From: an uncultured Anaerolineae bacterium
Lineage (GTDB): Bacteria > Chloroflexota > Anaerolineae > JAADDB01
Direction: 5' to 3'
Length of the DNA stretch: 64,000 nt
NCBI GenBank assembly: GCA_964487375.1
Contig: CAZAQA010000012.1
Coordinates: 26,313-90,312 of the forward strand
The position numbers and the translations under genes are program-made. The notes under the pieces were generated by a model. The model worked only from the letters and a program-made list of their open reading frames with translations. It did no database searches and was not told where the DNA came from. Positions 1 through 64,000 of the stretch are shown in pieces. Each line of letters starts with the position of its first letter. The stretch's first letter is position 1.

Positions 1-2
1 CA

Positions 3-1478
3 CTCCTGGTCGCCGTCTTACTCCTTGGTGTCCTTTCCGCGTGTGCCACCCCAACCCCCAAAGTGGTGAAAGAGGTGGTCACTAAAGAGGTAGAAAAAGT
101 AGTTACCAAGGAAGTCGAAAAAGTGATCACCAAAGAGGTGGAAAAGGTGGTCACTAAGGAGGTGGAAAAAGTAGTTACCAAGGAAGTACAAGTCAAACCG
201 TCGACCGTGATCGAGTTCTGGACCACGGACAACGAGGAGAATCGAGTCAAACGTTACGAAGAGGTTGCAGCTCGTTATATGAAGCTCCATCCAGAGGTGG
301 AGATTCGCATCGTTCCCATCGACGAGGCAACAATTAGTCAGCGCATCGCTACAGCTCGGGCAGCGAACCGCTTGCCCGATATCGTACGCATGGGGGTGGA
401 ACGTGTAGCCGCTTTCGCTGCCGACGGCATCCTGGATGAAAATGCGGCAACGGCGACGATCGATGCTATTGGTAAGAGTGACTTTCGTGCCGGCCCTCTT
501 CACATGGTTACGGATCCGACCACAGGCAAATATGCGGCCATTCCCTTCGACGGCTGGATCCAGGCTATCTGGTATCGGTCAGATGTGTTCAAGAAGCTGA
601 ACTTGAAGCCCCCCGTCTCCTGGGACGACATCAACGCCGCGTGCGATACCTTGCCCGGCAAAGAAAATCTTCTTTACGCCCTGGTGCTCCCAACGGATCC
701 GGGGCAGAACTACCCTCACCAGGTATTCGAACAGGTCGCCATGTCCAATAATGCCTGGCCTTTCGACAAGAACGGCAACGTGACCATGAACACGCCCGAA
801 ATGGTGGAGGCTCTTCGTTTTTACACCCGCCTGCAACGCTGTGCAATGCCTGGCCCTCAATACTGGCGGGGCGCTCGTGAAGCCTATGAATTGGGCCAGT
901 CTGGCATGCTCTTCTATTCCACCTATATCATGGATGACTTGGTCGAGGGATCTGGCAAACAAGGGGGCGGCAAGGTGCAAATCGCTATACCTGACCTGGC
1001 CAAGAAATCCGGCTTTGCTCCCACAATGAAGGGCCCGAAAGGTGAAGCGACCTACGGCCAGTTGGTGACGCTGGCCATCATGAAGGGAGCGGACCCCACC
1101 GCTCAAGATGTGGTCAAGTTTTTCATGACCGACAAGAATTATCAGGATATTCTGGCCCTGGCTCCGTTCGGCAAGGTACCGGTGCTGAAGAGCGCCGTGA
1201 ACGGTTGGAAAGGCCTCAGCAAGTACTTCAAGTACTATAGCCCCGAGACCTTAGACCAGATTGCCAACGGGTACGAAACCATGCAACGATGGCTCTTCCG
1301 CCCAGATTACAATGCGGTTGAGCGTGCGACCATTGGGGATATCGAAGGACGCTTACTTATCCCTCAGGTGATTTCTAACATTGCCCTCGAGGGGTCAATG
1401 ACGCCAGAAGAAGGAGCTCAGTGGCTTCAAGAGCAAGTCCAACAGATCTACAAAGAGCGTATGAGTCAGTCTAAGTAG
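3..1478 (+). CDS. Sugar ABC transporter substrate-binding lipoprotein (family 1 SBP, YcjN-like); 5' end truncated by window edge
   Basis: The frame is open from base 3: LLVAVLLLGVLSA-C-ATPTPK (lipobox Cys at 42-44), then a VTKEVEKV repeat stalk. The SBP_bac_1 body has TPEMVEAL, YSTYI and YGQLVTL segments recalling E. coli YcjN. Two permeases follow. Confidence 0.9.
   Translation, partial: LLVAVLLLGVLSACATPTPKVVKEVVTKEVEKVVTKEVEKVITKEVEKVVTKEVEKVVTKEVQVKPSTVIEFWTTDNEENRVKRYEEVAARYMKLHPEVEIRIVPIDEATISQRIATARAANRLPDIVRMGVERVAAFAADGILDENAATATIDAIGKSDFRAGPLHMVTDPTTGKYAAIPFDGWIQAIWYRSDVFKKLNLKPPVSWDDINAACDTLPGKENLLYALVLPTDPGQNYPHQVFEQVAMSNNAWPFDKNGNVTMNTPEMVEALRFYTRLQRCAMPGPQYWRGAREAYELGQSGMLFYSTYIMDDLVEGSGKQGGGKVQIAIPDLAKKSGFAPTMKGPKGEATYGQLVTLAIMKGADPTAQDVVKFFMTDKNYQDILALAPFGKVPVLKSAVNGWKGLSKYFKYYSPETLDQIANGYETMQRWLFRPDYNAVERATIGDIEGRLLIPQVISNIALEGSMTPEEGAQWLQEQVQQIYKERMSQSK
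75..194 (+). repeat. Five in-frame 24-bp tandem units encoding V(V/I)TKEVEK
   Basis: Units gtggtcactaaagaggtagaaaaa / gtagttaccaaggaagtcgaaaaa / gtgatcaccaaagaggtggaaaag / gtggtcactaaggaggtggaaaaa / gtagttaccaaggaagtacaagtc. Confidence 0.95.
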
Positions 1479-1500
1479 CGTCTGATTCCTGTACGTTCGG

Positions 1501-1534
1501 TCTGGTGGGGGGCGCCCTTGCGCCCCCCACCAGA
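1501..1534 (+). terminator. Perfect 15-bp GC-rich stem-loop after the SBP gene (mRNA stabiliser or attenuator)
   Basis: tctggtggggggcgc-cctt-gcgccccccaccaga, about 20 nt after the stop codon. It has no U-tract. Confidence 0.7.
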
Positions 1535-1607
1535 TGATCGTCACGAACGATCCCAAGACACAACCGGTTTATCGGAGCAACGTGCCCTTTCGTGATGAGG
1601 GAGCCCC

Positions 1608-2543
1608 ATGAACACTCGAACGCGTTGGAACTCGCTGCGCTCTCAGGAAGCCCGCCTGGGCTGGCTCCTGGTGGCCCCTACAGCAATTATCGTTTTCGGA
1701 CTAATTCTTTTCCCCGCCCTTTTCAGCGTTTGGATTAGTGTCCATCAGGTGGGGTTGAACAACCTGAACGACGTCTTTCATGCTCCCTACGTAGGGCTGC
1801 GGAACTTTACCCTCGTCTTCAATGACTTCGCTTTTAAGTACCACAATCTTGCCAACATGGGGGCTTTGGTCACGACCATTGTATATTCGTTCGCGGCAAC
1901 AGCGCTGGCTGTCCTTCTGGGTTTGACAGCGGCCTTACTCCTTAACCGTCCTTTTTACGCTCGCGGTGTGGCCCGTTCGCTCCTCTTATTTCCCTACGTC
2001 GCGCCTATTGTGAGCGTGGCTTATGTGTGGCGTTGGATGCTTGACCCACGCCCCTCGGGGGTTATCAATGACCTTCTTATCCGCATGGGGGTACTCCAGC
2101 GCCCGGTAGCCTTCCTCGCCCAGCGGGGGATAGCCCTTCTCTTGGTCATCATCTTCGATGGTTGGCGCTATTTCCCCTTCGCCATGCTCATGCTCTTGGC
2201 CCGCTTGCAAGCGGTGGACCGCACCCTCTACGAAGCAGCAGAGGTCGACGGAGCCAACAATTGGCAGAAATTCCGCCACATTACCTTGCCAGAATTACGG
2301 TATGTGCTGGGAGCAGTGTTCCTCCTCCGCTTGATCTGGACGTTCAACAAGTTTGACGATATCTTTCTGCTCACTGGCGGTGGGTTTGGCACCCGAGTGC
2401 TCCCCGTCCTTGTCTATCAGTTCAGCTTCCGCACCTACAATTTTGGTAAAGGCGCCGCGGCAGCCATGATCCTAGTCGTCAGCCTGGTCGTTTTCATCGC
2501 CTTCTACGTCCAGTTTGTCATGCGCCAGACAGAGGAGGAATGA
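1608..2543 (+). CDS. Carbohydrate ABC transporter permease (MalF/YcjO-like)
   Basis: Multiple TM segments and the EAA motif LYEAAEVDGANNWQKFRHITLP. Confidence 0.92.
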   Translation: MNTRTRWNSLRSQEARLGWLLVAPTAIIVFGLILFPALFSVWISVHQVGLNNLNDVFHAPYVGLRNFTLVFNDFAFKYHNLANMGALVTTIVYSFAATALAVLLGLTAALLLNRPFYARGVARSLLLFPYVAPIVSVAYVWRWMLDPRPSGVINDLLIRMGVLQRPVAFLAQRGIALLLVIIFDGWRYFPFAMLMLLARLQAVDRTLYEAAEVDGANNWQKFRHITLPELRYVLGAVFLLRLIWTFNKFDDIFLLTGGGFGTRVLPVLVYQFSFRTYNFGKGAAAAMILVVSLVVFIAFYVQFVMRQTEEE

Positions 2544-2546
2544 GCC

Positions 2547-3452
2547 ATGAAGAATCCCGATCGTCCCATGACGCTCGTCGAGCACCTGAGAGCGCGCATG
2601 TCTCCGGGCCAGGTCGTCTTCGCCTTAGGACTAACGTTTTTCTTGGGAAGTGTACTCTTCCCTTTCTATTGGATGGTCGCCTCCTCCTTCAAAACTCAAG
2701 CTGAAATCGCCGGTCGTCACCCCGTGTACATTCCACACGCCCTCCGCATGGAGGCGTACAAGGAGTTGTTTGACCCATCCCACCCTCATTTTCAGGACTT
2801 CGCCCTCAACATCATGAACAGCCTCAAGGTTTCTCTGCCGACAGCCTTTATCGCGGTCATCCTTTCGGTCATGGGAGCTTATGCGATTGCCCGACTACAT
2901 TTTCGTGGCAAGGAGGCTCTCCTTAACGGGGTCCTGGCCGTCTACCTCATCCCCGGCGTCTTGCTCATTATCCCGCTTTTTGCTATGCTGGCTAACTTGG
3001 GAAGTAAACTAGGATTTGAAGTTCAGGATAATCTGTCGGTGCTGATCGTCACTTATCTTTCACAAACGCTACCTGTTGCTCTTTACATGCTGACCAACTA
3101 TTTTCGTACCATCCCAGACGAGATCGAGAAAGCCGCGCTCATCGACGGGTGCAGTCGGGTGGGCGTTATCTGGCGAGTGACTATCCCCCTTTCCATCCCG
3201 GCGTTGGTCTCTGTCTTTGTATACACGTTTATGATTGCGTGGAACGAATTCCTCTACGCGCTGGTCTTTCTCAACAGTCGTACAAAATTCACCATGCCCA
3301 TCAAGATACAAGCGATCTTCAACGACCCGGATCCACGACCCCACGTCGTTATGGCGGCCTCAACCATCATGACCATACCGGTTGTCATCCTGTTTCTCAT
3401 CCTGGAACGCTACCTCGAAGAAGGGCTGACAGCAGGAGGTGTAAAAGGGTAA
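2547..3452 (+). CDS. Carbohydrate ABC transporter permease (MalG/YcjP-like)
   Basis: EAA motif IEKAALIDGCSRVGVIWRVTIP and AWNEFLYAL. Confidence 0.92.
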   Translation: MKNPDRPMTLVEHLRARMSPGQVVFALGLTFFLGSVLFPFYWMVASSFKTQAEIAGRHPVYIPHALRMEAYKELFDPSHPHFQDFALNIMNSLKVSLPTAFIAVILSVMGAYAIARLHFRGKEALLNGVLAVYLIPGVLLIIPLFAMLANLGSKLGFEVQDNLSVLIVTYLSQTLPVALYMLTNYFRTIPDEIEKAALIDGCSRVGVIWRVTIPLSIPALVSVFVYTFMIAWNEFLYALVFLNSRTKFTMPIKIQAIFNDPDPRPHVVMAASTIMTIPVVILFLILERYLEEGLTAGGVKG

Positions 3453-3453
3453 T

Positions 3454-4731
3454 ATGCACATTGGCTTTGTGAGCACACGGCTGGCAGGCACCGATGGCGT
3501 TTCTCTGGAGACAGGGAAATGGGCCACGATCTTCAAGCGTTTGGGCCATCGGGTTTTCTATTGCGCGGGAGAGCTCGATCCTGACGGCCCGCCGGGCATG
3601 CTGGTCCCTAAAATGCACTTTCAGCACCCGGAAATTGAATGGATCCACGCCCATGCTTTTGGTACCACCACACCTACACCGGATCTCTATGAACGTATCC
3701 GGGTGGTTGCGACGGAACTGCGCGATTATTTGGAGCGCTTCTTGGACGCCTTCAAAATTGATGTCCTGATTGCTGAAAATGCTCTGGCCATTCCCATGAA
3801 CATACCTCTCGGAGTGGCCTTGCGCGATACGGTCACCGATGCCCAGGTTCCGGTCATCGGGCATCATCATGATTTTTACTGGGAACGAGAACGCTTTCTG
3901 GTCAACTGCATTCAGGACATTCTCGATACAAGCTTCCCCCCCAATGCGCCCAACCTATGCCATGTGACCATCAGCAAAAGCGCCCAGAAAAGCCTGGAAG
4001 AACGTCGGGGTTTGGAAAGTGAGGTCGTCCCAAACATTTTTGACTTCACCCGTGCCGCTCCTGGTCTGTCTGTATTCAGCCGGGACCTGAGAACAGCGTT
4101 AGGCCTTACAGATGACCACCTGTTTATTCTGCAGCCCACCCGCGTCGTGCGCCGTAAAGGCATCGAGCTCTCCATTGAACTCGTGCGCCGTTTACGAGAG
4201 CCTCACCATCGCCAACGGTTGTTGGGTAAGGAACCGGTGCTGGTGATTACTCACCGGGCCGGAGACGAGGGCGTGGAGTATTTAGAAGAACTCGAGCAAA
4301 AGGCCAAAGAAGTCCAAGTGCCCCTTCTTTACGCAGCCACCCGTTTCGGACCACGTTCCCGCAGGGAAGGGACACAAAAGATCTACTCTCTTTGGGATGC
4401 CTACGTCCATGCAGATTTTGTCACGTATCCAAGCCGTTATGAAGGCTTTGGTAATGCCCTTCTGGAAAGCATTTACTTTCGTTTGCCCACTCTCGTGAAT
4501 CGCTACAGCGTTTACGTCACGGACATCTCCCCTGTCGGATTCGACCTGATAGAGATCGACGGTAGGATCACAGACGAAACTGTAGAGTCCAGCATACAGG
4601 CCGTCATCGATCCTGTGCGCCGTCGACGTATGGTTGAATATAATTACTATCTGGCTATGCATCACTTTTCCTATGAAGCTATAATGCCTAAATTGCAGCG
4701 ACTTTTGACCATATGTCTGGCACAACGATGA
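3454..4731 (+). CDS. GT4 glycosyltransferase, mannosylglucosylglycerate-synthase-like (copy 1)
   Basis: IGFVSTRLAGTDGVSLE N-terminus, HHHDFYWERER, QPTRVVRRKGIE and YPSRYEGFGNA (GT-B EX7E motif). Starts 1 nt after the permease stop. Confidence 0.8.
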   Translation: MHIGFVSTRLAGTDGVSLETGKWATIFKRLGHRVFYCAGELDPDGPPGMLVPKMHFQHPEIEWIHAHAFGTTTPTPDLYERIRVVATELRDYLERFLDAFKIDVLIAENALAIPMNIPLGVALRDTVTDAQVPVIGHHHDFYWERERFLVNCIQDILDTSFPPNAPNLCHVTISKSAQKSLEERRGLESEVVPNIFDFTRAAPGLSVFSRDLRTALGLTDDHLFILQPTRVVRRKGIELSIELVRRLREPHHRQRLLGKEPVLVITHRAGDEGVEYLEELEQKAKEVQVPLLYAATRFGPRSRREGTQKIYSLWDAYVHADFVTYPSRYEGFGNALLESIYFRLPTLVNRYSVYVTDISPVGFDLIEIDGRITDETVESSIQAVIDPVRRRRMVEYNYYLAMHHFSYEAIMPKLQRLLTICLAQR

Positions 4732-6215
4732 TGGAGAGGCAAATTCAAGGAACAATCCGCCGCGACATGCCGGAACCTCTTCACGCCCAGCTAAAGGCGT
4801 TTATCCGCGAGGCTATCGAAGCAGGGCGATTGGCTCCGGGTGACCGGTTGCCCACAGAGCAGCAATTTTGTCGCCAATTCGGGCTCAGCCGTACACCTGT
4901 GCGCCAGGCTCTGCACGACCTGGTCCAGGAAGGGTTGCTCGTCCGCTTCCCCGGGCGGGGCACGTTCGTCGCCCAGCCTACATCCCGTTCCTCACACGAT
5001 CATACGCTCAAGTTGCGCGCGGTGACCGAACCGGAGTGGGCGCCGCCCTTGCAACAGGCGGCCCTCCTTTGGAACCAAGCTCACCCTCATCAACGCATCC
5101 AACTGGCTATTGAAGAGATTTCTTATCCGCGCTTGCGAGCGTATCTCATGGATCAGGTGGCTCAAGGCATTGCCCCGGATCTCTCTTTGCTGGACTCGGC
5201 CTGGGTGGCAGAATTCTCAGAATTGGGGTACTTGCTCTCCCCGGATGATATCACGTCCCACTGGGAGGAGCGGCATGCACACGCGTTGCTCGAGACCTCT
5301 TTGAGTGCCAACCGTTACCAAAATCGCCTCATGGCCATCCCCGCAAGCGTTGATATCAGCGTTCTCTGGTATCGTCGCGATTGGTTCGAAGCCGAAGAAC
5401 TTTCCCCCCCACACGATTGGGATGCGCTGGTGGCCACTGCACGACATTTCCAACGCGCAGAGGTGTCCATTCGCTACGGACAGGATACTCATGGTCTGAT
5501 CTTCGTCGCGGGTCAACGCGGCGGCGAGACAACCACTTACCAGTTGCTTCCCTTGTTGTGGGGGGCCGGGAGTGGTCTCATCTCAGGAGGTCACGTCGTG
5601 TTAGACCAGGAGGGGACTCGACGTTTCCTCACCTATCTCCACGCCTTGATTTATGAGCATCGAATTACACCGCCTGATGTCATTGGGTATAAGTGGGACC
5701 AGGCTGCACGCATCTTTGCTCGGCGTCAAGCGGTCATGGCCCTGGGGGGGCTCTACGAAATTCAGTTCATGTGCCAGGAGCGAGGGTGGGGAGAACAAGA
5801 ATTCTTGCAACGAGTGGGCATCGCACCGATTCCCGCCGGGCCAGCCGGACAATACGGCACCCTTGGCGGCATGTCTTACGCCATTTACCGCCAATCACAA
5901 CATCCCGACATTGCCCTCTCTCTCCTGGAAATGACCGCTCATCCTGAAGTCGTGCGGCTTTACTGGCGGAATACCCGTCACCATACCCCTTGGCTCACCG
6001 TACGTCCTACGCCGCGTGTTTCTCCTTTCCTGGCTGCAACCGCCCACGTTCTACAGTACGGACGTCCGCGTCCTTCTATTCCCGAATACACACGTGTGTC
6101 CGAGCAGTTCCGATGGTTGGTGGAAGAAGCTTTGCGTGGTCAGACAAATTTTGATATGCTCATTATGAGGGCTGCGGATCGAATCGCTGCTATCACACGA
6201 CTGCCGTTAACGTAA
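4728..6215 (+). CDS. GntR-family regulator fused to a cytoplasmic family-1 solute-binding domain
   Basis: N-terminal wHTH (PLHAQL...LPTEQQFCRQFGLSRTPVRQAL...GRGTFV), then an SBP_bac_1-like body (PDLSLLD, LWYRRDWF, PPHDWDAL). No signal peptide. Start placed at the ATGA overlap at 4728. Confidence 0.85.
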   Translation: MMERQIQGTIRRDMPEPLHAQLKAFIREAIEAGRLAPGDRLPTEQQFCRQFGLSRTPVRQALHDLVQEGLLVRFPGRGTFVAQPTSRSSHDHTLKLRAVTEPEWAPPLQQAALLWNQAHPHQRIQLAIEEISYPRLRAYLMDQVAQGIAPDLSLLDSAWVAEFSELGYLLSPDDITSHWEERHAHALLETSLSANRYQNRLMAIPASVDISVLWYRRDWFEAEELSPPHDWDALVATARHFQRAEVSIRYGQDTHGLIFVAGQRGGETTTYQLLPLLWGAGSGLISGGHVVLDQEGTRRFLTYLHALIYEHRITPPDVIGYKWDQAARIFARRQAVMALGGLYEIQFMCQERGWGEQEFLQRVGIAPIPAGPAGQYGTLGGMSYAIYRQSQHPDIALSLLEMTAHPEVVRLYWRNTRHHTPWLTVRPTPRVSPFLAATAHVLQYGRPRPSIPEYTRVSEQFRWLVEEALRGQTNFDMLIMRAADRIAAITRLPLT

Positions 6216-6304
6216 CGTCTGGCTCGCAGCGACACTGAACGAGGTCACCCGATAGGTACGCCATCAACCACGGCCGAACGGCCATACGTTACCAAATAGG
6301 AGGG

Positions 6305-7570
6305 ATGGATATGCCCCGCAAAGCGCGAATCGGTTTCGTCTCCACCCGTTTGGCAGGCACGGACGGGGTTTCTCTGGAAGTTATGAAGTGGGATCAGGTC
6401 CTGGCAGAGATGGGACATGAGCGTTTTTATTTTGCTGGGGAGCTCGATTGGCCCGCGGAGCGCAGTTATCTCGTCCCAGAGGCTCATTTCAAACATCCGG
6501 ACATCGAAGCAATTAATCACGATCTCTTTGATGGCTATTGGCGTGCTCCCGAGACTACAGAACAAGTGCGTCGACTTGCCCGTCACCTAAAGCGCCACCT
6601 GCACCGCTTTAGCAAGCAGTTTGGTATTGACGTCCTCATCTGCGAAAACGCGCTCTCTCTTCCTATGAACGTACCGTTGGGATTGGCCCTGACCGAATTC
6701 ATCAGCGAGACGCACATCACCACCGTCGGTCACCATCACGACTTCTACTGGGAACGAGAACGATATGCTGTCAATGCGGCCACCGATTATTTGAAAGCCG
6801 CATTTCCACCCACTCACCCTGCCATCCGCCATGTCGTTATCAACTCTTTCTCCGGACGACAGTTGGCCTTACGTACTGGAGCCAGCTCCTCCCTGATTCC
6901 TAACGTAATGGACTTCGACCACCCTCCTTTGGCTCCAGATGACTACACTGCCGACCTGCGGGGCGTATTAGACATCCCCCCAAACCATGTCTTCGTCCTC
7001 CAGCCGACGCGCATCGTTCCGCGCAAACGGATCGAGCGGGCTATCGAATTGGTGCGCCGCCTGGACATGCCCGCCGTTCTCGTCATTTCTCACGCCTCTG
7101 GAGACGAAGGGGATGCATACGCCCAGTACTTGAGAGAATACGCTCAACTGCTGAATGTACCCATACGATTTGCCTCAGGTTTGTTCGATTACCGGCGTGG
7201 CCAGGCCTCTGATGGAACAAAGATTTATGCCCTGAGCGACGCTTACCAACAAGCGGACTTAGTGACTTATCCTTCTCGCATCGAAGGATTCGGGAATGCC
7301 TTCCTGGAGACGATGTATTATAAGCGGCCTATCGTGATGAGTACCTACGAGATTTTCAAAACAGATATCCGACCCAAAGGGTTCAAGGTGATCGGTTTCG
7401 ACGAGTTTATCGATGACGAGACCGTACTCAAAGCCCGAACGGTTTTGAGGGATCCAGCCGTTGCTCAAGCAATGTTGGAGCACAATTATCAGCTTGGGCG
7501 GCGTTATTATTCTTACCGCACTTTGGAAAAACGACTGGCTGCCCTGATGAGCGAATGCTTTGGCGATTAA
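6305..7570 (+). CDS. GT4 glycosyltransferase, mannosylglucosylglycerate-synthase-like (copy 2)
   Basis: IGFVSTRLAGTDGVSLE, HHHDFYWERER, QPTRIVPRKRIE and YPSRIEGFGNA. Close paralog of 3454-4731. Confidence 0.8.
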   Translation: MDMPRKARIGFVSTRLAGTDGVSLEVMKWDQVLAEMGHERFYFAGELDWPAERSYLVPEAHFKHPDIEAINHDLFDGYWRAPETTEQVRRLARHLKRHLHRFSKQFGIDVLICENALSLPMNVPLGLALTEFISETHITTVGHHHDFYWERERYAVNAATDYLKAAFPPTHPAIRHVVINSFSGRQLALRTGASSSLIPNVMDFDHPPLAPDDYTADLRGVLDIPPNHVFVLQPTRIVPRKRIERAIELVRRLDMPAVLVISHASGDEGDAYAQYLREYAQLLNVPIRFASGLFDYRRGQASDGTKIYALSDAYQQADLVTYPSRIEGFGNAFLETMYYKRPIVMSTYEIFKTDIRPKGFKVIGFDEFIDDETVLKARTVLRDPAVAQAMLEHNYQLGRRYYSYRTLEKRLAALMSECFGD

Positions 7571-7588
7571 CTACCGGGAGCAAGACAC

Positions 7589-8851
7589 ATGCACAAACTG
7601 AGCGTGGCTATTCTTCACTATGCCGGTCCGCCTATCATTGGCGGCGTAGAGCAGACCATCTATCACCACGCTCGCCTGTTAACTGCACGCGAGTACAGAG
7701 TAAAAGTGATCGTGGGACGTGGGGAACCGTTCCACCCTCAAGTCTCCTTTCATCGCCTGGCCGAGATGGACTCCAGACACCCACGTGTGCTGGCCGTCGC
7801 CAAGGCACTTGCTGGAGGGACCGTACCCCCCGATTTTGACTCCCTACGTGATCACCTGGTTCGCTCCCTGCGCCCTCTGCTCGAGTCCGTGGATATTGCC
7901 ATCGTGCACAACGCCTTAACTCTGCACAAGAACATGCCCCTGACTGCAGCTTTGCATGAGATGAGCCGAGGTCAACGCCCCCGCCTCATCGGGTGGTGCC
8001 ACGATTTTGCCTGGAAAGATGACCTCTATACACCTGAAATGCACCCTGGATATCCATGGAATTTACTGCGTACGCCCTGGCCCAGCGTGCGTTATGTCGT
8101 CGTCTCCCAGCATCGTCGTCGGCTTCTGGCCGACCTATTGGGGCTACCACCTACAGAGATCGGCATGATTCCTCCGGGCGTCGATGCAATCGAATTCCTG
8201 AAACTGGAGGAAAAATCTAAGCGTCTGGTCCAGCGCCTTCACCTTCTGGAGGCTGCTCCCCTCCTCCTCCTGCCGGCCCGAATCACGCGCCGCAAGAACA
8301 TTGAAATGGGAATCCGCATCGTAGCGGCGTTGAAAGAACGAATGGACAATCCTGTATTAGTCATTACCGGCCCCCCGGGCCCTCACAACCCGACCAATAT
8401 CGCCTACTTGAACCAACTACACCGTCTCTGCCGAGAACTTGAGGTGGAAGACCGGGTTCATTTTCTGTACGAACAAGGCGGAGAACAGCGGCCTCTTCGG
8501 GTTACTGCTGCCATGATGGGCGATCTGTACCGGCTGGCCGATGCTCTACTTTTCCCTTCCCGCCGCGAGGGGTTTGGGATCCCTGTCCTGGAAGCCGGCT
8601 TGGCCCGCATTCCTATTTTCGCTGCCGACATTCCTCCTGTTCGGGAAAGTGCCGGTCCATGTGCTTATACGTTCGACCCCGACGGCGCGCCTGAGCCCGT
8701 GGCAGACATGATTGCTCGAGTGTTGAAGGAGGGGACTATCTACCCAATGCGCCAACGCGTGTTGCGCCACTTCACCTGGCAACAAATCATCGATGAGCGT
8801 GTCATCCCTCTTCTCATGGAGGTGGCAAGTCATGACTATTCCGCAGGATGA
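7589..8851 (+). CDS. GT4 glycosyltransferase (copy 3, divergent)
   Basis: ILHYAGPPIIGGVE, WCHDFAW, PARITRRKNIE and FPSRREGFGIPVLEA. Confidence 0.8.
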   Translation: MHKLSVAILHYAGPPIIGGVEQTIYHHARLLTAREYRVKVIVGRGEPFHPQVSFHRLAEMDSRHPRVLAVAKALAGGTVPPDFDSLRDHLVRSLRPLLESVDIAIVHNALTLHKNMPLTAALHEMSRGQRPRLIGWCHDFAWKDDLYTPEMHPGYPWNLLRTPWPSVRYVVVSQHRRRLLADLLGLPPTEIGMIPPGVDAIEFLKLEEKSKRLVQRLHLLEAAPLLLLPARITRRKNIEMGIRIVAALKERMDNPVLVITGPPGPHNPTNIAYLNQLHRLCRELEVEDRVHFLYEQGGEQRPLRVTAAMMGDLYRLADALLFPSRREGFGIPVLEAGLARIPIFAADIPPVRESAGPCAYTFDPDGAPEPVADMIARVLKEGTIYPMRQRVLRHFTWQQIIDERVIPLLMEVASHDYSAG

Positions 8852-10823
8852 CCCCCAGGAGAGACAAAAGGATCCGCAGTGGCACGACTGGAATACCCCC
8901 CCCATGACCATGCGCAAAGTCGTGCTTCCTTTGGGAAGTCGTGAGGAAGCTGAAACGTTGTTCCCAGTCGCAGACGCGCTGCGTCGGGGATTACGAGCTC
9001 ATCTTATCGTCTTGCACGTGGTCTCAGTTCCTGAAGGCCATTCCCTCAGCGAGGCTACAGCAAAGGCCATGAGGGTCCGCCAAGAGCTGGACACGTTTTT
9101 GGAGGAACGCGGGTATGTCGGTACACGGGTACGCGCGATGGTGCGGGTAGCCCATGAGTTGTGGGATGGCATCTGGGAGGTTGTGGAACAGGAGCAGGCA
9201 GACGTCCTCATCCTGGGCTGGGAAGGCAACGGGCTGGTAGAGACAGCCATGGGAAGCCTGACCGACCCTCGCCTTGCCTATCCCCCTTGCAATCTCGTCT
9301 TGTTACGTCCCGGAAAAGAGTTGAAGCGTGGGACCGACTGGCAAGGAGTCAAGCACATTCTTCTGCCAATACGGGGTGGACGCCAGGCGGGCTGGCCATT
9401 GCGAGTGGCAGAAGCCCTTGGGGACAGCCTCAACGCGTCCATTACTTTGCTTCACGTCACAGGAGAAGGAGTCGCCGATGAAGAAGAACGAGAGTTCGCC
9501 GAGATTACTCCGGCCTTGCGAGCCTTACGCCACGTGACCCAGACGGTTATGGCCGTGGGAGCCATTCCCCAAATCATCTTAGAAGAGGCACAACGTCATC
9601 AGGTGCTTGTTATGGGCGCTCCCAGCCGCACAGAAGCCCAGAGCGATTGGATGGGCCCTATCCTGGAAACCGTAGCCCAACACACAAACGCGACCTTAAT
9701 CGTGGCTAAAGAGGCTTCTCCTAAGGCCCAAATGGCCCGGACCATTTGGGAGGAAACCTTAAAACACTTGTCCCAGGAACCAGAGCCTATCCAACCGCCC
9801 GAGACGCCCATTACGGTCATCGTCGACAAATGGTTTGCGGAGAACACGTTTCACAGCAAGGAATTTGAGGAACTGGAACGACTTCTGGAATTGAAAGAAG
9901 AGCAGGGAGTCACTATCAGCCTGGGATTGCCCGCCCTGAACGAGGAGGAGACCGTGGGCAATGTCATCCAGACCATCAAAGGGGCTCTCATGGAAAAGAT
10001 CCCCTTACTCGACGAGATTATCCTGGTGGACTCCGGATCGGTGGACTACACGCGCGAGATTGCAGCCGACTTGGGCATTCCGGTCTACATTCACCAGAAA
10101 GTCCTACCTCAATATGGCGCCTATCACGGCAAAGGAGAGGCCCTCTGGAAAAGCCTCTATCTCCTCAAGGGAGATATTCTCGCCTGGATCGACACGGACA
10201 TTAAGAATATCCACCCACGCTTTGTGTACGGCATCCTTGGCCCTCTTTTACGCAACCCCCGAATCAAGTACGTGAAAGGGTTTTACCGTCGTCCCTTACG
10301 TGAAGGGGGCAAATTGCTTGCAGGAGGGGGAGGACGGGTCACGGAGCTGACAGCGCGACCGTTGCTCAACCTGTTTTTCCCAGAGCTTTCTGGTCTTATC
10401 CAGCCTCTCTCGGGAGAGTATGCTGGCCGGCGTGAAGTCCTGGAAAGACTTCCCTTTTTCACCGGATATGGAGTCGAGACAGGGCTTTTGATCGACATAT
10501 TGGAAGCTTTTGGTCTAAGTGCCATTGCCCAAGTAGATCTGTTAGAACGTATCCACCACAATCAGCCGCTGCCCTCCCTCTCCAAAATGTCTTTTGCGAT
10601 TATCCAGGTGGTCATTCGTCGTCTAGAAGACCGCCATAAAATACACCTGATGGAGGACTTCAACCGAAGTATGAAGCTGATCCGTTACGAACCAGGCCAT
10701 TACTACCTGGAAACCGTTGAGATCCGGGAGCGGGAACGCCCTCCCATCATCACTCTGCCCGAGTATCGTCAGAAACGCGGCCTGAAAACCGACGACACCT
10801 TCGCCGGTCCCACCCGATTCTGA
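8832..10823 (+). CDS. gpgS: Glucosyl-3-phosphoglycerate synthase with two N-terminal universal stress protein (USP) domains
   Basis: C-terminal GT-A domain: LPALNEE, VDSGSVD, GKGEALWKSL, DTD, GGRVTELTARPLL, QPLSGEYA, GYGVETGLL, RIHHNQ. The N-terminal half has two USP-like modules (VVLPLG...ADVLILGW; ILLPIRG...QVLVMGA). Start chosen at ATG 8832 after GGAGGTGG. Confidence 0.85.
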   Translation: MTIPQDDPQERQKDPQWHDWNTPPMTMRKVVLPLGSREEAETLFPVADALRRGLRAHLIVLHVVSVPEGHSLSEATAKAMRVRQELDTFLEERGYVGTRVRAMVRVAHELWDGIWEVVEQEQADVLILGWEGNGLVETAMGSLTDPRLAYPPCNLVLLRPGKELKRGTDWQGVKHILLPIRGGRQAGWPLRVAEALGDSLNASITLLHVTGEGVADEEEREFAEITPALRALRHVTQTVMAVGAIPQIILEEAQRHQVLVMGAPSRTEAQSDWMGPILETVAQHTNATLIVAKEASPKAQMARTIWEETLKHLSQEPEPIQPPETPITVIVDKWFAENTFHSKEFEELERLLELKEEQGVTISLGLPALNEEETVGNVIQTIKGALMEKIPLLDEIILVDSGSVDYTREIAADLGIPVYIHQKVLPQYGAYHGKGEALWKSLYLLKGDILAWIDTDIKNIHPRFVYGILGPLLRNPRIKYVKGFYRRPLREGGKLLAGGGGRVTELTARPLLNLFFPELSGLIQPLSGEYAGRREVLERLPFFTGYGVETGLLIDILEAFGLSAIAQVDLLERIHHNQPLPSLSKMSFAIIQVVIRRLEDRHKIHLMEDFNRSMKLIRYEPGHYYLETVEIRERERPPIITLPEYRQKRGLKTDDTFAGPTRF

Positions 10824-10854
10824 AACAGTCAAGGAGGCACCTGAATCCGAAAAC

Positions 10855-11445
10855 ATGAACAAACCAACGAGACTCATCCTCGTCCGTCATGGCGAGACCG
10901 ATTGGAATGCAGAGGGACGTTATCAGGGTCAAGCCGATCCGCCCTTGAATCGACGAGGGCGAGAGCAGGCTCAGGCACTAGCTGCCGCCTTGCAACAAAA
11001 GGGGGTAGACGTTATTTACAGCAGCCCCTTGAAACGCGCCTGGCAGACTGCCGAAGTCGTGGCCCGAGCTGTCCGTGCGCCGCTCTTCCCGGAACCACGC
11101 CTGATGGAGATTCACCAGGGAGAATGGGAAGGAAAACGCGTGGGTGAGATTGCTCGCGAGTATCCCCAGACTTTCCATCAATGGGAGGAAGACCCATGGG
11201 CCACCCAGATCCCAGGTGGGGAAACACTGGCAGAGGTCCAACAGCGAGTCTATGCGGCTGCGGATGACATCCTGGCCCGGCATCCGGGGAAAACCGTCGT
11301 CCTGGTCACGCATCGCACGCCCATTGCCATGCTCAAAATCCGCTATCAGGGCCTCGATCCCACACAGGTTCGTAAAATCGAGCTCCCAAACACGTTTTGG
11401 GAAGAAATCCTGGTACCTACACCAAGCGACGAGGAAAACGAATGA
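10855..11445 (+). CDS. Histidine phosphatase, probable glucosyl-3-phosphoglycerate phosphatase
   Basis: RHGETDWN motif, YSSPLKRA, GEWEG and VTH. Directly downstream of gpgS. Confidence 0.8.
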   Translation: MNKPTRLILVRHGETDWNAEGRYQGQADPPLNRRGREQAQALAAALQQKGVDVIYSSPLKRAWQTAEVVARAVRAPLFPEPRLMEIHQGEWEGKRVGEIAREYPQTFHQWEEDPWATQIPGGETLAEVQQRVYAAADDILARHPGKTVVLVTHRTPIAMLKIRYQGLDPTQVRKIELPNTFWEEILVPTPSDEENE

Positions 11446-13238
11446 ACGCGACCATGCCCCCCCTTCACCCGACAGCGGAAAAGCGTATTCAGGATCTGCT
11501 GGCATTCCTCTACGGTTCCCAAATCGGAAAAGAAACCTGGCAGCAACTACGACCAAGACTGCTCACATTCCGCCAGCGTCACCCCTACTTGAGCGAAAAC
11601 GTACCTCCCCCAGAAGAACGATTGACAGAGCGCGAGGCACTCCTTGTCACCTACGCCGATCAGATCAGTACCAAAGGTCGTCCTCCCTTGCAAACGTTGG
11701 GCGACTTTCTCGAGGAAAGACTGAAAGGCACATTTAGCGGTGTCCACTTGCTTCCTTTCTTCCCGTACTCTTCTGACGATGGATTTTCCATTATTGATTA
11801 CCGAGAAGTCTATCCGCCGTTTGGTACATGGGCCCACGTGGAGCGCATCGGCCGCAGTTTCCGACTCATGTTTGATGCAGTGATCAACCATATCTCACGA
11901 GAGAGCGCCTGGTTTCAGGCTTTCCTCCGGGGTGAAGAGCCTTATCGAGATTATTTCATCGTGGTCGACCCAAAGACAGACCTATCTCAAGTTGTCCGCC
12001 CACGGGCCACCCCACTACTCACACCGGTAGAAACATCTGAGGGAACGAAGTACGTGTGGACGACCTTCAGTGCGGACCAAATCGACTTGAACTACCACAA
12101 TCCACGTGTGCTCCTCGATATACTCGACGTCCTCTTGTTCTATGTGGAAAAAGGGGCCACTGTCATCCGGCTGGACGCCATCGCTTACGTGTGGAAGGAA
12201 CTCGGCACTTCGTGCATCCACTTGCCACAAACGCATGCTCTGGTGAAGCTATTCCGGGCAGTTTTCGACGCGGTTGCCCCTGGAGTCCTCCTCATTACGG
12301 AAACAAATGTCCCCCACAAAGAAAACATAAGCTACTTCGGCAATGGATACGACGAAGCCCAACTGGTCTACAATTTCGCACTTCCGCCGCTGGTCTTACA
12401 CACGTTCCGCACGGGAAATGCCCGCCGTCTGAGTGAGTGGGCCGCCACATTGTCCACGCCTTCGGAGACCACGACCTTTTTCAACTTCATCGCCTCTCAC
12501 GACGGCATTGGTGTCCTGCCAGCAAAAGGCATCCTTACAGAAAAAGACATTCAGGCGCTGGTAGAGATGACGCTCGCTCATGGGGGACAAGTGTCCTACC
12601 GGGCTCTCCCTGACGGCAGCAAAAGCGTATATGAACTAAACATTGTCTTGTATGACGCCCTTAATGATCCGGCGCACCCGAATCTCGAGTTGGACGTACG
12701 GCGATTCTTGGCTTCTCAAGTCATCATGCTCTCCCTGGTGGGCGTTCCAGGAGTATATGTACACAGTGTCTTGGGCTCACGCAATTGCCATCACTGTGTC
12801 GCAGCACGCGGGTATCCGCGCGCCATTAATCGAGAGAAGTTTCGCCTTGAAGACCTGCGCCACCTTCTCGACGACCCCGGCCAGCCTCCATATCACGTCT
12901 TCCGAGGCTACCGCCGTTTGTTAGAATTGCGCAGGGAACAACCTGCCTTTCATCCTAACGCCTCCCAACACATCCTGCTGGTAGACGAGCATCTATTCGT
13001 GCTGGTTCGTGTGCCCAAGGACGAAAGGCGCCTGCTTATCGCCATCGTGAATGTGACAGGAGGAAGCAAAAAGGTGGAGCTCGATCTGAAGGCCCATCAT
13101 GTGCCTTTGTTTGACAGATGGGACGATATCATCGAGGGCAAGAGGTACAGGCTCACAAAAGGCGTGCTCCAGCTCGTCCTCGAGCCTTATCAGTTTATGT
13201 GGTTGACACCGGCAAAGGAAGCCCGCGGGGGCCCATAG
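11442..13238 (+). CDS. GH13_18 sugar phosphorylase, probable glucosylglycerate phosphorylase (YcjM-like)
   Basis: VHLLPFFPYSSDDGF, DAVINH, WTTFSADQIDLNY, nucleophile RLDA, acid/base TETN, ASHDGIG and loop-A YELN. Start at the ATGA overlap at 11442. Confidence 0.85.
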   Translation: MNATMPPLHPTAEKRIQDLLAFLYGSQIGKETWQQLRPRLLTFRQRHPYLSENVPPPEERLTEREALLVTYADQISTKGRPPLQTLGDFLEERLKGTFSGVHLLPFFPYSSDDGFSIIDYREVYPPFGTWAHVERIGRSFRLMFDAVINHISRESAWFQAFLRGEEPYRDYFIVVDPKTDLSQVVRPRATPLLTPVETSEGTKYVWTTFSADQIDLNYHNPRVLLDILDVLLFYVEKGATVIRLDAIAYVWKELGTSCIHLPQTHALVKLFRAVFDAVAPGVLLITETNVPHKENISYFGNGYDEAQLVYNFALPPLVLHTFRTGNARRLSEWAATLSTPSETTTFFNFIASHDGIGVLPAKGILTEKDIQALVEMTLAHGGQVSYRALPDGSKSVYELNIVLYDALNDPAHPNLELDVRRFLASQVIMLSLVGVPGVYVHSVLGSRNCHHCVAARGYPRAINREKFRLEDLRHLLDDPGQPPYHVFRGYRRLLELRREQPAFHPNASQHILLVDEHLFVLVRVPKDERRLLIAIVNVTGGSKKVELDLKAHHVPLFDRWDDIIEGKRYRLTKGVLQLVLEPYQFMWLTPAKEARGGP

Positions 13239-13322
13239 ACATCCACGACAATCACCCTCCCCGTGCTGCTTCGAAATGCCCGACTTGCTCTAAGAGGCGT
13301 TCTCGACTCGCGGAGGTTAAGG

Positions 13323-14996
13323 TCACCAGCCGATTGCACAGCCATCCTTGCGAGGGTCACTTCCGCCGATGAGCACCTCTGTCTGGGGGTGGCGCAGGAT
13401 GATTTGACCACCGCCGAACATAGCGCGTTGGCGACCGGTCACGGGCGCGAGGTGATGCCCTCGCCGTGCCAGTTCAGCTAGAACGGGGAAACTCCATCCT
13501 TCCTCCACATAAACTAGACCACCCGGCTCTTCAGCGCCGGGAGCGCCTCTCTGGACGGCAACCATCCAACGCGGAACATCCAAGGCCATCTGTGGACTCA
13601 TTTGCAAGTCGACCATGTTTACGAGGACCTGCACGTGCCCTTGAGGCTGCATGTATCCGCCCATCACACCGAACGAGGCGTGAAGTTGGTCCGCCCGAAT
13701 GGTCATGGCCGGGATAATGGTGTGGTAGGGCCGCTTCCCCGGTGCCAATTCGTTGGGATGGCCTGGGTCCAGGGAGAAAAGTGCACCGCGATTCTGTAGA
13801 GCAACGCCCGTTCCCGGCACAACCAGTCCTGTCCCCGTTCCCATGTAAAGGCTGTTGATAAACGAGCACGCGTTCCCGCTGCCATCTACAACCGTCAGGT
13901 ACACGGTATCCCCTTCTTGCGAGGAAAGTCCCGGCGTCACATGAGAGGCCGCTCGGTTTGGGCGGATCAGAGACCGACGGTCGTCAGCATAGCGCTCGCT
14001 CAGAAGACGCCTCAAGGGTAGATTGACATGTGCAGGGTCGGCCACCCAGCGCTGAGCATCTGCAAAAGCCAGACGCATTGCTTCAATGAGTACATGGGTG
14101 CGGTCAGCCTGAGCCATAGAGGCCAAGTCAAATCCACGGAGAATGTTTAATGCCAGAATGGCCGCCAATCCTTGCCCGTTAGGACCGCATTCATACAGCG
14201 TGACATCTCTGTAGTGAGCTGCGATGGGATCTTCCCAGGTACTTTTATGGGCCGCCATATCGTTCGGCGTTATCCAGCCCCCATACCGCTGCACGTGTTC
14301 GCTGAGTTGGCGGGCAAACTCGCCACGATAAACGTAAGACGCACCTTCCTCAGCAATGTGCCGGAGAGTGCAGGCCAGAGTGGGAAGGCAAATCCGTTCA
14401 CCCGGTCGAGGCGCGCGCCCGTCAAGTAACAACTCTTGGCCGCTGGGTTGCTCCGGGCCATTGTCCAAATCACCACTTTGCCAATCAGGGGTTCGGAGCA
14501 ATTTTTTCACCTGGGTCGCCCAGCCGGCAGCAATCAATTCTGTAACCGGGTACCCTTCCTCTGCCGTGCGGATGGCTGGCTGTAGTACATCGGCCAGGGA
14601 CATGGAGCCAAAACGGTCGACAAGATCGCTCCATGCAGCTACGGCGCCAGGCACGGTCACCGTATGTCCGGTGTACGTAGGCATGTGGGTGTAGCCCAAA
14701 GCACGCAGCGTGTCCACGGAAGCGGCCATTGGAGCTCTTCCCGAACCATTCAAAGCATAAACTCGGCCGCTACGGGCCTCATAGTAGAGGGCAAACGCGT
14801 CTCCCCCAATGCCCGTAGAAATGGGCTCAACGACATTGAGCATGGCTGCGGTGGCAATAGCGGCATCCGCGGCCGTCCCCCCTTGCCGCAGGATGTCCAG
14901 GCCCGCCTGAGCGGCCAGAGGCTGGCTTGTTGCTACCATCCCGTGCAAGGCCATGACATTGCTACGCCGTGATTGAAAGACGCTGGAAATTCGCAT
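13323..14996 (-). CDS. ggt: Gamma-glutamyltransferase family protein (cytoplasmic type)
   Basis: GMVATSQPLAAQAG, GIGGDAF, autoprocessing GDT, SFINSLY, PGKRPYHTI, GVMGG and DPRKDG. True start at 14996 (SD GAGGTG), not the ORF-track start at 15134. No signal peptide. Confidence 0.9.
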   Translation of the reverse strand: MRISSVFQSRRSNVMALHGMVATSQPLAAQAGLDILRQGGTAADAAIATAAMLNVVEPISTGIGGDAFALYYEARSGRVYALNGSGRAPMAASVDTLRALGYTHMPTYTGHTVTVPGAVAAWSDLVDRFGSMSLADVLQPAIRTAEEGYPVTELIAAGWATQVKKLLRTPDWQSGDLDNGPEQPSGQELLLDGRAPRPGERICLPTLACTLRHIAEEGASYVYRGEFARQLSEHVQRYGGWITPNDMAAHKSTWEDPIAAHYRDVTLYECGPNGQGLAAILALNILRGFDLASMAQADRTHVLIEAMRLAFADAQRWVADPAHVNLPLRRLLSERYADDRRSLIRPNRAASHVTPGLSSQEGDTVYLTVVDGSGNACSFINSLYMGTGTGLVVPGTGVALQNRGALFSLDPGHPNELAPGKRPYHTIIPAMTIRADQLHASFGVMGGYMQPQGHVQVLVNMVDLQMSPQMALDVPRWMVAVQRGAPGAEEPGGLVYVEEGWSFPVLAELARRGHHLAPVTGRQRAMFGGGQIILRHPQTEVLIGGSDPRKDGCAIGW

Positions 14997-14998
14997 GG

Positions 14999-17311
14999 CT
15001 ATTTCACCTCGATGGCGACATTCAAAGTCGGCGCCCCTTTTTGACTGAACCAGGCAATTCGCTCCCGTACCAGGTCGAATTGTAAGATGTCGTGTCCCGG
15101 GGTGGCAGGAGTATACACAAGAATCGGCAGGCATCGCTTCTGGCGCGGATAGACAATTGTTTGGAAAGAAGCCCGTTGGCCATCAAGGACCATCATATGA
15201 CCTTGAGCATCTAGCCAGTGATAACTAAGCTTGGTCGGATGCCAGTCCGTGGAACGCCAGCCTTGAGATCCCATATTTTGCATGCAGACATGCACCTGAT
15301 AAACCTCGCCCGCGGCCATCGCTGAAGGCCCCCGGTATCCTAACCAGCGTACTCGGTAAAAAGCTTCATCGTAGGCCGTCCGCAAGCGACGAATCCGCTC
15401 GGCGTCATGGGGATAACCGCGTGCGAGCAAGAGGACGCCGTCTTTCCAGGCTTTCAGTCCGAACTGCGGTTTATTGATGATATCATCCACGGTCTCGTAG
15501 AACGCATAGAAGCCCAGCGGGGCGCGTTCGGCCGAAAAATCAAGGTCCAATAAGATCTCATCCGCCGTATGGTCCCCTGAAGGGAAGAGATACAAATATC
15601 GTCGATGAGCGAGATGAGGCAAGAGATTGCTTTGCCCACTGAGGCGGGCGTCGGGGTCCACCTGAGCGATAATATCGCGAATTGCCGCCTGGTGGGGGCT
15701 CCAGGACCAAAACGCGTCCAGGTGAAAGTCGCGGCCGGTCGGGAAAGGGCTCAAGTAGAAGTTCACGAGCATTGTGCTTAGCAGGACATACAAGGAGAGG
15801 CCCGTAGACCAAAGGTGCCGATCGGGAGGAAAAAGGTGGCTGAAAACACCATGCAACCAACGAATTCCATAAGCGGTGGCAATAAAGAGAAACGGTATTA
15901 CCGGTGCAAAGTAATGAGCTTTTATCGTGCCTTGCCAGGCCGATTGGGCCATCAAATTCAGGAACGTGACCGGAGCAGCAGGGAGGAGCCAAGCCAGGGA
16001 GAACAGGGGCACCCACCCCAAGGGGGCCAACAAATCAAACGCTGTTTGCAGCTTTTCGCGCTGAAAGAAAAGGACGAGGAGATCTCGAGGGTGAGTCAGC
16101 ACGCCGATGATAATCTGGACCGGTCCCGCGCCGTAACGACCGAATCGCTGACTGAGCAGATGAATCGGGTCCGGACCGTAACGTACCTGTGCCCAGGGAA
16201 CGACCACTCGGAAATCGAACCAGAACCAGGCAACGGCCAACAAAAGGGATAAAAAACCCACACGCCAACGACGTGTCCAAAACAGGTAGAACGCCAACCC
16301 CAGAGCCACGAAAGCGGCATCGATACGGCAGAGGAACGCACCGAGAAGCCAGAGAAAATAAGGGTGCCAGCGACGTTGAAGCAGATAATAAGCGGAGAAG
16401 GTGAGGAAGAAAGGCATTAACGCCGATGGATGGAAGTCCGCCATCTCCACATAATGCAGGGGGAGGTAAAGCAGGTAAGTCGCTGTAAGAAACAAAGCTG
16501 ACGTGTGTGACCGCAATGTGTGACGAATAATGTGGTACAGCGGCCAGGCGGCAAGCCCTAAGGCGAGCGTCTGCAAGGAGATAAGCAGTAGAGGGGAGGG
16601 AAAAAGGCGATAAAGGGGGGCAATAAGGAGGAAAATGAGTTCTAACTTGCCCGACGCCAAACGATTGGAAAGGGGAGGAGCGGCTACATACGTCTCGAAC
16701 AGCGGAGTATACTCCAAAATCCGTCCGTGGGCGGTATTCCAACTTGTCTGGGCCATAGTCGCCATGTCCAGAGCGTGGCTATTAAAGCTCAAGTGCCTGG
16801 CAAACGTCAGGCCCCCAAAGACAAGGACGAAGCCAATGATGAGCGTCCAGAGAGAGCGAGGATGGTGACGATAAAGATGTCCAAAGGGAGGGAAAAAGGG
16901 CGTGAGTAAAACTGTATAAGTGATGGCAATTGGTGGAATAAGCAGATAAGTCCACAAAGAACTTCCTGGTGTGGTCCCCATGGGTTGCCAGATATAACGT
17001 ACCAGGATCAGCGGGGTTAGCATCAGCAGTAAGAAAGGAGCCGTTTGTTGGTAAAGTGCCCGCCAAGGGAAAGCGCCCCGCCGCACCCGCATCCACAGGC
17101 TAACCGCCCAAAGGATGAATGTGGGAGGAATCACAGCAGCGGTGTAGACCAAAAGACGCATGCGAAAATAGCGATACACGTACACGCCATGCAGCCAACG
17201 CCAGCTCCACTTTGGGTAATCTCGATCCCACAACGTCACACTCAAGGCGAAGCTGCCAAGCAGGACCACAAGCATTGCTGTAGGGATAGATAAGCGTTCT
17301 CGTCGTGTCAT
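14999..17311 (-). CDS. DUF2079-like polytopic membrane protein (GT-C-like) with C-terminal Ig-like domain
   Basis: Many TM segments; HALDMATMAQTSWNT, DFHP, YTHYFAP-like and LPHLAHR segments; soluble C-terminus VCMQNMGSQGW...LSYHW...QFDLVRE..WFS. Confidence 0.65.
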   Translation of the reverse strand: MTRRERLSIPTAMLVVLLGSFALSVTLWDRDYPKWSWRWLHGVYVYRYFRMRLLVYTAAVIPPTFILWAVSLWMRVRRGAFPWRALYQQTAPFLLLMLTPLILVRYIWQPMGTTPGSSLWTYLLIPPIAITYTVLLTPFFPPFGHLYRHHPRSLWTLIIGFVLVFGGLTFARHLSFNSHALDMATMAQTSWNTAHGRILEYTPLFETYVAAPPLSNRLASGKLELIFLLIAPLYRLFPSPLLLISLQTLALGLAAWPLYHIIRHTLRSHTSALFLTATYLLYLPLHYVEMADFHPSALMPFFLTFSAYYLLQRRWHPYFLWLLGAFLCRIDAAFVALGLAFYLFWTRRWRVGFLSLLLAVAWFWFDFRVVVPWAQVRYGPDPIHLLSQRFGRYGAGPVQIIIGVLTHPRDLLVLFFQREKLQTAFDLLAPLGWVPLFSLAWLLPAAPVTFLNLMAQSAWQGTIKAHYFAPVIPFLFIATAYGIRWLHGVFSHLFPPDRHLWSTGLSLYVLLSTMLVNFYLSPFPTGRDFHLDAFWSWSPHQAAIRDIIAQVDPDARLSGQSNLLPHLAHRRYLYLFPSGDHTADEILLDLDFSAERAPLGFYAFYETVDDIINKPQFGLKAWKDGVLLLARGYPHDAERIRRLRTAYDEAFYRVRWLGYRGPSAMAAGEVYQVHVCMQNMGSQGWRSTDWHPTKLSYHWLDAQGHMMVLDGQRASFQTIVYPRQKRCLPILVYTPATPGHDILQFDLVRERIAWFSQKGAPTLNVAIEVK

Positions 17312-17539
17312 ATCCCCTCAGTTCAAGTCCCCCGGTCCAGGAGATTTTGTGTCTGTAGCCGGAATGATAGCGCCCATTATAACATAAGGTCCCGATCCTT
17401 CCCCAAGGACTCGCGTCCTTCTCAGTGCTGCCATTTCCACCAGATTCTCAGGCATACGTTCGTGGCCGGACGCCCAATGCTGTCCTGGAAGAGCAGGCAA
17501 TGCTTCCAGTCCGTGAGCCTACTTGCTATGGCGTTGAAT

Positions 17540-17568
17540 TTGACAAAGAGCGTAAGCGTAGCTAATAT
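17540..17568 (+). promoter_or_regulatory. Sigma70-type promoter for marR-ABC operon
   Basis: TTGACA-17 bp-TAATAT, 32 nt before the marR ATG. Confidence 0.6.
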
Positions 17569-17600
17569 TCAAGCTCAGTTACATATGGAGAAGAGGGACC

Positions 17601-18062
17601 ATGAGTCTTATTGGAGAACCATCGCTGTCATTCTCAGAAGTAATTCGGCGTGATTTTGGCCGATTACTTCATCTGTCCATGCGCAGCAGCTGGCAGTATC
17701 TCAAAAAACAAGGGATTTCCATGCCCCAAATGTTCGCGCTTCTTTACGTTCACTATCACGGAGAGGCGAACATCTCCGACATCGCTCGCGAGTTGGGCGT
17801 CAGTCCGGCATCGGCCAGCCAATTGCTCGACCGCCTCGTGCGGCAAGGGGTTATCGTACGTCAGGCCGCCCCACACGACCGACGGCGCAAGCGTATCGTC
17901 TTAACGCAGGAAGGGCGGGAGATTGTCCGAGGACATGTTCGCGCTCATCAAGCATGGATAGAAGCGCTCGCCAATCGGCTGAATCCTGAAGAGCAGCAAC
18001 TCGTCATCCGGGCATTGAGCCTACTGGCCCACCATGCGGAAGATATCGTAGAGACCCTTTAA
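17601..18062 (+). CDS. MarR-family transcriptional regulator
   Basis: GISMPQMFALL, ISDIARELGVSPASASQLLDRLVRQG and DRRRKRIVLTQEG. Confidence 0.9.
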   Translation: MSLIGEPSLSFSEVIRRDFGRLLHLSMRSSWQYLKKQGISMPQMFALLYVHYHGEANISDIARELGVSPASASQLLDRLVRQGVIVRQAAPHDRRRKRIVLTQEGREIVRGHVRAHQAWIEALANRLNPEEQQLVIRALSLLAHHAEDIVETL

Positions 18063-18076
18063 GGAGAAATTGTCCC

Positions 18077-20317
18077 ATGGTACGTATTTTCAAATACATG
18101 AAACCTTTTCTGCTTCTCCTCTTTTTGGCTATTGTTTTGATCTTTATCCAGGCAAACGCGGACCTAACGTTGCCGGATTACATGTCCCGAATCGTGAACG
18201 TAGGGATTCAGCAGAGCGGCGTGGAGAATGCGGTACCTGAAGCTATGCGACAGAGTACTATGGATCACCTCACCCTCTTCCTTTCGCCAGAAGAAAGGTC
18301 CCTGGTCAAGGCCCATTATCGCCTTATTCGCCCCCACACGTCAGAGGCTGCTCAATACGTGGATCGTTACCCGGTGCTGAATAAAACGCCCATTTATATT
18401 TTGAAAGATCAAACATCTGAGACCATCCGACAACTGGAGCCCATCCTTAGTCGCGATTTGCTGCTTATTTACGGGATTGAGCGCATCGAGAAGAACCCGA
18501 AACAGGCCCAACAACTTTTCCCGAATATGGGCTTCAACCTCTCTCAGATTCCACCGGGAACCGATCTCTTCACCCTAATGAAGCGGATGTCCCCGTCTCA
18601 ACGTGCCCGCTTGACGCAGGCCATCGACACCAGATTTAAGACCATAGGTGGTGAGAAGGCCATGCGCCAGGCTGCTGCGAGAGTCGTCAAGGTAGAATAT
18701 GACGCCTTGGGGATGGATACGGGGGCCATGCGGAATGCGTATATCTTGCATACGGGAGCCTGGATGCTCCTCATCGCTCTGGTTTCCGCGATTGCGACGG
18801 TAGTCGTGGGCTATTTGGCCGCGCAGATTGCCGCCGGCCTGGCCCGCGATCTGCGCTTCTACCTGTATCAAAAAGTGATGGGATTTTCGAACGCGGAACT
18901 GGACCGGTTTTCTATTTCCTCCTTGATTACCCGCTCAACCAACGATATTACTCAGATCCAGACAGCGCTGGTCATCATGATCCGACTGGTGTTCTACGCT
19001 CCTATTATTGGCATTGGGGCAGTCATTCACGCGTTGGACAAAAGCCCATCAATGTGGTGGACACTAACCCTGGCCGTGTTCATCCTTTTAGGACTTATTG
19101 GAACCGTCTTCAGCATTGCTGTCCCCAAGTTCAAGCTGATCCAGCGACTCATCGATCGGCTCAATTTGGTAATGCGTGAAAATCTCTCCGGCATGATGGT
19201 GGTCCGAGCTTTCAACCGTCAGGCCTATGAACTGGAGCGTTTTGACCGGAGCAACATAGATCTGACCCGCACCAGCCTCTTTGTCAACCGGGTATTCGTG
19301 GTCATGATGCCGGTGATGATGCTGGTACTCAACGGGTTTGTCATCCTGATCTTGTGGGTGGGTTCCCATCAGGTCTCAGAGGCCACGATGCAAGTGGGCG
19401 ACATGATCGCTTTCATGCAGTATGCGATGCAAGTAGTCTTTGCCTTCCTTATGCTGGCCATGATGTTCATCTTGTTCCCCCGGGCTGACGTTTCAGCAAA
19501 CCGCGTGGCAGATGTATTGGAAACCCACATCACCGTGCTAGATCCTCCAGAGCCTCGACACTTTCCGGTACCTTTCAAGCCCACTGTGGAATTTCGGCAC
19601 GTGTATTTCCGCTATCCCGATGCAGATGAAGACATGCTGCACGACATCCACGTCACCATTGAAGCCGGACAGACCGTAGGCATCATGGGCACAACGGGAT
19701 CCGGCAAATCCACGCTGGTCAACCTCATTCCCCGTTTCTACGATACCACGGGCGGTCTCATCTCCATAAACGGCGTGGATATTCGAGACGTCCCTTTGTC
19801 CGAACTTCGTGACCAAATCGGTTATGTCCCTCAACGGAGTATCTTGTTCACCGGCACCGTGGAGAGCAATCTCCGTTTCGGCAACGAACAGGCCGATGAG
19901 CAAACGCTACTCAAGGCCCTGGAGGTTGCCCAGGCCGACTTCATCCTCTCCCGTCCGGAGGGCCTGAGGACTCCCGTCGCCCAGGGCGGTATCAACTTCT
20001 CCGGCGGCCAGCGACAACGTCTAACTATTGCTCGGGCCTTGGTCAAACGCGCTCCCATTTACATCTTTGATGAGTGTTTCTCTGCCCTTGACTATAAGAC
20101 GGACGCCCGTTTGCGGCGAGCGCTCCGAGAGTATCTGGCGGGGCATACTATCATTATTGTCTCTCAGCGGGTGGCCACCATCAAAGATTCAGACGTCATT
20201 ATCGTCCTGGACGAAGGCCATGTGATCTGCCAAGGCACGCATCAACAACTTATCAAGGACTGCGCTATTTATCGTGAAATTGCTCTCTCGCAACTAAAGC
20301 AGGAGGCACTAGTATGA
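18077..20317 (+). CDS. Heterodimeric ABC exporter subunit A (degenerate ATP site) with large extracytoplasmic insertion
   Basis: TMD plus NBD: GTTGSGKST, FSGGQ, YIFDEC and switch SQR (Q for H). About 170 aa inserted after TM1. Confidence 0.9.
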   Translation: MVRIFKYMKPFLLLLFLAIVLIFIQANADLTLPDYMSRIVNVGIQQSGVENAVPEAMRQSTMDHLTLFLSPEERSLVKAHYRLIRPHTSEAAQYVDRYPVLNKTPIYILKDQTSETIRQLEPILSRDLLLIYGIERIEKNPKQAQQLFPNMGFNLSQIPPGTDLFTLMKRMSPSQRARLTQAIDTRFKTIGGEKAMRQAAARVVKVEYDALGMDTGAMRNAYILHTGAWMLLIALVSAIATVVVGYLAAQIAAGLARDLRFYLYQKVMGFSNAELDRFSISSLITRSTNDITQIQTALVIMIRLVFYAPIIGIGAVIHALDKSPSMWWTLTLAVFILLGLIGTVFSIAVPKFKLIQRLIDRLNLVMRENLSGMMVVRAFNRQAYELERFDRSNIDLTRTSLFVNRVFVVMMPVMMLVLNGFVILILWVGSHQVSEATMQVGDMIAFMQYAMQVVFAFLMLAMMFILFPRADVSANRVADVLETHITVLDPPEPRHFPVPFKPTVEFRHVYFRYPDADEDMLHDIHVTIEAGQTVGIMGTTGSGKSTLVNLIPRFYDTTGGLISINGVDIRDVPLSELRDQIGYVPQRSILFTGTVESNLRFGNEQADEQTLLKALEVAQADFILSRPEGLRTPVAQGGINFSGGQRQRLTIARALVKRAPIYIFDECFSALDYKTDARLRRALREYLAGHTIIIVSQRVATIKDSDVIIVLDEGHVICQGTHQQLIKDCAIYREIALSQLKQEALV

Positions 20318-22227
20318 GCACAGAACAAAAACCGCCTCTCCATCCCACATCGAAATCCAGACACGGCGGCGTCGCCATGCCACGTGGCCACATGATGAGC
20401 ATGGGCCCGGTGGAAAAGCCGCAAGATTTTAGCGGAACACTACGCAAACTGGTGGCGTATCTGAGCCCGTATACGCTTAAGATCGGCGTGGTGATGTTCC
20501 TGGCCATCGGCTCCACTCTCTTCTCCATCGTCGGTCCTAAAATTTTGGGGAACGCGACCACAACGTTGTTCAATGGACTGATGAGTCAACTCGCGGGTAC
20601 AGGAAGCATCGACTTCCAGGCCATCGAACGCATCCTTCTCACCGCTTTAGGACTCTATGTTCTCTCGGCCATCCTATCCTACGCGCAAGGCTGGCTCATG
20701 ACCGATGTCGCCATGCAAGTCGCCTACCAGCTTCGCAAGGAGTTGATGGCCAAAATTCACCGGATGCCGTTTCGTTACTTCGACGGAACCACTTATGGCG
20801 AAGTCCTTTCGCGCCTGACTAACGATGTAGATACGGTCAACCGTACGCTCAACCAAAGCCTCACCCAAATTGTCACTTCTGCCGTGACGGTTTTGGGGAT
20901 TCTGGCCATGATGTTGGATATTAGCTGGCAAATGACGGTGGTCGCCCTCTTGATCGTCCCTATCTCTTTTGCGGTGATGATCGGCATCATCAAATCATCG
21001 CAGAAATACTTCGCTCAACAACAAGAATACCTGGGGCATGTGAACGGTATCGTTGAAGAATCCTTCGGCGGCCACATCATCGTTAAAGCGTTCAACAAAG
21101 AAAAGGAGAACATCGACACTTTTAATGGATACAATCGCACGCTTTATGGATCGGCCTGGAAAGCCCAATTCTTTTCCAGTATCATCCAACCGCTCATGCG
21201 ACTCATCGGCAATTTTGGTTACGTGGTCGTCGTTGTGTTGGGAGGATGGCTGGCCGTCCAAGATCTGATCACTGTGGGGGATATCCAAGCCTTCATCCAG
21301 TACATGCGTTCATTCACCCAACCCATCACGCAGCTCGCGAACATCTCGAACATCCTACAACAGACCATTGCGGCTGCAGAACGGGTGTTCGAATTTCTGG
21401 AGGAAGAAGAAGAGGTGCCCGATCCAGCTCACGTACTCCGGATTGACCCCAATCACGTCAAGGGGCATGTAGAATTCCGAAATGTGTACTTTGGTTATCT
21501 GCCGGATAAGCCGGTCATCAAGGGATTCTCCGCCACCATCCATCCTGGACAGAAGGTTGCTATCGTAGGTCCAACGGGAGCCGGGAAGACCACGCTCGTG
21601 AAACTGCTCATGCGCTTCTACGACGTGAACGAAGGGGCTATCCTGGTCGAAGGTCACGACGTGCGCGAGTACGCTCGGGCAGATCTACGCCGCCTTTTCG
21701 GGATGGTCCTCCAGGATACCTGGCTTTTCAACGGTACGATCATGGAGAACATCCGCTATGGACGTCTCGACGCGACGGATGAGGAGGTCATCGCCGCCGC
21801 CCAAACGGCCCACGCCGACCACTTCATTCGCGCCCTGTCTGGAGGATACGACTTCGTTATCAATGAAGAAGTGACGAACATCTCTCAGGGACAGAAACAG
21901 CTTCTCACCATTGCTCGCGCTATCCTGGCGAACCCCCCCATCATGATCTTGGACGAAGCAACCAGCTCTGTGGACACCCATACAGAACTGCTCATCCAGA
22001 GTGCCATGGACAAATTGATGCACGGTCGAACCAGTTTTGTCATTGCCCATCGGCTGTCTACCATCCGCAACGCGGACATCATCCTCGTCATTCGCGATGG
22101 CAACATCGTCGAGCAAGGAACCCACGAAGAGCTTCTGGCCAAGGGAGGCTTCTACGCGGAGTTGTACAACAGTCAATTTGAAAGCCGTATCGAAGAAGCT
22201 CAGGAGCTGGCAGCGGTCCTTTCATAG
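20314..22227 (+). CDS. Heterodimeric ABC exporter subunit B (consensus catalytic residues)
   Basis: GPTGAGKT, ISQGQ, ILDEATS and IAHR. ATGA overlap with subunit A. Confidence 0.92.
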   Translation: MSTEQKPPLHPTSKSRHGGVAMPRGHMMSMGPVEKPQDFSGTLRKLVAYLSPYTLKIGVVMFLAIGSTLFSIVGPKILGNATTTLFNGLMSQLAGTGSIDFQAIERILLTALGLYVLSAILSYAQGWLMTDVAMQVAYQLRKELMAKIHRMPFRYFDGTTYGEVLSRLTNDVDTVNRTLNQSLTQIVTSAVTVLGILAMMLDISWQMTVVALLIVPISFAVMIGIIKSSQKYFAQQQEYLGHVNGIVEESFGGHIIVKAFNKEKENIDTFNGYNRTLYGSAWKAQFFSSIIQPLMRLIGNFGYVVVVVLGGWLAVQDLITVGDIQAFIQYMRSFTQPITQLANISNILQQTIAAAERVFEFLEEEEEVPDPAHVLRIDPNHVKGHVEFRNVYFGYLPDKPVIKGFSATIHPGQKVAIVGPTGAGKTTLVKLLMRFYDVNEGAILVEGHDVREYARADLRRLFGMVLQDTWLFNGTIMENIRYGRLDATDEEVIAAAQTAHADHFIRALSGGYDFVINEEVTNISQGQKQLLTIARAILANPPIMILDEATSSVDTHTELLIQSAMDKLMHGRTSFVIAHRLSTIRNADIILVIRDGNIVEQGTHEELLAKGGFYAELYNSQFESRIEEAQELAAVLS

Positions 22228-22511
22228 CAAACAGCCACCGTCTGAGTCCGGGGCGCGGCGTTCGCAAATCCGACCGGACATTCCCGGCACGGCAGAAGGC
22301 TGGCACTTTCACGGACCCCGCTCATTTGTGTGTTTGGACAAGCGTCCTGTACAATAGACGTGGTCATACGGTCTCTATACATTGCAAGGTGGCACCTTAA
22401 CAATCGGATAGAGGAAATCCGTCGGTCATGGACGTTCGACGAGGTGGTCATCCTTTATACCTCGGATGAGCGCTCGACCGGCAGAAACAAGGATGGACAA
22501 GGAGTACCATA

Positions 22512-24383
22512 GTGAGTAAGAAACGAAGCAAACAAAAAAAAACACGACGCCGATGGTATCGCATGGACTTGCATGTGCATACACCCGCATCAGAGGATTG
22601 GCGTGATCCAGGAGTAACATTTCTTGACTGGTTGCAAGCAGCCGAGGCCAAAGAGCTGGATATTGTGGCCATGACCGATCACAATACAGTAGCCGGTTAT
22701 GCCCGTTTTCGCCAGGATGTCGATCGACTGGTGTGGTTGGAGAAAGAAGGACGCATTTTGCCTGAAGAACAAGAACGCCTCCAAACTTATAGGGACCTTT
22801 CCAACAAGATTCTCATCTTGCCTGGCTTTGAATTCACGGCTGCATTAGGATTTCACATTTTAGGTATTTTCCCGCCTGAAATCTCCATTCGCCAGTTGGA
22901 GTTCCTCCTCTTACACCTGGGAGTTCCAACCGAGAAATTGGAAGCAGGATCAACCACGGTGGGAGCCACAGCGGATGTTCTAACCGCCTATCGTTTGATT
23001 CGCGAGGCAGGGGGATTGGTCGTCGCAGCCCATGCGAATAGCGCACACGGAGTCATGATGCGTGGGCTAAATATCGGCGGGCAAACGCGCATTGCCTATA
23101 CACAAGACCCAAACCTGCATGCTCTCGAAGTGACCGACCTGGGAAGCCGAAGGCGGGGATCTACAGGACGATTTTTCGACGGCAGCAAGGCTGAATACCC
23201 TCGGAGAATGCACCTGATTCAGGGATCGGATGCCCACAGCCTCGAAGCCGACCCGCAGGACAAGAATAGATTGGGAATCGGTGATCGTCCCACCGAGATC
23301 TCTCTGGAGGAGCCCACCTTCGAGGCTATCAAAGCGGTCCTCGAGAGCGATGAATTCGACCGTATTCGCAAGCCCAGAGCGCGTGCCACCAGAGATCCCC
23401 TGGCGGAGGCCCAACGGTCCGGGGAGAGTGAGAACTTTGCCTTCCACAAGCGGATAAGTGCCAAAGGCGGAGAAAAGGAACGTATTTTGAGGGACGTGGT
23501 GGCTCTGGCGAACACCCATGGTGGCAGGATTTTCGTTGGCGCCAGTGCCAAGCGGACAGAACCCCCTGTCGGAATACAACACCCACGGGTGACTCTCAAA
23601 GAATTGCAAGAGGCTATACTCCGCCGGGTCATCCCAGCCTTGGCTGTGAAGCTCTCCTTGATCAATGTGCGCGGCAAGCATGTCATCATCATTGATGTAC
23701 CCGAAGGAGCTGACAAACCTTACACGCTGGACAATCAGCTAGTAACCGTGCGCCATGGACGGGAAACGCGTCCAGCCGCGCGCGAGGAATTACTGGCCCT
23801 GGCAAGGGACCACCTTTCTGCAACGCCGGCAGCCCTCTCTGCCCCGCAGTCATCTCCTGCTCCCTTGGCCGTCGTTCAACCTGCTCACCAGGAGCCCCGC
23901 GGGCAGAAAGTGCGGGGGAGGGGTGGAAACCGCCGTAACAAGGGACACAAACGGCACGAACAAGCGCCCCACTCTGGGCAAGAAAGCCTGCCGCCCCCCT
24001 CGGACGGAGTCGAAATTGTAGGCGTAGAAGAACGTGGAGGAGTACGTCGCTACACGATCCGTGACCTGCGCAACGGAAGTATTGTATCGGATGTCACTCG
24101 AGAATCTGCAAGACGACTGTGGGCCTATGCTATTCAACGGTACGAGAGCGGAAAAGTAGATCCTGACCATGTGACCTGGTTTGGCGATTCGGGAATCTGG
24201 CGTGCGGAATACCGGGCGGGGAAAATGCGTTATGACCTGGTACAACGCCTGCCCGATGGGAAATATGCTGTTTACTACGGTGTGACAGAAGAAGGGTTCG
24301 TTGGGCCCTGGGCCGAACTTCTGCCCATCGCAAAAGAGATGGCCACCTTGCAAATGGATGCATTGCCTCATACAACCGAGTAA
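22512..24383 (+). CDS. PHP phosphoesterase + AlbA_2 (Schlafen-like) domain + unknown C-terminal domain
   Basis: PHP motifs DLHVHT, TDHN, GFE, HILG, AHA and GSDAH; then [13 protein letters not shown]...[13 protein letters not shown] (AlbA_2); basic linker; C-terminal domain of about 130 aa. Confidence 0.75.
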
Positions 24384-24388
24384 CAGCG

Positions 24389-24418
24389 GTAGGGGCGGCT
24401 CTCGTGGGCTGCCCCTAC
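24389..24418. repeat. GTAG-type REP-like palindrome between convergent genes (probable bidirectional terminator)
   Basis: gtaggggcggctc-tcgt-gggctgcccctac: 13-bp stem with two G-U pairs. Confidence 0.6.
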
Positions 24419-24422
24419 GGCG

Positions 24423-25901
24423 TTATTTGGTTATTTGATAAATCCAGAAATGCACGCGACCGTCTCGACCATACACCCGATGCGTCAAGTGGAGCCCTAC
24501 TCCTGCTGCTCTCAGACGCTTCACCGCCTGCCATCGTGCTCGTTCATGCCAGGCAGGGAAGACCAGCAATCGGGGAATGTGGTCTCCTCGTGATGCGTCC
24601 TGTACCAGCCAGGAGATATCCGGCCACCACCGATAGTCGTAAGGCGCACCGAACAGATAAAAGCCATAGTGCCACCCCAACCAATGATGATAAAGAATGC
24701 CCCCAGGGGGCAACTCGACCATTATGTAAGCTGCCACGTCATCGATGCCGTCATAAGCCCCATGATCACCGCCGACAGGGTAATGGGCCATACCTGCCTG
24801 AAAACCCACCCATAGCGCCAACACCACGCAACCCCAACGCCATCGGGATTTTCTCCTGACGATCCACTGCCAACCATGCCCAACCAGTGCTGCCCATACA
24901 GGAGCCAGGAGGAGAAGGTAGCGGTCCCAGGGGGATAGGCGAACCATCAGAAAAAGCACACTGTTCCCCAAAAGCCACCCCCAAAGCAAAGTTGGTGCCC
25001 AACGATTTTTCCCTTGGGACCATGCCACTCTTGCCCCGACAAGAGCCAATCCCCATGCCAGAAGGAAGGGAACCCATCCGCCCCAAGCAGCCAGAATTAC
25101 GGGCCACCAGACCTGCAGTCGGGTGGGCAGATCCACCAGGGGAACGAGGCCGATGCCACCGTAATGACGGATTCCCATCTCCCACGTGAACGGCCTCCCT
25201 CGATACTGTTCCCATTGCCACCACCGCCACAGGGGGACTAAAACCCCCGCCCCCCATGCAGGTAACCAATATCGCATTCGCTGTTTCCGTATCCAGGCGG
25301 TTCCCCACAGTAGAGGTATCCATAAGAGCGCCAGCGGTTTTGTGGCCACAGCCAGACCAAAGGTCACGCCACTTGTTAGAGCCCAGGGGACCGGGTGGGG
25401 TCGCCGCCGCGCTGCGGCCCAAGCAGCTAGCAGGGTCCATCCCACCATAAGAGCGTCCATATACCCCGTCGGAGCAAGAAGTACACTCAAAGGAAGCAAC
25501 GCATAGAGAAGCAGCGCTGCCCTCGCCGTTACTCTGCCCAACAGGTCACGTGTCCAGGCATACATCAATGGAAAAGCGACGGTTGATCCGAGCAAAGCTG
25601 GCAGGCGGAGAGTTTCTTCCGAGGGGCGAAAAATCTCATACAGCCAGGACAGGAGGTAGGGGAAAAGGGGAGGCTTGTCCACAGGGACATTGCGCAGCAT
25701 GACGTCCAAATGAGCGTAGATCAGCCAGCCCCAATAGCCGTAAAGCGCCTCATCCTCACGCAGGCGAAAGCGCGACCAGAGCCCCCAGCGAAAGGTGGCC
25801 CCAAGCAGGAGGAATACCAGAAGCCACAGACGCCGGGATGAATGTAATATATCGCTATGTCCACGGCGGACATGGACGACTTGCGTCCTCCTCATCCCCA
25901 T
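24423..25901 (-). CDS. ArnT/PMT-like GT-C (GT39/GT83) membrane glycosyltransferase
   Basis: REDEALYGYWG, VDKPPLFPYL, RLPALLG, YMDALM, GLAVATKP and many TMs. Start uncertain (25901 or 25895). Confidence 0.7.
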   Translation of the reverse strand: MGMRRTQVVHVRRGHSDILHSSRRLWLLVFLLLGATFRWGLWSRFRLREDEALYGYWGWLIYAHLDVMLRNVPVDKPPLFPYLLSWLYEIFRPSEETLRLPALLGSTVAFPLMYAWTRDLLGRVTARAALLLYALLPLSVLLAPTGYMDALMVGWTLLAAWAAARRRPHPVPWALTSGVTFGLAVATKPLALLWIPLLWGTAWIRKQRMRYWLPAWGAGVLVPLWRWWQWEQYRGRPFTWEMGIRHYGGIGLVPLVDLPTRLQVWWPVILAAWGGWVPFLLAWGLALVGARVAWSQGKNRWAPTLLWGWLLGNSVLFLMVRLSPWDRYLLLLAPVWAALVGHGWQWIVRRKSRWRWGCVVLALWVGFQAGMAHYPVGGDHGAYDGIDDVAAYIMVELPPGGILYHHWLGWHYGFYLFGAPYDYRWWPDISWLVQDASRGDHIPRLLVFPAWHERARWQAVKRLRAAGVGLHLTHRVYGRDGRVHFWIYQITK

Positions 25902-25914
25902 CGGCCATCTGTGC

Positions 25915-26850
25915 TCAAAGTTCTTCGTACGAGTGAAGGCGATCTCGACGGCGGGCGAGTTCACTGGCATAACGTCGGCCGAGCAGGTGAGCATGCTCAG
26001 TCACCCAGCTGCTGAGACGGGTCCGACCCACCGGGGGAGAATCCGTATAAAGGAGATTCCGCATCAACCCCACGACCTCCTCCCACGTCAGGAAGACATC
26101 CCCCTGCCACTTGCCGATCAGCCAGGCTGCCGCATATCCCAGTGCCGGCGGCACAGGGAAGAGAGGACGCGGCCGTCCGATGGCTTCGGCAATAGTCTTG
26201 ACCAACCTGCGAAAGGTGTACGTCTCTGGGCCGATAGCGTCAATGACCACATTCTCGTCTCTTGCTCCTTGGGACACGGCCAGATCGGCAAAATCTTCCA
26301 CATAAATAGGCTGGAGTTTGTATCGACCATGGCCGAAGACGCCAAAGATGGGAAGATGCCGTAGCGCCCAGGCGATGTTATTGACCAAGATATCTTCACG
26401 TCCAAAAATAACCGCCGGACGCAAGATGGCATAACTCATCCCCGAGTGCATCAGAATTTCTTCAAGGATGGCTTTTCCACGAAAATACGACAGATCACTT
26501 TCCTGGCTGGGATTCGTGATGCTAACGTGAACAATGCGCCGGACCCCTGCCCGGCGGGCAGATTCAAATAGAACACGCGTGTTGCGGATCGCCTCAGCGT
26601 GGGTAAACCCCTTGTAATTAAAACGTACCCAGTACGTGTTATACAACACGTTCGCACCTTGCATAAAAGCGGTCAATTCATCGGGACGATCGAACGTGTA
26701 CGGATGAGCAGCAACGCGGTCGCCAAACGGATGAACACGATGAAGAGAGTTGGTCAAGGTACGCACCCGAACTCCCTGCTTTAACAGACGTTCTGTGATA
26801 TACTTTCCGGTGTAACCGAAGGCTCCTGTGACAACGCAGACTCCGCTCAT
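25915..26850 (-). CDS. NAD(P)-binding atypical SDR (NDUFA9-like epimerase/dehydratase family)
   Basis: VTGAFGYTG Rossmann motif, VHVSI, YFRGKA and LRPAVIFG. Confidence 0.8.
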   Translation of the reverse strand: MSGVCVVTGAFGYTGKYITERLLKQGVRVRTLTNSLHRVHPFGDRVAAHPYTFDRPDELTAFMQGANVLYNTYWVRFNYKGFTHAEAIRNTRVLFESARRAGVRRIVHVSITNPSQESDLSYFRGKAILEEILMHSGMSYAILRPAVIFGREDILVNNIAWALRHLPIFGVFGHGRYKLQPIYVEDFADLAVSQGARDENVVIDAIGPETYTFRRLVKTIAEAIGRPRPLFPVPPALGYAAAWLIGKWQGDVFLTWEEVVGLMRNLLYTDSPPVGRTRLSSWVTEHAHLLGRRYASELARRRDRLHSYEEL

Positions 26851-26964
26851 GGCTCTTGTTCCCTCCCGACCGAGGACACGAACATCCCCTTGAGCCTATC
26901 ATAGTGGCATGATTTTGACAATCATCATCGCTGGCAGGGAGGTATCAACAGAAAGGAGGACTCG

Positions 26965-28134
26965 ATGGTCCAGACAGCAGACATTCTCATCATAGGTGGT
27001 GGCATCCATGGGGCCAGCCTGGCCTTCCACTTGACCCAACGAGGTCTGAAGCCTATTGTGCTAGAACGAAAGTTCATTGGCAGCGGCGCGACCGGACGCT
27101 CTAGTGGGTTGGTGCGCATGCATTATGATCTGAAGCTTGAATCCCAATTGGCCTGGGTCTCCTTCCAATATTTCCGCAACTGGACAGAAATTGTAGGAGG
27201 AGATTGCGGGTTTACCCGCACCGGATTCATCCAGATTGTGCCGCCAGCCCAGAATGAACCGCTGAAAGCCAACGTCCGTATGCATCAGGCCATAGGAATC
27301 CCGACCTTCCTGGTAACTGCTGAAGATGTCAAACGCCTGGCTCCTTATTTCCGCACAGATGATTTCGAATACGCGGCCTATGAACCCGAGTCCGGCTACG
27401 CCGATCCAGCGGCAGCTCTCGCCAGTTTAATGGATGCCGCGCGTGCTCGCGGCGCAACGTTGGTTCAAGGCTGCGAAGTGATGAACATTGTTGTTCGAGG
27501 CGGACGTGTCACAGGCGTAGAGACGAATAAAGGTCTCTTTCAAGGACCGACAGTAGTCAACGCCGCCGGCGCTTGGGCCGGCCACGTAGCGCAAATGGTC
27601 GGCCTGGACCTTCCCCTAACCACCTGGCGGCACGATGTGATGTTTGTCCGTCGACCTCGAGATATAGGCCCCAGCCACCCTTCTGTTATCGACAACGCAT
27701 TAGAAATGTACTTCCGACCGGAGAGTGGCGGGCTTACGTTAGTGGGGCTAGAAGACAGCAATGTCATCGGAGAATCTCCTGACGGGGACACCGATCATCC
27801 CAAACCCGGCTTTGTCGAACGGGCCATTGACCGCATTTGCCAACGCATCCCTTCCATGGAGGAAGGCTCTTTACACAGCGCCCACGGGGGATATGACGGT
27901 CTGAGCCAGGATCAACGGGCGCTCTTGGGACCCGCCGGCCCCGAAGGCTTTTACCTGCAATGCGGGTTTAGTGGCACAGGCTTCAAAATCTCTCCTGCCG
28001 TCGGCCAATGCATGGCAGAATGGATCGTGGACGGCACGCCCAAAACAGTCGACATCACCCCTTTTTCACTGGAACGTTTTAGTAAAAGGAAGGCTTTGCG
28101 CGGTGAGCACAGCTATGGAGATATCTGGCACTAA
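26965..28134 (+). CDS. FAD-dependent oxidoreductase (sarcosine oxidase beta / DAO family)
   Basis: IIGGGIHG, SGATGRSSG, VVNAAGAW and GFSGTGFK. Confidence 0.88.
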   Translation: MVQTADILIIGGGIHGASLAFHLTQRGLKPIVLERKFIGSGATGRSSGLVRMHYDLKLESQLAWVSFQYFRNWTEIVGGDCGFTRTGFIQIVPPAQNEPLKANVRMHQAIGIPTFLVTAEDVKRLAPYFRTDDFEYAAYEPESGYADPAAALASLMDAARARGATLVQGCEVMNIVVRGGRVTGVETNKGLFQGPTVVNAAGAWAGHVAQMVGLDLPLTTWRHDVMFVRRPRDIGPSHPSVIDNALEMYFRPESGGLTLVGLEDSNVIGESPDGDTDHPKPGFVERAIDRICQRIPSMEEGSLHSAHGGYDGLSQDQRALLGPAGPEGFYLQCGFSGTGFKISPAVGQCMAEWIVDGTPKTVDITPFSLERFSKRKALRGEHSYGDIWH

Positions 28135-28146
28135 ACGCAGATGGGC

Positions 28147-28415
28147 GGTCGTGCACCCCCCGTCGAGACCACCCCTGGCGCCTTACCCAGCCAAACGGCT
28201 CCAGCCAGGCACTCCCGCGTCACCCGGGCGACACCACTTAGGGCTGCTTCCTTCCGGACCTGACCCGATTCGTGGCTGCCCGCTGCGTGGGACCCAACCT
28301 TCAATACCGCTTAGGCCGGGCAGACACGCCGAGGATGCCCCCTCAGGGGGGGATTCAGCCCCGCTATGGCGGATTGCGGGTTCAGGGCACCGCCAGCTCC
28401 CCGCCTAGCACGACC
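28147..28415 (-). ncRNA. ffs: Signal recognition particle RNA, large (Alu-domain-containing) bacterial type
   Basis: Minus strand reads GGTCGTGCTAGGCGGGGAG...GGTGCCCTG..CCCGCAATCCGC (Alu domain), ...TCAGGTCCGGAAGGAAGCAGC... (helix 8; 28243-28263), and ends GTGCACGACC pairing with the 5' end. 269 nt long. Confidence 0.95.
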
Positions 28416-28421
28416 AAGGCT

Positions 28422-28451
28422 ATGGTAACAAAGGTCCCGGTCTGCTGTCAA
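28422..28451 (-). promoter_or_regulatory. Promoter of SRP RNA
   Basis: Minus strand TTGACA-18 bp-TACCAT with extended TGn, 6 nt before the RNA 5' end. Confidence 0.7.
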
Positions 28452-28840
28452 GATCGACCCGGGCAAGTAGGACTTTTCAATGTTCTAACCTTTAGCGAGT
28501 CCACGGGGGCGTTGTTCTAGCCATCAGGCCGTTGTATGGTTGTTAGAAAGTCGTCGGGCAGACAGGGCAGTACCCTCGCCTCCCCTTTGGTTATATGCGT
28601 AAAAACTCTGAAAAGCCCTGCCGGGCAAGGAGACTACATCAGATTCGCAAGTAGGGCGACAGGGGAAAGGCGTGGTCAAACATAGGCCACAAGCCCAAGA
28701 ACATAATAAGGAGGTAATGCCCATGAGTTAGAGTGCTGTTCTGGCCTGAAGAGGGAGGCTCTTCTTGCTCTTCTCTCGATTTTAGGACAGAATAGGTGCG
28801 ATACGGCCTGACAAAACAAGGTTAAGGAGGTCGGTACGCT

Positions 28841-29533
28841 ATGAGTACAAGACCATACGCCCTTGTGACCTTCGACGTCTATAGTGCGTTGTTTGACATC
28901 AATGGCAGTCTGCTTCCCCTCCTAAGGCGACACTTACAGCTTCCGCAGGAGAGAGCGCAATCCCTGCTACAAGCCTGGCGTAAGACGCAACTCCAGTATA
29001 CTCTCATCAACTCCTTGCTGCAAAAAGGTCATGTATCCTTCCGAGTGGTGACTCGACGTGCCCTGGATGTGGTATTGCATCGGTGGCAACTGGATGTGTC
29101 CGAGAGCGAACGAGAGGCTCTCGTGGCCAGTTGGGATCGGCTTTCTCCTCGGGATGATGCTCATGAGGCTCTAAGGAGCGTACAGGCTCAAGGGTATCCC
29201 CTGGGTTTGCTTTCCAATGGCGATGAGGCTATGTTGCAATCTTTGGCTCAACAACTGGAGGTCCCTGTTGATTTCATTTTTTCCGCGGAACAAGCCCAGA
29301 TCTACAAGCCCCATCCAGCTATTTACCATCTGCCAGTCGAAGCCATGAAGGTGGCCCCTGGGCGCATCCTCCATGTGGCAGGCTCTGGTCGGGATGTGAT
29401 GGGGGCCAAGGCGGCGGGTCTCACGTGTGCCTGGCGTAATCCAGGTCAGGAGCGTATTTTGGATCCTGCATACCAAGCAGATTTCGAAGCCGGCGACCTG
29501 ATCACACTCTTGCAGATGGCGTTGCCCCATTAA
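28841..29533 (+). CDS. HAD-superfamily hydrolase, haloacid dehalogenase type II
   Basis: FDVYSALFD, WRKTQLQY, LSNG, YKPHP and DVMGAKAAG. Confidence 0.85.
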   Translation: MSTRPYALVTFDVYSALFDINGSLLPLLRRHLQLPQERAQSLLQAWRKTQLQYTLINSLLQKGHVSFRVVTRRALDVVLHRWQLDVSESEREALVASWDRLSPRDDAHEALRSVQAQGYPLGLLSNGDEAMLQSLAQQLEVPVDFIFSAEQAQIYKPHPAIYHLPVEAMKVAPGRILHVAGSGRDVMGAKAAGLTCAWRNPGQERILDPAYQADFEAGDLITLLQMALPH

Positions 29534-29547
29534 CGGCTGCTGACCAT

Positions 29548-30492
29548 TCACGACCGCTCCTGAGGTCGATAACTGGCCAGCTCGGCCATCAAGGCCGGAC
29601 GACCATGAGCGTGCCGAATCCAGGCCAGCAGCAGCAGGGTGCCGACCCCCATGGCTACAAAACTGATGAGTCCTCCCTCTGGACCAAAGGCCCCTCCTGT
29701 CCAGAGAGGAGGGCCTCCTTGTCGGATGGCCAGAACGGTCAGAGTACGGAAACTGGTGGTACCACTAACCGGGAAACCGTATACATTCCCTTGGAAAAAG
29801 TTCCAGGCGATGTGGAGGCCGATGGGGATGGCAAGCTCTCCGGTCAAGACATACCCCAACCCCAAAAAGAAACCTGCCACCACGAGATTCACCGTGCTCC
29901 ACGTCGTCATGTGAGGATTCCCGAGATGTAAGAGGCCGAATATCGTGGACGTCAGGATCCAGGCCAGTACGAGCGCTCCTCGCGGCCCCAGGACCCCCAG
30001 GTTGAGACCCTCGGCCAGGTTGCGCAACAAGTATCCTCGGGAGAATAGCTCTTCATTTATGCCTACGGCCACAAACGTCAGAAAAGGAGATAAGATGGCC
30101 AGGAGGAAAGGTTTGTCCGCGTAGGGCGTGTGGAACACAGCGGTCACAGTCACCCAGCCAAGAGACCATTCTGTCGCAAAAATGCCACTCATAAGAAAAG
30201 CGCCCAAAGCCACCCCAAAGGCAAAATCCGACCACCAACGGCGTCCAACGTGAAATCCGAAGTCACTCCAGTCACGCCGGTCCCACATCAAAGTGGCTAT
30301 GATGCTCGCCAGTACCACGGCGGCAAGGTCCAGCCCGTAACTGGCCCAGGGCCAGCGGGAGAACACGGAAGGGGGGAAAAGAGAGGCCGTTTTTTCTATG
30401 AAGAAAATGCTTAAGAGAAACAAGATCAGTCGCCATATTGTGCGAGGGCGTTTCTGGGTTTCACTCCAAAAGGGGTATAGAAGGTAACGCAT
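29548..30492 (-). CDS. CPBP (CAAX/Abi) intramembrane metalloprotease
   Basis: EELFSRG, FGLLH and HIAWN motifs; polytopic. Confidence 0.88.
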   Translation of the reverse strand: MRYLLYPFWSETQKRPRTIWRLILFLLSIFFIEKTASLFPPSVFSRWPWASYGLDLAAVVLASIIATLMWDRRDWSDFGFHVGRRWWSDFAFGVALGAFLMSGIFATEWSLGWVTVTAVFHTPYADKPFLLAILSPFLTFVAVGINEELFSRGYLLRNLAEGLNLGVLGPRGALVLAWILTSTIFGLLHLGNPHMTTWSTVNLVVAGFFLGLGYVLTGELAIPIGLHIAWNFFQGNVYGFPVSGTTSFRTLTVLAIRQGGPPLWTGGAFGPEGGLISFVAMGVGTLLLLAWIRHAHGRPALMAELASYRPQERS

Positions 30493-30501
30493 CGGGGCTC
30501 C

Positions 30502-31347
30502 TTACTCGTATGCTCTTTCCTGTTGCAAGAACGCGTTGACGGCGTCTTTTACACTCATTTCCCCAGCCAGCACGCGATCCCGGTAGGCCGTTGTCCACTG
30601 ATAAAGATAAGAGCGAGCTTCGCGTAATTCCATAAGAATCAAACGGGCCAGCGGACCGGCCTCTTCCAGGAAGCCGGTCGTGTAGAAATCTTGCTCAGCC
30701 CGCTCGCGATCGTAAGCAACGCGCCGGATGCTGCCTGTCCATTGACCATCTTGCCAGATCAAACGGGCGTAACTGGCCCGCCAGTCTCCGTCAAAGGGAA
30801 GGCCAACGGCTCCGGCATTGACGACGAGCGTCTGATCAAGCCAACGAACAAGGGGGCGGTGCGTATGACCGACGCCCAACAAGGGAACGTGGTCGGGTAT
30901 TTTACGGCGTAGTTCTTCGACCGGGGTCTGGGGGTAAATGCCGTCACGGGTGCCTAGGGGAGACGCGTGCGTTATAAACGCGATGACTTTTTCTCCATCA
31001 CTGAGAGTGACGCAAAAAGGAAGATCGAGCAGGGAGGAGATCTCCTGTTGTAGTCGAAGGTATGTCCAATATGAGTAGCGCAAGATCTCGAACTCAGGGC
31101 CACTCCGAGGAGTATCCGGCCGGGTATGTACGAGCACGTATTCTTCATGGTTGCCCAGAATGAAAGGCCATCCCCACCGCTCCCGCTCTTCCAGAATACG
31201 TAAGAGGCAGGCTCGCGGGCGCGGTCCGCGATTGACAACATCGCCGTCAATGACCACCCAGTCTGGCCGCCATTCTTCTAGATCGGCAAACACGGCCTCT
31301 AGAGCGGGAAGATTAGCGTGAATATCGGATAAGAGAGCCAGCTTCAT
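30502..31347 (-). CDS. Calcineurin-like metallophosphoesterase
   Basis: SDIHAN, GDVV, GNHE, HAS, GHTH and NAG motifs. Confidence 0.88.
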
Positions 31348-32630
31348 GCGCGAATAGTCGCCTCTTTGATGATCATTTGACTTCGTTCTGGCCCTACGGA
31401 AATGTATCGGATAGGAGCGTTTGCCAGTTCCTCAATCCGAGCCAGGTATTGTCGCGCGTTTTGGGGCAGCTCTTCCCAAGAACGGATGGCCTGAGTGGAG
31501 GACATCCAGCCTGGCCAACTCTCATACACCGGCATGACGTGCTCTAACAGCGGGACATCGGGCATCTCCTGGGTGATGCTTCCGTCGGGCAGCCGATAGC
31601 CAACGCAGATCTTGATTTCCTCAAATGTGTCCAGCACATCGAGTTTTGTCACAGCGATAGCCGTGTAGCCGTTGATCCAGCTGGAATAGCGCACAGCTAC
31701 ACCGTCGAACCAACCGCAACGCCTTGGTCGTCCCGTGGTTGCTCCGTATTCATGGCCGATCTGGCGCAGCCTCTCGCCGACCTCGTCCTGCAATTCTACG
31801 GGGAAAGGACCGGCGCCTACGGCCGTGCTGTAGGCCTTGACGACACCGATGACGTATCCTACGTAATGGGGAGGGAAGCCAGCTCCCACGGGGGTGAAGC
31901 CAACGATGGGGTTAGAGGAGGTTACATACGGATAAATGCCCCAGTCTAAGTCACGCATAATACCCAACTGGCCTTCCAGAAGAATGTGGCGCTCGCGATT
32001 GAGAGCATCTCGGATGAGAGGGATCGTATCGACAATGCGATCTCCCAAGGCCTCTTGCCAGGCTCGAATTTGGTCCATCAATTCGTCTGCTTCCAACGGC
32101 GGTTGCCCGTACACCTCTAATTCGTGATTGATGATGGGTAAGATCACGTTCAGCCGCTCTAGCACGCGGTCGGGATATGCCAGTTCTCCCAGGCGAATAC
32201 CCAAGCGCGCCGCCTTGTGAGAATAAACAGGCCCAATGCCTCGCTTGGTTGTGCCGATGGCCCTCCCCCCCCGTGCCTGTTCGCGCAAGCCGTCCAGCAG
32301 ACGATGATAAGGCATGATCACATGAGCCCGATTCGAAAGGTAAAGGTTGGCAGTAGATACCCCAGCACTCTCGAGGTGGGCAATTTCTTCCAGAAGGGTG
32401 TCCGGGTTCACGACGCAACCGGTCCCCACAATGTTGATGGTATGAGGGTTGAAAATGCCGGAGGGGACGAGGTGTAGACGGAATGTGCCAAAGTCGTTGA
32501 CGACCGTGTGGCCTGCGTTATCCCCGCCCTGGTAGCGGATGACCATATAGGTCTGTTGGGCCAGGTAGTCCACTATCCGACCTTTTCCTTCATCGCCCCA
32601 CTGGGCTCCCACGACCGCGGTAATCGGCAT
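31344..32630 (-). CDS. purA: Adenylosuccinate synthetase
   Basis: [42 protein letters not shown] and TKLDVL. Confidence 0.98.
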
Positions 32631-32777
32631 AGCATCATTCCTTTCTCGACATGAGATGTATTTGCAGGCTGGGGAACATTCTCCGGCCGCCTGAAATAAG
32701 TATAGTCCTCAAGCCCGTGCCTTACCAGCCAGAGGCAAGAAGTTGAACCTGTTTTCCTGGCATAACATGTGTCCAAT

Positions 32778-33596
32778 TCATGTTCCGCCCTCATAGGCAA
32801 CGACTGTATCGATGGCTTCCTCTACTTCTGTTGGCCTCCGAGCTGCCGCGTCCTTTTCCTCCTTCGTCCAGGCCGCCAGGAATTCTACATTCCCCCTTGC
32901 TCCACGAATTGGGGATACGATCAGGGCCTGCAAAAACAGTCCCAAGGCAATTGCATCGGTCAGCACGCGTTTCAGCACGTGCTTGCGGACCGTCTCATCT
33001 CGTACCACCCCTCCCTTCCCCACTTGCCTGCGGCCTGCCTCAAATTGAGGCTTGATAAGCGCGATGACCCAGCCCTTGGGGTGGACTAAAGGCAGCACAT
33101 GAGGCAGAACCAGGTGCAATCCAATGAAAGAAACGTCGATAGTGGCCAGGTCTACCGGCTCTGGCAGGTGAGAAAGTCGGCGGATGTTGGTGCGTTCCAT
33201 GACGATAACGCGAGCATCCTGACGAAGTTTCCAGGCCAGTTGTCCGTAGCCCACATCAATAGCGTACACCCGGCGGGCGCTCCGTTGCAACAAGACATCA
33301 GTGAACCCCCCGGTAGATGCCCCAACGTCCGCACAGACCCACCCCGTGACGTCCAATTCCAAGTGGTCGAGCATGGCCGCCAGCTTGTACCCTCCCCGAC
33401 TCACATATGGCAGTGGCGCCTTCACGGTAATAGGTGCGTCGCAAGGGACTCGTTTCCCCGGCTTGTCCACCCGGAGGCCGTTGACCCGGACGTTTCCGGC
33501 CATGATCAAAGCCTGGGCTTGCGCACGAGTTTTCGCGAGTCCGCGCACGACCAGGAGTTTGTCCACCCGTTCTTTCTTTGCTGCCGAGCTCGTCAT
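32778..33596 (-). CDS. tlyA: TlyA-family rRNA 2'-O-methyltransferase (S4 + FtsJ domains)
   Basis: [36 protein letters not shown] and LIKPQFE. Start set at ATG 33596. Confidence 0.95.
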
Positions 33597-33618
33597 ATCG
33601 ATAAGACCAGAGATCTTC

Positions 33619-33648
33619 CCAAGCATCAGAGAGCCAAGCATCAGAGAG
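33619..33648. repeat. Perfect 15-bp tandem duplication upstream of tlyA
   Basis: ccaagcatcagagag twice. Confidence 0.85.
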
Positions 33649-33788
33649 AGCGATGAAGGCTTCTCCGGGATTTGCATGGCTTGTGTTTCACGCGTATGAT
33701 GATGCCGCCAGTATCGGTCCTTGTCAACTGTACCCCAAGGGCCTAGTAGACGGAATATTACCCATTACGGACGGCCGACGATCTAGCT

Positions 33789-34682
33789 ATGAGCGATTTA
33801 TCACGCACTGCATATGCGCTTCTCCGGACGATGCGCCCGAAGCAGTGGACGAAGAATGCCTTCGTCTTCACGGCACTGATTTTTGATCGGAAACTGTTTC
33901 GTCCGGAACCGGCTGTACGGACTCTCGTTGCTTTCATTCTTTTTTGTTTGGCTTCCAGTACCGTCTATCTGATCAACGATCTGGCTGACATTGAGAGCGA
34001 CCGTCAACACCCAAAGAAGCGTTTCCGTCCTCTGGCTTCAGGAGAGTTGTCGCCCCGGGTGGCCTTGCTGGCAGCCATTCTGCTGATTTTGTTCACTGTA
34101 CCTTCTGCTTTCGCTGTAAACAAGGCCTTTGGCCTTATTCTGGCCGGATATTTGTTCTTGCAGCTTGCCTACTCCTTCATCTTGAAGCATATTGTCATTA
34201 TTGATGTGATGACTGTAGCAGCTGGATTTGTGTTGCGAGTAGGCGCTGGCGTGGTCGTGGTTCAAGTGACCCGTTTTTCCCCCTGGCTGTATGTGTGTAC
34301 CACTTTACTCGCTCTCTTTATTGCCATCAACAAGCGACGTCACGAACTGGTGTTGTTGGCCCAAGATGCCGGCAACCACCGGAAAATTTTGGCCGAGTAT
34401 AATATCGAGTTTCTGGACGAAATGAACAGTATGGTTACGGCGAGTACCGTCATTGCCTACTCGTTGTATACCTTTTCGGCACCAAATCTACCGCGCAACC
34501 ACACGATGATGCTAACCATCCCTTTCGTAATTTATGGTTTGTTTCGTTACCTTTATCTGGTGCATGTGCACGGCGAGGGGGGAGCACCCGATGAGCTCGT
34601 CCTGCGTGACATCCCCCTTTTTTTGACCCTGGCCTTGTGGGCCCTTGCTGTCGTCATCGTTCTCTATTTGTTCCCCGCCTGA
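33789..34682 (+). CDS. UbiA-family polyprenyl-phosphate phosphoribosyltransferase (DPPR synthase-like)
   Basis: MRPKQWTKN, YLINDLAD..SDRQHP.KRFRPLASG, IIDV, KRRHEL and GGAPDELV. Confidence 0.85.
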   Translation: MSDLSRTAYALLRTMRPKQWTKNAFVFTALIFDRKLFRPEPAVRTLVAFILFCLASSTVYLINDLADIESDRQHPKKRFRPLASGELSPRVALLAAILLILFTVPSAFAVNKAFGLILAGYLFLQLAYSFILKHIVIIDVMTVAAGFVLRVGAGVVVVQVTRFSPWLYVCTTLLALFIAINKRRHELVLLAQDAGNHRKILAEYNIEFLDEMNSMVTASTVIAYSLYTFSAPNLPRNHTMMLTIPFVIYGLFRYLYLVHVHGEGGAPDELVLRDIPLFLTLALWALAVVIVLYLFPA

Positions 34683-34765
34683 ATCTGCTTGTGGGAACGG
34701 GACTAAAAGAGTATAATGGACACACGATTCCAGGTGGGGCATGAGTGGCCCAGAGGAGTATGACA

Positions 34766-35356
34766 ATGAACGCGATTAACCGTGTCGTGGCCGTCCTGAT
34801 ATTTCTCCTGTTCCTTGTGGGCACTATTCTCGTGGCTCTCTTTCCTTTTGAGACTTTGACAATGCTTGGCCACGTTGCAGAGACATTGTACGCTGGCCTG
34901 AGCGAATGGTACGGGGCGTCCCCACTTCTCTTTCGGGTGGGGCAAGTGGCGGTAGTTCTGGCCTCCCTCCTGGTCTGGGGGACGTTGCTCTTCTTTGAGG
35001 TCCGACGCGGTAAGCCCCGGACAGTACAGGTGGCCGTTTCGGAAGGTGGCCGAGCAGAAATTTTGGTGGATTCCGTTGCGCTGCGCCTCTCCTATTATCT
35101 CGATCAACTGGCTGATGTCATCAATGTCACCCCACGCGTTCGCAGCAAAGGCAACGTTGTCCACGTCGCGGTGGACGTGGAAACCACACCTGATGTGGAC
35201 GTGCCCATGAAAACCCAGGAAATTATGCATGTCATCCGAGAGGTAGTAGAAGAGAGGATGGGATTGAAATTGGGGCGCGTTGATGTACGCATCAAACACG
35301 CCCCCTTTCCACAGGACGTGGGGGAGCCTCAAGTCATCGGTTCAACACGACAATAG
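34766..35356 (+). CDS. AmaP/Asp23-family membrane-anchored protein
   Basis: Two TM helices, then an Asp23-like domain (V.V.P...IQE...EVVEERMGLKLGRVDVRI). Start after GAGGAG. Confidence 0.7.
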   Translation: MNAINRVVAVLIFLLFLVGTILVALFPFETLTMLGHVAETLYAGLSEWYGASPLLFRVGQVAVVLASLLVWGTLLFFEVRRGKPRTVQVAVSEGGRAEILVDSVALRLSYYLDQLADVINVTPRVRSKGNVVHVAVDVETTPDVDVPMKTQEIMHVIREVVEERMGLKLGRVDVRIKHAPFPQDVGEPQVIGSTRQ

Positions 35357-35870
35357 CCTCCCCTTCCAGAATTTGCAGTTTCTTGATAGTGACTGGACCA
35401 AATTGTGTACTGGCCTTTTGGCTGATGACGTCTGTAAGCTGCTTCAATAGACTCTGGGGGACGGGGAGACCAGCGATGATGGCTTTCTCCACGTGGAAGG
35501 AGAGTTTCTGTCCCTGAACAGCAAGAGCGACAATAAGAAGGGCATCGCCGCTGACAGGCAGGAAGCCGCTCTTCAGGCGTCCTTTGATGTAGACTTTACC
35601 GCTGCTGAACCAGACAGTGGGCTTTCGGATGGGAACTTGAGCATCCGCCAATTTCAAGTTGATGTACGAGGTGATTTCCGACTCGGTGAAGCGTATTTTT
35701 ACGTCACCTGGAGGTGCGTCTTTTAGCGAGGCGAGTTTCTGCTCGAAACGCTGTGCGGCCGCCTTACTGATCGGGACATCCCGTTGGGGCACGTCGATTT
35801 TGGGTTTGGAACAGGCAACCGTGCCGAGCGCCAGAAAGAGCAAGGGCATAATGAGCAGGAATTTTTTCAC
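35334..35870 (-). CDS. Hypothetical lipoprotein (LmeA/DUF2993-like tubular fold possible)
   Basis: GTG start after GGAGG; MKKFLLIMPLLFLALGTVA-C lipobox; FTESEITSYI motif. Confidence 0.6.
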   Translation of the reverse strand: MKKFLLIMPLLFLALGTVACSKPKIDVPQRDVPISKAAAQRFEQKLASLKDAPPGDVKIRFTESEITSYINLKLADAQVPIRKPTVWFSSGKVYIKGRLKSGFLPVSGDALLIVALAVQGQKLSFHVEKAIIAGLPVPQSLLKQLTDVISQKASTQFGPVTIKKLQILEGEAIVVLNR

Positions 35871-35921
35871 GATACAACCTCCCTTTGGACTTTGTACCTG
35901 ACATCCACATACGAGTATATC

Positions 35922-36623
35922 ATGGCTGAGGGTACGCACATAAAACAAGACGGTGCACTATCAGCGAACGTTCCGACATCCAAACAAGTTGGACGGGCTT
36001 TGGAACGACGTTTGGAGGCCCTCTTGTTCGTCGCTCCTGCCCCGGTCCCCTTGGCCGATCTGGCCCGCATTTTGTCGGTTTCGCTTGCAGAGGTGGAAAC
36101 TTCCCTGGAAGCACTGCAGAAGCACCTGGAAGGCCGGGGACTTGTCCTCCAGCGTCTGCGGAACAAGGTTCAGTTGGTTACCGCGCCCGATTTGTCGAAA
36201 GATATCGAGCGCTTCCTGGGATTAAACGTCTCCCATAGCTTGAGTGCAGCCGCGGTGGAAACCCTGGCCATTATTGCCTACAAGCAACCGGTTACACGGG
36301 CAGAAATCGAGGCCCTTCGTGGGGTGAACAGCGATGGAGTTTTGCGCTCACTGGTGAGCAAAGGGTTAGTGGAAGAGGTGGGGCGAAAGGAGACGGTCGG
36401 TCGCCCCATTCTGTACGGCACCTCAATGAATTTCTTGCAATATTTCGGCCTACGCAATCTCTCCGAACTCCCACCTTTGAAGGCAGGGGAGGTTACGGCG
36501 GAAACGCTGGAGAAAGCACTGCAAGAAGCGGGGCGCAGGGACCGGGAAGGAAGGGGAGACCCTGAGACGGATATCTCACGACCAAATCGTGCGCGCCGGG
36601 CGCAGATGGGTCGGGATAAATAA
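35922..36623 (+). CDS. scpB: SMC-Scp complex subunit ScpB
   Basis: LEALLFVA, LSAAAVETLAIIAYKQPVTRAEIEALRGVNS and GRPILYGTS..FLQYFGL..LSELP. Confidence 0.96.
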   Translation: MAEGTHIKQDGALSANVPTSKQVGRALERRLEALLFVAPAPVPLADLARILSVSLAEVETSLEALQKHLEGRGLVLQRLRNKVQLVTAPDLSKDIERFLGLNVSHSLSAAAVETLAIIAYKQPVTRAEIEALRGVNSDGVLRSLVSKGLVEEVGRKETVGRPILYGTSMNFLQYFGLRNLSELPPLKAGEVTAETLEKALQEAGRRDREGRGDPETDISRPNRARRAQMGRDK

Positions 36624-36634
36624 GAGGTGATGCC

Positions 36635-37378
36635 ATGTACAACTTGTGGGAAGTCCGGAAGCGGAAAGGGATGACGCTGCGAGACTTGGCAGCACGCACA
36701 GGGATTCCCTTGGAACGCCTGGCTGCTTACGAACAGGGCCGCGAATCCATTCCATACAGTGACTTGCCGCGGCTGGCCAAGGCGTTGTATGTCGAGGAAT
36801 GGGAGATCAAAACGCGTTCCGATCCGCCACCCCAGAAGCGCTCTCAACAGCGGGCTCGTCCGCGCTCATCCCATCGTCCCTCAGGTAGACCGTCACGTCG
36901 GGCTCGTCCCCAAAAGCGGCCAACGCGTAGACGAGTCCCTCCTCCCCCCAGTCCAGCGCGGGAAACCCAACTGGCTCATCTGCGTCAATTGGTCCCGGCC
37001 GTGGGTAAGACGGTAGAGGAAATCGAGCAATCCCTGGGTAAACCACTTTCCGAACTCACGCGACGAGAGGCCTCCCAACTCCTTTTCCGCTTTCAAGAGA
37101 TTCTGCGGGAAAGGAAACAAGAAGCCAAGGAGGAAGGTGCCCATAATCGACGCCGCGCTTACCTGCCAGAAGGCGTGGACCGTTTTGAGATGGAGTATCT
37201 GACGGATGTCCAGAATTCCGCCCATCCCGTCCGTTTTCACCTTTTCGACGGGACGGAAGTCGAAGGGTCCATCGTCGGTTTTGGCCCTTACACTATCACT
37301 GTCCACACCCAGGAAGGTGAAACCACTCTGAACAAGCTCGCCATCGCCTGGTATACGCGGAAAGGAGGCGCGCCATGA
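36635..37378 (+). CDS. XRE-HTH / Arg-rich linker / helical module / C-terminal Hfq(Sm)-like fusion protein A
   Basis: aa 1-58 HTH_3 (RKRKGMTLRDLAARTGIPLERLAAYEQG). aa 183-241 FEMEYLTDVQNSAHPVRFHLFDGTEVEGSIVGFGPYTITV...TLNKLAIAWY aligns by eye with Hfq [40 protein letters not shown]...MVYKHAISTV. Confidence 0.75.
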   Translation: MYNLWEVRKRKGMTLRDLAARTGIPLERLAAYEQGRESIPYSDLPRLAKALYVEEWEIKTRSDPPPQKRSQQRARPRSSHRPSGRPSRRARPQKRPTRRRVPPPPSPARETQLAHLRQLVPAVGKTVEEIEQSLGKPLSELTRREASQLLFRFQEILRERKQEAKEEGAHNRRRAYLPEGVDRFEMEYLTDVQNSAHPVRFHLFDGTEVEGSIVGFGPYTITVHTQEGETTLNKLAIAWYTRKGGAP

Positions 37379-37827
37379 GCACAGGGGACTACGTGCGTTT
37401 CTTGCGTGCCCTCCATGGAGGACAAGATTTTTTTACCATCCAGGAGGCCTCTGGAGTGCCTTCCAGTGTCATGCGTCAGCTCGAACAACGCTACCGACAT
37501 GTTGGGGATGAGGAGACCCTGCATCGATTGGCCGAATATTACGGAGTTCCCGCGGAAGAACTCTTGTGGCGGCGAGAATGGTCTCGAGCTCGGCTGACGT
37601 TTGCTCTTGAGGATGCCATTCGCGAGGAGGTGCCCATCCGTTTGTTCCTGCGTACAGGCGAGACATTCGAAGGTCAGGTGCGTTGGGTGGACCTGGCGGC
37701 GACCTGCCTGGAAGTGGAGGGGCAAGAAATCATTGTTCAGCGTCATTGGGTGGACAAATGGGAGCTACTGCGAAAGGGAAAAGAGGAACGAGCAGAAAAG
37801 AGCAGGAGAGGCGAGGGAAAAAGTTAG
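37375..37827 (+). CDS. XRE-HTH / Hfq(Sm)-like fusion protein B
   Basis: aa 1-65 HTH-like (VRFLRALHG...IQEASGVPSSVMRQLEQ...LHRLAEYYGVPAEEL). aa 74-130 LTFALEDAIREEVPIRLFLRTGETFEGQVRWVD...IVQRHWVDKW is Sm-like. ATGA overlap with protein A, SD AAGGAGG. Confidence 0.72.
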   Translation: MSTGDYVRFLRALHGGQDFFTIQEASGVPSSVMRQLEQRYRHVGDEETLHRLAEYYGVPAEELLWRREWSRARLTFALEDAIREEVPIRLFLRTGETFEGQVRWVDLAATCLEVEGQEIIVQRHWVDKWELLRKGKEERAEKSRRGEGKS

Positions 37828-37901
37828 CAGGCGGAGAGCGACAAATGAGGAGCGCGTGGTAAGGAATTGTTCGTGCCTCGGGCGGGCGCCACGCGCTCCC
37901 G

Positions 37902-38309
37902 TCAAGAGGCCCCGGCAATCAATAAGGCGCGTAACTCGTCGGGAATGCGGGTAATTTTGCCGTCATGGGTGATACACACGTGGCGACTATATCCCTCAGC
38001 TAAGGTCATCCCGTCTGCAGATCGGCGAACCCGATAGCTAAACGTTAGTCCCCGACTCTTGAGTTCCGAGATCCAGGTGTCGACAATAACTTTCTCGTCA
38101 TAGCGGGCGGGCTTGACGTAGCGAGCATGAACCTCAACGACGGTGAAATAGTACCCCAAACGTTCGACACGGCTGTAAGGAAACCCGACCTGGCGCATAT
38201 AATGAGAACGGCCTTCCTCGAACCAGACAATATAACTGGAATGGTGTACGATACCCATCGCGTCAGTTTCCGCATAACGGACCCGGAAAGATGTCGAAAT
38301 GATGACCAT
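37902..38309 (-). CDS. YbgC/FadM-family acyl-CoA thioesterase
   Basis: VRYAETDAMGIVHHSSY..WFEEGR hot-dog motif. Confidence 0.9.
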   Translation of the reverse strand: MVIISTSFRVRYAETDAMGIVHHSSYIVWFEEGRSHYMRQVGFPYSRVERLGYYFTVVEVHARYVKPARYDEKVIVDTWISELKSRGLTFSYRVRRSADGMTLAEGYSRHVCITHDGKITRIPDELRALLIAGAS

Positions 38310-38443
38310 GGGAGCTGCCTCGTGCAAACCGTTAGGTGTGACCCTCAGTAGCTGTGCGCCGGGCAAGGGTAGTCTGCTTTCTGGGATGACGACATCCCAT
38401 ATAGCCGAGTCTATTTTACCACAAGAGGGCGAAAGGGGAGAGG

Positions 38444-39109
38444 ATGATCTTTCGTAATCGGCAGGAAGCGGGAAGACTTTTAGCGAAGCGGCTCGAGGCG
38501 TTACGGAATGAACCGGACATCGTGGTGTTGGGAATCCCGCGCGGTGGGGTGGTGGTGGCCGCTGAAATTGCGCGGCACCTGGCTGCTCCTCTGGACGTTT
38601 ACATCACGCGTAAGCTGGGGGCACCAGGAAACCCGGAACTGGCCATTGGGGCCGTTGCCGAAGATGGGACCACTGTGCTGGATGAGGAGAGCATTCGTTT
38701 CCTCTCCGTCCCAGAAACCTATTTGAGACGAGAACAAGAACGTCAGCAAGAGGAAATTCACCGACGGGCTCAACGTTATCGGCAGGGGCGTTCCGCAATC
38801 CCCTTGGAAGGCAAACGCGTAATTCTGGCCGACGATGGGGTTGCCACCGGACGAACTCTGGAGGCGGCCATTCGCTCGTTGCGTCGGCAACCATTGCGTG
38901 CCCTTATTTTGGCCATCCCTGTGGGCCCTCCTGCCACAGTGGAGCGCTTGCGGCAACTTGTGGACCAGGCGGTAGTCCTGGACACACCGGAACCGTTTTG
39001 GGCGGTTGGCATGTTCTATGAAGACTTCCGACAGATCAGCGATGCGGAAGTCAAAGCCCTATTGAACCAATTCTACGACACGACGGAGGACTCATTCCCC
39101 CATGAGTGA
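38444..39109 (+). CDS. Phosphoribosyltransferase-family protein
   Basis: FRNRQEAG, VLGIPRGG, RKLGAPGNPELAIGA and PRPP loop VILADDGVATG. Confidence 0.88.
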   Translation: MIFRNRQEAGRLLAKRLEALRNEPDIVVLGIPRGGVVVAAEIARHLAAPLDVYITRKLGAPGNPELAIGAVAEDGTTVLDEESIRFLSVPETYLRREQERQQEEIHRRAQRYRQGRSAIPLEGKRVILADDGVATGRTLEAAIRSLRRQPLRALILAIPVGPPATVERLRQLVDQAVVLDTPEPFWAVGMFYEDFRQISDAEVKALLNQFYDTTEDSFPHE

Positions 39110-40739
39110 GCAAGAGACAACATCGATTGCTGTAGTTGGACATCGGAATCCCGACACGGATTCCATCGCTTCACCCATTGCCTACGCGTGGCTCAAATGC
39201 CGCGAGGAGCCGAACGAGCATTTCCAAGCCTTCCGCTTGGGTGAAATCAACCGTGAGACCAGGTTTGTCCTGGATTACTTCCAAGTCCCCCTCCCCCCAT
39301 TGCTTCCTCATGTCCGCCGCCGGGTGCGGGAAGCCATGGTCACTCGGGTTGTTACGGCCATGGCCGATGCCACCTCTTACCAGGTAGGCTTTCTCATGCG
39401 TGAAAAGGGAGTGCGCTCGGTCCCCTTGGTTGACGGGCATAATCGTCCCGTAGGGCTGGTCACCACACGCAGCCTGGCCGAACTCTACATCCACGAAGCG
39501 GGGACCTTCTCCTTTGCCGTCAAGCCTCCGACTGTGGCGCAGGTGGTTCGTACCCTGGATGGGGAACTGCTTGTGGGGGATCCGGAAACCCATCTAACAG
39601 GCCGACCGGTGGTTGCCGCGATGACCCCCGGGCTGATGCGCAAGTTCTTACGTCCGGGGGACGTAGTCATTGTGGCTAACCGGCGCGATGCTCAACGGAC
39701 AGCCCTCGAAAGTGGCGCCAGTGCCCTGATTGTCTCTGGAGGTGTTCGACCGCAACCGGCCCTCCTTGAAAATGCTCGGCGAGGAGGCGTCGTGGTTATT
39801 CTCTCTCGACATTCTACAGCCTCCACTTTGCGCCTTGTGCGTCTGAGTCTACCCGCGCTCGCCATGGCCGAAATCCACCCCCTGACCTTTTCTCCCAAGG
39901 AAATCTTGAACGAGATTACACCCGACATGATGCAAGATCGGCATGGAGTCGCTCTGGTCGTAGACGAGGAGAATCACCTGGTGGGTATTCTCACACGCCA
40001 CGATCTCTTGCACCCAAAGCGTCGGCGGCTCATTCTTGTGGACCATTCAGAGCCCCCTCAGGCGGTCGCCGGCATCGAAGAGGCCGAGATTCTGGAGATC
40101 ATCGATCACCATCGTCTCGGAGGCTTGGAAACGCGAGCACCATTGCGCGTCTGGGTCAAGCCTGTGGGAAGCTCCTCAACGTTGGTATTCGAACGGTACA
40201 GAGACATCGGGGTTACGCCGTCACGACCAATGGCTGGCCTGATGTTGGCGGCCATCCTCTCCGATACCATGCTTCTGCGTTCGCCCACTACGACCGAAGA
40301 GGACCGAATGGCTGTGGATAGTCTGGCAGCTTTAGCTCAGGTCGACGCCCAGGTTTTCGGTGTGGAGATGTATCGGGCCAAGACGGACATTTCAGGCCTT
40401 TCCGCTCAAGAGCTTGTGCGCGGTGACATGAAACCGTATGTCCTGGGAGGACAACGCATTGCGATTGCACAGGTGGAAGTCGCTGACAGGGAACAATTGC
40501 TTGCACGGCTGGATGAAATCCGCCAGGCCTTGCGAGCGTTGCGCCAACAAGGGCATTATGACATCGCTCTCCTTCTGGTGACAGATGTGCTGGCCGAAGG
40601 GAGTACGGCAATCGCAGTGGGGAACGTCCGCTTGGTCGAGCGGGCGTTAGGCGTGGACCTGCACAAAGGCTATGCTTGGCTCCCCGGTGTCCTCTCCCGC
40701 AAGAAGCAAGTTGTCCCCGTACTGGCTACGGCCGTTTGA
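39102..40739 (+). CDS. ppaC: Family II Mn-dependent inorganic pyrophosphatase with CBS-DRTGG-CBS insert
   Basis: GHRNPDTDS, CBS pair around a DRTGG domain, IIDHH, ILSDT and SRKKQ. Confidence 0.93.
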   Translation: MSEQETTSIAVVGHRNPDTDSIASPIAYAWLKCREEPNEHFQAFRLGEINRETRFVLDYFQVPLPPLLPHVRRRVREAMVTRVVTAMADATSYQVGFLMREKGVRSVPLVDGHNRPVGLVTTRSLAELYIHEAGTFSFAVKPPTVAQVVRTLDGELLVGDPETHLTGRPVVAAMTPGLMRKFLRPGDVVIVANRRDAQRTALESGASALIVSGGVRPQPALLENARRGGVVVILSRHSTASTLRLVRLSLPALAMAEIHPLTFSPKEILNEITPDMMQDRHGVALVVDEENHLVGILTRHDLLHPKRRRLILVDHSEPPQAVAGIEEAEILEIIDHHRLGGLETRAPLRVWVKPVGSSSTLVFERYRDIGVTPSRPMAGLMLAAILSDTMLLRSPTTTEEDRMAVDSLAALAQVDAQVFGVEMYRAKTDISGLSAQELVRGDMKPYVLGGQRIAIAQVEVADREQLLARLDEIRQALRALRQQGHYDIALLLVTDVLAEGSTAIAVGNVRLVERALGVDLHKGYAWLPGVLSRKKQVVPVLATAV

Positions 40740-40767
40740 GGGCAAGTTCAGTGCTTGGGATCCAAAT

Positions 40768-40816
40768 TTGACAGGTCACAAGGGTCCGTATTATAGTAAG
40801 GCTGCACACGTGTGCA
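40768..40816 (+). promoter_or_regulatory. Sigma70 promoter followed by LacI-type operator palindrome
   Basis: TTGACA(40768)-18 bp-TATAGT(40792), then the perfect palindrome TGCACACGTGTGCA (40803-40816). Confidence 0.65.
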
Positions 40817-40903
40817 ACACCGTCTCAAAAGATTGATCACTGTTCGCTCACCGGCGCAATTCCTGATCAACCGCGAACACTCTTTGCGAAGAAGGTGACT
40901 TCC

Positions 40904-41926
40904 ATGGCTCATACTGTGCTACCCAAACACCCGGTAAGCCGCTCATGGGTCCAAATGCGCCAACGCCTGGCTGCTTATCCGGAGGCCGTTGCTTTTATCA
41001 GCTTTCTGATCATCTTCCTTTTTTTCTCTGCTGCTTCTCCAGACTTCTTGACGCCGATTGCCCTTTCTAACATCCTGACGTTTGGTAGCATCACCGGCAT
41101 CCTGGTCATCGGAGTCGCTATGCTGATGATTGCAGGGGAATTTGATCTGTCGGTTGGCTCCACGTTTGCGGTGGCCAGTTATGTGTTCGCGCTTTCTTTG
41201 AACGCGGGTACAGCACCTTTACTGGCGCTGTTGCTTGCTTTGTTCGTCAGTGCCTTATTGGGATTGGTGAACGGCCTGATTGTGGTAGGAACGAGGATTC
41301 CTTCCTTTATTGCCACGCTGGGTACCATGTTGGCCTATCGAGGAATTGCACGTGCTCTGGGGCACGGGACATTTGCTACGTATAAAGGAAGTCCTCCCCT
41401 CCTGTTTCACATCCTCGACGGCTCCCTTGACCCGATCAATAACCTCTTCACGCCTCCATCTACCCTACGAGTCTCGGTCATCTGGTTCATCTTGATAGCC
41501 ATCCTCATGTCCTTTGTCCTTCTACGCACTCAATATGGAAATTGGACCTATGCTACGGGGGGAGATGCGGACGCAGCACGAGCTCAAGGAGTTCCTGTAA
41601 CTTATGTCAAGTTAATGAATTTTGTCTTGGCGGGTTCCTTTGCTGGCCTGGCAGGTATTATTCAGTTTGCTTATCGGATTAGCGTCGATCCGTTGCGCGG
41701 CGCTGGCTTAGAGCTTATCGCGGTTGCAGCCTCTGTCATTGGCGGTGTGCTCCTGACAGGAGGGTACGGGACTATCCTGGGAGCCACGATAGGGGTATTG
41801 ACCATTCAAATGATGGAGCAAGGGCTGGTATTAATGCAGGTTCCGGTGCAGGTGTTTCAAGCGTTTGCCGGGTTGCTTATCGTGCTCGCAGCGCTGAGCA
41901 ACAAGTACCTGGGACGGTTCAGCTGA
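40904..41926 (+). CDS. Monosaccharide ABC permease (RbsC/BPD_transp_2)
   Basis: GEFDLSVGS, IPSFIATLG, ATGGDADAARAQG and GLELIAVAASVIGG. Confidence 0.92.
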   Translation: MAHTVLPKHPVSRSWVQMRQRLAAYPEAVAFISFLIIFLFFSAASPDFLTPIALSNILTFGSITGILVIGVAMLMIAGEFDLSVGSTFAVASYVFALSLNAGTAPLLALLLALFVSALLGLVNGLIVVGTRIPSFIATLGTMLAYRGIARALGHGTFATYKGSPPLLFHILDGSLDPINNLFTPPSTLRVSVIWFILIAILMSFVLLRTQYGNWTYATGGDADAARAQGVPVTYVKLMNFVLAGSFAGLAGIIQFAYRISVDPLRGAGLELIAVAASVIGGVLLTGGYGTILGATIGVLTIQMMEQGLVLMQVPVQVFQAFAGLLIVLAALSNKYLGRFS

Positions 41927-42094
41927 GACTGGGCTGACGACCACGAAAGCGCAGCAGGATAAGGTAGGGCAAGATAGAAAGGAGGTGAAGTACTGCAAGA
42001 TCATTTATGCTCTTTGGTCCATTAGCATGCCGGGAGCAGTGACGTTGTTTCCGGACCCGGTAGAACCCTCTCGAACAGGAGAAGGAGGAGAGAG

Positions 42095-44071
42095 ATGAAG
42101 CAAAAGCACGCAATTTTCTTTGTGGTGGTTCTCTCGCTAGCGCTTGTGATGGTTGGATGTGCCCAGAAAGCAGCGCCTACGGCTACCCCCAAACCTGTAC
42201 AACCCCCTCCAACGAAAGCTGTACAAAAGCCCGCACAACCGACGAAGGTTCCGACCAAAGCCCCAACCCAAGTGCCTACTCAATCACCGACAAAAGCACC
42301 GTCGGCTGTGGCCCCAGAAGCAAAACCGTTGAAGATCATTATGGTCCAGCACGCGCTTTGTGCCTGGGATTCCTTCTGGTGCACCGTGGAAAAAGGCGCC
42401 AAGGATGCGGCCAAGGCCATGAATGTCAATCTGACCATCTTGGGGCCGGACAAGTTTGATCTGGAGAAGACGGCATCGTTGATAGACCAGGCGGTGGCGG
42501 CGAAGCCAGACGGGCTGGCGGTGACGGTTACTGATCCGGCACTCTTCAAGGATCCCATCATGCGAGCGCTCAAAGCCGGCATCCCGGTAGTTGGTTACAA
42601 TGCCGGAGCAGGACCGGAGAAGGACAAGATCCCCTACCTCACCTTCATTGGCCAGGATGAGTACCAGGGAGGCTATCAGGGAGGCAAGCGCCTGATAGCA
42701 GCCGGTGGCAAGAAGGGAGTGTGTATTAATCATCAGGTGGGCCATGCGGGTCTGGACGCTCGCTGCAAAGGATTTGTGGATGCCTTCAAAGAGGCAGGGT
42801 TGAAAGCAGAAGTGTTGGCGATCACAAACGATCCTGCAGAGTCACAGACGATCATAGACGACTACTACACGGCCCATCCAGACGTCAACGCGTTTCTCAC
42901 ATTGGGGCCGAACGGGGCGAATCCCTTCTATGCCTTTGTGGAAGCTCGAGGACTTAAGCCCGGCGATGTGCTCCACGGCACCTTCGACCTCAGCCCCCAA
43001 ATCCGTGCTCATATCAAGGATGGCCTGACTCTGTTTGGTATCGATCAACAGCCCTATCTGCAGGGGTTTGCTTCTGTAATGTGGCTGACTCTGGTCAACC
43101 GTTATGGCCTCAAGCCGGCATTGCAAGTCACGCCGACGGGCCCGGGTTTTGTGACAAAGAAGAATGTGGACATCGTGCCTAAGCCCAATCGTCCAGTCAA
43201 GCTCATATTCGTCCAGCACGCGCTTTGTGCCTGGGACTCCTTCTGGTGCACCGTGCAGAAGGGGATTGACGTGGCGGCCAAGCAGTTGAATGTCAAGTAC
43301 ACGGTCTTGGGGCCGGACAAGTTTGATCTGGAGAAGACGGCATCGTTGATAGACCAGGCGGTGGCGGCGAAGCCAGACGGGCTGGCGGTGACGGTTACTG
43401 ATCCGGCACTCTTCAAGGATCCCATCATGCGAGCGCTCAAAGCCGGCATCCCGGTAGTTGGTTACAATGCCGGAGCAGGACCGGAGAAGGACAAGATCCC
43501 CTACCTCACCTTCATTGGCCAGGATGAGTACCAGGGAGGCTATCAGGGAGGCAAGCGCCTGATAGCAGCCGGTGGCAAGAAGGGAGTGTGTATTAATCAT
43601 CAGGTGGGCCATGCGGGTCTGGACGCTCGCTGCAAAGGATTTGTGGATGCCTTCAAAGAGGCAGGGTTGAAAGCAGAAGTGTTGGCGATCACAAACGATC
43701 CTGCAGAGTCACAGACGATCATAGACGACTACTACACGGCCCATCCAGACGTCAACGCGTTTCTCACATTGGGGCCGAACGGGGCGAATCCCTTCTATGC
43801 CTTTGTGGAAGCTCGAGGACTTAAGCCCGGCGATGTGCTCCACGGCACCTTCGACCTCAGCCCCCAAATCGTAGCCCATATTGAAGATGGGTTGACCCTC
43901 TTTGCCATCGACCAGCAACCGTTCCTGCAAGGATACATGTCGGTCGTGACGCTCACATTGTTGCTGCGCCAGAACATCAAACCCGCTTTGCCTATTACAC
44001 CGACAGGTCCTGGTTTTGTGGATAAGAGCAATATCCAAATCGTCAAGCAGCTTGCTGGAACCTACCGGTAA
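42095..44071 (+). CDS. Monosaccharide ABC substrate-binding lipoprotein with two tandem Peripla_BP domains
   Basis: Lipobox LVMVG-C, Pro/Thr stalk, and two copies of VQHALCAWDSFW...IDQQP.LQG...TGPGFV. Confidence 0.92.
   Translation: MKQKHAIFFVVVLSLALVMVGCAQKAAPTATPKPVQPPPTKAVQKPAQPTKVPTKAPTQVPTQSPTKAPSAVAPEAKPLKIIMVQHALCAWDSFWCTVEKGAKDAAKAMNVNLTILGPDKFDLEKTASLIDQAVAAKPDGLAVTVTDPALFKDPIMRALKAGIPVVGYNAGAGPEKDKIPYLTFIGQDEYQGGYQGGKRLIAAGGKKGVCINHQVGHAGLDARCKGFVDAFKEAGLKAEVLAITNDPAESQTIIDDYYTAHPDVNAFLTLGPNGANPFYAFVEARGLKPGDVLHGTFDLSPQIRAHIKDGLTLFGIDQQPYLQGFASVMWLTLVNRYGLKPALQVTPTGPGFVTKKNVDIVPKPNRPVKLIFVQHALCAWDSFWCTVQKGIDVAAKQLNVKYTVLGPDKFDLEKTASLIDQAVAAKPDGLAVTVTDPALFKDPIMRALKAGIPVVGYNAGAGPEKDKIPYLTFIGQDEYQGGYQGGKRLIAAGGKKGVCINHQVGHAGLDARCKGFVDAFKEAGLKAEVLAITNDPAESQTIIDDYYTAHPDVNAFLTLGPNGANPFYAFVEARGLKPGDVLHGTFDLSPQIVAHIEDGLTLFAIDQQPFLQGYMSVVTLTLLLRQNIKPALPITPTGPGFVDKSNIQIVKQLAGTYR
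42438..43870 (+). repeat. 566-bp identical direct repeat (42438-43003 and 43305-43870; period 867 bp)
   Basis: Line-by-line comparison found no mismatch. Similarity extends with mismatches on both flanks. Confidence 0.93.
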
Positions 44072-44078
44072 GAAAATC

Positions 44079-44100
44079 GAGGCGGGGGCCTCCCCGCCTC
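44079..44100 (+). terminator. Stem-loop after SBP gene (attenuator or stabiliser)
   Basis: gaggcgggg-gcct-ccccgcctc followed by the pyrimidine run tcttcctctcttc. Confidence 0.65.
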
Positions 44101-44136
44101 TCTTCCTCTCTTCATGGACATTCAAAACAGGGACTA

Positions 44137-45165
44137 TTGAGGATGGCGGTTACCATGGTACCACCTGCGGAAACGTCGCGTAAGAGTATTTGGGATCTTT
44201 TCATCACGTCTCCCCTTGCCGGACCTATAGCTACAATGCTGGTTATTGGGGGACTTTTCGCCTTGTTTGTACCCCACTTTGCCTCCATGCGTTCAGTATC
44301 GGGCATTATCAATGCCGCCACTTTGACGGGCATGATCTCCCTTGGGGTCACGCTGCTAATGGTCGCCGGAGAGTTCGACATGTCCGTTGGTTCAACGGTG
44401 GCCATTGCCGCCTATATCTACGCCTATGGGACGGTCCAGTGGCATTGGACTCCGCTTTTGGCCCTTGGACTTGCCCTGCTGGCCGCGGCCATGCTCGGCT
44501 TGATTAACGGACTCATTTTCATATGGACGGAAATCCCCTCTTTCATTGTCACCTTGGGCACACTGTACATTTATCGCGGTGTCGTCTGGTTTGTGTCCGG
44601 CGGCCAACTCATCCAAACAATGAAGCATTTGACCATTTATGAAGTCTTTAACGGGCGCTTGGATATCCTCAACTCCGTCTTCCCAGGTGCCAATTTTCGA
44701 ACCTCACTCTTGTGGCTCTTGGGGGCAACGGCTTTTCTGCAGTATGTCCTCGTCAGAACCTCTTTCGGTAATCACTTGTTTGCTGTAGGAGGCAATGCAG
44801 GAGCTGCGTTGGCTCAAGGGGTACACGTTCGCCGCATCAAAGTGTCCGCTTTTGTCATTAGTGCCCTGATGGCTGGAGTGACGGGCATTTTCCTCTTCAG
44901 TCAATTCCGTTCCGTGCGGGTTGCCACCGGTGCGGGGATGGAGTTGAGCGCAATTGCGGCAGCTGTTGTGGGAGGAACTCTGCTGACCGGCGGGGCTGGG
45001 AGCATTTGGGGGGCTCTTATTGGGGCTTTGTTGATCAGCATGCTGCGTACAGGGGTAGTGCTCATGAACATTCCCTTCATTCCAGCAGACAACTTCGAGG
45101 CAGTCGTTGGTGCAACTATTATTGGTGCGGTCATCTTGAATAACTGGCTACGTAGTCGTGCATAA
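44137..45165 (+). CDS. Monosaccharide ABC permease (second)
   Basis: GEFDMSVGS, IPSFIVTLG, FAVGGN and MELSAIAAAVVGG. Confidence 0.92.
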   Translation: MRMAVTMVPPAETSRKSIWDLFITSPLAGPIATMLVIGGLFALFVPHFASMRSVSGIINAATLTGMISLGVTLLMVAGEFDMSVGSTVAIAAYIYAYGTVQWHWTPLLALGLALLAAAMLGLINGLIFIWTEIPSFIVTLGTLYIYRGVVWFVSGGQLIQTMKHLTIYEVFNGRLDILNSVFPGANFRTSLLWLLGATAFLQYVLVRTSFGNHLFAVGGNAGAALAQGVHVRRIKVSAFVISALMAGVTGIFLFSQFRSVRVATGAGMELSAIAAAVVGGTLLTGGAGSIWGALIGALLISMLRTGVVLMNIPFIPADNFEAVVGATIIGAVILNNWLRSRA

Positions 45166-45197
45166 TGTCTACATTGTAGAACAAGGGGCAGGTCATC

Positions 45198-45962
45198 ATG
45201 ACACTGAAGTGGGACGGGCAGCCACCGGTTGTCCACATGGAAAACATTACCAAACGTTTTGGCACAATTGTGGCGTTGGATCAGGTAACATTCACGGTTG
45301 AACACAACCAAGTCATGGCGCTGTTAGGTGACAATGGCGCCGGGAAATCCACTTTGATCAAGGTGCTTACTGGCGTCCATGTTCCGACGAGTGGAGAGAT
45401 CTATTTTGAAGGCCGAAGAGTAGAGATTCGTTCGCCGCGTGAGGCGCGTGATATCGGCATTGAAACCGTGTATCAGGATTTGGCATTGATCGATTTGATG
45501 AGCATCGCCCGCAATTTCTTCTTGGGACGAGAACCCGTGCGTTCTTTAGGCCCCTTACATTGGCTGGACATCCCCACCATGAACCGGGAAACGCGTCACG
45601 TCCTCCAGGATATTGGCATTACTGTCCGCTCTCCTGAGGAGCGAGTGGGGAAACTCTCCGGAGGCGAGCGCCAGTCTGTTGCCATTGGGCGGGCCATGTA
45701 CTTTGGGGCGAAACTCTTAATTTTGGATGAACCTACGTCTGCGCTCTCAGTGGCTGAAACGCGCCGGGTGCTTGATCATATTCTGGAAGTTAAGGAAAAA
45801 GGGCTGTCTGTGGTTTTCATCACTCACAACGTTTACCACGTGTATGAAGTGGCCGACGCGTATACGATTCTGCGGCACGGGAAGAAAGTGGGGACTTACC
45901 AGAAAGGCGAATTATCGGTCAACGAAATTGCGGACTTAATCACGGGGGCGAGGGAGAAGTAG
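45198..45962 (+). CDS. Monosaccharide ABC ATP-binding protein (single NBD)
   Basis: GDNGAGKST, LSGGERQ, ILDEPT and ITHN. Confidence 0.94.
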   Translation: MTLKWDGQPPVVHMENITKRFGTIVALDQVTFTVEHNQVMALLGDNGAGKSTLIKVLTGVHVPTSGEIYFEGRRVEIRSPREARDIGIETVYQDLALIDLMSIARNFFLGREPVRSLGPLHWLDIPTMNRETRHVLQDIGITVRSPEERVGKLSGGERQSVAIGRAMYFGAKLLILDEPTSALSVAETRRVLDHILEVKEKGLSVVFITHNVYHVYEVADAYTILRHGKKVGTYQKGELSVNEIADLITGAREK

Positions 45963-46086
45963 AAAAGCACTGTCGTTCGAGATCCAAGAAAGCCCTCTTT
46001 TGGCATCAAGCTTCCTCGGATCTCGCAGAATTCCATTGCCGCCGCCATGGCTTCTCTGGCCGAAAGAGGCCGAGAGGTTCCCCCGA

Positions 46087-47877
46087 TTATTTGCTGGGGG
46101 CAAGGGGTCGTTGGGACGGCACAACGGTCAGGTGAAGTTCTTGCAACTGTTGCTGAGAAAGCGGAGCGGGTGCCCCCAGCATCAAATCCTGGGCTGAGGC
46201 CGTCTTGGGAAAAGCCATGACATCTCGGATGCTTGCTTCGTCGGCGAAGATGGCGACGAGGCGATCAATGCCCAGGGCGATTCCTCCATGAGGAGGAGCG
46301 CCGTATTCAAAAGCTTCGAGCATGTGCCCGAACTGGGCTTGTGCTTGTTCTTGTCCCATTCCCAAAAGGGCGAACATTTTTTGTTGCTCTTCACGACGGT
46401 AGATTCGGATGCTCCCCCCACCCACTTCCCAGCCGTTGAGTACGGAGTCATGGGCCAGGGCGCGCATCTTGCCCGGTTCCGTCTCGGCGAGAGACCAATC
46501 TTCTGGCATTGGAGAAGTGAACGGATGATGCATAGCCACCCACCGTTGCTCTTCTTCGTCCCATTCCAGCAGAGGAAACTCGATGACCCAGGCAAAGGCC
46601 AACTCGTCCGGATGGCGCAGGCCAAGACGTTCTCCCATGACCAGACGCAAGTTTCCTAACGCCGTCGAGACGACATTCGCCTCACCCGCCACAATGAGGA
46701 GTAAGTCTCCTGTATTCGCCCCTGTCCGCGCTTGTATGGCCTGGATTTCCCCTTCGTTCAGGAACTTCGCGACCGGTGAGCGCACTCCATTCTCTCGGAA
46801 AGCCATCCACAATAACCCCTTGGCCCCGTAAGGACGGACATGTTCAGCCAGGCCATCGAGCTCCTTGCGCGAGTACCCTGCGGCCCCGGGCACTACAATC
46901 CCCTTGACCCGTCCTTGCTCGGCCGCCGCCTGGGTAAAGACCCGGTAGGATGTCTCAGCCGCAATGTCTGTCAGGTCAACAAGTTCCATGCCAAAGCGGA
47001 GATCTGGCTTATCGGAGCCATAACGCTCCATAGCTTCTGCATATGTCAGCCGAGGAAAAGGAGTGAGCTTGATATGTTTATGAGGCAGCAATGTGTGGAC
47101 GATATGATGGTACAGGCCCTCGATAAGCTGAAGGATATCTTCCTGCTCCACAAAAGACATTTCTAGATCAAGCTGGGTGAATTCTGGTTGGCGGTCCGCA
47201 CGTAAATCCTCATCACGTAAGCAACGAGCGATCTGATAATAACGCTCGAATCCCGCGACCATGAGAAGTTGTTTGAGCTGCTGAGGCGACTGAGGGAGAG
47301 CATAAAATTTGCCCGGGTGGAGGCGACTGGGCACGACGAAATCTCTTGCTCCTTCTGGGGTACTTTTGATGAGTAAAGGGGTTTCGATCTCCAGGAATCG
47401 ATGTGCGTTCAGATAGCGACGGATCTCCTCAACCACTCGATGCCTCAAGATCAAGTTGCGCTGCATGCGCTTCTTGCGCAAATCCAGATAGCGGTATTTC
47501 AGGCGTAGTGTTTCGTCAACGGGTGTGTCCTCGTTAATATAAAAAGGAGGCGTCTTGGAAGGGTTCAGGATATGGACTGTTTGTGCGGCAACCTCGACAT
47601 CTCCTGTCGCGAGGTTGGGATTACGCAGCCCTTCCGGGCGTGCTCGAACCGTCCCTTCAACCTGCAACACATACTCCGAGCGTGCTTTGTCGGCGACTGC
47701 ATGGGCGTGGGGAGCGTTTTCGGCATCCACAACAACCTGGACGATCCCCTCTCGGTCGCGCAGGTCGATGAAGATAAGGGCGCCGTGGTCCCGACGGCGA
47801 TGGACCCAACCGGCCAGGGTTACAGTTTGCCCTTGATGTTCAAGACGTAATTCACCGCACGCGTGCGTCTTTAGCAT
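46087..47877 (-). CDS. aspS: Aspartate--tRNA ligase (probably non-discriminating)
   Basis: [36 protein letters not shown] and [11 protein letters not shown]. Start at 47877 after GGAGG. Confidence 0.97.
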
Positions 47878-48139
47878 GGTTTCTGCTCCTCCCTCCATCG
47901 TTTGCAACGCATCACGCCCCAGATTATAGGCGTTTTGGCCCCAGGGTGAAACTCATCCCGCCCCGTTGGCAGCCTGGCGTTCGCATCATTTTCTCTCTGG
48001 CTTCTACGGGGCACGTCTCTACCCCGGCACGGAGCGGCATCATCGTGATGATGGGGAAAAATGCGGGGACAGCTTTCAGCGGATCTCTACACGGTCGGCA
48101 ATCCCTTGACTGCCGAAACGGTCGTTTCGTCGTAGAGGC

Positions 48140-49882
48140 TCAAACGTGGTCATCGACGGGATCCAATGAGCTAATGCGGAGAGGCAGCACAATGGTGAAT
48201 GTGCTGCCTTGTCCCACCTGGGAATCGACCCAGATCTGCCCCTGGTGTTTCTCGACGGCCTGGCGGGCAATGGTGAGGCCCAGCCCGAGCCCTGGATGCT
48301 GACGGTTCAACGCGTTTTCGACCTGATAGAAGGAATCGAAAATCCTTTCTTGTTCTTCTTGTGGGATTCCCGGCCCTGTATCTTTGATGCTGATATACGC
48401 GTACCGGTCATCTTGCCATAACACTATTTCCACCCGACCGAAGTCAGGACTGAACTTGACGGCGTTATTGGCGATTTGTAAGACTGCCTCTTTCAAATGC
48501 TGCCAATGCCCTTCCACAATCACAGGGACAGCAGGCAAGTCGGTCTCCATAATGACGTTCTTGGACTGAGTCCATGTGTCCAATTCTGCCAGGACGAATT
48601 CGATGATCGTGCGCAGGTCTACTCGAGCACGTTCTGTGGGGGCGAGTCCTTTGGGAGTGTTCACCGCATGACTGATTTCTTCTACAATGGAAGCCATGCG
48701 TTTCGTGCCGTTCAAGATCTCCGTGACCAGCATATGCCATGTCGTCACTTGCTCCGGATCGGCCCCTTGAAAGGCAACATCGTTCAACTCCTCGAGTAAC
48801 ATCTCTGCATAGCCGCGGATGATCGTCAAGGGAGTACGGAGTTCATGGGAGGTCAGGTGCATGAACTTCGTCTTGCGTTCATCCAGTTGTCGCAACTGTT
48901 GCAGAGCCACTTCTCGCTCTGCGGCCAGATGGGCATGAGCGATTAAAGCCGCGGCTTGGCCAGCCAAGGCTTTGAGGGTGTTGAGATCTTGCTCTACAAA
49001 GGTTCCCGATCGCTTGTTGAGGACTTCGATTACGCCAATGATGTCTCGCCGCCAGAAAATGGGAATAGCCATCAGAGAATGTGTGTGAAATCCTGTGTTC
49101 TCATCCACGTGGCGGAAGTGCAGTGGAGACGTGGAGGCGTCCGCAACAATGATCGCACGCCGTTCCTGAAAAGCTCGGCCGGCAATACTGTCCAAAGGGA
49201 CATCCAGATGCCACAACGGCTCGGTGTGCGGCCCTACCGCGGCCCGAAACGTAAGCTTGCCCGTCCGCGGATCCTGCAGTAAGATGGACGCCGCTTCTGT
49301 ATGAGTCAATTCGGTCGCATAGACCAACAGCCGTTGCAGGAGTTCCTGCAGATCGTCTTTTTCGGCCATGTCCCTGGCCGCGGTTAACAGCGTGCGCAGT
49401 TCTTCTGTGACCTGTACGTCCGAGAACACATGTGCTATAATAAGACTATACAACGTCACAATGGAATGCGAGGTCGGCTCCGTCAACGGGGAGGGAGAAC
49501 TCAGGAGAAGAAGTCCTTCTGCCCGTTCTGGGGTGCCAATGACTGTCAATAGGGCATGTGAGGCAGTGGTGGCTATATGGTCGTGAAATGCGGGCGGCAA
49601 GGGGGAAAGCGAATGAGTGGTTGCGGATGCCGGTAAGCATTGCTGCAGGAAAGCGTAACTCTGGCGGGCGTTTGAACGGAGGCGCAAGTCCCCGCCAGTG
49701 AATACGGCCTGGGAGAGATGGACGCACAAAGAAGACGCGGGATCGAGAAGGAGCAACGCTCCGCAAAAAGGTTCATGTCCGGCCATGTGCTCGACTATGA
49801 ACTGGAGCGCTTCATCCGGATGTTCTCGGAAGGTGTCAGTTTGCAAATGAGCCAACAAGGATATCAACGAAGGTGCATCCAT
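48140..49882 (-). CDS. GAF-domain sensor histidine kinase (cytoplasmic)
   Basis: GAF (SLMAIPI...GVIEVLNK), H-box SHELRTPL, NAVKFS, DTGPGI and GLGL. Start uncertain (49882 or 49939). Confidence 0.9.
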   Translation of the reverse strand: MDAPSLISLLAHLQTDTFREHPDEALQFIVEHMAGHEPFCGALLLLDPASSLCVHLSQAVFTGGDLRLRSNARQSYAFLQQCLPASATTHSLSPLPPAFHDHIATTASHALLTVIGTPERAEGLLLLSSPSPLTEPTSHSIVTLYSLIIAHVFSDVQVTEELRTLLTAARDMAEKDDLQELLQRLLVYATELTHTEAASILLQDPRTGKLTFRAAVGPHTEPLWHLDVPLDSIAGRAFQERRAIIVADASTSPLHFRHVDENTGFHTHSLMAIPIFWRRDIIGVIEVLNKRSGTFVEQDLNTLKALAGQAAALIAHAHLAAEREVALQQLRQLDERKTKFMHLTSHELRTPLTIIRGYAEMLLEELNDVAFQGADPEQVTTWHMLVTEILNGTKRMASIVEEISHAVNTPKGLAPTERARVDLRTIIEFVLAELDTWTQSKNVIMETDLPAVPVIVEGHWQHLKEAVLQIANNAVKFSPDFGRVEIVLWQDDRYAYISIKDTGPGIPQEEQERIFDSFYQVENALNRQHPGLGLGLTIARQAVEKHQGQIWVDSQVGQGSTFTIVLPLRISSLDPVDDHV

Positions 49883-50114
49883 ACGCGTTACAAGGGTCGA
49901 CCCAACGGGATCGGAAGCCTCACCATGCTGAGGTCTCATGTGTCGTCCTTTTCGGGTTTCTTGCAGGCGGATCGAGTGAAGAGGAGATCTGACATTATAC
50001 CTGCATTTTACTTTAGCTTATCATGACGATTTCTGGAAAACAATAGGACCTTTGGGGGATATAGAGCCATTCTTATCGGCTCATCCATTTTTCTGACACG
50101 CCTGGAGAACGCAT

Positions 50115-52841
50115 ATGGGCTCAGAAGCAGTTCGGCAAATACCGATTGAAGAGGAGATGCAGCAATCGTACCTGACCTATGCTATGAGTGTGATCGTGGC
50201 GCGAGCCCTGCCGGACGTACGCGACGGGCTCAAGCCTGTCCATCGCCGTATTCTCTATGCAATGTACGACATGGGCCTGACTCCTGCAAAGCCGTACAAG
50301 AAAAGTGCTCGCATCGTCGGCGAGGTTTTGGGCAAATATCACCCTCATGGTGACGCTGCAGTGTACGATGCAATGGTGCGCATGGCCCAGGAGTTCTCCT
50401 TACGTTACCCGCTAGTCGACGGTCAGGGCAACTTTGGGTCCATAGATGGGGATAATGCGGCAGCCATGCGCTATACAGAGGCACGCTTGTCGCCTATCGC
50501 CATCGAGATGCTGCGCGACATTGAGGAAGAAACGGTCGATTTTGTGCCCAATTTTGATGGGACGCTCCAGGAGCCCGCCGTCTTGCCTGGCGCGTTCCCC
50601 AATCTTATCGTGAATGGCGCTTCGGGTATTGCCGTTGGCATGTCCACAAATATCCCGCCTCATAACCTGGCGGAAGTCGTCACCGCGCTTACGTATTTGA
50701 TAGACAATTGGGCCCGTCTGGACGAGGTGACTACGAGCGACATCATGACTTACCTCCCGGGGCCGGATTTTCCAACAGGTGGCCTGATATACCGTTATGC
50801 AGAAGAAAAGGGGGAAACGGTAGACCGGATCGCCCGCTTTTATGCCACCGGGAAGGGGCACTTCGTTGTTCAGGCAAAAGTCCATGTGGAAGAAATGGGC
50901 CGCAACCGGCAACGTTTGGTTGTCACGGAGATTCCCTATCAAACCAGCAAGACGAGACTCATCGAACGCATCGCTGATCTGGTGCGCGACGGGCGTGTGG
51001 AGGGTATCAGCGATGTGCGAGATGAATCCGATCGCACGGGCATGCGGCTGGTTATCGAACTACAGCGGAACGTCGCACCTGAGGATGTGCTCCCCAGCCT
51101 TTACAAATTGACCCCCATGCGACAGACCTTTGGTGCCCAGATGTTGGCCCTGGTCGATGGCGAGCCTCGCGTTCTTCCTCTGAAGCGCCTGTTGACGCTT
51201 TTCATTCAGCATCGTCAGGATGTGATTCGCCGTCGTAGTGAATTCCGCCTGGAAAAAGCTCGCTATCGGGCGCATGTCTTGGAAGGGCTCTTGAAAGCGT
51301 TGGGGGATCTGGACGTCGTGGTGAACATTATTCGACGCTCGCGCACAACAGAGACAGCACGGCAAAACTTGATCAAACGTTTGAAAGTCACCCAGATCCA
51401 GGCTCAGGCTATTCTGGACATGCCACTGAAACGTCTGGCTCAACTAGAAAGGCGAGCCCTTCAAGACGAGTATAAGGAGCTTAGGAAGGCCATCGCCTAT
51501 CTCGAAGACCTGCTGGCACATCCCGCAAAGATGCTCAACGTGATTCGGGAAGAACTTCAAGACATTCGCGAACGGTTCGGGGATGCCCGCCGCACGCAAA
51601 TCGTCGATGTTTCTCGGACAGCCTTGACAGCGCAAGAGTATATGCCCACTCAGCCGGTGGCCATTGTCGTTACACGTGCAAAAGAGGTGATGGTCTTGCC
51701 CTTGAGCAATCGCCGGCGAGGCACTGTCCCAGGGCGAAGGAGAGAGGCACCTCGTGTGGCGGTCACTGCGACTTCTCGAGATATGCTTTATATCTTCAAT
51801 GAGAGCGGCTGGGTAGCGCGCCTTCCTGTACATCAATTGCCCTCGGATCCCGTACCCCTCTCTTCTTTGGTCCAATTGGAAAGCCCCATTGCCGCCCTCC
51901 TGGCCCTTCCGACACGGTCGCAAGGAGGTATGTTGGTTCTGGCGACTGCTGGCGGCCGTGTCAAACGCATCGCGATTGATGATTTGATCGAAGCAGCACA
52001 CAAGCCTGTCCAATGTATGGCTGTAGAGAAGGGAGACCGCCTGGTAGCAGTGCTTCAGGCTCCGGCGCCGGGAGACATTTTGCTCTTTACCCGCAAAGCC
52101 CAGGCCATCCGTTTTGCAGATGAAGAGGTACGCCGTATGGGGCTCTCTGCGGCTGGCGTGTTCGGCATCAAGTTGACCGCGGAAGATTGGGTGGTGCGAG
52201 CTGCCTGGGCGCAAGGAGAGGGCGAGGTGTGGGCTCTGACGACGGCGGGGTATGGCAAACGTATGGACCTCGCTGATTTTCCTCGACAAAAACGGTATGG
52301 AAGCGGTGTTGTCCTCTTGCGCCTTACTCGCCGCCATGGAGAGATTGCTGACGTTCGTCTGGTTCACGGAAAAGAGGAAGTGTTTGCGGTGACAGACAAA
52401 GGATACGTCTCTTACGTGCGGGCCGCTGATATCCCTTCGGGAAAACGGGGGACAGCGCCACGCCCTGTTCTGACTCTGAAATCACAGGATAAAATTGACC
52501 ATATGATTTTGCTGGCCCCGGTAGAGACTGAACAACCGCCTGCGAAGAGCCGGAGGAAGAATCGGCGGGGACGTTTGAACAAGGCCTCGGCGTCTGCCAT
52601 ACCCGGTTCGACGAACAAGAGTACGAGAGCGCGCGAGGAGAAGAAGGAGCGCAAACGATCCCACCCTCAGGAGAAAGAATCCCCTCCTCAATCTCCGAAA
52701 ACCTCAACCGGAAAACAAGCTCGAAAATCGGCTCAGCCAGGTGAAGCCGTTGTTAGGGCCAAGAAGTCGAGGAAAGTGACGTCAAGATCGAGCAGAGCCT
52801 CGGCCAAGAAAAAACGCTCACTACCCAAAAGCGTCTCGTAG
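50115..52841 (+). CDS. parC: Type IIA topoisomerase subunit A, ParC-like (no intact GyrA-box), with basic C-terminal tail
   Basis: [23 protein letters not shown], active-site AAMRYTE and beta-pinwheel blades. QRRGGKG is absent. The parC versus gyrA assignment is an inference. Confidence 0.85.
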
Positions 52842-52849
52842 GAAGGGTC

Positions 52850-54202
52850 ATGCCCCACGATGCCATGATTCCTCCGTTTCGTCAAGCAGTACGCCTGGCA
52901 CTGAATGACATACGGACTGGCCATGTGACCAGAAAAACTCTGACGGCTTTGGAAGAACGGCGATTTCATCTGTGGCGCGCCGAAGCGGATGCTACTCTGC
53001 TTCGGACACGCGCCGGAAGGATACGACGTCGCACTCTGGCCAATCTGCCGGACATCCTTTCCCAATTGGCCGATCGGGCAGAGGCAAGGGGCGTGAAGGT
53101 ATATTGGGCAGAAGAGGCGGATGAAGTCATCAATCTGTTGCAGACATTGCTAGGTACCACCCTCCAACACTTAGCCCTCGTCTCGGGTCCTCTTATGGAT
53201 GAACTGCGACTCCCAAAACACCTGGCGCATGCTGGTTACTCAGTACATTATGTAGACGCGGCAGGCATTGTGTTAGCAGCGGCAGGTGAGCCACGAACCC
53301 ACTCCGTCTTTCCTCTGGCCCATATGACATCACGCGATATAGCTTTGGTCTTAGAACAAGCCTGGCAACGTTCCGTCAGTGGACGTCCGGCAGAGATAGT
53401 GCGGCAGTTGACTAACCACGCCCGCCAGATTGTGAGTCACGCGGATGCCAGCATTATCACTGCTCGCTTTGGTGTGGCGGAGAGCGGCTCTTTTATTCTA
53501 CTGGATGATGAAGGGACGCGCTTGCTCAGTATTCTCAACCCTCGCCGGATTATCCTCTTGTTGCCCCTGGATCAAGTGGTCTCCACATGGGAAGAACTGG
53601 ACGTTTTGGTAGAGGCCCTTCGCCTTGGCGCCGGGCATGATTCTCCTTGGCCATTTCTTGCAGCTTTACCTGTCGAGGGGTCGTCTGCTGAGTCGGATCA
53701 GCTCCACGTCATCCTTGTGGACAATGGACGCTCTCGCATACTGGCAGGGGAGTATGCGGAATCCTTGATGTGCATCCACTGTGGCGCTTGCGCGTTAGCC
53801 TGTCCGGTCTTTCGGGCCATCGGTGGGCAGGTATATGGGAGTCCTTACAATGGACCTATTGGTGCTGTCGTCTCTCCTCTTCTTTGGTCGGGTGAATATG
53901 CAGTTCTGCCTTTTGCCAGCACACTTTGCGGGATGTGTACCTCAGCGTGTCCGGTGGGAATTGAGATTCCAGCCTTGTTGGCAAAGCTGCGGACTCAATA
54001 CGCTCTTCCCGCGCTTTCGAAACGTAGACTTCACCTCTGGCAATGGTGGACGAGCGGGCCACGCGTGGGCGTCCATCTTCGACGATTCGTTGTACGGAAG
54101 CCTGCAAAGGATTTGCGTTTAGGCCCTATGTGGTGGCCGTGGCCAGCCTCTCGCTCTCTGGTAGAATCCTGGAAGGAGCACGTGAGTCATGGGCAACCGT
54201 GA
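52850..54202 (+). CDS. LutB/LldF-like LUD + 2x[4Fe-4S] protein (divergent)
   Basis: VDNGRS, CIHCGACALACP, YNGPIG and CGMCTSACP. Confidence 0.8.
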   Translation: MPHDAMIPPFRQAVRLALNDIRTGHVTRKTLTALEERRFHLWRAEADATLLRTRAGRIRRRTLANLPDILSQLADRAEARGVKVYWAEEADEVINLLQTLLGTTLQHLALVSGPLMDELRLPKHLAHAGYSVHYVDAAGIVLAAAGEPRTHSVFPLAHMTSRDIALVLEQAWQRSVSGRPAEIVRQLTNHARQIVSHADASIITARFGVAESGSFILLDDEGTRLLSILNPRRIILLLPLDQVVSTWEELDVLVEALRLGAGHDSPWPFLAALPVEGSSAESDQLHVILVDNGRSRILAGEYAESLMCIHCGACALACPVFRAIGGQVYGSPYNGPIGAVVSPLLWSGEYAVLPFASTLCGMCTSACPVGIEIPALLAKLRTQYALPALSKRRLHLWQWWTSGPRVGVHLRRFVVRKPAKDLRLGPMWWPWPASRSLVESWKEHVSHGQP

Positions 54203-54884
54203 ACGTATTCTGGCGCGCTTGCGCAGGACTTCCAGCGCAGCACGTTTCGCGGTGACGGGGGGACCGCCGTCATTTCACTCCCATCGCTCTTCGACACTGC
54301 CAAGAGGGGAACAGAACTCGCCGGATCTCCTCTTGGATCGGCTTCAATCCGCTTGCCGCGGTCGCGATTTTGACCTTTATCAGGTCGATTCTCTGGTGGC
54401 AGCTCGATTGCACCTGGCTACCTGGCTTAAAGAACATGACGCAGCCTTCATTGTGGGATGGGCTCCTGAGCAAGCGGGGGTTCCTGGACTTGCCGAGATG
54501 CTGGACGAGCTCAGAATCCATTGGCAGACGCCAAAGGAACAGAGGAATGCCGGCGACCTAACCGACCTCTCCACCGCTATCGGCCTGGCGAGAGCAGATG
54601 CTGCTCTCGCCGATCGAGGGAGCCTGGTGTTCCGCTCTGGGCCGGGGCGCTCCCTAAGGGAGATTGTGCAAGTGGAACGATTACTGGTGCTATTGTCTTT
54701 TGCAGACCTGTTTCCGTCATGGAACACGTGGATATCGCGATGGCGCGAGGCCTCCATCCCCCTGGCCACGGTCGGTCTTATCCTTACGGGAACGGGAGTC
54801 GCGTCTGGCATCGGCTCAAGCTCAACTCGACTCCCCACCGGGATTGGCCCCTCCAGCGTTCACATCGTGCTCATGAAAGTGTAG
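54189..54884 (+). CDS. LutC/LldG-like LUD-domain protein (divergent)
   Basis: RERILARLR N-terminus, ADAALADRGSLV and IGPSSVHIVL. Overlaps the lutB-like gene. Confidence 0.65.
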   Translation: MGNRERILARLRRTSSAARFAVTGGPPSFHSHRSSTLPRGEQNSPDLLLDRLQSACRGRDFDLYQVDSLVAARLHLATWLKEHDAAFIVGWAPEQAGVPGLAEMLDELRIHWQTPKEQRNAGDLTDLSTAIGLARADAALADRGSLVFRSGPGRSLREIVQVERLLVLLSFADLFPSWNTWISRWREASIPLATVGLILTGTGVASGIGSSSTRLPTGIGPSSVHIVLMKV

Positions 54885-54937
54885 CTGGAAAGCAGGTGAC
54901 GCGCACTGAGACACCAAGAGGAGGTTAAGAGCACTTA

Positions 54938-55660
54938 ATGACGGCGACGGCAGCATTAGTGGTTCTGCTGGCAGCTGTGTTTTTTTCCGCTCTTATGCAG
55001 ACACTGTCTGGTTTCGGTTTTGCCATTCTGGTAATGCCCATAGCTGTCCTTCTGCTAGACATTCGCGTGGCTGCTCCCCTGGTAGCCTTGTTGGCAGCCA
55101 CTTTGAACACAGCCAATGTGATTCGTTATAGGGCTCACGTCGCCTGGAAGGAAGTTGTGTTGCTGGCAGCAGCAGCCTCATTGGGGGTTCCCGTGGGGAT
55201 TGTCGGCCTTTCCCGCCTTCCCGCGAACGTCATGAAAGCCGGCTTGGGCACCGTGCTCGTCTTGTACGGCTCTTATATCCTAGTTCGGCCCCAAAGCGTA
55301 CGCTTGCGCTCTACCCGCTGGGCTCTTCTCGTGGGATTTCTTTCCGGATGTCTGGGAGGGGCATACAATACCTCGGGGCCTCCGGTGATTATCTATGGGA
55401 CCATGAGGCAGTGGTCACGGGAGGGGTTCCGTTCCATCTTACAAGCCTTTTTCCTTCTTGTCGCCGGGCAGGTCATTGTATCCCATTACCTGGCTCATCA
55501 TATTACCCGCACTGTGCAGATGGATTATCTGCTTCTGGCCCCAGTGGCTTTGCTCGGCGGTGTTTTAGGAGCGCGCGTGGACATATTCGTCCCTCAAAGG
55601 GGGTTTCGATTTTTGGTAAACATCCTCATTCTCGCGTTGGGCGTCGCTCTCCTCCTATAG
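54938..55660 (+). CDS. Sulfite exporter TauE/SafE family
   Basis: QTLSGFGFA, GFLSGCLGGAYNTSGPP; about 8 TMs. Confidence 0.88.
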   Translation: MTATAALVVLLAAVFFSALMQTLSGFGFAILVMPIAVLLLDIRVAAPLVALLAATLNTANVIRYRAHVAWKEVVLLAAAASLGVPVGIVGLSRLPANVMKAGLGTVLVLYGSYILVRPQSVRLRSTRWALLVGFLSGCLGGAYNTSGPPVIIYGTMRQWSREGFRSILQAFFLLVAGQVIVSHYLAHHITRTVQMDYLLLAPVALLGGVLGARVDIFVPQRGFRFLVNILILALGVALLL

Positions 55661-55969
55661 AGATGAAACTCGTACTCGGTCAAGAGTCACCTGATAGTAA
55701 AAGCAACCCCACTAAAGGGTCGGGGACTGTTGAATTCATTCGCCTGTACGGCCACGGGGAGATAAAGGCACTGCCTTCGCCTACCCGTCCTTGGAGGTCC
55801 AAGTTCAGGAAAGTCCACGGTTCATCCATCACTCCATGATTGACCAGGTACTAGGACCTCTTGGAACCAGCTCAATTCGTACTGTTGCCCTATGGAGACC
55901 AGGGAGGGTGCGAAACGTGACACTTTTTCCAGTTCCTCGGTCTCCGGGCTTCATCGTCTCACTTCATCC

Positions 55970-56662
55970 TCAATTTTGTGAGATGTATCCCGTCGGCCCC
56001 AGACGTTGCTTTTCCACACGACCTTGTGTCCCGTCGATGAAGTGCAACAGGTGGATTTCCTTCCTGAGCAAAGGTATCTCTTGGGCCAGAATCTCCTCTA
56101 CACCTGGCTGACTGACAAGACGTTGCTTGTCCGAGGGACCGGACTGGATGTGAGTGGCTACAAAAAAGGCCAGGCCAATGGCGTCACGGGGTAACTCTTC
56201 CTCGGACAGGTTAACCCCCGCGACCGAGCGCATCATCTCCGAGTAAGTGAACCACAACTCGCGCACTCTGGCTGCGAGGGCGTCCATCCGAACGGACATC
56301 TGGACTCCCTCCTGGAGGAATTCCACCGATACCTGAGGGTAAGGTTTCAATTGTTCCACGGCCCTTACATGGAATCGTTGGGTCCCCTGAAGAACCACGT
56401 TCATGCTTCCATTCGGATGGCGTTCCATGCGCACAACGCGAGCAAGGGTTCCCGCCATATGAGGGCGCCTCTCTCTCTTGCTACTCTTCCGATAGTTGAC
56501 AAGCACAACGCCCAACTCCTCCCGGGTGTTTAGCACCCTGTCCATCATCTCCAGATGTGCAGGCTGCTGTATCCGTGCAGGCAGCAGCATACCTGGGAAC
56601 AAGACCGTGTGGGCCAAAAGAAGTGGAACGTGTTCTCGAATCTGTACATCTTCGAATGACAT
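55970..56662 (-). CDS. Stand-alone LON peptidase substrate-binding domain protein
   Basis: TVLFPGMLLP, GTLARVV, QGTQRFHV and KQRLV. Confidence 0.8.
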   Translation of the reverse strand: MSFEDVQIREHVPLLLAHTVLFPGMLLPARIQQPAHLEMMDRVLNTREELGVVLVNYRKSSKRERRPHMAGTLARVVRMERHPNGSMNVVLQGTQRFHVRAVEQLKPYPQVSVEFLQEGVQMSVRMDALAARVRELWFTYSEMMRSVAGVNLSEEELPRDAIGLAFFVATHIQSGPSDKQRLVSQPGVEEILAQEIPLLRKEIHLLHFIDGTQGRVEKQRLGPTGYISQN

Positions 56663-56696
56663 ACGTCAACAAACCTCCCTGTTAGATTACTTGCGT

Positions 56697-57755
56697 TCAC
56701 CCTGATGATTCGTTATCCGGCTCTTGCGCTTTCATGAACTCCCTCAGCACTGTAGTCGCGAACGCCCCTTTGGGCAGAGAAAAGGCAAATGTAAGAACGC
56801 CGGCCTCGGGCTGCTCGATTTTCAGATCTGGGAGCCAAAGTCGGCCAAGGCGCCGTGTTCCCTTGACTCTTGCATGCCGGAAATCTTTCAATGTGATGCC
56901 TTCTTCGTCCAGAAGGGTCTGCTCTAAGAGCCCGGCCTCCTTTTCGGCCATCCAGAGTTTGTACCCGTACATGGGCCCCGTGAAATGAATCTCCCCTCGC
57001 CGATATCGCGGTTGTTCCTGTTCTACATCTTCGACGACGAAAAGTCCGCCTGTGTCCGCCTTCTTGGCAATGTCACCGAGCAACAGATGGGTGAACGCCC
57101 CCATCCGGATTCGCCGTGCCAGGTAGCGGTTAAACAAGTTTGCTTGGTAGGCGGAGAGAAGGAACCGTCGCAGCCACTTATCCCGCACTCTTCTCCCCTG
57201 GAGAATCTCCCGGCCACGCATGGCGTTATCGCCTCTCCGACCAAAACGCTGTTCTCCGTAGTAGTTGGGGACACCAACCTGGCGTATGATGTCCGCGATG
57301 GCTCGGGCTCGATCCAGGGCGTTGGGGGCCACATCCACTACCGTGATGCGGAAGTAATTGCCTCTCAGGTGACCCGGTTTGAGCTTGTTACTGTGGCGGC
57401 GGGCCCAATGGACTTTGAGATAGGGTAACGCTTCTTGAATACGCTCTACGGCCTCCTCGGGGGAAATGTGGGGAACAGAGAAGGCCTGTGTAGCGATTGC
57501 GTACCTGTCTTTCATTCCCGCCAGTCCCACATCCTGAGGGCGTAAGCCGAATAAGTGAGCCAGATCTTCCTGCACGTGCTTGCTGGTTAGCCCTCTTTTG
57601 GTAATCCAAAGGATAGTGTGTTCTCCCTCGCCGGAAGGCTCATACGCCGGGATTTCTTTCACTACGAAATGTTCCAGCTTATCTCGCAATCTGCCTTTTA
57701 CACCGGGAAGGGGGGAAGAAATATAAGGCAATGTCTCGTTAGTTGTACTCGGCAC
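56697..57755 (-). CDS. truD: tRNA pseudouridine(13) synthase
   Basis: FVVKEI, AGMKD (catalytic Asp), GNYF, PNYYGEQRFG and FSLPKGAFAT. Confidence 0.95.
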   Translation of the reverse strand: MPSTTNETLPYISSPLPGVKGRLRDKLEHFVVKEIPAYEPSGEGEHTILWITKRGLTSKHVQEDLAHLFGLRPQDVGLAGMKDRYAIATQAFSVPHISPEEAVERIQEALPYLKVHWARRHSNKLKPGHLRGNYFRITVVDVAPNALDRARAIADIIRQVGVPNYYGEQRFGRRGDNAMRGREILQGRRVRDKWLRRFLLSAYQANLFNRYLARRIRMGAFTHLLLGDIAKKADTGGLFVVEDVEQEQPRYRRGEIHFTGPMYGYKLWMAEKEAGLLEQTLLDEEGITLKDFRHARVKGTRRLGRLWLPDLKIEQPEAGVLTFAFSLPKGAFATTVLREFMKAQEPDNESSG

Positions 57756-57960
57756 GATCCTATCCGTCTTCGTCGTCCACCAGATAGCTGAATATCAGCA
57801 ATGCAAACCACCCCTGGTCTTCCAAACTGCATATCAGATGAACCTACATTTTATTGGGATAACGCCGGTTTTGCAATTTTGAAACCACCTCTCTTGGGTA
57901 TGGGTAAGAGGTGACAAACCGACCTTGTCCTTCTCTACAGGGTTTCTCTCCGCCCGTTTC

Positions 57961-58054
57961 GCTCGCCCGAGAGAGCGAGCAAGGGAGGGATCTCGCAGAC
58001 GAGGCAGATGCTCAGATTTCTGTTATTGAGAAGAGACATGCCTCGCCCGCGAGA
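57961..58054 (-). terminator. Two stem-loops directly after the MeTr stop codon
   Basis: Minus-strand arms 58054-58039 and 58006-57991 form a 16-bp stem with two G-U pairs. A second hairpin gctcgc...gcgagc lies at 57961-57980. Confidence 0.45.
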
Positions 58055-58062
58055 GACTCGTT

Positions 58063-58977
58063 CTATGCCCGTCCCCGTGAGCGACGACGTGCGCGGCGCT
58101 CGCCACGTCCCTTTTCCCCCTGTTCACTTTCCCGCATGGCCATGATCCAGTGCCCGCAGTTCTCGTCCTTTCCTAGCAGCATGTCCGCGGCGAGAATAGT
58201 CTGGCGGATGTGGGGATCCAGAGGATTCGTGATGGCTGATGTCAGTCCACTGGCTATCGCCATTGCTAAGAAAGCAGCGTTCACGATGGGGCGACCGGGG
58301 AGGCCAAAGGAAATATTGCTGGCCCCGCAGACTGTGTTGACTCCCAGATCTTCCTGAACCATGCGGACAATGTCGAAGACTTGCTTACCTGCATTCTGAA
58401 CAGCGCCAACAGGTAAGGTCAAAGGATCGATAAGGATGTTTTCTGGAGGGATACCGTACGCAGCGGCACGCTTCACGATTTTCCTGGCGACAAGAAATCG
58501 TTCTTTCGGCTCGTAAAGGATTCCTCGTTCGTCGTTGCACAGACCGATAACGACGGCTCCGCGCTCTGCGACTAGAGGTAGAACAGTTTCCAATCGCTCA
58601 TCCTCTCCGGTGACCGAATTGACGATAGGTTTGCCGTTTGCTGCCTCCAATCCCGCCTTCAAGGCGGGAACGACTGACGAGTCAATGGAGATGGGAACGT
58701 CCACAACTTCCTGTATGGCCCGAATGGCCTCAACTATCACCTTGGGTTCGACTTCGTGCGGGTTCGAGACCCCTAGCCCCGCGTTCACGTCCAGGATATG
58801 GGCTCCTGCCTCTACCTGAGCGACGGCATCACGCTTCACTCGTTCATAATTTCCAACGCTCATTTCCGCAGCCAGTTTCTTGCGGCCGCTAGGGTTGATA
58901 CGTTCACCAATGATCACGAATGGGTGCTGCGGTCCGATCACAACCGTCTTAGTCGTTGAGCGCACAATTGTATCCAT
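58063..58977 (-). CDS. Stand-alone pterin-binding methyltetrahydrofolate:corrinoid methyltransferase (MeTr/AcsE; MetH folate domain)
   Basis: IGERINPSG, LDVN, SIDSS, VNSV, IDPL and GASNISFGLP. Start at 58977 after GGAGG. Confidence 0.85.
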   Translation of the reverse strand: MDTIVRSTTKTVVIGPQHPFVIIGERINPSGRKKLAAEMSVGNYERVKRDAVAQVEAGAHILDVNAGLGVSNPHEVEPKVIVEAIRAIQEVVDVPISIDSSVVPALKAGLEAANGKPIVNSVTGEDERLETVLPLVAERGAVVIGLCNDERGILYEPKERFLVARKIVKRAAAYGIPPENILIDPLTLPVGAVQNAGKQVFDIVRMVQEDLGVNTVCGASNISFGLPGRPIVNAAFLAMAIASGLTSAITNPLDPHIRQTILAADMLLGKDENCGHWIMAMRESEQGEKGRGERRARRRSRGRA

Positions 58978-59042
58978 ACGAATTCCTCCCATGTTCCGCG
59001 ATATTTAACTCTCTTGCTGGGCACAATGATGTGGAGTTGGTA

Positions 59043-60251
59043 CTACACCACGCCGGCGCGGTGCAGCTCCCGGATATATGCGTCGTCATACCCCAGTTCG
59101 TGCAAGATGTCGTCCGTGTGCTCCCCTAGGCGAGGAGGGGGCACTTGATATCGCGCCGGTGTGGCGCTGAAGTGCCCAGGGAAGGCCAGGTTACGAATCG
59201 TCCCGGCAGTGGGATGCTCCTGGGAAACGACCATTCCTCGTTCCAGGATGTGGGGCTCGTTCAAAGCTTCGTCCAGACGATAAATGGGGGCGGCAGGGAC
59301 ATTGGCCGCTTGGAAAATATCCAACCACTCGTCCGCTGACTTTTGTAAGAAGTGGGGTTCCAGAACGGTGTACAACGCTTCTCGGTGCTGCAGACGGTCG
59401 GGGTTCGTCGCAAAACGTGGGTCGGACATCAAGGATTCAAGGCCGACAGCCTGGCAAAATCTCTGCCAGATGGCTTCACTGCCTACGGCGAGAATGAAAT
59501 AGCGGCCATCTCCTGCGCGGAACGGCCGGTAAGGCGTAATCGTAGGATGGTCATTCCCTCGTCGCTTGGGAGGTTCTCCCAAAGCGAAATAAGCACCGGC
59601 AAGATTGGTCATCCAACTCAACTGACTTTCCAGGAGAGATACGTCAATAGCTTGGCCTACACCAGTACGCTCACGGTGGAACAGCGCGGCCAGAGTGGAG
59701 GCAAACGCATACACTCCCGCACTCATGTCTGCTAACGGAGAAGGAAACCGGTAGGGCTCATCGCTTTCGGCAGGCCCGGTCAAGGACATGCTACCGGACA
59801 TGGCTTGGGCCACAATATCGTAGCCGGGTGAACCGGCTCGCGAACCGGTATGACCAAAGCCGGTAATGCTCACATACACCAGGCGCGGATTGCGTGCCAA
59901 ACAACTTTCCGGGTCCAATCCCCGTTTTTTCAAGGACGACATGCGCGGCTGATTGGTGATAAACACATCTGCCTTTTCCAAGAGGCGCTGGAGGATGACC
60001 AGTCCCTCTTGACTCCGGATGTTCAACGTCAGACTTCGTTTGTTTCGGTTCGTCGAGAGGAAATAAGCACTCTGATCTCCCACATAGGGAGGTGCCCAAT
60101 GCCTGGATGCATCACCGCTGCCGACTCGTTCAATCTTGATAACGTCTGCTCCCAGGTCACCCAGGTACATAGCGCAGAAGGGACCGGCCAGTGCTTCTGT
60201 CAGTTCAATAACCCGAATACCGTCGAGAATGCCTGTTCGTTGATTCGACAT
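59043..60251 (-). CDS. CaiB/BaiF family III CoA-transferase
   Basis: LAGPFCAMYLGDLGADVIKIE, NRNKRSL, catalytic LAD and PPRLGEHT. Start at 60251 after GAGGTG. Confidence 0.93.
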   Translation of the reverse strand: MSNQRTGILDGIRVIELTEALAGPFCAMYLGDLGADVIKIERVGSGDASRHWAPPYVGDQSAYFLSTNRNKRSLTLNIRSQEGLVILQRLLEKADVFITNQPRMSSLKKRGLDPESCLARNPRLVYVSITGFGHTGSRAGSPGYDIVAQAMSGSMSLTGPAESDEPYRFPSPLADMSAGVYAFASTLAALFHRERTGVGQAIDVSLLESQLSWMTNLAGAYFALGEPPKRRGNDHPTITPYRPFRAGDGRYFILAVGSEAIWQRFCQAVGLESLMSDPRFATNPDRLQHREALYTVLEPHFLQKSADEWLDIFQAANVPAAPIYRLDEALNEPHILERGMVVSQEHPTAGTIRNLAFPGHFSATPARYQVPPPRLGEHTDDILHELGYDDAYIRELHRAGVV

Positions 60252-60312
60252 GGTACGCACCTCGTTTGATGAGTGTGTGGGATGATGAATCAGTTCGCCG
60301 ACTCCACGCCGA

Positions 60313-61455
60313 TTATTGAGAGGTCGATGCGACCGGAACTTGGCGAGGAGGACGGTGTGCTCTCCGCTCGCGCAATGACAAACCCGCACGCCCGTGTCGC
60401 ACTTGAGTCAATTCGGCCAGGATGGCCGTAGCAATTTCTGCGGGTGTTTCCGCCCCGATGTCAAGGCCCACGGGGGCGTACACTTGAGTCCATTGTTTTA
60501 CATCGATACCATATTGTTCTCGCAGCAATGTACGCACGGCCCGTGCCCGCCGTCGGCTACCGATTACGCCGATGTAGGGGTACCCACGGCCCCACAAAGC
60601 GGCGAGGCCGTGGACATCAAGGGCATGGCTGCGGGTGGCGAAAACCAGGTAAGTATTCTCGTCCGGGGTCAGAGTTGTCAAGGCCTCGACCAGGGGGCGG
60701 GTGATACGCTCATCTGCAGTCGGAAATCGCTCCGAAGTGGCAAACCCAGTCCTGTCATCTACAACGACGACATAATAACCATGCAAGGAAGCCATTTGGG
60801 CCAATGGGACTGCAATATGTCCTGCACCGACGATGACCAGCCGAGGCTGCGGCAACACGACATCGACAAAAACCCGAATGTCCGGCCCATCTACGGGAGA
60901 AAGCGTCACGATGCTGGACTTGCCGCGCGTTAGCGTCGCAGTTACAGGCTCCCGCAGGGCTGGCCAACGCCTGAAAAGGCCCCCCTCATCGACGGGTATG
61001 CCGTTCAACGTGATCAACGCCTGAGTTTGGGCATCGAACCGGTTCCCTTTCTCGTCAGGAAGCGGCACCACGCGCGCAATAAGGCAGCGGGAACGAATAT
61101 ATTTGACGAGGTGGTGCAGGAGCGCCATGGAAGTCGAAACGGGACGCCACGGCGTCAGTAAGACCCAATACACTCCGCCGCAGAGCCCCTTTGCTTCCAT
61201 GTGGATGGGACCGGTCAGGCTGATTCGGATGATTTCCGGCGTCCCTGTCTCGAGTACCCGTTTGGCCGCGAGGATAGCCTGATCTTCTCCCCCTCCCCCG
61301 CCGATGGTCCCGGCCAGCAGCCCCTCAGCGCCGACCAGCATGGAAGCGCCCACAGCCCGCGGTGTCGAGCCCTTCGTTTTGATGATGGTTGCCAGGGTCG
61401 CGACGTGACGTTCTCCCAGAAGTGCGTACAATGTATTGTAAATGGATTCGCTCAT
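60313..61455 (-). CDS. XdhC/CoxF-family molybdoenzyme maturation factor
   Basis: KGSTPRAVG, GTIGGG, CGG, VGAGHIA, DDR, YIGVIGSRRR and APVGLDIGAETPAEIA. Confidence 0.9.
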   Translation of the reverse strand: MSESIYNTLYALLGERHVATLATIIKTKGSTPRAVGASMLVGAEGLLAGTIGGGGGEDQAILAAKRVLETGTPEIIRISLTGPIHMEAKGLCGGVYWVLLTPWRPVSTSMALLHHLVKYIRSRCLIARVVPLPDEKGNRFDAQTQALITLNGIPVDEGGLFRRWPALREPVTATLTRGKSSIVTLSPVDGPDIRVFVDVVLPQPRLVIVGAGHIAVPLAQMASLHGYYVVVVDDRTGFATSERFPTADERITRPLVEALTTLTPDENTYLVFATRSHALDVHGLAALWGRGYPYIGVIGSRRRARAVRTLLREQYGIDVKQWTQVYAPVGLDIGAETPAEIATAILAELTQVRHGRAGLSLRERRAHRPPRQVPVASTSQ

Positions 61456-61685
61456 GGAACATCCGGCCTTATAATGGCGTCAAAAAGGCGATTCTGTTTG
61501 CCAAGACCATCGACGACACGAATTCGGCCCAAAACGGCGGGTGTCATGCTCTCCAGGCTCATCTATGTCCTGTTATCTCGCGATTTGGACAGTACCGCAA
61601 TTCTACCATCAAAAGTATACCTGGGACCTCCGAAATCGTCAACGTTGTCAGACAAGATGAATTCAGAGGAGAGGGGGAGGATTCA

Positions 61686-64000
61686 GTGAGGATTCCTCTC
61701 GTGAATTGTTCTATCATCCCGGTTCACAATGCCCTGGGGCGGTGGGTGGTCGCTTTACTCCTCCTCGTCTGGGGAGGAGCCGCAAGCCTCTACCTGATTG
61801 CCTGGCTGTTACCTCCTCCTGCGGCTATTGTACATCCTGTACCTTCCAACTTGATTCTCGACCGCCACGGCAATCTCCTTTACGAGTGGATTGACCCCAG
61901 TGGAGCTCAGCACCGTCCGATATCACTGGACCAGATGGCCCCGACTTGCATCCAGGCCACTTTGGCCACAGAGGACGCTCACTTTTACCAGCATCCGGGT
62001 GTGGACCCGGTAGCTATTGCCCGGAGCGTATACCGTCATTTCCGCTACGGTGAGCCCCTGGTGGGAGCCAGTACCCTCACACAGCAATTGGTCCGCCTTA
62101 CCCGGTTGACTCCCAAAGAACGTTATCGACGGACCTTGTGGCGCAAATTGAAAGAAGCTTGGCTGGCCTTCCGCTTGGAACGACATCTAACAAAAAACCA
62201 GATCCTGACTCAGTATTTGAATCAAGCGTATTACGGCAATTTCGCTATTGGCCTGGAAGCCGCGGCCCATGCGTATTTCGGCCAGCCTGCCCGTACTCTG
62301 GATCTGGCTCAGTGTGCATTGTTGGCCGGACTTCCCCAGGCCCCGGCAGAGTGGAATCCCATTGCCCATCCTTACGAGGCCAAAGCTCGACAGCGAGTGG
62401 TCTTGCGACGGATGCGCGACGAAGGCTTTATCACACCTGAAACGTACAAACAGGCTGAGCGAGAACCCCTGGCCTTTGTGTCCACTCCCTTTCCCATCGT
62501 TGCACCCCATTTTGTGGCCATGGTTCAAAGTCTGGTGGAGGAAAAGCTGGGGGTGGACCGGGTTCGGGCCGGAGGGTTGATCATCACCACCACACTGGAC
62601 ATTCACCTTCAGCGTCGAGCCGAAGAGGTTGTCAGACGCCAACTATATAGGCTGAATCATGACCCTGGGGCGCCTCCCGGACGACGTGTAACCAGCGCTG
62701 CCGTTGTTGTGCTTCGCCCCACAACCGGAGACGTCCTGGCACTGGTTGGCAGTCCGAACTACTTTGACCGCCCCAACGCCGGCGCAATGAACGGTGCTCT
62801 GGCCCTACGGCAACCAGGGTCGGCCATCAAGCCGATTGTCTATGCGACAGCGTTTGATCCTGTTCGGCCCCACCCATGGGGGCCAGCCACATTGGTCCTT
62901 GATGATCAAACGTTCTTTCCGGAGCCAGATGGGGGAACTTATGTACCGCAGAACTACGATATGCGATGGCATGGAATTCTGCCCGCCCGAGTGGCTTTGG
63001 CTGCTTCCTTCAATATTCCTGCAGTGAAGGCGTTGCAACATGCTGGTATCGACCCCTTTCTGGCCCTGGCCGACCGTCTGGGTCTGGGTTCACTCAGGCA
63101 AACGCCTGAATATGGTCTCTCGTTGGCCCTTGGGGCCGGGGAAGTCTCACTGTTGGGGCTCACGCGCGCGTACGCTATTTTTGCCAACGGTGGACACTCA
63201 CTACAGGCGCGCTATATTTTGGACGTCCGTTCACGAGACGGCCGCGCGCTTTGGGGGTCGACGAGTCGAAAGGTGGGACCCCTTGTTCTGGACCCGCGCG
63301 TGGCTTACTTGATTACGGATATCCTCGCTGATCGCTACGCTCGCGTTCCTACTTTTGGACTGAACAGCCCACTGGAACTGGACCGCCCAGCCGCCGTGAA
63401 GACAGGAACGACAACGGATTGGCGGGATGCCTGGACGGTAGGGTATACACCCGACGTTGTCACCGGAGTGTGGGTGGGAAATTGGGATGATACGCCCATG
63501 GAGCATCTAAGTGGTGCCAGTGCGGCAGCTCCCATCTGGCACGCAGTGATGACCTTTGCTCATCGTGGAGTGCCTCGTCATATCTTTCGTCGTCCCCGAG
63601 GGATCAAGACCATTCGTTTATGTGCGGAGAGCGGTCTGCCCGCTCGTCGCGGCTGTCCTCTGGTCAAACGAGACCTGGCCATCAAGGATGTCCCTTATGC
63701 ATTGGCTGAGTCCAAGGCCGTTCTTGACATGGCTCGGGGACAGACAAGGAGGCCTCCTTGGTCCTCAACAACGGCCAGCCGTTCCGCCACCCAGAAGCAG
63801 GGGAAGCCAGGGATGGTCTCCCAGCCTTCGGAAGGCCTGGTCAGCATCCGTTCCCCTGAGCCTGGGGCGACTTTCGCCCTGGCCGCCCAACTCCCGAGCA
63901 AGGAACAGTCCCTGGCACTGGAAGTACAGGCCCCCCACGGGAGCCAAGTCACGATATTGGTGGATGGCGCAGTCGTGGGACAACGAAATCGAGCTCCCTA
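61686..64000 (+). CDS. Class A penicillin-binding protein, PBP1C-like (3' truncated)
   Basis: Absent from the ORF track because it has no stop in the window. GTG at 61686 after GGAGG; TM helix, ILDRHG, transglycosylase EDAHF, GASTLTQQL, RKLKE, transpeptidase GSAIK, KTGTT and a BiPBP_C-like tail (IRSPEPGATF). Confidence 0.88.
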   Translation, partial: MRIPLVNCSIIPVHNALGRWVVALLLLVWGGAASLYLIAWLLPPPAAIVHPVPSNLILDRHGNLLYEWIDPSGAQHRPISLDQMAPTCIQATLATEDAHFYQHPGVDPVAIARSVYRHFRYGEPLVGASTLTQQLVRLTRLTPKERYRRTLWRKLKEAWLAFRLERHLTKNQILTQYLNQAYYGNFAIGLEAAAHAYFGQPARTLDLAQCALLAGLPQAPAEWNPIAHPYEAKARQRVVLRRMRDEGFITPETYKQAEREPLAFVSTPFPIVAPHFVAMVQSLVEEKLGVDRVRAGGLIITTTLDIHLQRRAEEVVRRQLYRLNHDPGAPPGRRVTSAAVVVLRPTTGDVLALVGSPNYFDRPNAGAMNGALALRQPGSAIKPIVYATAFDPVRPHPWGPATLVLDDQTFFPEPDGGTYVPQNYDMRWHGILPARVALAASFNIPAVKALQHAGIDPFLALADRLGLGSLRQTPEYGLSLALGAGEVSLLGLTRAYAIFANGGHSLQARYILDVRSRDGRALWGSTSRKVGPLVLDPRVAYLITDILADRYARVPTFGLNSPLELDRPAAVKTGTTTDWRDAWTVGYTPDVVTGVWVGNWDDTPMEHLSGASAAAPIWHAVMTFAHRGVPRHIFRRPRGIKTIRLCAESGLPARRGCPLVKRDLAIKDVPYALAESKAVLDMARGQTRRPPWSSTTASRSATQKQGKPGMVSQPSEGLVSIRSPEPGATFALAAQLPSKEQSLALEVQAPHGSQVTILVDGAVVGQRNRAP

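Follow-up and report, generated by a model that had tools for sequence, protein, structure and literature searches.

The first 13,238 nucleotides of the window (the whole 64,000-nucleotide stretch of DNA analysed here) carry an operon-like cluster of an uncultured Anaerolineae bacterium, which, judging from gene content, probably serves the metabolism of glycosides based on the stress-protectant sugar glucosylglycerate (GG) and joins an uptake module (<1–6215) to a core module (6305–13238). The uptake unit consists of a binding protein, two permeases, an A-type GT4 glycosyltransferase (GT4-A) and a regulator with a GntR domain and a binding-protein fold, while the core consists of GT4-B, GT4-C, a USP::GpgS fusion, a phosphatase and a GG phosphorylase. 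Sequence comparison gives good support both to the family assigned to each gene and to the modular synteny. A GG metabolism, as put forward in the original prediction, is well founded, and extension of GG and its import are plausible further functions.

Plus-strand genes run unbroken across positions 1–13238, and the genes to the right, encoding a gamma-glutamyltranspeptidase (13323–15134) and a DUF2079 protein (14999–17311), are both on the minus strand, in agreement with the co-directional cluster originally described. Its gene count of eleven had to be corrected, as ten genes, the first for the binding protein and the last for the GH13 enzyme, were found in the window and also by independent gene calls on three contigs (L002–L004), which are the source organism's own and encode cluster proteins 99–100% identical to those of the window. 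All four junctions proposed earlier are correct: the stop of permease B (3452) is followed by the GT4-A start (3454); the regulator start (4728) and GT4-A stop (4731) overlap by 4 nt, the USP::GpgS start (8832) and GT4-C stop (8851) by 20 nt, and the GH13 start (11442) and phosphatase stop (11445) by 4 nt, overlaps that suggest translational coupling. Only two intergenic gaps are sizeable, one of 129 nt (1479–1607) and one of 89 nt (6216–6304). The binding-protein gene is the first gene and is clipped by the window edge; it starts about 18 nt further left on contig L002, where the complete gene occupies positions 5586–7082. Since transposase-like fragments and then minus-strand genes lie upstream on this contig, the cluster starts at the binding-protein gene. 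Promoter and terminator scans of the cluster gave sites no more numerous than in shuffled sequence, and that the layout exceeds chance follows from synteny conserved in other genomes rather than from these scans. The 89-nt gap, a feature without strand at the boundary of importer unit and GpgS core, is a possible internal promoter region, although a sigma-70-like site was not found in it and its fold is nothing special. At this same boundary the unit stops after the regulator in loci L093 and L094, and GT4-A directly abuts GT4-B in L005, L008–L010 and L088. The cluster may well be co-transcribed. The window contains no gene for an ATPase, NDP-sugar synthesis or glycerate kinase.

The last gene (11442–13238, plus strand) encodes a GH13_18 enzyme whose identity as a glucosylglycerate phosphorylase (GGaP, YcjM-type) is strongly and well supported by homology and motifs. 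The protein is 42% identical to the characterised E. coli YcjM over its full length (465 bits), compared with at most 194 bits to sucrose phosphorylases in the PDB; its catalytic RLDA, TETN and SHDG motifs are conserved, and it has both signatures defined for GG phosphorylases, the TETN motif and the loop-A Tyr-Glu (PMC7178133), which bears out the earlier assignment. Among the GH13 genes beside an MggS-like GT4 or USP::GpgS, with the E. coli YcjM reference included, the loop-A Tyr-Glu is present in 45 of 45 and TETN in 43 of 45, which ties the MggS-like GT4 family to GG.

The USP::GpgS fusion (8832–10823, plus strand; Pfam Usp twice and Glycos_transf_2) is composed of two universal-stress-protein domains (about 8832–9800) and a GT81 glucosyl-3-phosphoglycerate synthase domain (about 9801–10823), and occurs in at least 120 protein clusters. 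The GT81 domain reaches 379 bits with the curated NCBIfam equivalog NF010496 and passes its threshold of 262, and its DxD, GKGEALW and RVTEL motifs align with those of solved GpgS structures; the GpgS identity proposed at the outset is thereby a strong and well-supported reading of the sequence. In the PDB the domain matches Rubrobacter MpgS/GpgS (3f1y) with 268 bits and mycobacterial GpgS with 217–228 bits. The adjoining gene (10855–11445, plus strand) encodes the phosphatase anticipated beside GpgS, a histidine-phosphatase superfamily enzyme with an RHG motif (His_Phos_1, 212 bits). Its nearest solved structure is a Hydrogenobacter phosphoserine phosphatase (146 bits), against 72 bits for M. 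tuberculosis GpgP (4pz9), and it is named GpgP mainly because of its position, which makes this a weaker assignment; the phosphatase follows USP::GpgS in L005, L009, L010, L036, L060 and L090–L092. A precedent for a histidine-phosphatase GpgP is Rv2419c (PMC3240985), and the proposed substrate is glucosyl-3-phosphoglycerate or its extended phospho-glycoside.

Three GT4 genes, all on the plus strand and all keeping the EX7E motif, lie in the cluster. GT4-A (3454–4731) is a retaining GT-B glycosyltransferase of an MggS-like family, with 237 bits to NF041101 (MggS; threshold 640) in an alignment spanning the full length, the EX7E sequence EGFGNALLE, and an AlphaFold model (pLDDT 91) whose best Foldseek matches are BshA, sucrose-phosphate synthase, MshA and WaaG. 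GT4-B (6305–7570), 45% identical to GT4-A, is likewise a full-length homologue of MggS (241 bits, threshold 640). GT4-C (7589–8851) is a generic retaining GT4 (Pfam Glyco_transf_4 and Glycos_transf_1), which reaches only 50 bits with the MggS model (threshold 640) and 66 bits with its top NCBIfam match, an MSMEG_0565-like model (threshold 260); it is 26% identical to GT4-A, and both have an HDFxW motif. The predicted label "MggS-type" goes too far: GT4-A and GT4-B are homologous to MggS over their full length, but the scores of all three fall well below the MggS threshold, and it has been reported that the only tested member of the wider MggS-like family, from R. baltica, had no activity in the MggS assay (PMC3736172). 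GT4-A belongs to an A clade that is nearly confined to Chloroflexota and importer-linked, while GT4-B belongs to a B clade that falls together with homologous sequences of other phyla and accompanies GpgS; eight of the nine Chloroflexota B-type genes adjoin GpgS and GT4-C, and GT4-C is directly 5' of USP::GpgS in all core operons sampled. Among 42 Chloroflexota A-type GT4 genes, a transporter is adjacent in 21, GG phosphorylase in 21 and GpgS in 11. Of the three extension enzymes originally proposed, the three genes are thus real, but extension itself is a presumed role, and since GT4-A is part of the importer unit and not of the synthesis core, "extension enzyme" is for it one of two live readings.

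The uptake unit begins with a YcjN-family substrate-binding lipoprotein of a CUT1-type ABC importer (1–1478, plus strand, edge-clipped; full protein 498 aa; Pfam SBP_bac_1/SBP_bac_8), with a lipoprotein signal whose lipobox L-S-A-C lies at 33–44 (reading frame 3 from base 3). A 24-nt tandem repeat of about 4.6 copies (75–188, plus strand; Tandem Repeats Finder) encodes a (V/I)TKEVEKV linker between lipid anchor and binding domain. Among solved structures, 8ula (142 bits), E. coli YcjN 8vqk (135) and 7v09 (129) form one tight group nearest to this protein, the next match having 46 bits. Permease A (1608–2543) is YcjO-like and permease B (2547–3452) YcjP-like, both on the plus strand with BPD_transp_1 domains; permease B has 230 bits to YcjP, along its full length, versus 139 bits to a MalG model. 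The GG importer proposed earlier accordingly has YcjN, YcjO and YcjP as nearest relatives, while GG or a GG-derived glycoside is its presumed ligand; in a screen of sugars that did not include GG, E. coli YcjN showed no binding (PMC11543891). Between the genes for the binding protein and permease A lies a perfect 15-bp G+C-rich hairpin without a T tract (1501–1534, plus strand, inverted repeat, 100% complementary), whose RNA fold z-score of −3.96 was equalled by none of 200 shuffles. Its probable effect is greater stability of the upstream mRNA or partial attenuation of transcription, so that more binding protein than permease would be made. The unit ends with a one-component regulator (4728–6215, plus strand), in which Pfam places a GntR winged-helix domain at aa 25–86 and a MalE-like SBP_bac_1 sensor, without signal peptide, at aa 112–407; in the PDB, the sensor matches MalE3 (6dtq, 99 bits) and the DNA-binding domain YvoA. 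This architecture is found in at least 256 protein clusters, whose organism-named sources are mostly Chloroflexota, and the regulator adjoins GT4-A in L093 and L094 too. In contrast, the E. coli ycj regulator YcjW is LacI-type.

Across a survey of 92 related loci, the window is seen to join two units that are each common alone in Chloroflexota, the GpgS core operon being common in Anaerolineae. The gene order of the core, with one or two MggS-like GT4s ahead of GT4-C and then USP::GpgS, is repeated in at least 11 further loci (L005, L008–L010, L036, L060, L088–L092), nine of which also have the phosphatase and/or phosphorylase, with none in the available sequence of L008 and L088. The importer unit stands alone in L093 and L094, and in 15 loci a binding protein 62–77% identical to that of the window adjoins GT4-A and usually also GG phosphorylase. 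Other neighbours of the MggS-like GT4 family are also GG genes, namely two GpgS types, an MggB-like HAD hydrolase and glycerate kinase, besides a GgH/MgH-like GH63 hydrolase that scores 367 of the 550 bits required by the model for glucosylglycerate hydrolase. For GT4-A, USP::GpgS and the regulator alike, the closest homologues with a named source organism come from Chloroflexota metagenome genomes, mainly Anaerolineae, as the predicted membership in this phylum implied.

In the proposed model, the GT81 domain would convert NDP-glucose and 3-phosphoglycerate to glucosyl-3-phosphoglycerate, from which the neighbouring histidine phosphatase would remove phosphate to give GG. GT4-C and GT4-B would add one or two more hexoses to yield a compound like mannosylglucosylglycerate (MGG) or a larger glycosyl-GG, with acceptor and donor presumed for each of the three GT4s. 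The YcjM-type phosphorylase would set the pool size through the reversible reaction of GG and phosphate to glucose-1-phosphate and D-glycerate. Co-transcription of a synthase and a phosphorylase for the same compound would require post-transcriptional control against futile cycling, and the USP domains fused to GpgS are probably an activity gate responding to a stress or nucleotide signal. The lipoprotein and two permeases, served by an ATPase gene elsewhere, would import GG or a GG-derived glycoside, a reading supported by the grouping of the binding protein with YcjN, whose operon begins with a GG phosphorylase gene; GT4-A would act on the compound taken up, and the regulator would sense a sugar and control transcription. 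Several observations count against parts of this model, among them the low MggS scores and the inactive R. baltica homologue, the negative sugar screen of YcjN, and the lack of ATPase, NDP-sugar synthesis and glycerate kinase genes in the window. In addition, the nearest solved GT81 relative, from Rubrobacter, has dual mannose/glucose specificity, and M. tuberculosis GpgP is a more distant relative of the phosphatase than a phosphoserine phosphatase is.

Known systems resemble the cluster in part. The MGG pathways of Petrotoga mobilis and Rhodopirellula baltica (GpgS, MggA, MggB, MggS) share with it a GpgS-made acceptor and full-length MggS-homologous GT4s, and R. baltica, with its operon mggS-mggB-sucrose-phosphorylase-like, also has a GH13_18 phosphorylase gene beside an MggS-like gene (PMC3736172). 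Besides the low MggS scores (237–241 bits), the cluster differs in having no MggA-like gene (GT4-C is 23–24% identical to candidate MggA-like neighbours), a histidine-phosphatase type enzyme instead of a HAD-type MggB, a USP-fused GpgS of the actinobacterial GT81 type, three GT4s instead of one, and an importer and regulator. In E. coli, the ycj operon opens with the four genes ycjM-ycjNOP, in which GG phosphorylase is accompanied, as here, by two permeases and a binding protein of the YcjN family, the window proteins being 42%, 27%, 38% and 43% identical to YcjM, YcjN, YcjO and YcjP, respectively. However, GpgS, GpgP and GT4 were not found in the E. coli pspA-ycjQ stretch, and the other products of the ycj operon are reported to be kojibiose phosphorylase, guloside dehydrogenases, an epimerase and YcjV, the ATPase (PMC11543891); no ATPase gene occurs in the window. 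The mycobacterial/Rubrobacter GG initiation (GpgS Rv1208 and GpgP Rv2419c) uses the same GT81 GpgS type and an RHG-motif histidine phosphatase; in the window the two genes are adjacent within an operon-like cluster, GpgS has two N-terminal USP domains, Rv2419c is not the closest relative of the phosphatase, and methylglucose lipopolysaccharide tailoring genes were not found.

The same gene order is known from malE-malF-malG-treT-trmB of Thermococcus litoralis and Pyrococcus furiosus, which has a binding protein, two permeases, a GT4 and a sugar-sensing regulator, and where TreT, a GT4 that works reversibly, probably acts on the imported sugar; other sugars, a TrmB regulator and no linked biosynthetic core distinguish that cluster. 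The shared gene order lends weight to the tentative alternative that GT4-A serves salvage or catabolism rather than extension, which is possible but finds less favour with us: the importer would take up glycosyl-GG, such as MGG from other microbes, and GT4-A, like TreT or sucrose synthase, would run in reverse (glycosyl-GG and NDP to NDP-sugar and GG) or as a GT4-type phosphorylase, retaining trehalose phosphorylase being also a GT4, before GG phosphorylase released glucose-1-phosphate and glycerate. The start of GT4-A 1 nt past the permease stop codon and its overlap with the regulator gene, the solitary units of L093 and L094 with no GpgS nearby, the A-type neighbour counts (transporter and GG phosphorylase at 21 each, GpgS at only 11), a LacI-type repressor in 15 loci, typical for catabolic operons, and a GgH/MgH-like hydrolase directly after GT4-A in five loci are consistent with it. 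However, the closest relatives of GT4-A head the biosynthetic core without a transporter in L005, L008–L010 and L088, the synthetic direction is usual for Leloir transferases, and the importer could equally provide GG as the acceptor of GT4-A.

Also weighed was whether the product of the GT4s is, instead of a small solute, an oligo- or polysaccharide primed by GG, comparable to methylglucose lipopolysaccharide with its reducing-end GG. The pair of actinobacterial-type GT81 GpgS and histidine-phosphatase GpgP is that of mycobacterial methylglucose lipopolysaccharide initiation (PMC3240985), and up to three GT4s exceed the need of any known GG solute; the mycobacterial MSMEG_0565-type match of GT4-C is weak, however, methyltransferase, acyltransferase and GH57 branching enzyme were not found in the cluster or conserved core, and the core's GG phosphorylase works on a free disaccharide-like solute, which makes such a polymer unlikely. 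It is very unlikely that a rearrangement merely placed two unrelated units side by side, namely a generic sugar importer plus regulator and an independent GG operon, with no substrate in common. Their joined layout in the source organism's contigs only, the transposase-like fragments directly upstream, the 89-nt gap, and importer genes that are 62–77% identical to their counterparts in distant Chloroflexota, against only about 50% for GT4-A of these bacteria, suggesting separate histories, would fit this; but many other genomes place the same importer family by full-signature GG phosphorylase genes and GT4-A, E. coli ycjM-ycjNOP shows the same phosphorylase–importer pairing, and sister lineages have GT4-A relatives heading the GG core. 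Least probable is that the GT81 product is mannosyl-3-phosphoglycerate and the cluster concerns mannosylglycerate. The top solved homologue, from Rubrobacter xylanophilus, was deposited as a mannosyl-3-phosphoglycerate synthase (with its 268 bits exceeding those of mycobacterial GpgS) and takes both sugars (PMC3240985), yet the domain passes the GpgS equivalog model, the neighbouring phosphorylase has strict GG phosphorylase motifs in a pairing that holds in the sampled core operons with a GH13 gene, the cluster lacks a GT55 MpgS, and a search of the window for a GgH/MgH-like hydrolase gave no match.

The GG-based reading thus remains preferred, with a changed emphasis. The heavy regulation first noted stands in that the USP fusion and the GntR::binding-protein regulator are both real, but both are widespread in the phylum. 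The conserved synteny holds for the core and the importer unit separately, while the joined layout occurs, among the 92 loci, only in contigs L002–L004, and the unusually complete cycle is likewise reduced to the rarity of this junction.

The cluster at window positions 1–13238 is an unbroken run of + strand genes; eleven had been counted in the original prediction, whereas ten are found, and the same ten occur on three public contigs with 99–100% identical cluster proteins. The four tight junctions claimed there are all correct: a 1-nt gap separates the genes at 3452/3454, and neighbouring genes overlap by 4 nt at 4728/4731, by 20 nt at 8832/8851 and by 4 nt at 11442/11445. [quoted passage not shown]

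The GH13_18 enzyme that ends the cluster (11442–13238) is firmly predicted to be a GG phosphorylase (EC 2.4.1.352). It aligns over its full length with E. coli YcjM, a characterised GG phosphorylase, at 42% identity and 465 bits, and no PDB chain entered as a sucrose, sucrose-6F-phosphate or glucosylglycerol phosphorylase exceeds 194 bits. It has been reported in a review of GH13_18 that GG phosphorylases carry a (T/S)ETN motif and a Glu replacing Gln in loop A (PMC7178133); both signatures are present, with LITETNVP of the window aligned to IITETNVP of YcjM, and SVYELN to SPYEIN. Across 45 GH13 sequences, 44 from the surveyed loci and E. coli YcjM as reference, Tyr-Glu stands in loop A in all 45 and TETN is kept in 43, and these signatures in GT4-linked GH13 genes tie the GT4 family to GG by association. 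The GT4-linked GH13 gene in an Akkermansia genome (L087, 11287–12996; L-numbers denote related loci or contigs fetched for comparison) has TDPS for TETN, QLDA for RLDA and SQDG for SHDG, and this copy may be inactive or of other activity; another (L026, 3671–5389) has TEAN in place of TETN. In the core operon of L090, a glycerate kinase gene (DUF4147 + MOFRL; 13352–14752) without counterpart in the window directly follows the GG phosphorylase gene, which makes the route from GG to glycolysis complete there.

The assignment of GpgS to the gene at 8832–10823 is also among the firm sequence-based predictions. The GpgS domain forms the C-terminal half of a 663-aa fusion and scores 379.3 bits against the curated equivalog threshold of 262 (NCBIfam NF010496, GT81 of actinobacterial type), the match covering model positions 5–305 of 307. 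The GT81 motifs checked were DxD, GKGEALW, RVTEL and HxN; in HMMER comparison with 7p5l, 4y6n, 3ckj and 3f1y, the stretches IDTD, GKGEALW, GGGRVTELTARPL and HHNQPL are in register. Characterised enzymes are about 300–390 aa long, and the present protein, with its 663 aa and two N-terminal Usp domains, does not correspond to a stand-alone GpgS domain. As read directly from the sequence, the nucleotide-binding motif G-x2-G-x8-G-S is nearly canonical in the first of the USP domains, and the second is degenerate. The fusion is found in at least 120 protein clusters, whose sources, where an organism is named, are Anaerolineales genomes; in the literature searched, no paper paired GpgS with universal stress proteins, and nothing linked GG or the fusion to Anaerolineae.

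The histidine phosphatase (10855–11445) scores 212 bits to PF00300 (His_Phos_1), with the RHG motif in LVRHGETDWN. Its nearest solved relatives are the Hydrogenobacter phosphoserine phosphatase (146 bits) and PhoE (113 bits), ahead of M. tuberculosis GpgP (72 bits), which is thus not its nearest characterised relative. [quoted passage not shown] The phosphatase gene lies directly downstream of the USP::GpgS gene in L005, L009, L010, L036, L060, L090, L091 and L092, and this conserved place after GpgS suggests, as a weaker assignment, a GpgP role.

Two of the three GT4 enzymes, GT4-A (3454–4731) and GT4-B (6305–7570), are MggS-like and 45% identical to each other; the third, GT4-C (7589–8851), is a generic GT4 enzyme, 26% identical to GT4-A. 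All three miss the threshold of 640 bits of the MggS model NF041101, with 237.2 bits for GT4-A, 240.9 for GT4-B and 49.9 for GT4-C, the comparison with true MggS being one of NCBIfam model score only; homologues from Verrucomicrobia, Thermotogae and Pirellulaceae genomes likewise score only 238–254 bits. Residues 1–416 of GT4-A align to model positions 1–429 of 431, GT4-B matches over the full length, and the EX7E motif is kept in all three enzymes (EGFGNALLE in GT4-A). The structure model of GT4-A (pLDDT 91) has an ordinary retaining GT-B fold, with BshA, sucrose-phosphate synthase, MshA and WaaG nearest in Foldseek, and a PDB sequence search at E ≤ 0.001 gave no hit; the fold search on this model points to a generic GT4 fold and to no specific function. 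It has been reported that the MggS homologue of R. baltica does not form mannosylglucosylglycerate (MGG) from GDP-mannose and GG (PMC3736172); we infer that this homologue belongs to the wider MggS-like family, from Pirellulaceae loci with the same neighbour genes.

GT4-C was also considered as an MggA orthologue. It is 23–24% identical (48–56 bits) to the MggA-like candidates encoded in Planctomycetota and Balneolales loci, a match no better than that to GT4-A, and the orthology is therefore rejected. In non-Chloroflexota loci (L031, L032, L050–L052, L055, L062, L064–L068, L080, L083, L086; e.g., L051, 13107–15527), the MggS-like GT4 gene occurs with a gene for a GT4-like protein of about 495 aa, a candidate MggA without NCBIfam hit. 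An MggB-like HAD hydrolase is also encoded in most of these loci, and some carry a gene for a Methanococcoides-type GpgS or an M20-like peptidase; the loci may be unannotated MGG operons.

The MggS-like family was marked by the motif HHHDFYWE, which gave at least 598 matching stretches from many phyla in a species-representative genome collection; the window proteins were mapped onto 92 fetched loci, and GT4 neighbours were clustered over 87 loci. These neighbours are overwhelmingly GG genes: by loci, GH13_18 enzymes were counted in 37 of 78, GgH/MgH-like GH63 hydrolases in 5, MggB-like HAD hydrolases in 11 and LacI repressors in 15, and two types of GpgS occur among them. In a rough neighbour-joining tree the family splits into an A clade, almost confined to Chloroflexota, and a B clade, which consists of the second GT4 of core operons and homologues of other phyla. 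Among 42 Chloroflexota A-clade genes, 21 lie near a transporter (within 4.5 kb on the same strand), 21 near a GG phosphorylase and 11 near a GpgS; B-type genes of Chloroflexota lie beside GpgS and GT4-C in eight of nine cases. At least 11 other loci share the core order of one or two MggS-like GT4s, GT4-C and USP::GpgS; a phosphatase and/or phosphorylase is present in 9 of 11, and none in the sequence examined for L008 and L088. Two close relatives (L093 and L094), whose regulators are 60–67% identical to that of the window, have the importer unit alone with no GpgS nearby, in the order binding protein, two permeases, one extra gene, GT4-A and regulator. This extra gene between permease B and GT4-A, without counterpart in the window, codes in L093 (7534–8709) for a protein of 391 aa that hits Glyco_trans_2_3 weakly, and in L094 (6787–7299) for one of 170 aa assigned to no family.

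Among the fetched loci, the joined layout was seen only in contigs of the window's own organism. In distant Chloroflexota, the importer genes share 62–77% identity with those of the window but GT4-A only about 50%, and this mismatch, together with transposase fragments on L002, another contig of the organism, fits rearrangement or gene transfer. On L002 the cluster is preceded by these transposase-like fragments and then by minus-strand genes (DUF2061, UvrB), and in the window it is followed by genes on the minus strand, which encode gamma-glutamyltranspeptidase and a DUF2079 protein, so that it is bounded at both ends. The fragments are several + strand, DDE transposase-like ORF pieces directly upstream of the binding-protein gene (L002, 3329–5448), with no Pfam hits in the precomputed table, and they suggest a decayed insertion sequence at the left border. 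Further along the window, and unrelated to the cluster, a 623-aa Schlafen AlbA_2 protein (59 bits; 22512–24383) is encoded between ABC exporter and PMT_2 glycosyltransferase genes.

The importer begins with the gene of the YcjN-family binding protein (<1–1478), which starts left of the window edge: the ORF listing began it at an internal GTG at 63, frame 3 is open to the edge, a lipoprotein signal has its L-S-A-C end at 33–44, and the gene is complete on L002 (498 aa). Directly after the lipobox, a 24-nt unit repeated in tandem about 4.6 times (75–188) codes for a linker of (V/I)TKEVEKV sequence. The three best PDB hits of this protein, YcjN (8vqk), 7v09 and 8ula, score 129–142 bits and the next 46 bits; 7v09 is reported to be 75% identical to YcjN (PMC11543891). 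Permease A (1608–2543) is 38% identical to YcjO, and permease B (2547–3452) is 43% identical to YcjP, scoring 230 bits to YcjP against 139 bits to the MalG model; binding protein and both permeases are thus nearest to YcjN, YcjO and YcjP. No ligand of E. coli YcjN was identified in a published screen, which left out GG (PMC11543891). No MalK-type ATPase is encoded anywhere in the 64-kb window, and a MalK-like ATPase is carried by seven related loci; a search of the same 64 kb found no LacI regulator, GgH/MgH hydrolase, Methanococcoides-type GpgS or MggB-like HAD hydrolase. What looks like a separate ribose-type ABC system lies at 42095–44071, where a 658-aa protein with two Peripla_BP_4 stretches, a duplicated sugar-binding domain, has BPD_transp_2 permease genes on both sides.

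At least 256 protein clusters make up the family of the regulator (4728–6215); where the source names an organism, they are mostly from Chloroflexota, and they are often labelled 'extracellular solute-binding protein'. The nearest solved relative of its sensor domain is MalE3, not YcjN; an origin of the sensor as a copy of the cluster's binding protein was rejected, as the two match only locally, over 39 residues at 33 bits. As regards transcription, a sigma-70 promoter scan of 1–13600 gave 3 sites against 6.8 expected from shuffled sequence, and an intrinsic-terminator scan gave 14 against 12.8; with counts not above the shuffled ones, these scans carry no information on co-transcription. An Rfam search of 1–13600 at E ≤ 0.1 gave no riboswitch and no leader RNA. 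The gap between the binding-protein and permease A genes holds a G+C-rich hairpin at 1501–1534 (UCUGGUGGGGGGCGC / GCGCCCCCCACCAGA), whose 15 bp pair perfectly; it lacks a T tract and has a fold z-score of −3.96. No other inverted repeat of 14 nt or more with arms no more than 40 nt apart occurs in 1–13400.

In the proposed mechanism, GpgS and the phosphatase would most likely make GG, which GT4-C and GT4-B would then extend to an MGG-like or larger glycoside, with either GG or the phosphorylated intermediate as the acceptor of GT4-C; the GG phosphorylase would interconvert GG with glucose-1-phosphate and glycerate and so set the GG pool. A cluster centred on mannosylglycerate instead is unlikely: the nearest solved homologue of the GT81 domain is the dual-specificity MpgS/GpgS of Rubrobacter, which takes both sugars, but the phosphorylase is of the GG type, and this co-operonic context favours glucose as the transferred sugar. 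GG or one of its glycosides would be taken in by the importer and then serve GT4-A as substrate. A salvage or catabolic role of GT4-A, by reverse transfer or phosphorolysis, is favoured by its fixed place within the importer unit, by the LacI repressors, GG phosphorylases and GgH-like hydrolases frequent beside A-clade genes, and by the Thermococcus TreT cluster, which has the gene order of the window's importer unit; GT4-A relatives at the head of transporter-free core operons favour extension. A GgH/MgH-like GH63 hydrolase gene adjoins the A-clade GT4 in L013, L015, L016, L017 and L085 (e.g., L085, 8646–10010), directly downstream in four of the five and directly upstream in L085. This hydrolase scores 347 bits to Pfam MGH1-like and 367 bits to the NCBIfam glucosylglycerate hydrolase model, against a threshold of 550; permease genes accompany it in all five loci, and within the fetched stretch a MalK-like ATPase is encoded in four and a GG phosphorylase likewise in four.

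Taken jointly, an undescribed GG-saccharide solute or a glycosyl-GG salvage route is a tentative proposal, which we hold to be rather doubtful. As a solute system, the Anaerolineae core might make an undescribed GG tri- or tetrasaccharide, with the fused USP domains switching GpgS. As a salvage system, the A-clade GT4, the YcjN-family importer and the GG phosphorylase might form an unrecognised energy-conserving route, in which imported glycosyl-GG would be split by reverse transfer or GT4-type phosphorolysis, followed by GG phosphorolysis; such a route, if true, would also reveal which class of ligands, long sought, YcjN-family proteins bind.

It has been reported that GG phosphorylase genes lie beside GG genes (PMC7178133) and that the MggS-like gene of R. 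baltica lies beside a GH13_18 gene (PMC3736172). The cluster is known in parts, namely GpgS with GpgP, and E. coli ycjM beside ycjNOP. Literature searches gave no description of the conserved Anaerolineae core, in which two or three GT4s accompany a USP-fused GpgS, nor of an importer unit that includes an A-clade GT4 and a GntR::binding-protein regulator, nor of the joined form.

GG and its derivatives guard microbes from salt, heat and nitrogen stress. To our knowledge, few GG-extending enzymes are known, and the only assayed member of the MggS-like family outside Thermotogae is inactive. The cluster makes three questions assayable, namely what MggS-like GT4s do, which ligand YcjN-family proteins bind and what role the USP::GpgS fusion has, and it could yield new enzymes for the synthesis of glycoside osmolytes. 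For the Anaerolineae, which are abundant and mostly uncultured, a conserved GG-glycoside operon would give a first hypothesis of stress protection.

What the first reader, a model, noticed from the sequence alone, without database searches (positions are those of the whole stretch)
36635..37827. Candidate new system: a coupled pair of XRE-HTH / Hfq(Sm)-fold fusion proteins
Seen: two genes overlapping by ATGA, each with an N-terminal XRE HTH and a C-terminal block that aligns by eye with Hfq. Protein A: FEMEYL...HPVRFHLFDG...EGSIVGFGPY...NKLAI. Protein B: LTFAL...REEVPIRLFLRTG...EGQVRWVD...VQRH. Hfq: LQDPFL...[13 protein letters not shown]...[10 protein letters not shown]...VYKHAI. The Hfq RNA-binding residues are split between them: B keeps the Sm1 Asp and the Sm2 His, A keeps the Lys-x-Ala-Ile. 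Known: Sm/Hfq domains form rings, bacterial Hfq is homo-hexameric and usually unfused, and heteromeric Sm rings are a eukaryotic trait. Inference: a 1:1 heteromeric Sm ring displaying several HTH domains. It could be an RNA-responsive or RNA-guided transcription or nucleoid factor, or an Sm ring reused purely as a DNA-bridging scaffold. I do not recall this architecture being characterised.
Basis: partly seen in the sequence, partly recalled or inferred. Interest (0 to 1): 0.9.

Follow-up and report, generated by a model that had tools for sequence, protein, structure and literature searches.

The report
Paired HTH–Hfq-fold proteins of Chloroflexota
Two overlapping genes each encode a DNA-binding helix-turn-helix domain fused to an Hfq (Sm) ring-type domain. 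The pair is always found together across Chloroflexota and has not been described, so it may be the first mixed-subunit Sm ring in bacteria, one built to hold DNA rather than only RNA.

Summary
Gene A (36635..37378, 247 aa) and gene B (37375..37827, 150 aa) overlap by ATGA. Each has an N-terminal XRE-type HTH and a C-terminal domain that is a true Hfq homologue. The evidence is Pfam Hfq_1 above threshold for B, profile hits only to Hfq chains in the PDB for both, and AlphaFold models whose top 50 Foldseek hits are all Hfq (TM 0.75-0.92).

A and B are paralogues of one architecture. A carries an extra Pro/Arg-rich basic linker and a three-helix domain of unknown kind.

The pair is obligate. B follows A in 79 of 79 informative genomes and in all 8 divergent lineages checked, and 73 of 80 junctions are ATGA/GTGA overlaps. 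The Hfq pore and interface residues are split between the two proteins and are invariant: Tyr and Lys in A; Asp, Arg and His in B.

Gene context is chromosomal. scpB lies directly upstream in 44 of 73 loci, and parA-parB in one divergent lineage. There are no phage or plasmid hits, and I found no literature on the architecture.

The best reading is a 1:1 mixed Hfq-like ring carrying several HTH domains, acting as a multivalent DNA-binding (nucleoid or regulatory) factor with a possible RNA or ssDNA pocket. Heteromer formation and function are inferred, not shown.

The parts
35784..36623 (+). scpB (condensin subunit ScpB). It is co-directional and ends 11 nt before gene A. The true start is probably downstream of 35784, because the Pfam domain begins at aa 76 of the ORF.
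   Evidence: PF04079 SMC_ScpB, E 1.2e-53. A ScpB gene lies on the same strand directly upstream of A in 44 of 73 related loci with enough flank.
36624..36629 (+). Shine-Dalgarno sequence GAGGTG of gene A
   Evidence: Read from the sequence; 5 nt before the ATG at 36635.
36635..37378 (+). Gene A: XRE-HTH, basic linker, three-helix domain and Hfq-like domain (247 aa)
   Evidence: Family of at least 167 clusters; 81 orthologues aligned.
36635..36820 (+). A aa 1-62: XRE-type helix-turn-helix domain
   Evidence: HTH_31 37.8 bits and HTH_3 35.6 bits, both above threshold. AF2 helices 4-51, pLDDT 97-98.
36821..36952 (+). A aa 63-106: disordered Pro/Arg-rich basic linker
   Evidence: pLDDT about 50. 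Across 81 orthologues: P 28%, R 16%, median net charge +6, median length 47.
36953..37114 (+). A aa 107-160: conserved three-helix middle domain of unknown family (P-x-R-x-x-Q ... G-K-P-L-x-E-L-T-x-x-E-A-S motif)
   Evidence: AF2 helices 110-123, 127-134 and 143-163, pLDDT 90-95. No PDB or Pfam relative; only weak DUF3072 hits in 4 of 43 members.
37160..37363 (+). A aa 176-243: Hfq-like (Sm-fold) domain with an invariant Y-L-P-E-x-V-D lead-in and Sm2-like motif N-K-L-A-I
37362..37368 (+). Shine-Dalgarno sequence AAGGAGG of gene B, inside the 3' end of gene A
   Evidence: Read from the sequence.
37375..37378 (+). ATGA: start codon of B overlapping the stop codon of A (translational coupling)
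   Evidence: ATGA or GTGA in 73 of 80 related loci.
37375..37827 (+). Gene B: divergent XRE-HTH fused directly to an Hfq-like domain, with a short charged tail (150 aa)
37375..37578 (+). B aa 1-68: divergent XRE-type HTH (five helices)
   Evidence: AF2 helices 3-68. HTH_31 at E<=0.01 in 27 of 43 orthologues. Best PDB profile hits are the BldD DNA-binding domain 2ewt (E 0.003) and ImmR 7t8i. hhalign to the HTH of A: 85% probability, E 6.5e-6.
37579..37767 (+). B aa 69-131: Hfq-like (Sm-fold) domain with Sm2-like motif Q-R-H-x-V-x-x-W
   Evidence: Hfq_1 33 bits, above threshold 27. 43 of 43 orthologues hit Hfq_1..

Best explanation
A and B are paralogous proteins of one architecture: an XRE-type HTH followed by an Hfq-fold domain. 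They are made in equal amounts from translationally coupled genes.

The most likely assembly is a mixed ring formed through the Hfq-like domains, probably an alternating A3B3 hexamer. Its central pore would be composite, with Tyr219 and Lys234 from A, and Asp106, Arg123 and His124 from B.

The ring would carry several HTH domains. Three sit directly on the ring (B). Three hang on long basic Pro/Arg-rich tethers with an extra three-helix module (A).

Such a particle would bind several DNA segments at once. It would therefore act as a nucleoid-associated or global regulatory DNA-binding factor, plausibly working with chromosome organisation and segregation machinery (SMC-ScpAB, ParAB). The conserved pore may bind RNA or single-stranded DNA as a modulating ligand.

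Shown: the domains, folds, paralogy, obligate pairing, coupling, residue pattern and gene context. Inferred: hetero-oligomerisation, ring stoichiometry, DNA binding and the cellular role.
For: **Folds and homology to Hfq.**

**Paralogy of both domains.** hhalign gives 96% probability for the C-terminal domains (E 3e-9) and 85% for the N-terminal domains (E 6.5e-6).

**Obligate pairing.** B lies directly after A in 79 of 80 genome loci; the 80th contig ends about 100 nt after A. The same holds in every divergent lineage looked up.

**Coupling.** The stop/start overlap is ATGA or GTGA in 73 of 80 loci, an overlap of 8-11 nt in 3, and a gap of only 3-4 nt in 4.

**Complementary residues.** The Hfq Sm2 and pore positions are split between the paralogues and invariant. 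By established knowledge of Hfq these positions (Gln8, Asp40, Phe42, Tyr55, Lys56, His57) form the proximal uridine pocket and the inter-subunit hydrogen-bond network. A lost Asp40 and His57 together, while B kept both.

**Charge features.** A has a basic disordered linker, median charge +6. B tails are often acidic.

**Context.** scpB lies directly upstream on the same strand in 44 of 73 loci, 11 nt away in the window. ParA-ParB_N lies directly upstream in L083/L084.

**Not mobile.** Chromosomal, with one locus found per assembly, and absent from viral contigs, plasmids and phages.

**Precedent.** E. coli Hfq is itself reported as a nucleoid-associated, DNA-compacting protein (PMC6235962).
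Against: No oligomer was modelled or measured, so homo-oligomers or a heterodimer are not excluded.

The scpB linkage is absent in 29 of 73 loci, where tldD or unrelated genes lie upstream. The parAB case sits in what looks like a mobile element.

No conserved operator or DNA motif was found upstream.

The exposed recognition-helix residues of the HTH of A are variable, so its DNA target is unclear.

The Hfq rim arginines and distal-face residues are not conserved, so classical RNA matchmaking is unlikely, and any RNA or ssDNA ligand is speculative.

The inter-protein covariation (A238/239 with B93) is carried mostly by one clade and cannot be separated from phylogeny.
Confidence: 0.5

Rival explanations
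1. A PafBC-like sensor-regulator. A and B form a heterodimer, or another small oligomer rather than a ring. It is a sequence-specific transcription factor in which the Sm-fold domains sense ssDNA or RNA through the beta4/beta5 loop and switch the HTH domains on or off.
For: PafB and PafC are adjacent homologues, each an HTH plus an Sm-fold (WYL) domain. They bind ssDNA at a site that corresponds to the Hfq RNA site, using Arg residues in the beta4/beta5 loop (PMC10693628). Here the beta4/beta5 loop carries the most invariant residues: K234 in A, and R123 in B, which is kept even in the most divergent relatives.
Against: There is no WYL match even at E<=10. The domains are sequence homologues of ring-forming Hfq, with TM 0.8-0.9 to hexamer subunits. 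No conserved operator was found. The basic low-complexity linker suggests non-specific rather than specific DNA binding.
Confidence: 0.2
2. Two independent homo-hexameric HTH-Hfq proteins that are co-expressed but do not mix, with separate or sequential roles.
For: All characterised bacterial Hfq proteins are homo-hexamers (established knowledge; every PDB hit is a homo-oligomeric Hfq). A and B have diverged strongly, with 22% identity in the Hfq-like domain.
Against: Independent proteins would not be expected to stay adjacent and translationally coupled in every one of about 88 loci across at least two classes. Each paralogue alone lacks part of the conserved Hfq interface and pore set, and together they restore it.
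Confidence: 0.15
3. An RNA chaperone that replaces canonical Hfq in Chloroflexota. In this reading the HTH domains serve for RNA or protein contacts rather than DNA binding.
For: The domains are homologous to Hfq. Chloroflexia-type B partners carry long RGG / GGNFRDN-rich tails typical of RNA-binding proteins. JGI already labels some as 'sRNA-binding regulator protein Hfq'.
Against: The rim arginine patch and the distal-face residues needed for Hfq-type RNA annealing are not conserved, and neither protein has a complete proximal site. Cyanobacterial Hfq, whose Pfam family Hfq_1 is the best match for B's C-terminal domain, is known to bind RNA poorly (my own knowledge, not checked here). The HTH domains keep canonical XRE features.
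Confidence: 0.12
4. A toxin-antitoxin module, phage-repressor pair or defence module carried by a mobile element.
For: XRE-HTH genes with ATGA overlaps are typical of such modules. One divergent pair lies among PhdYeFM, HTH_17, ParA/ParB_N and a methyltransferase.
Against: Both partners have the same HTH-Hfq architecture, and there is no toxin-like domain. The context is housekeeping (scpB, tldD, purA, SRP RNA). There are no hits in viral contigs, plasmids or phages. PADLOC and PHROGs give only generic HTH matches. One locus per assembly across at least 80 assemblies.
Confidence: 0.03

Closest known systems
Hfq (Pfam PF17209), the bacterial homo-hexameric Sm-like RNA chaperone
   Same: The C-terminal domains of A and B are sequence and fold homologues: one N-terminal helix plus a five-stranded bent sheet. 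They keep remnants of the Sm1 and Sm2 motifs (LFDG / LRTG; NKLAI / QRHxV).
   Different: They are fused to an N-terminal HTH and occur as an obligate pair of paralogues. Each alone lacks part of the proximal-site and interface set. The rim arginines and distal-face residues are not conserved. The context is chromosome-organisation genes rather than miaA-hfq-hflX.
Cyanobacterial Hfq-related proteins (Pfam PF21979 Hfq_1; Synechocystis Ssr3341 3HFO, Anabaena Asl2047 3HFN)
   Same: This is the best-scoring family for B: 33 bits, and 43 of 43 orthologues match. Half of the A orthologues match too. Shared W-x-D and other Sm1 features are visible in the alignments to 3hfn.
   Different: The cyanobacterial proteins are about 70 aa, stand alone and are homo-hexameric. 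They have no HTH and no paralogue pair.
PafBC and other HTH-WYL regulators (DriD, SiwR, BrxR, CapW)
   Same: An HTH plus an Sm-fold domain in one chain. PafB and PafC are adjacent homologues that act as a heteromer. The Sm-fold senses ssDNA at the beta4/beta5 loop (PMC10693628).
   Different: There is no WYL or WCX domain here (no Pfam match). The Sm-fold here is of the ring-forming Hfq type. PafBC uses a winged HTH rather than an XRE HTH, and it is actinobacterial.
Eukaryotic Sm/LSm hetero-heptamers
   Same: Rings built from several paralogous Sm-fold subunits in fixed positions. This is the proposed principle here.
   Different: Seven different subunits, no DNA-binding domains, RNA-processing roles. 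The LSM Pfam model does not match A or B. The heteromer here is inferred, not shown.
ArgR-type regulators (hexameric oligomerisation core with peripheral DNA-binding domains)
   Same: A functional analogy only: a ring or hexamer core that presents several DNA-binding domains, wraps or bridges DNA, and binds a small ligand in the core.
   Different: Unrelated folds. ArgR is a homo-hexamer. This is my own knowledge, not tested here.

Membership tests
Hfq / Hfq-related (Pfam PF17209, PF21979; Sm-like clan) | Match to the family HMM at or above the curated threshold | tested here: met
   B scores 33.0 bits on Hfq_1 against a threshold of 27, and 43 of 43 B orthologues match Hfq_1 at E<=0.01. A alone is below threshold (20.5-24 bits; 22 of 44 orthologues match at E<=0.01). 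The A family profile does hit B. subtilis Hfq at E 1.7e-5, and only Hfq/Sm chains appear among its PDB hits.
Hfq / Hfq-related (Pfam PF17209, PF21979; Sm-like clan) | Sm fold: N-terminal alpha-helix followed by a five-stranded strongly bent beta-sheet | tested here: met
   AF2 models show helix 179-195 plus 5 strands in A, and helix 71-83 plus 5 strands in B, with pLDDT above 90 in these domains. The top 50 Foldseek PDB hits for both are all Hfq, with TM 0.75-0.92.
Hfq / Hfq-related (Pfam PF17209, PF21979; Sm-like clan) | Complete proximal-site and Sm2 set in one chain (Gln8, Asp40, Phe/Tyr42, Tyr55-Lys56-His57-Ala-Ile) | tested here: not met
   At these positions A has Glu185, Gly/Ser217, Tyr219 and Asn233-Lys234-Leu235-Ala236-Ile237. 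B has Leu74, Asp106, Gly/Ala108 and Gln122-Arg123-His124. Each pattern is invariant or nearly so over about 80 orthologues. The mapping to Hfq numbering comes from the alignments.
Hfq / Hfq-related (Pfam PF17209, PF21979; Sm-like clan) | Rim arginine patch (Arg16/17/19) and distal-face A-R-N site (Tyr25, Ile30, Lys31) | tested here: not met
   The corresponding columns are variable or non-basic in both families.
Hfq / Hfq-related (Pfam PF17209, PF21979; Sm-like clan) | Homo-hexameric ring and RNA binding | not testable with these tools
XRE / Cro-C1-type HTH DNA-binding domain (PF01381, PF13560) | Match to the HTH model above threshold and a five-helix fold | tested here: met
   A scores 37.8 bits on HTH_31 and 35.6 on HTH_3, both above threshold. 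B in the window is below threshold at 18.5-20.6 bits, but 27 of 43 B orthologues match HTH_31 at E<=0.01 (best 9.4e-8). Its profile hits the BldD and ImmR HTH structures, and AF2 gives five helices. hhalign of B against the HTH of A gives 85% probability.
HTH-WYL regulators (PafBC type) | WYL domain (PF13280) and WCX extension | tested here: not met
   No WYL match for A or B even at E<=10. The Foldseek top hits are Hfq, not WYL proteins.
HTH-WYL regulators (PafBC type) | Two adjacent paralogous HTH + Sm-fold genes acting together | tested here: inconclusive
   Adjacency and paralogy are met. Acting together as a heteromer was not tested.
Type II toxin-antitoxin module with an XRE antitoxin | A toxin partner of a known toxin fold, a mobile or variable genomic distribution, and presence on plasmids or phages | tested here: not met
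   Both partners are HTH-Hfq. There are no hits in plasmids, phages or viral contigs. The context is a conserved chromosomal one. PADLOC and PHROGs give only generic HTH hits.
Eukaryotic/archaeal Sm-LSm proteins (PF01423) | Match to the LSM model | tested here: not met
   There is no LSM hit for A or B at E<=10. One weak snRNP E hit (E 0.033) appears among the PDB profile hits of A.

The most novel reading that the evidence does not exclude
A and B build the first known heteromeric Sm/Hfq ring in bacteria, an A3B3 particle whose composite pore binds RNA or ssDNA. Its six HTH domains and basic tails bridge chromosomal DNA. This would make it an RNA-responsive nucleoid organiser that works with SMC-ScpAB or ParAB, and an independent bacterial invention of the paralogue-ring principle otherwise known from eukaryotic Sm/LSm complexes.
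Probability: 0.3. Interest if true: 0.9.

Novelty: new variant of a known kind. Interest (0 to 1): 0.72.

Why it matters
Hfq is one of the best-studied bacterial RNA-binding proteins. It is known as an unfused homo-hexamer, while rings of different Sm paralogues are regarded as a eukaryotic innovation. This pair is an obligate, translationally coupled set of Hfq paralogues, each fused to a DNA-binding domain, conserved across at least two classes of Chloroflexota. Three things would follow if the mixed ring is real.

- Paralogue-based Sm rings would have arisen in bacteria as well.
- It would be a natural example of the Hfq fold recruited to DNA or chromosome biology. That bears on the debated role of E. 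coli Hfq as a nucleoid protein.
- It would add a candidate chromatin or regulatory factor for a large, poorly studied phylum with few characterised nucleoid proteins.

The pair is small and soluble-looking, so co-expression, native mass spectrometry, EM and EMSA could test this directly.

Tried and rejected
- **Mobile element, TA or defence origin: rejected.** A viral-contig scan with the B alignment, tblastn of B-type proteins against plasmids and phages, and PADLOC and PHROGs scans gave nothing beyond generic HTH matches.
- **Conserved operator upstream of A: not found.** I examined the 29 loci without scpB. The only enriched k-mers came from the 3' end of an upstream tldD gene. Some loci show plain sigma-70-like promoters.
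- **Promoter and terminator scan around the operon:** not above the shuffled expectation.
- **Identity of A's middle three-helix domain: unresolved.** There is no PDB relative and only weak DUF3072 or MrpR_N hits. hhalign to the HTH domains was negative.
- **Rfam scan for an associated RNA:** the only hit in the window is an SRP RNA 8 kb away.
- **Inter-protein covariation on 74 pairs:** it gave a strong A238/239-B93 signal that is mostly one clade, so I do not count it as evidence.
- **Literature:** seven searches combining Hfq with HTH, XRE, Chloroflexi, Anaerolineae, fusion and related terms found no description of this architecture.
- **Solitary HTH-Hfq relatives:** all eight divergent B-like proteins whose upstream DNA could be read have an A-like gene directly upstream, so no solitary ancestor-like form was seen.
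Full report
**Observation**

The two reading frames are as described. A runs 36635..37378 (247 aa) and B runs 37375..37827 (150 aa), both on the + strand, and they share ATGA at 37375-37378. Each has its own Shine-Dalgarno sequence. The one for B (AAGGAGG, 37362-37368) lies inside the end of A. ScpB (PF04079, E 1.2e-53) ends 11 nt before A.

**Domains**

- *Protein A, N-terminus.* Pfam places an XRE-type HTH at aa 4-54 (HTH_31 37.8 bits, HTH_3 35.6 bits, both above threshold).
- *Protein A, C-terminus.* There is a sub-threshold Hfq match at aa 188-238 (E 3.6e-4, 20.5 bits against a threshold of 27).
- *Protein B.* The match to Hfq_1 (PF21979) is above threshold (33.0 against 27, aa 79-125). 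The HTH_31 match is weak. NCBIfam gives the same picture.

AlphaFold2 on family alignments gives confident models (pLDDT 87.1 and 84.5).

- *A:* HTH helices 4-51, a disordered stretch at about 62-106, three helices at 110-163, then a long helix 179-195 and five strands 198-242.
- *B:* five helices at 3-68, which run with only a two-residue break into helix 71-83 and five strands 88-131.

Foldseek against the PDB returns only Hfq chains in the top 50 for both models (prob 1.00, TM to target 0.75-0.92, rmsd often about 1 A).

Profiles built from about 43 orthologous C-terminal domains hit only Hfq/Sm sequences in the PDB.

- A profile: B. subtilis Hfq at 1.7e-5 and Anabaena Hfq at 4.6e-4.
- B profile: Caulobacter Hfq at 6.4e-6, Aquifex Hfq at 2.8e-5 and Anabaena Hfq at 4e-5.

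Scanned one by one, 43 of 43 B domains match Hfq_1. Of the A domains, 22 of 44 match Hfq and 22 of 44 match Hfq_1, and no other family appears.

The N-terminal domain of B is a divergent XRE HTH. 27 of 43 orthologues match HTH_31, and its best PDB profile hits are the BldD DNA-binding domain and ImmR. The middle three-helix domain of A has no recognisable relative.

**A and B are paralogues**

Profile-profile comparison aligns the two C-terminal domains (96% probability, E 3e-9) and the two N-terminal domains (85%, E 6.5e-6). B looks like the compact form. A has gained a Pro/Arg-rich linker: P 28%, R 16%, median charge +6, median length 47 and range 0-188 residues. In most lineages A has also gained the three-helix module. 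B often ends in a short acidic tail.

**The pair is obligate**

A scan of one genome per species returned 80 loci, all Chloroflexota. The labels were Anaerolineae, Anaerolineales, Caldilineae, Ardenticatenaceae, Candidatus Amarolinea and similar. A B homologue lies directly after A in 79 of them. The remaining contig ends about 100 nt after A.

After start refinement, the junction types are as follows.

| Junction | Loci (of 80) |
|---|---|
| ATGA or GTGA overlap | 73 |
| 8-11 nt overlap | 3 |
| 3-4 nt gap | 4 |

An exhaustive HMMER search with the B profile over 1.84 billion representative proteins found only 91 hits at E<=0.001, and 36 at E<=1e-10. The family is therefore narrow.

Ten divergent B-like proteins from the B-profile search and their clusters were looked up. 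One had no DNA and one lies on near-identical DNA to another. The remaining eight all have an A-like HTH-Hfq gene directly upstream.

One divergent clade is labelled Chloroflexi, Chloroflexia or Candidatus Chlorohelix. In it, B carries a long RGG / GGNFRDN-rich tail and A lacks the middle domain. The module therefore spans at least two classes of the phylum.

**Residue pattern**

I mapped positions to E. coli Hfq numbering using the HMMER alignments and my own knowledge of the Hfq sequence.

| Hfq position | A | B |
|---|---|---|
| Phe42 | Tyr219 (79/81) | Gly/Ala108 |
| Lys56 | Lys234 (81/81) | Arg123 (80/80) |
| Ala58-Ile59 | kept | not kept |
| Gln8 | Glu185 | Leu74 |
| Asp40 | Gly/Ser217 | Asp106 (80/80) |
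| His57 | Leu235 | His124 (80/80) |

In Hfq these residues form the proximal uridine pocket and an inter-subunit hydrogen-bond network (established knowledge).

Each paralogue is invariant at its own version of these positions, and the two versions are complementary. Rim arginines and distal-face residues are not conserved in either protein. This argues against classical Hfq RNA matchmaking. It argues for two different, co-adapted subunit types.

**Context**

The window is ordinary chromosome. It holds purA, an FtsJ/S4 methyltransferase, UbiA, scpB, a thioesterase, a phosphoribosyltransferase, a CBS-DHH protein and an SRP RNA.

- scpB is directly upstream on the same strand in 44 of 73 loci with enough flank. 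Its immediate neighbours in the window are not scpA.
- A further set of loci has tldD upstream.
- In one divergent lineage the pair follows ParA-ParB_N, in a region that looks like a mobile element.
- There are no hits in viral contigs, plasmids or phages, and no defence-system match.

The only invariant neighbour of A is B. The recurrent neighbours point, weakly, to chromosome organisation and segregation.

**Mechanism**

The most economical reading has three parts. The two Hfq-like domains co-assemble into a mixed ring. Equal dosage is ensured by translational coupling. The HTH domains and basic tails make the particle a multivalent DNA binder.

B's HTH is rigidly joined to the ring on the face that carries the N-terminal helices, which in Hfq is the proximal face. 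A's HTH is on a long basic tether. The conserved composite pore may still bind RNA or ssDNA. In HTH-WYL regulators such as PafBC, an Sm-fold binds ssDNA at the equivalent beta4/beta5 loop (PMC10693628).

E. coli Hfq is itself reported to associate with the nucleoid and compact DNA (PMC6235962).

I put about 0.5 on this model as a whole. The parts differ in strength:

- Domains and pairing: about 0.95.
- A direct A-B complex: about 0.65.
- DNA binding: about 0.6.
- A chromosome-organisation role: about 0.3.

The rival readings are listed separately: a PafBC-like heterodimeric sensor-regulator, two separate homo-hexamers, an Hfq-replacing RNA chaperone, and a TA or mobile module.

**Comparison and novelty**

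The C-terminal domains belong to the Hfq/Hfq-related family by sequence and fold. The proteins are not Hfq in the functional sense, because several defining features were tested and not met: a complete proximal site, the rim patch, and an unfused protein. They are not WYL proteins.

Databases label them 'helix-turn-helix transcriptional regulator', 'hypothetical protein' or, at JGI, 'sRNA-binding regulator protein Hfq'. Seven literature searches found no description of an HTH-Hfq fusion or of a paired form. I class it as a new variant of a known kind: known domains in an undescribed, conserved two-gene architecture.

**Limits**

- No multimer model, no experimental data and no check for a canonical hfq in these genomes.
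- The pattern-based genome scan cannot show that the pair is universal in the class.
- The covariation signal between A238/239 and B93 is suggestive of a contact but is confounded by phylogeny.

Noticed in passing
window 28149..28413 (-): Bacterial large signal recognition particle RNA (Rfam RF01854, 178 bits, full length). It is the only Rfam gathering-level hit in the window, and no tRNA was found.
   Followed up: no
window 34745..35356 (+): A 203-aa membrane protein with no Pfam match. It is conserved upstream of scpB in 35 of 80 related loci, so the recurrent block is X-scpB-A-B.
   Followed up: partly
window 39102..40739 (+): A DHH, CBS, DRTGG and DHHA2 multidomain protein (CBS-regulated family II pyrophosphatase-type architecture).
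   Followed up: no
proteins P0192, P0194 (from; no locus fetched): Other unusual Hfq-domain fusions. A GmrSD-type restriction endonuclease domain is followed by two Hfq domains and a cold-shock domain (849 and 482 aa). P0187, P0195 and P0227 combine Hfq domains with S1 domains.
   Followed up: partly
L086 5001..5732 and L081 1106..2050 (P0175, P0177); also P0240-P0282: In a Chloroflexia / Candidatus Chlorohelix-type clade, the B-like partner carries a 60-180-residue RGG / GGNFRDN-repeat tail. The A-like partner has a Ser/Pro/Asn-rich linker and no three-helix domain. The basic low-complexity region therefore sits on the other subunit.
   Followed up: partly
L083 1663..9486 (same in L084): A divergent A-B pair lies directly after ParA (CbiA/AAA_31) and a ParB_N protein. 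It is flanked by a PhdYeFM antitoxin, HTH_17, a SLFN_AlbA_2/HATPase_c_4 protein and an N6_N4 DNA methyltransferase, which looks like a mobile element. The B-like protein is identical on 24 contigs read by the look-up.
   Followed up: partly
L088 1820..2167 and L090 8283..8777: In another lineage the pair is flanked by a DUF4446 gene upstream and an M48 peptidase downstream. A and B are separated there by about 100-130 nt instead of overlapping.
   Followed up: no
window 36953..37114 (A aa 107-160): A conserved three-helix module (P-x-R-x-x-Q-I-x-H-L ... G-K-P-L-x-E-L-T-x-x-E-A-S-x-L-L) with no PDB or Pfam relative. Weak DUF3072 resemblance in 4 of 43 members (best E 0.008).
   Followed up: partly
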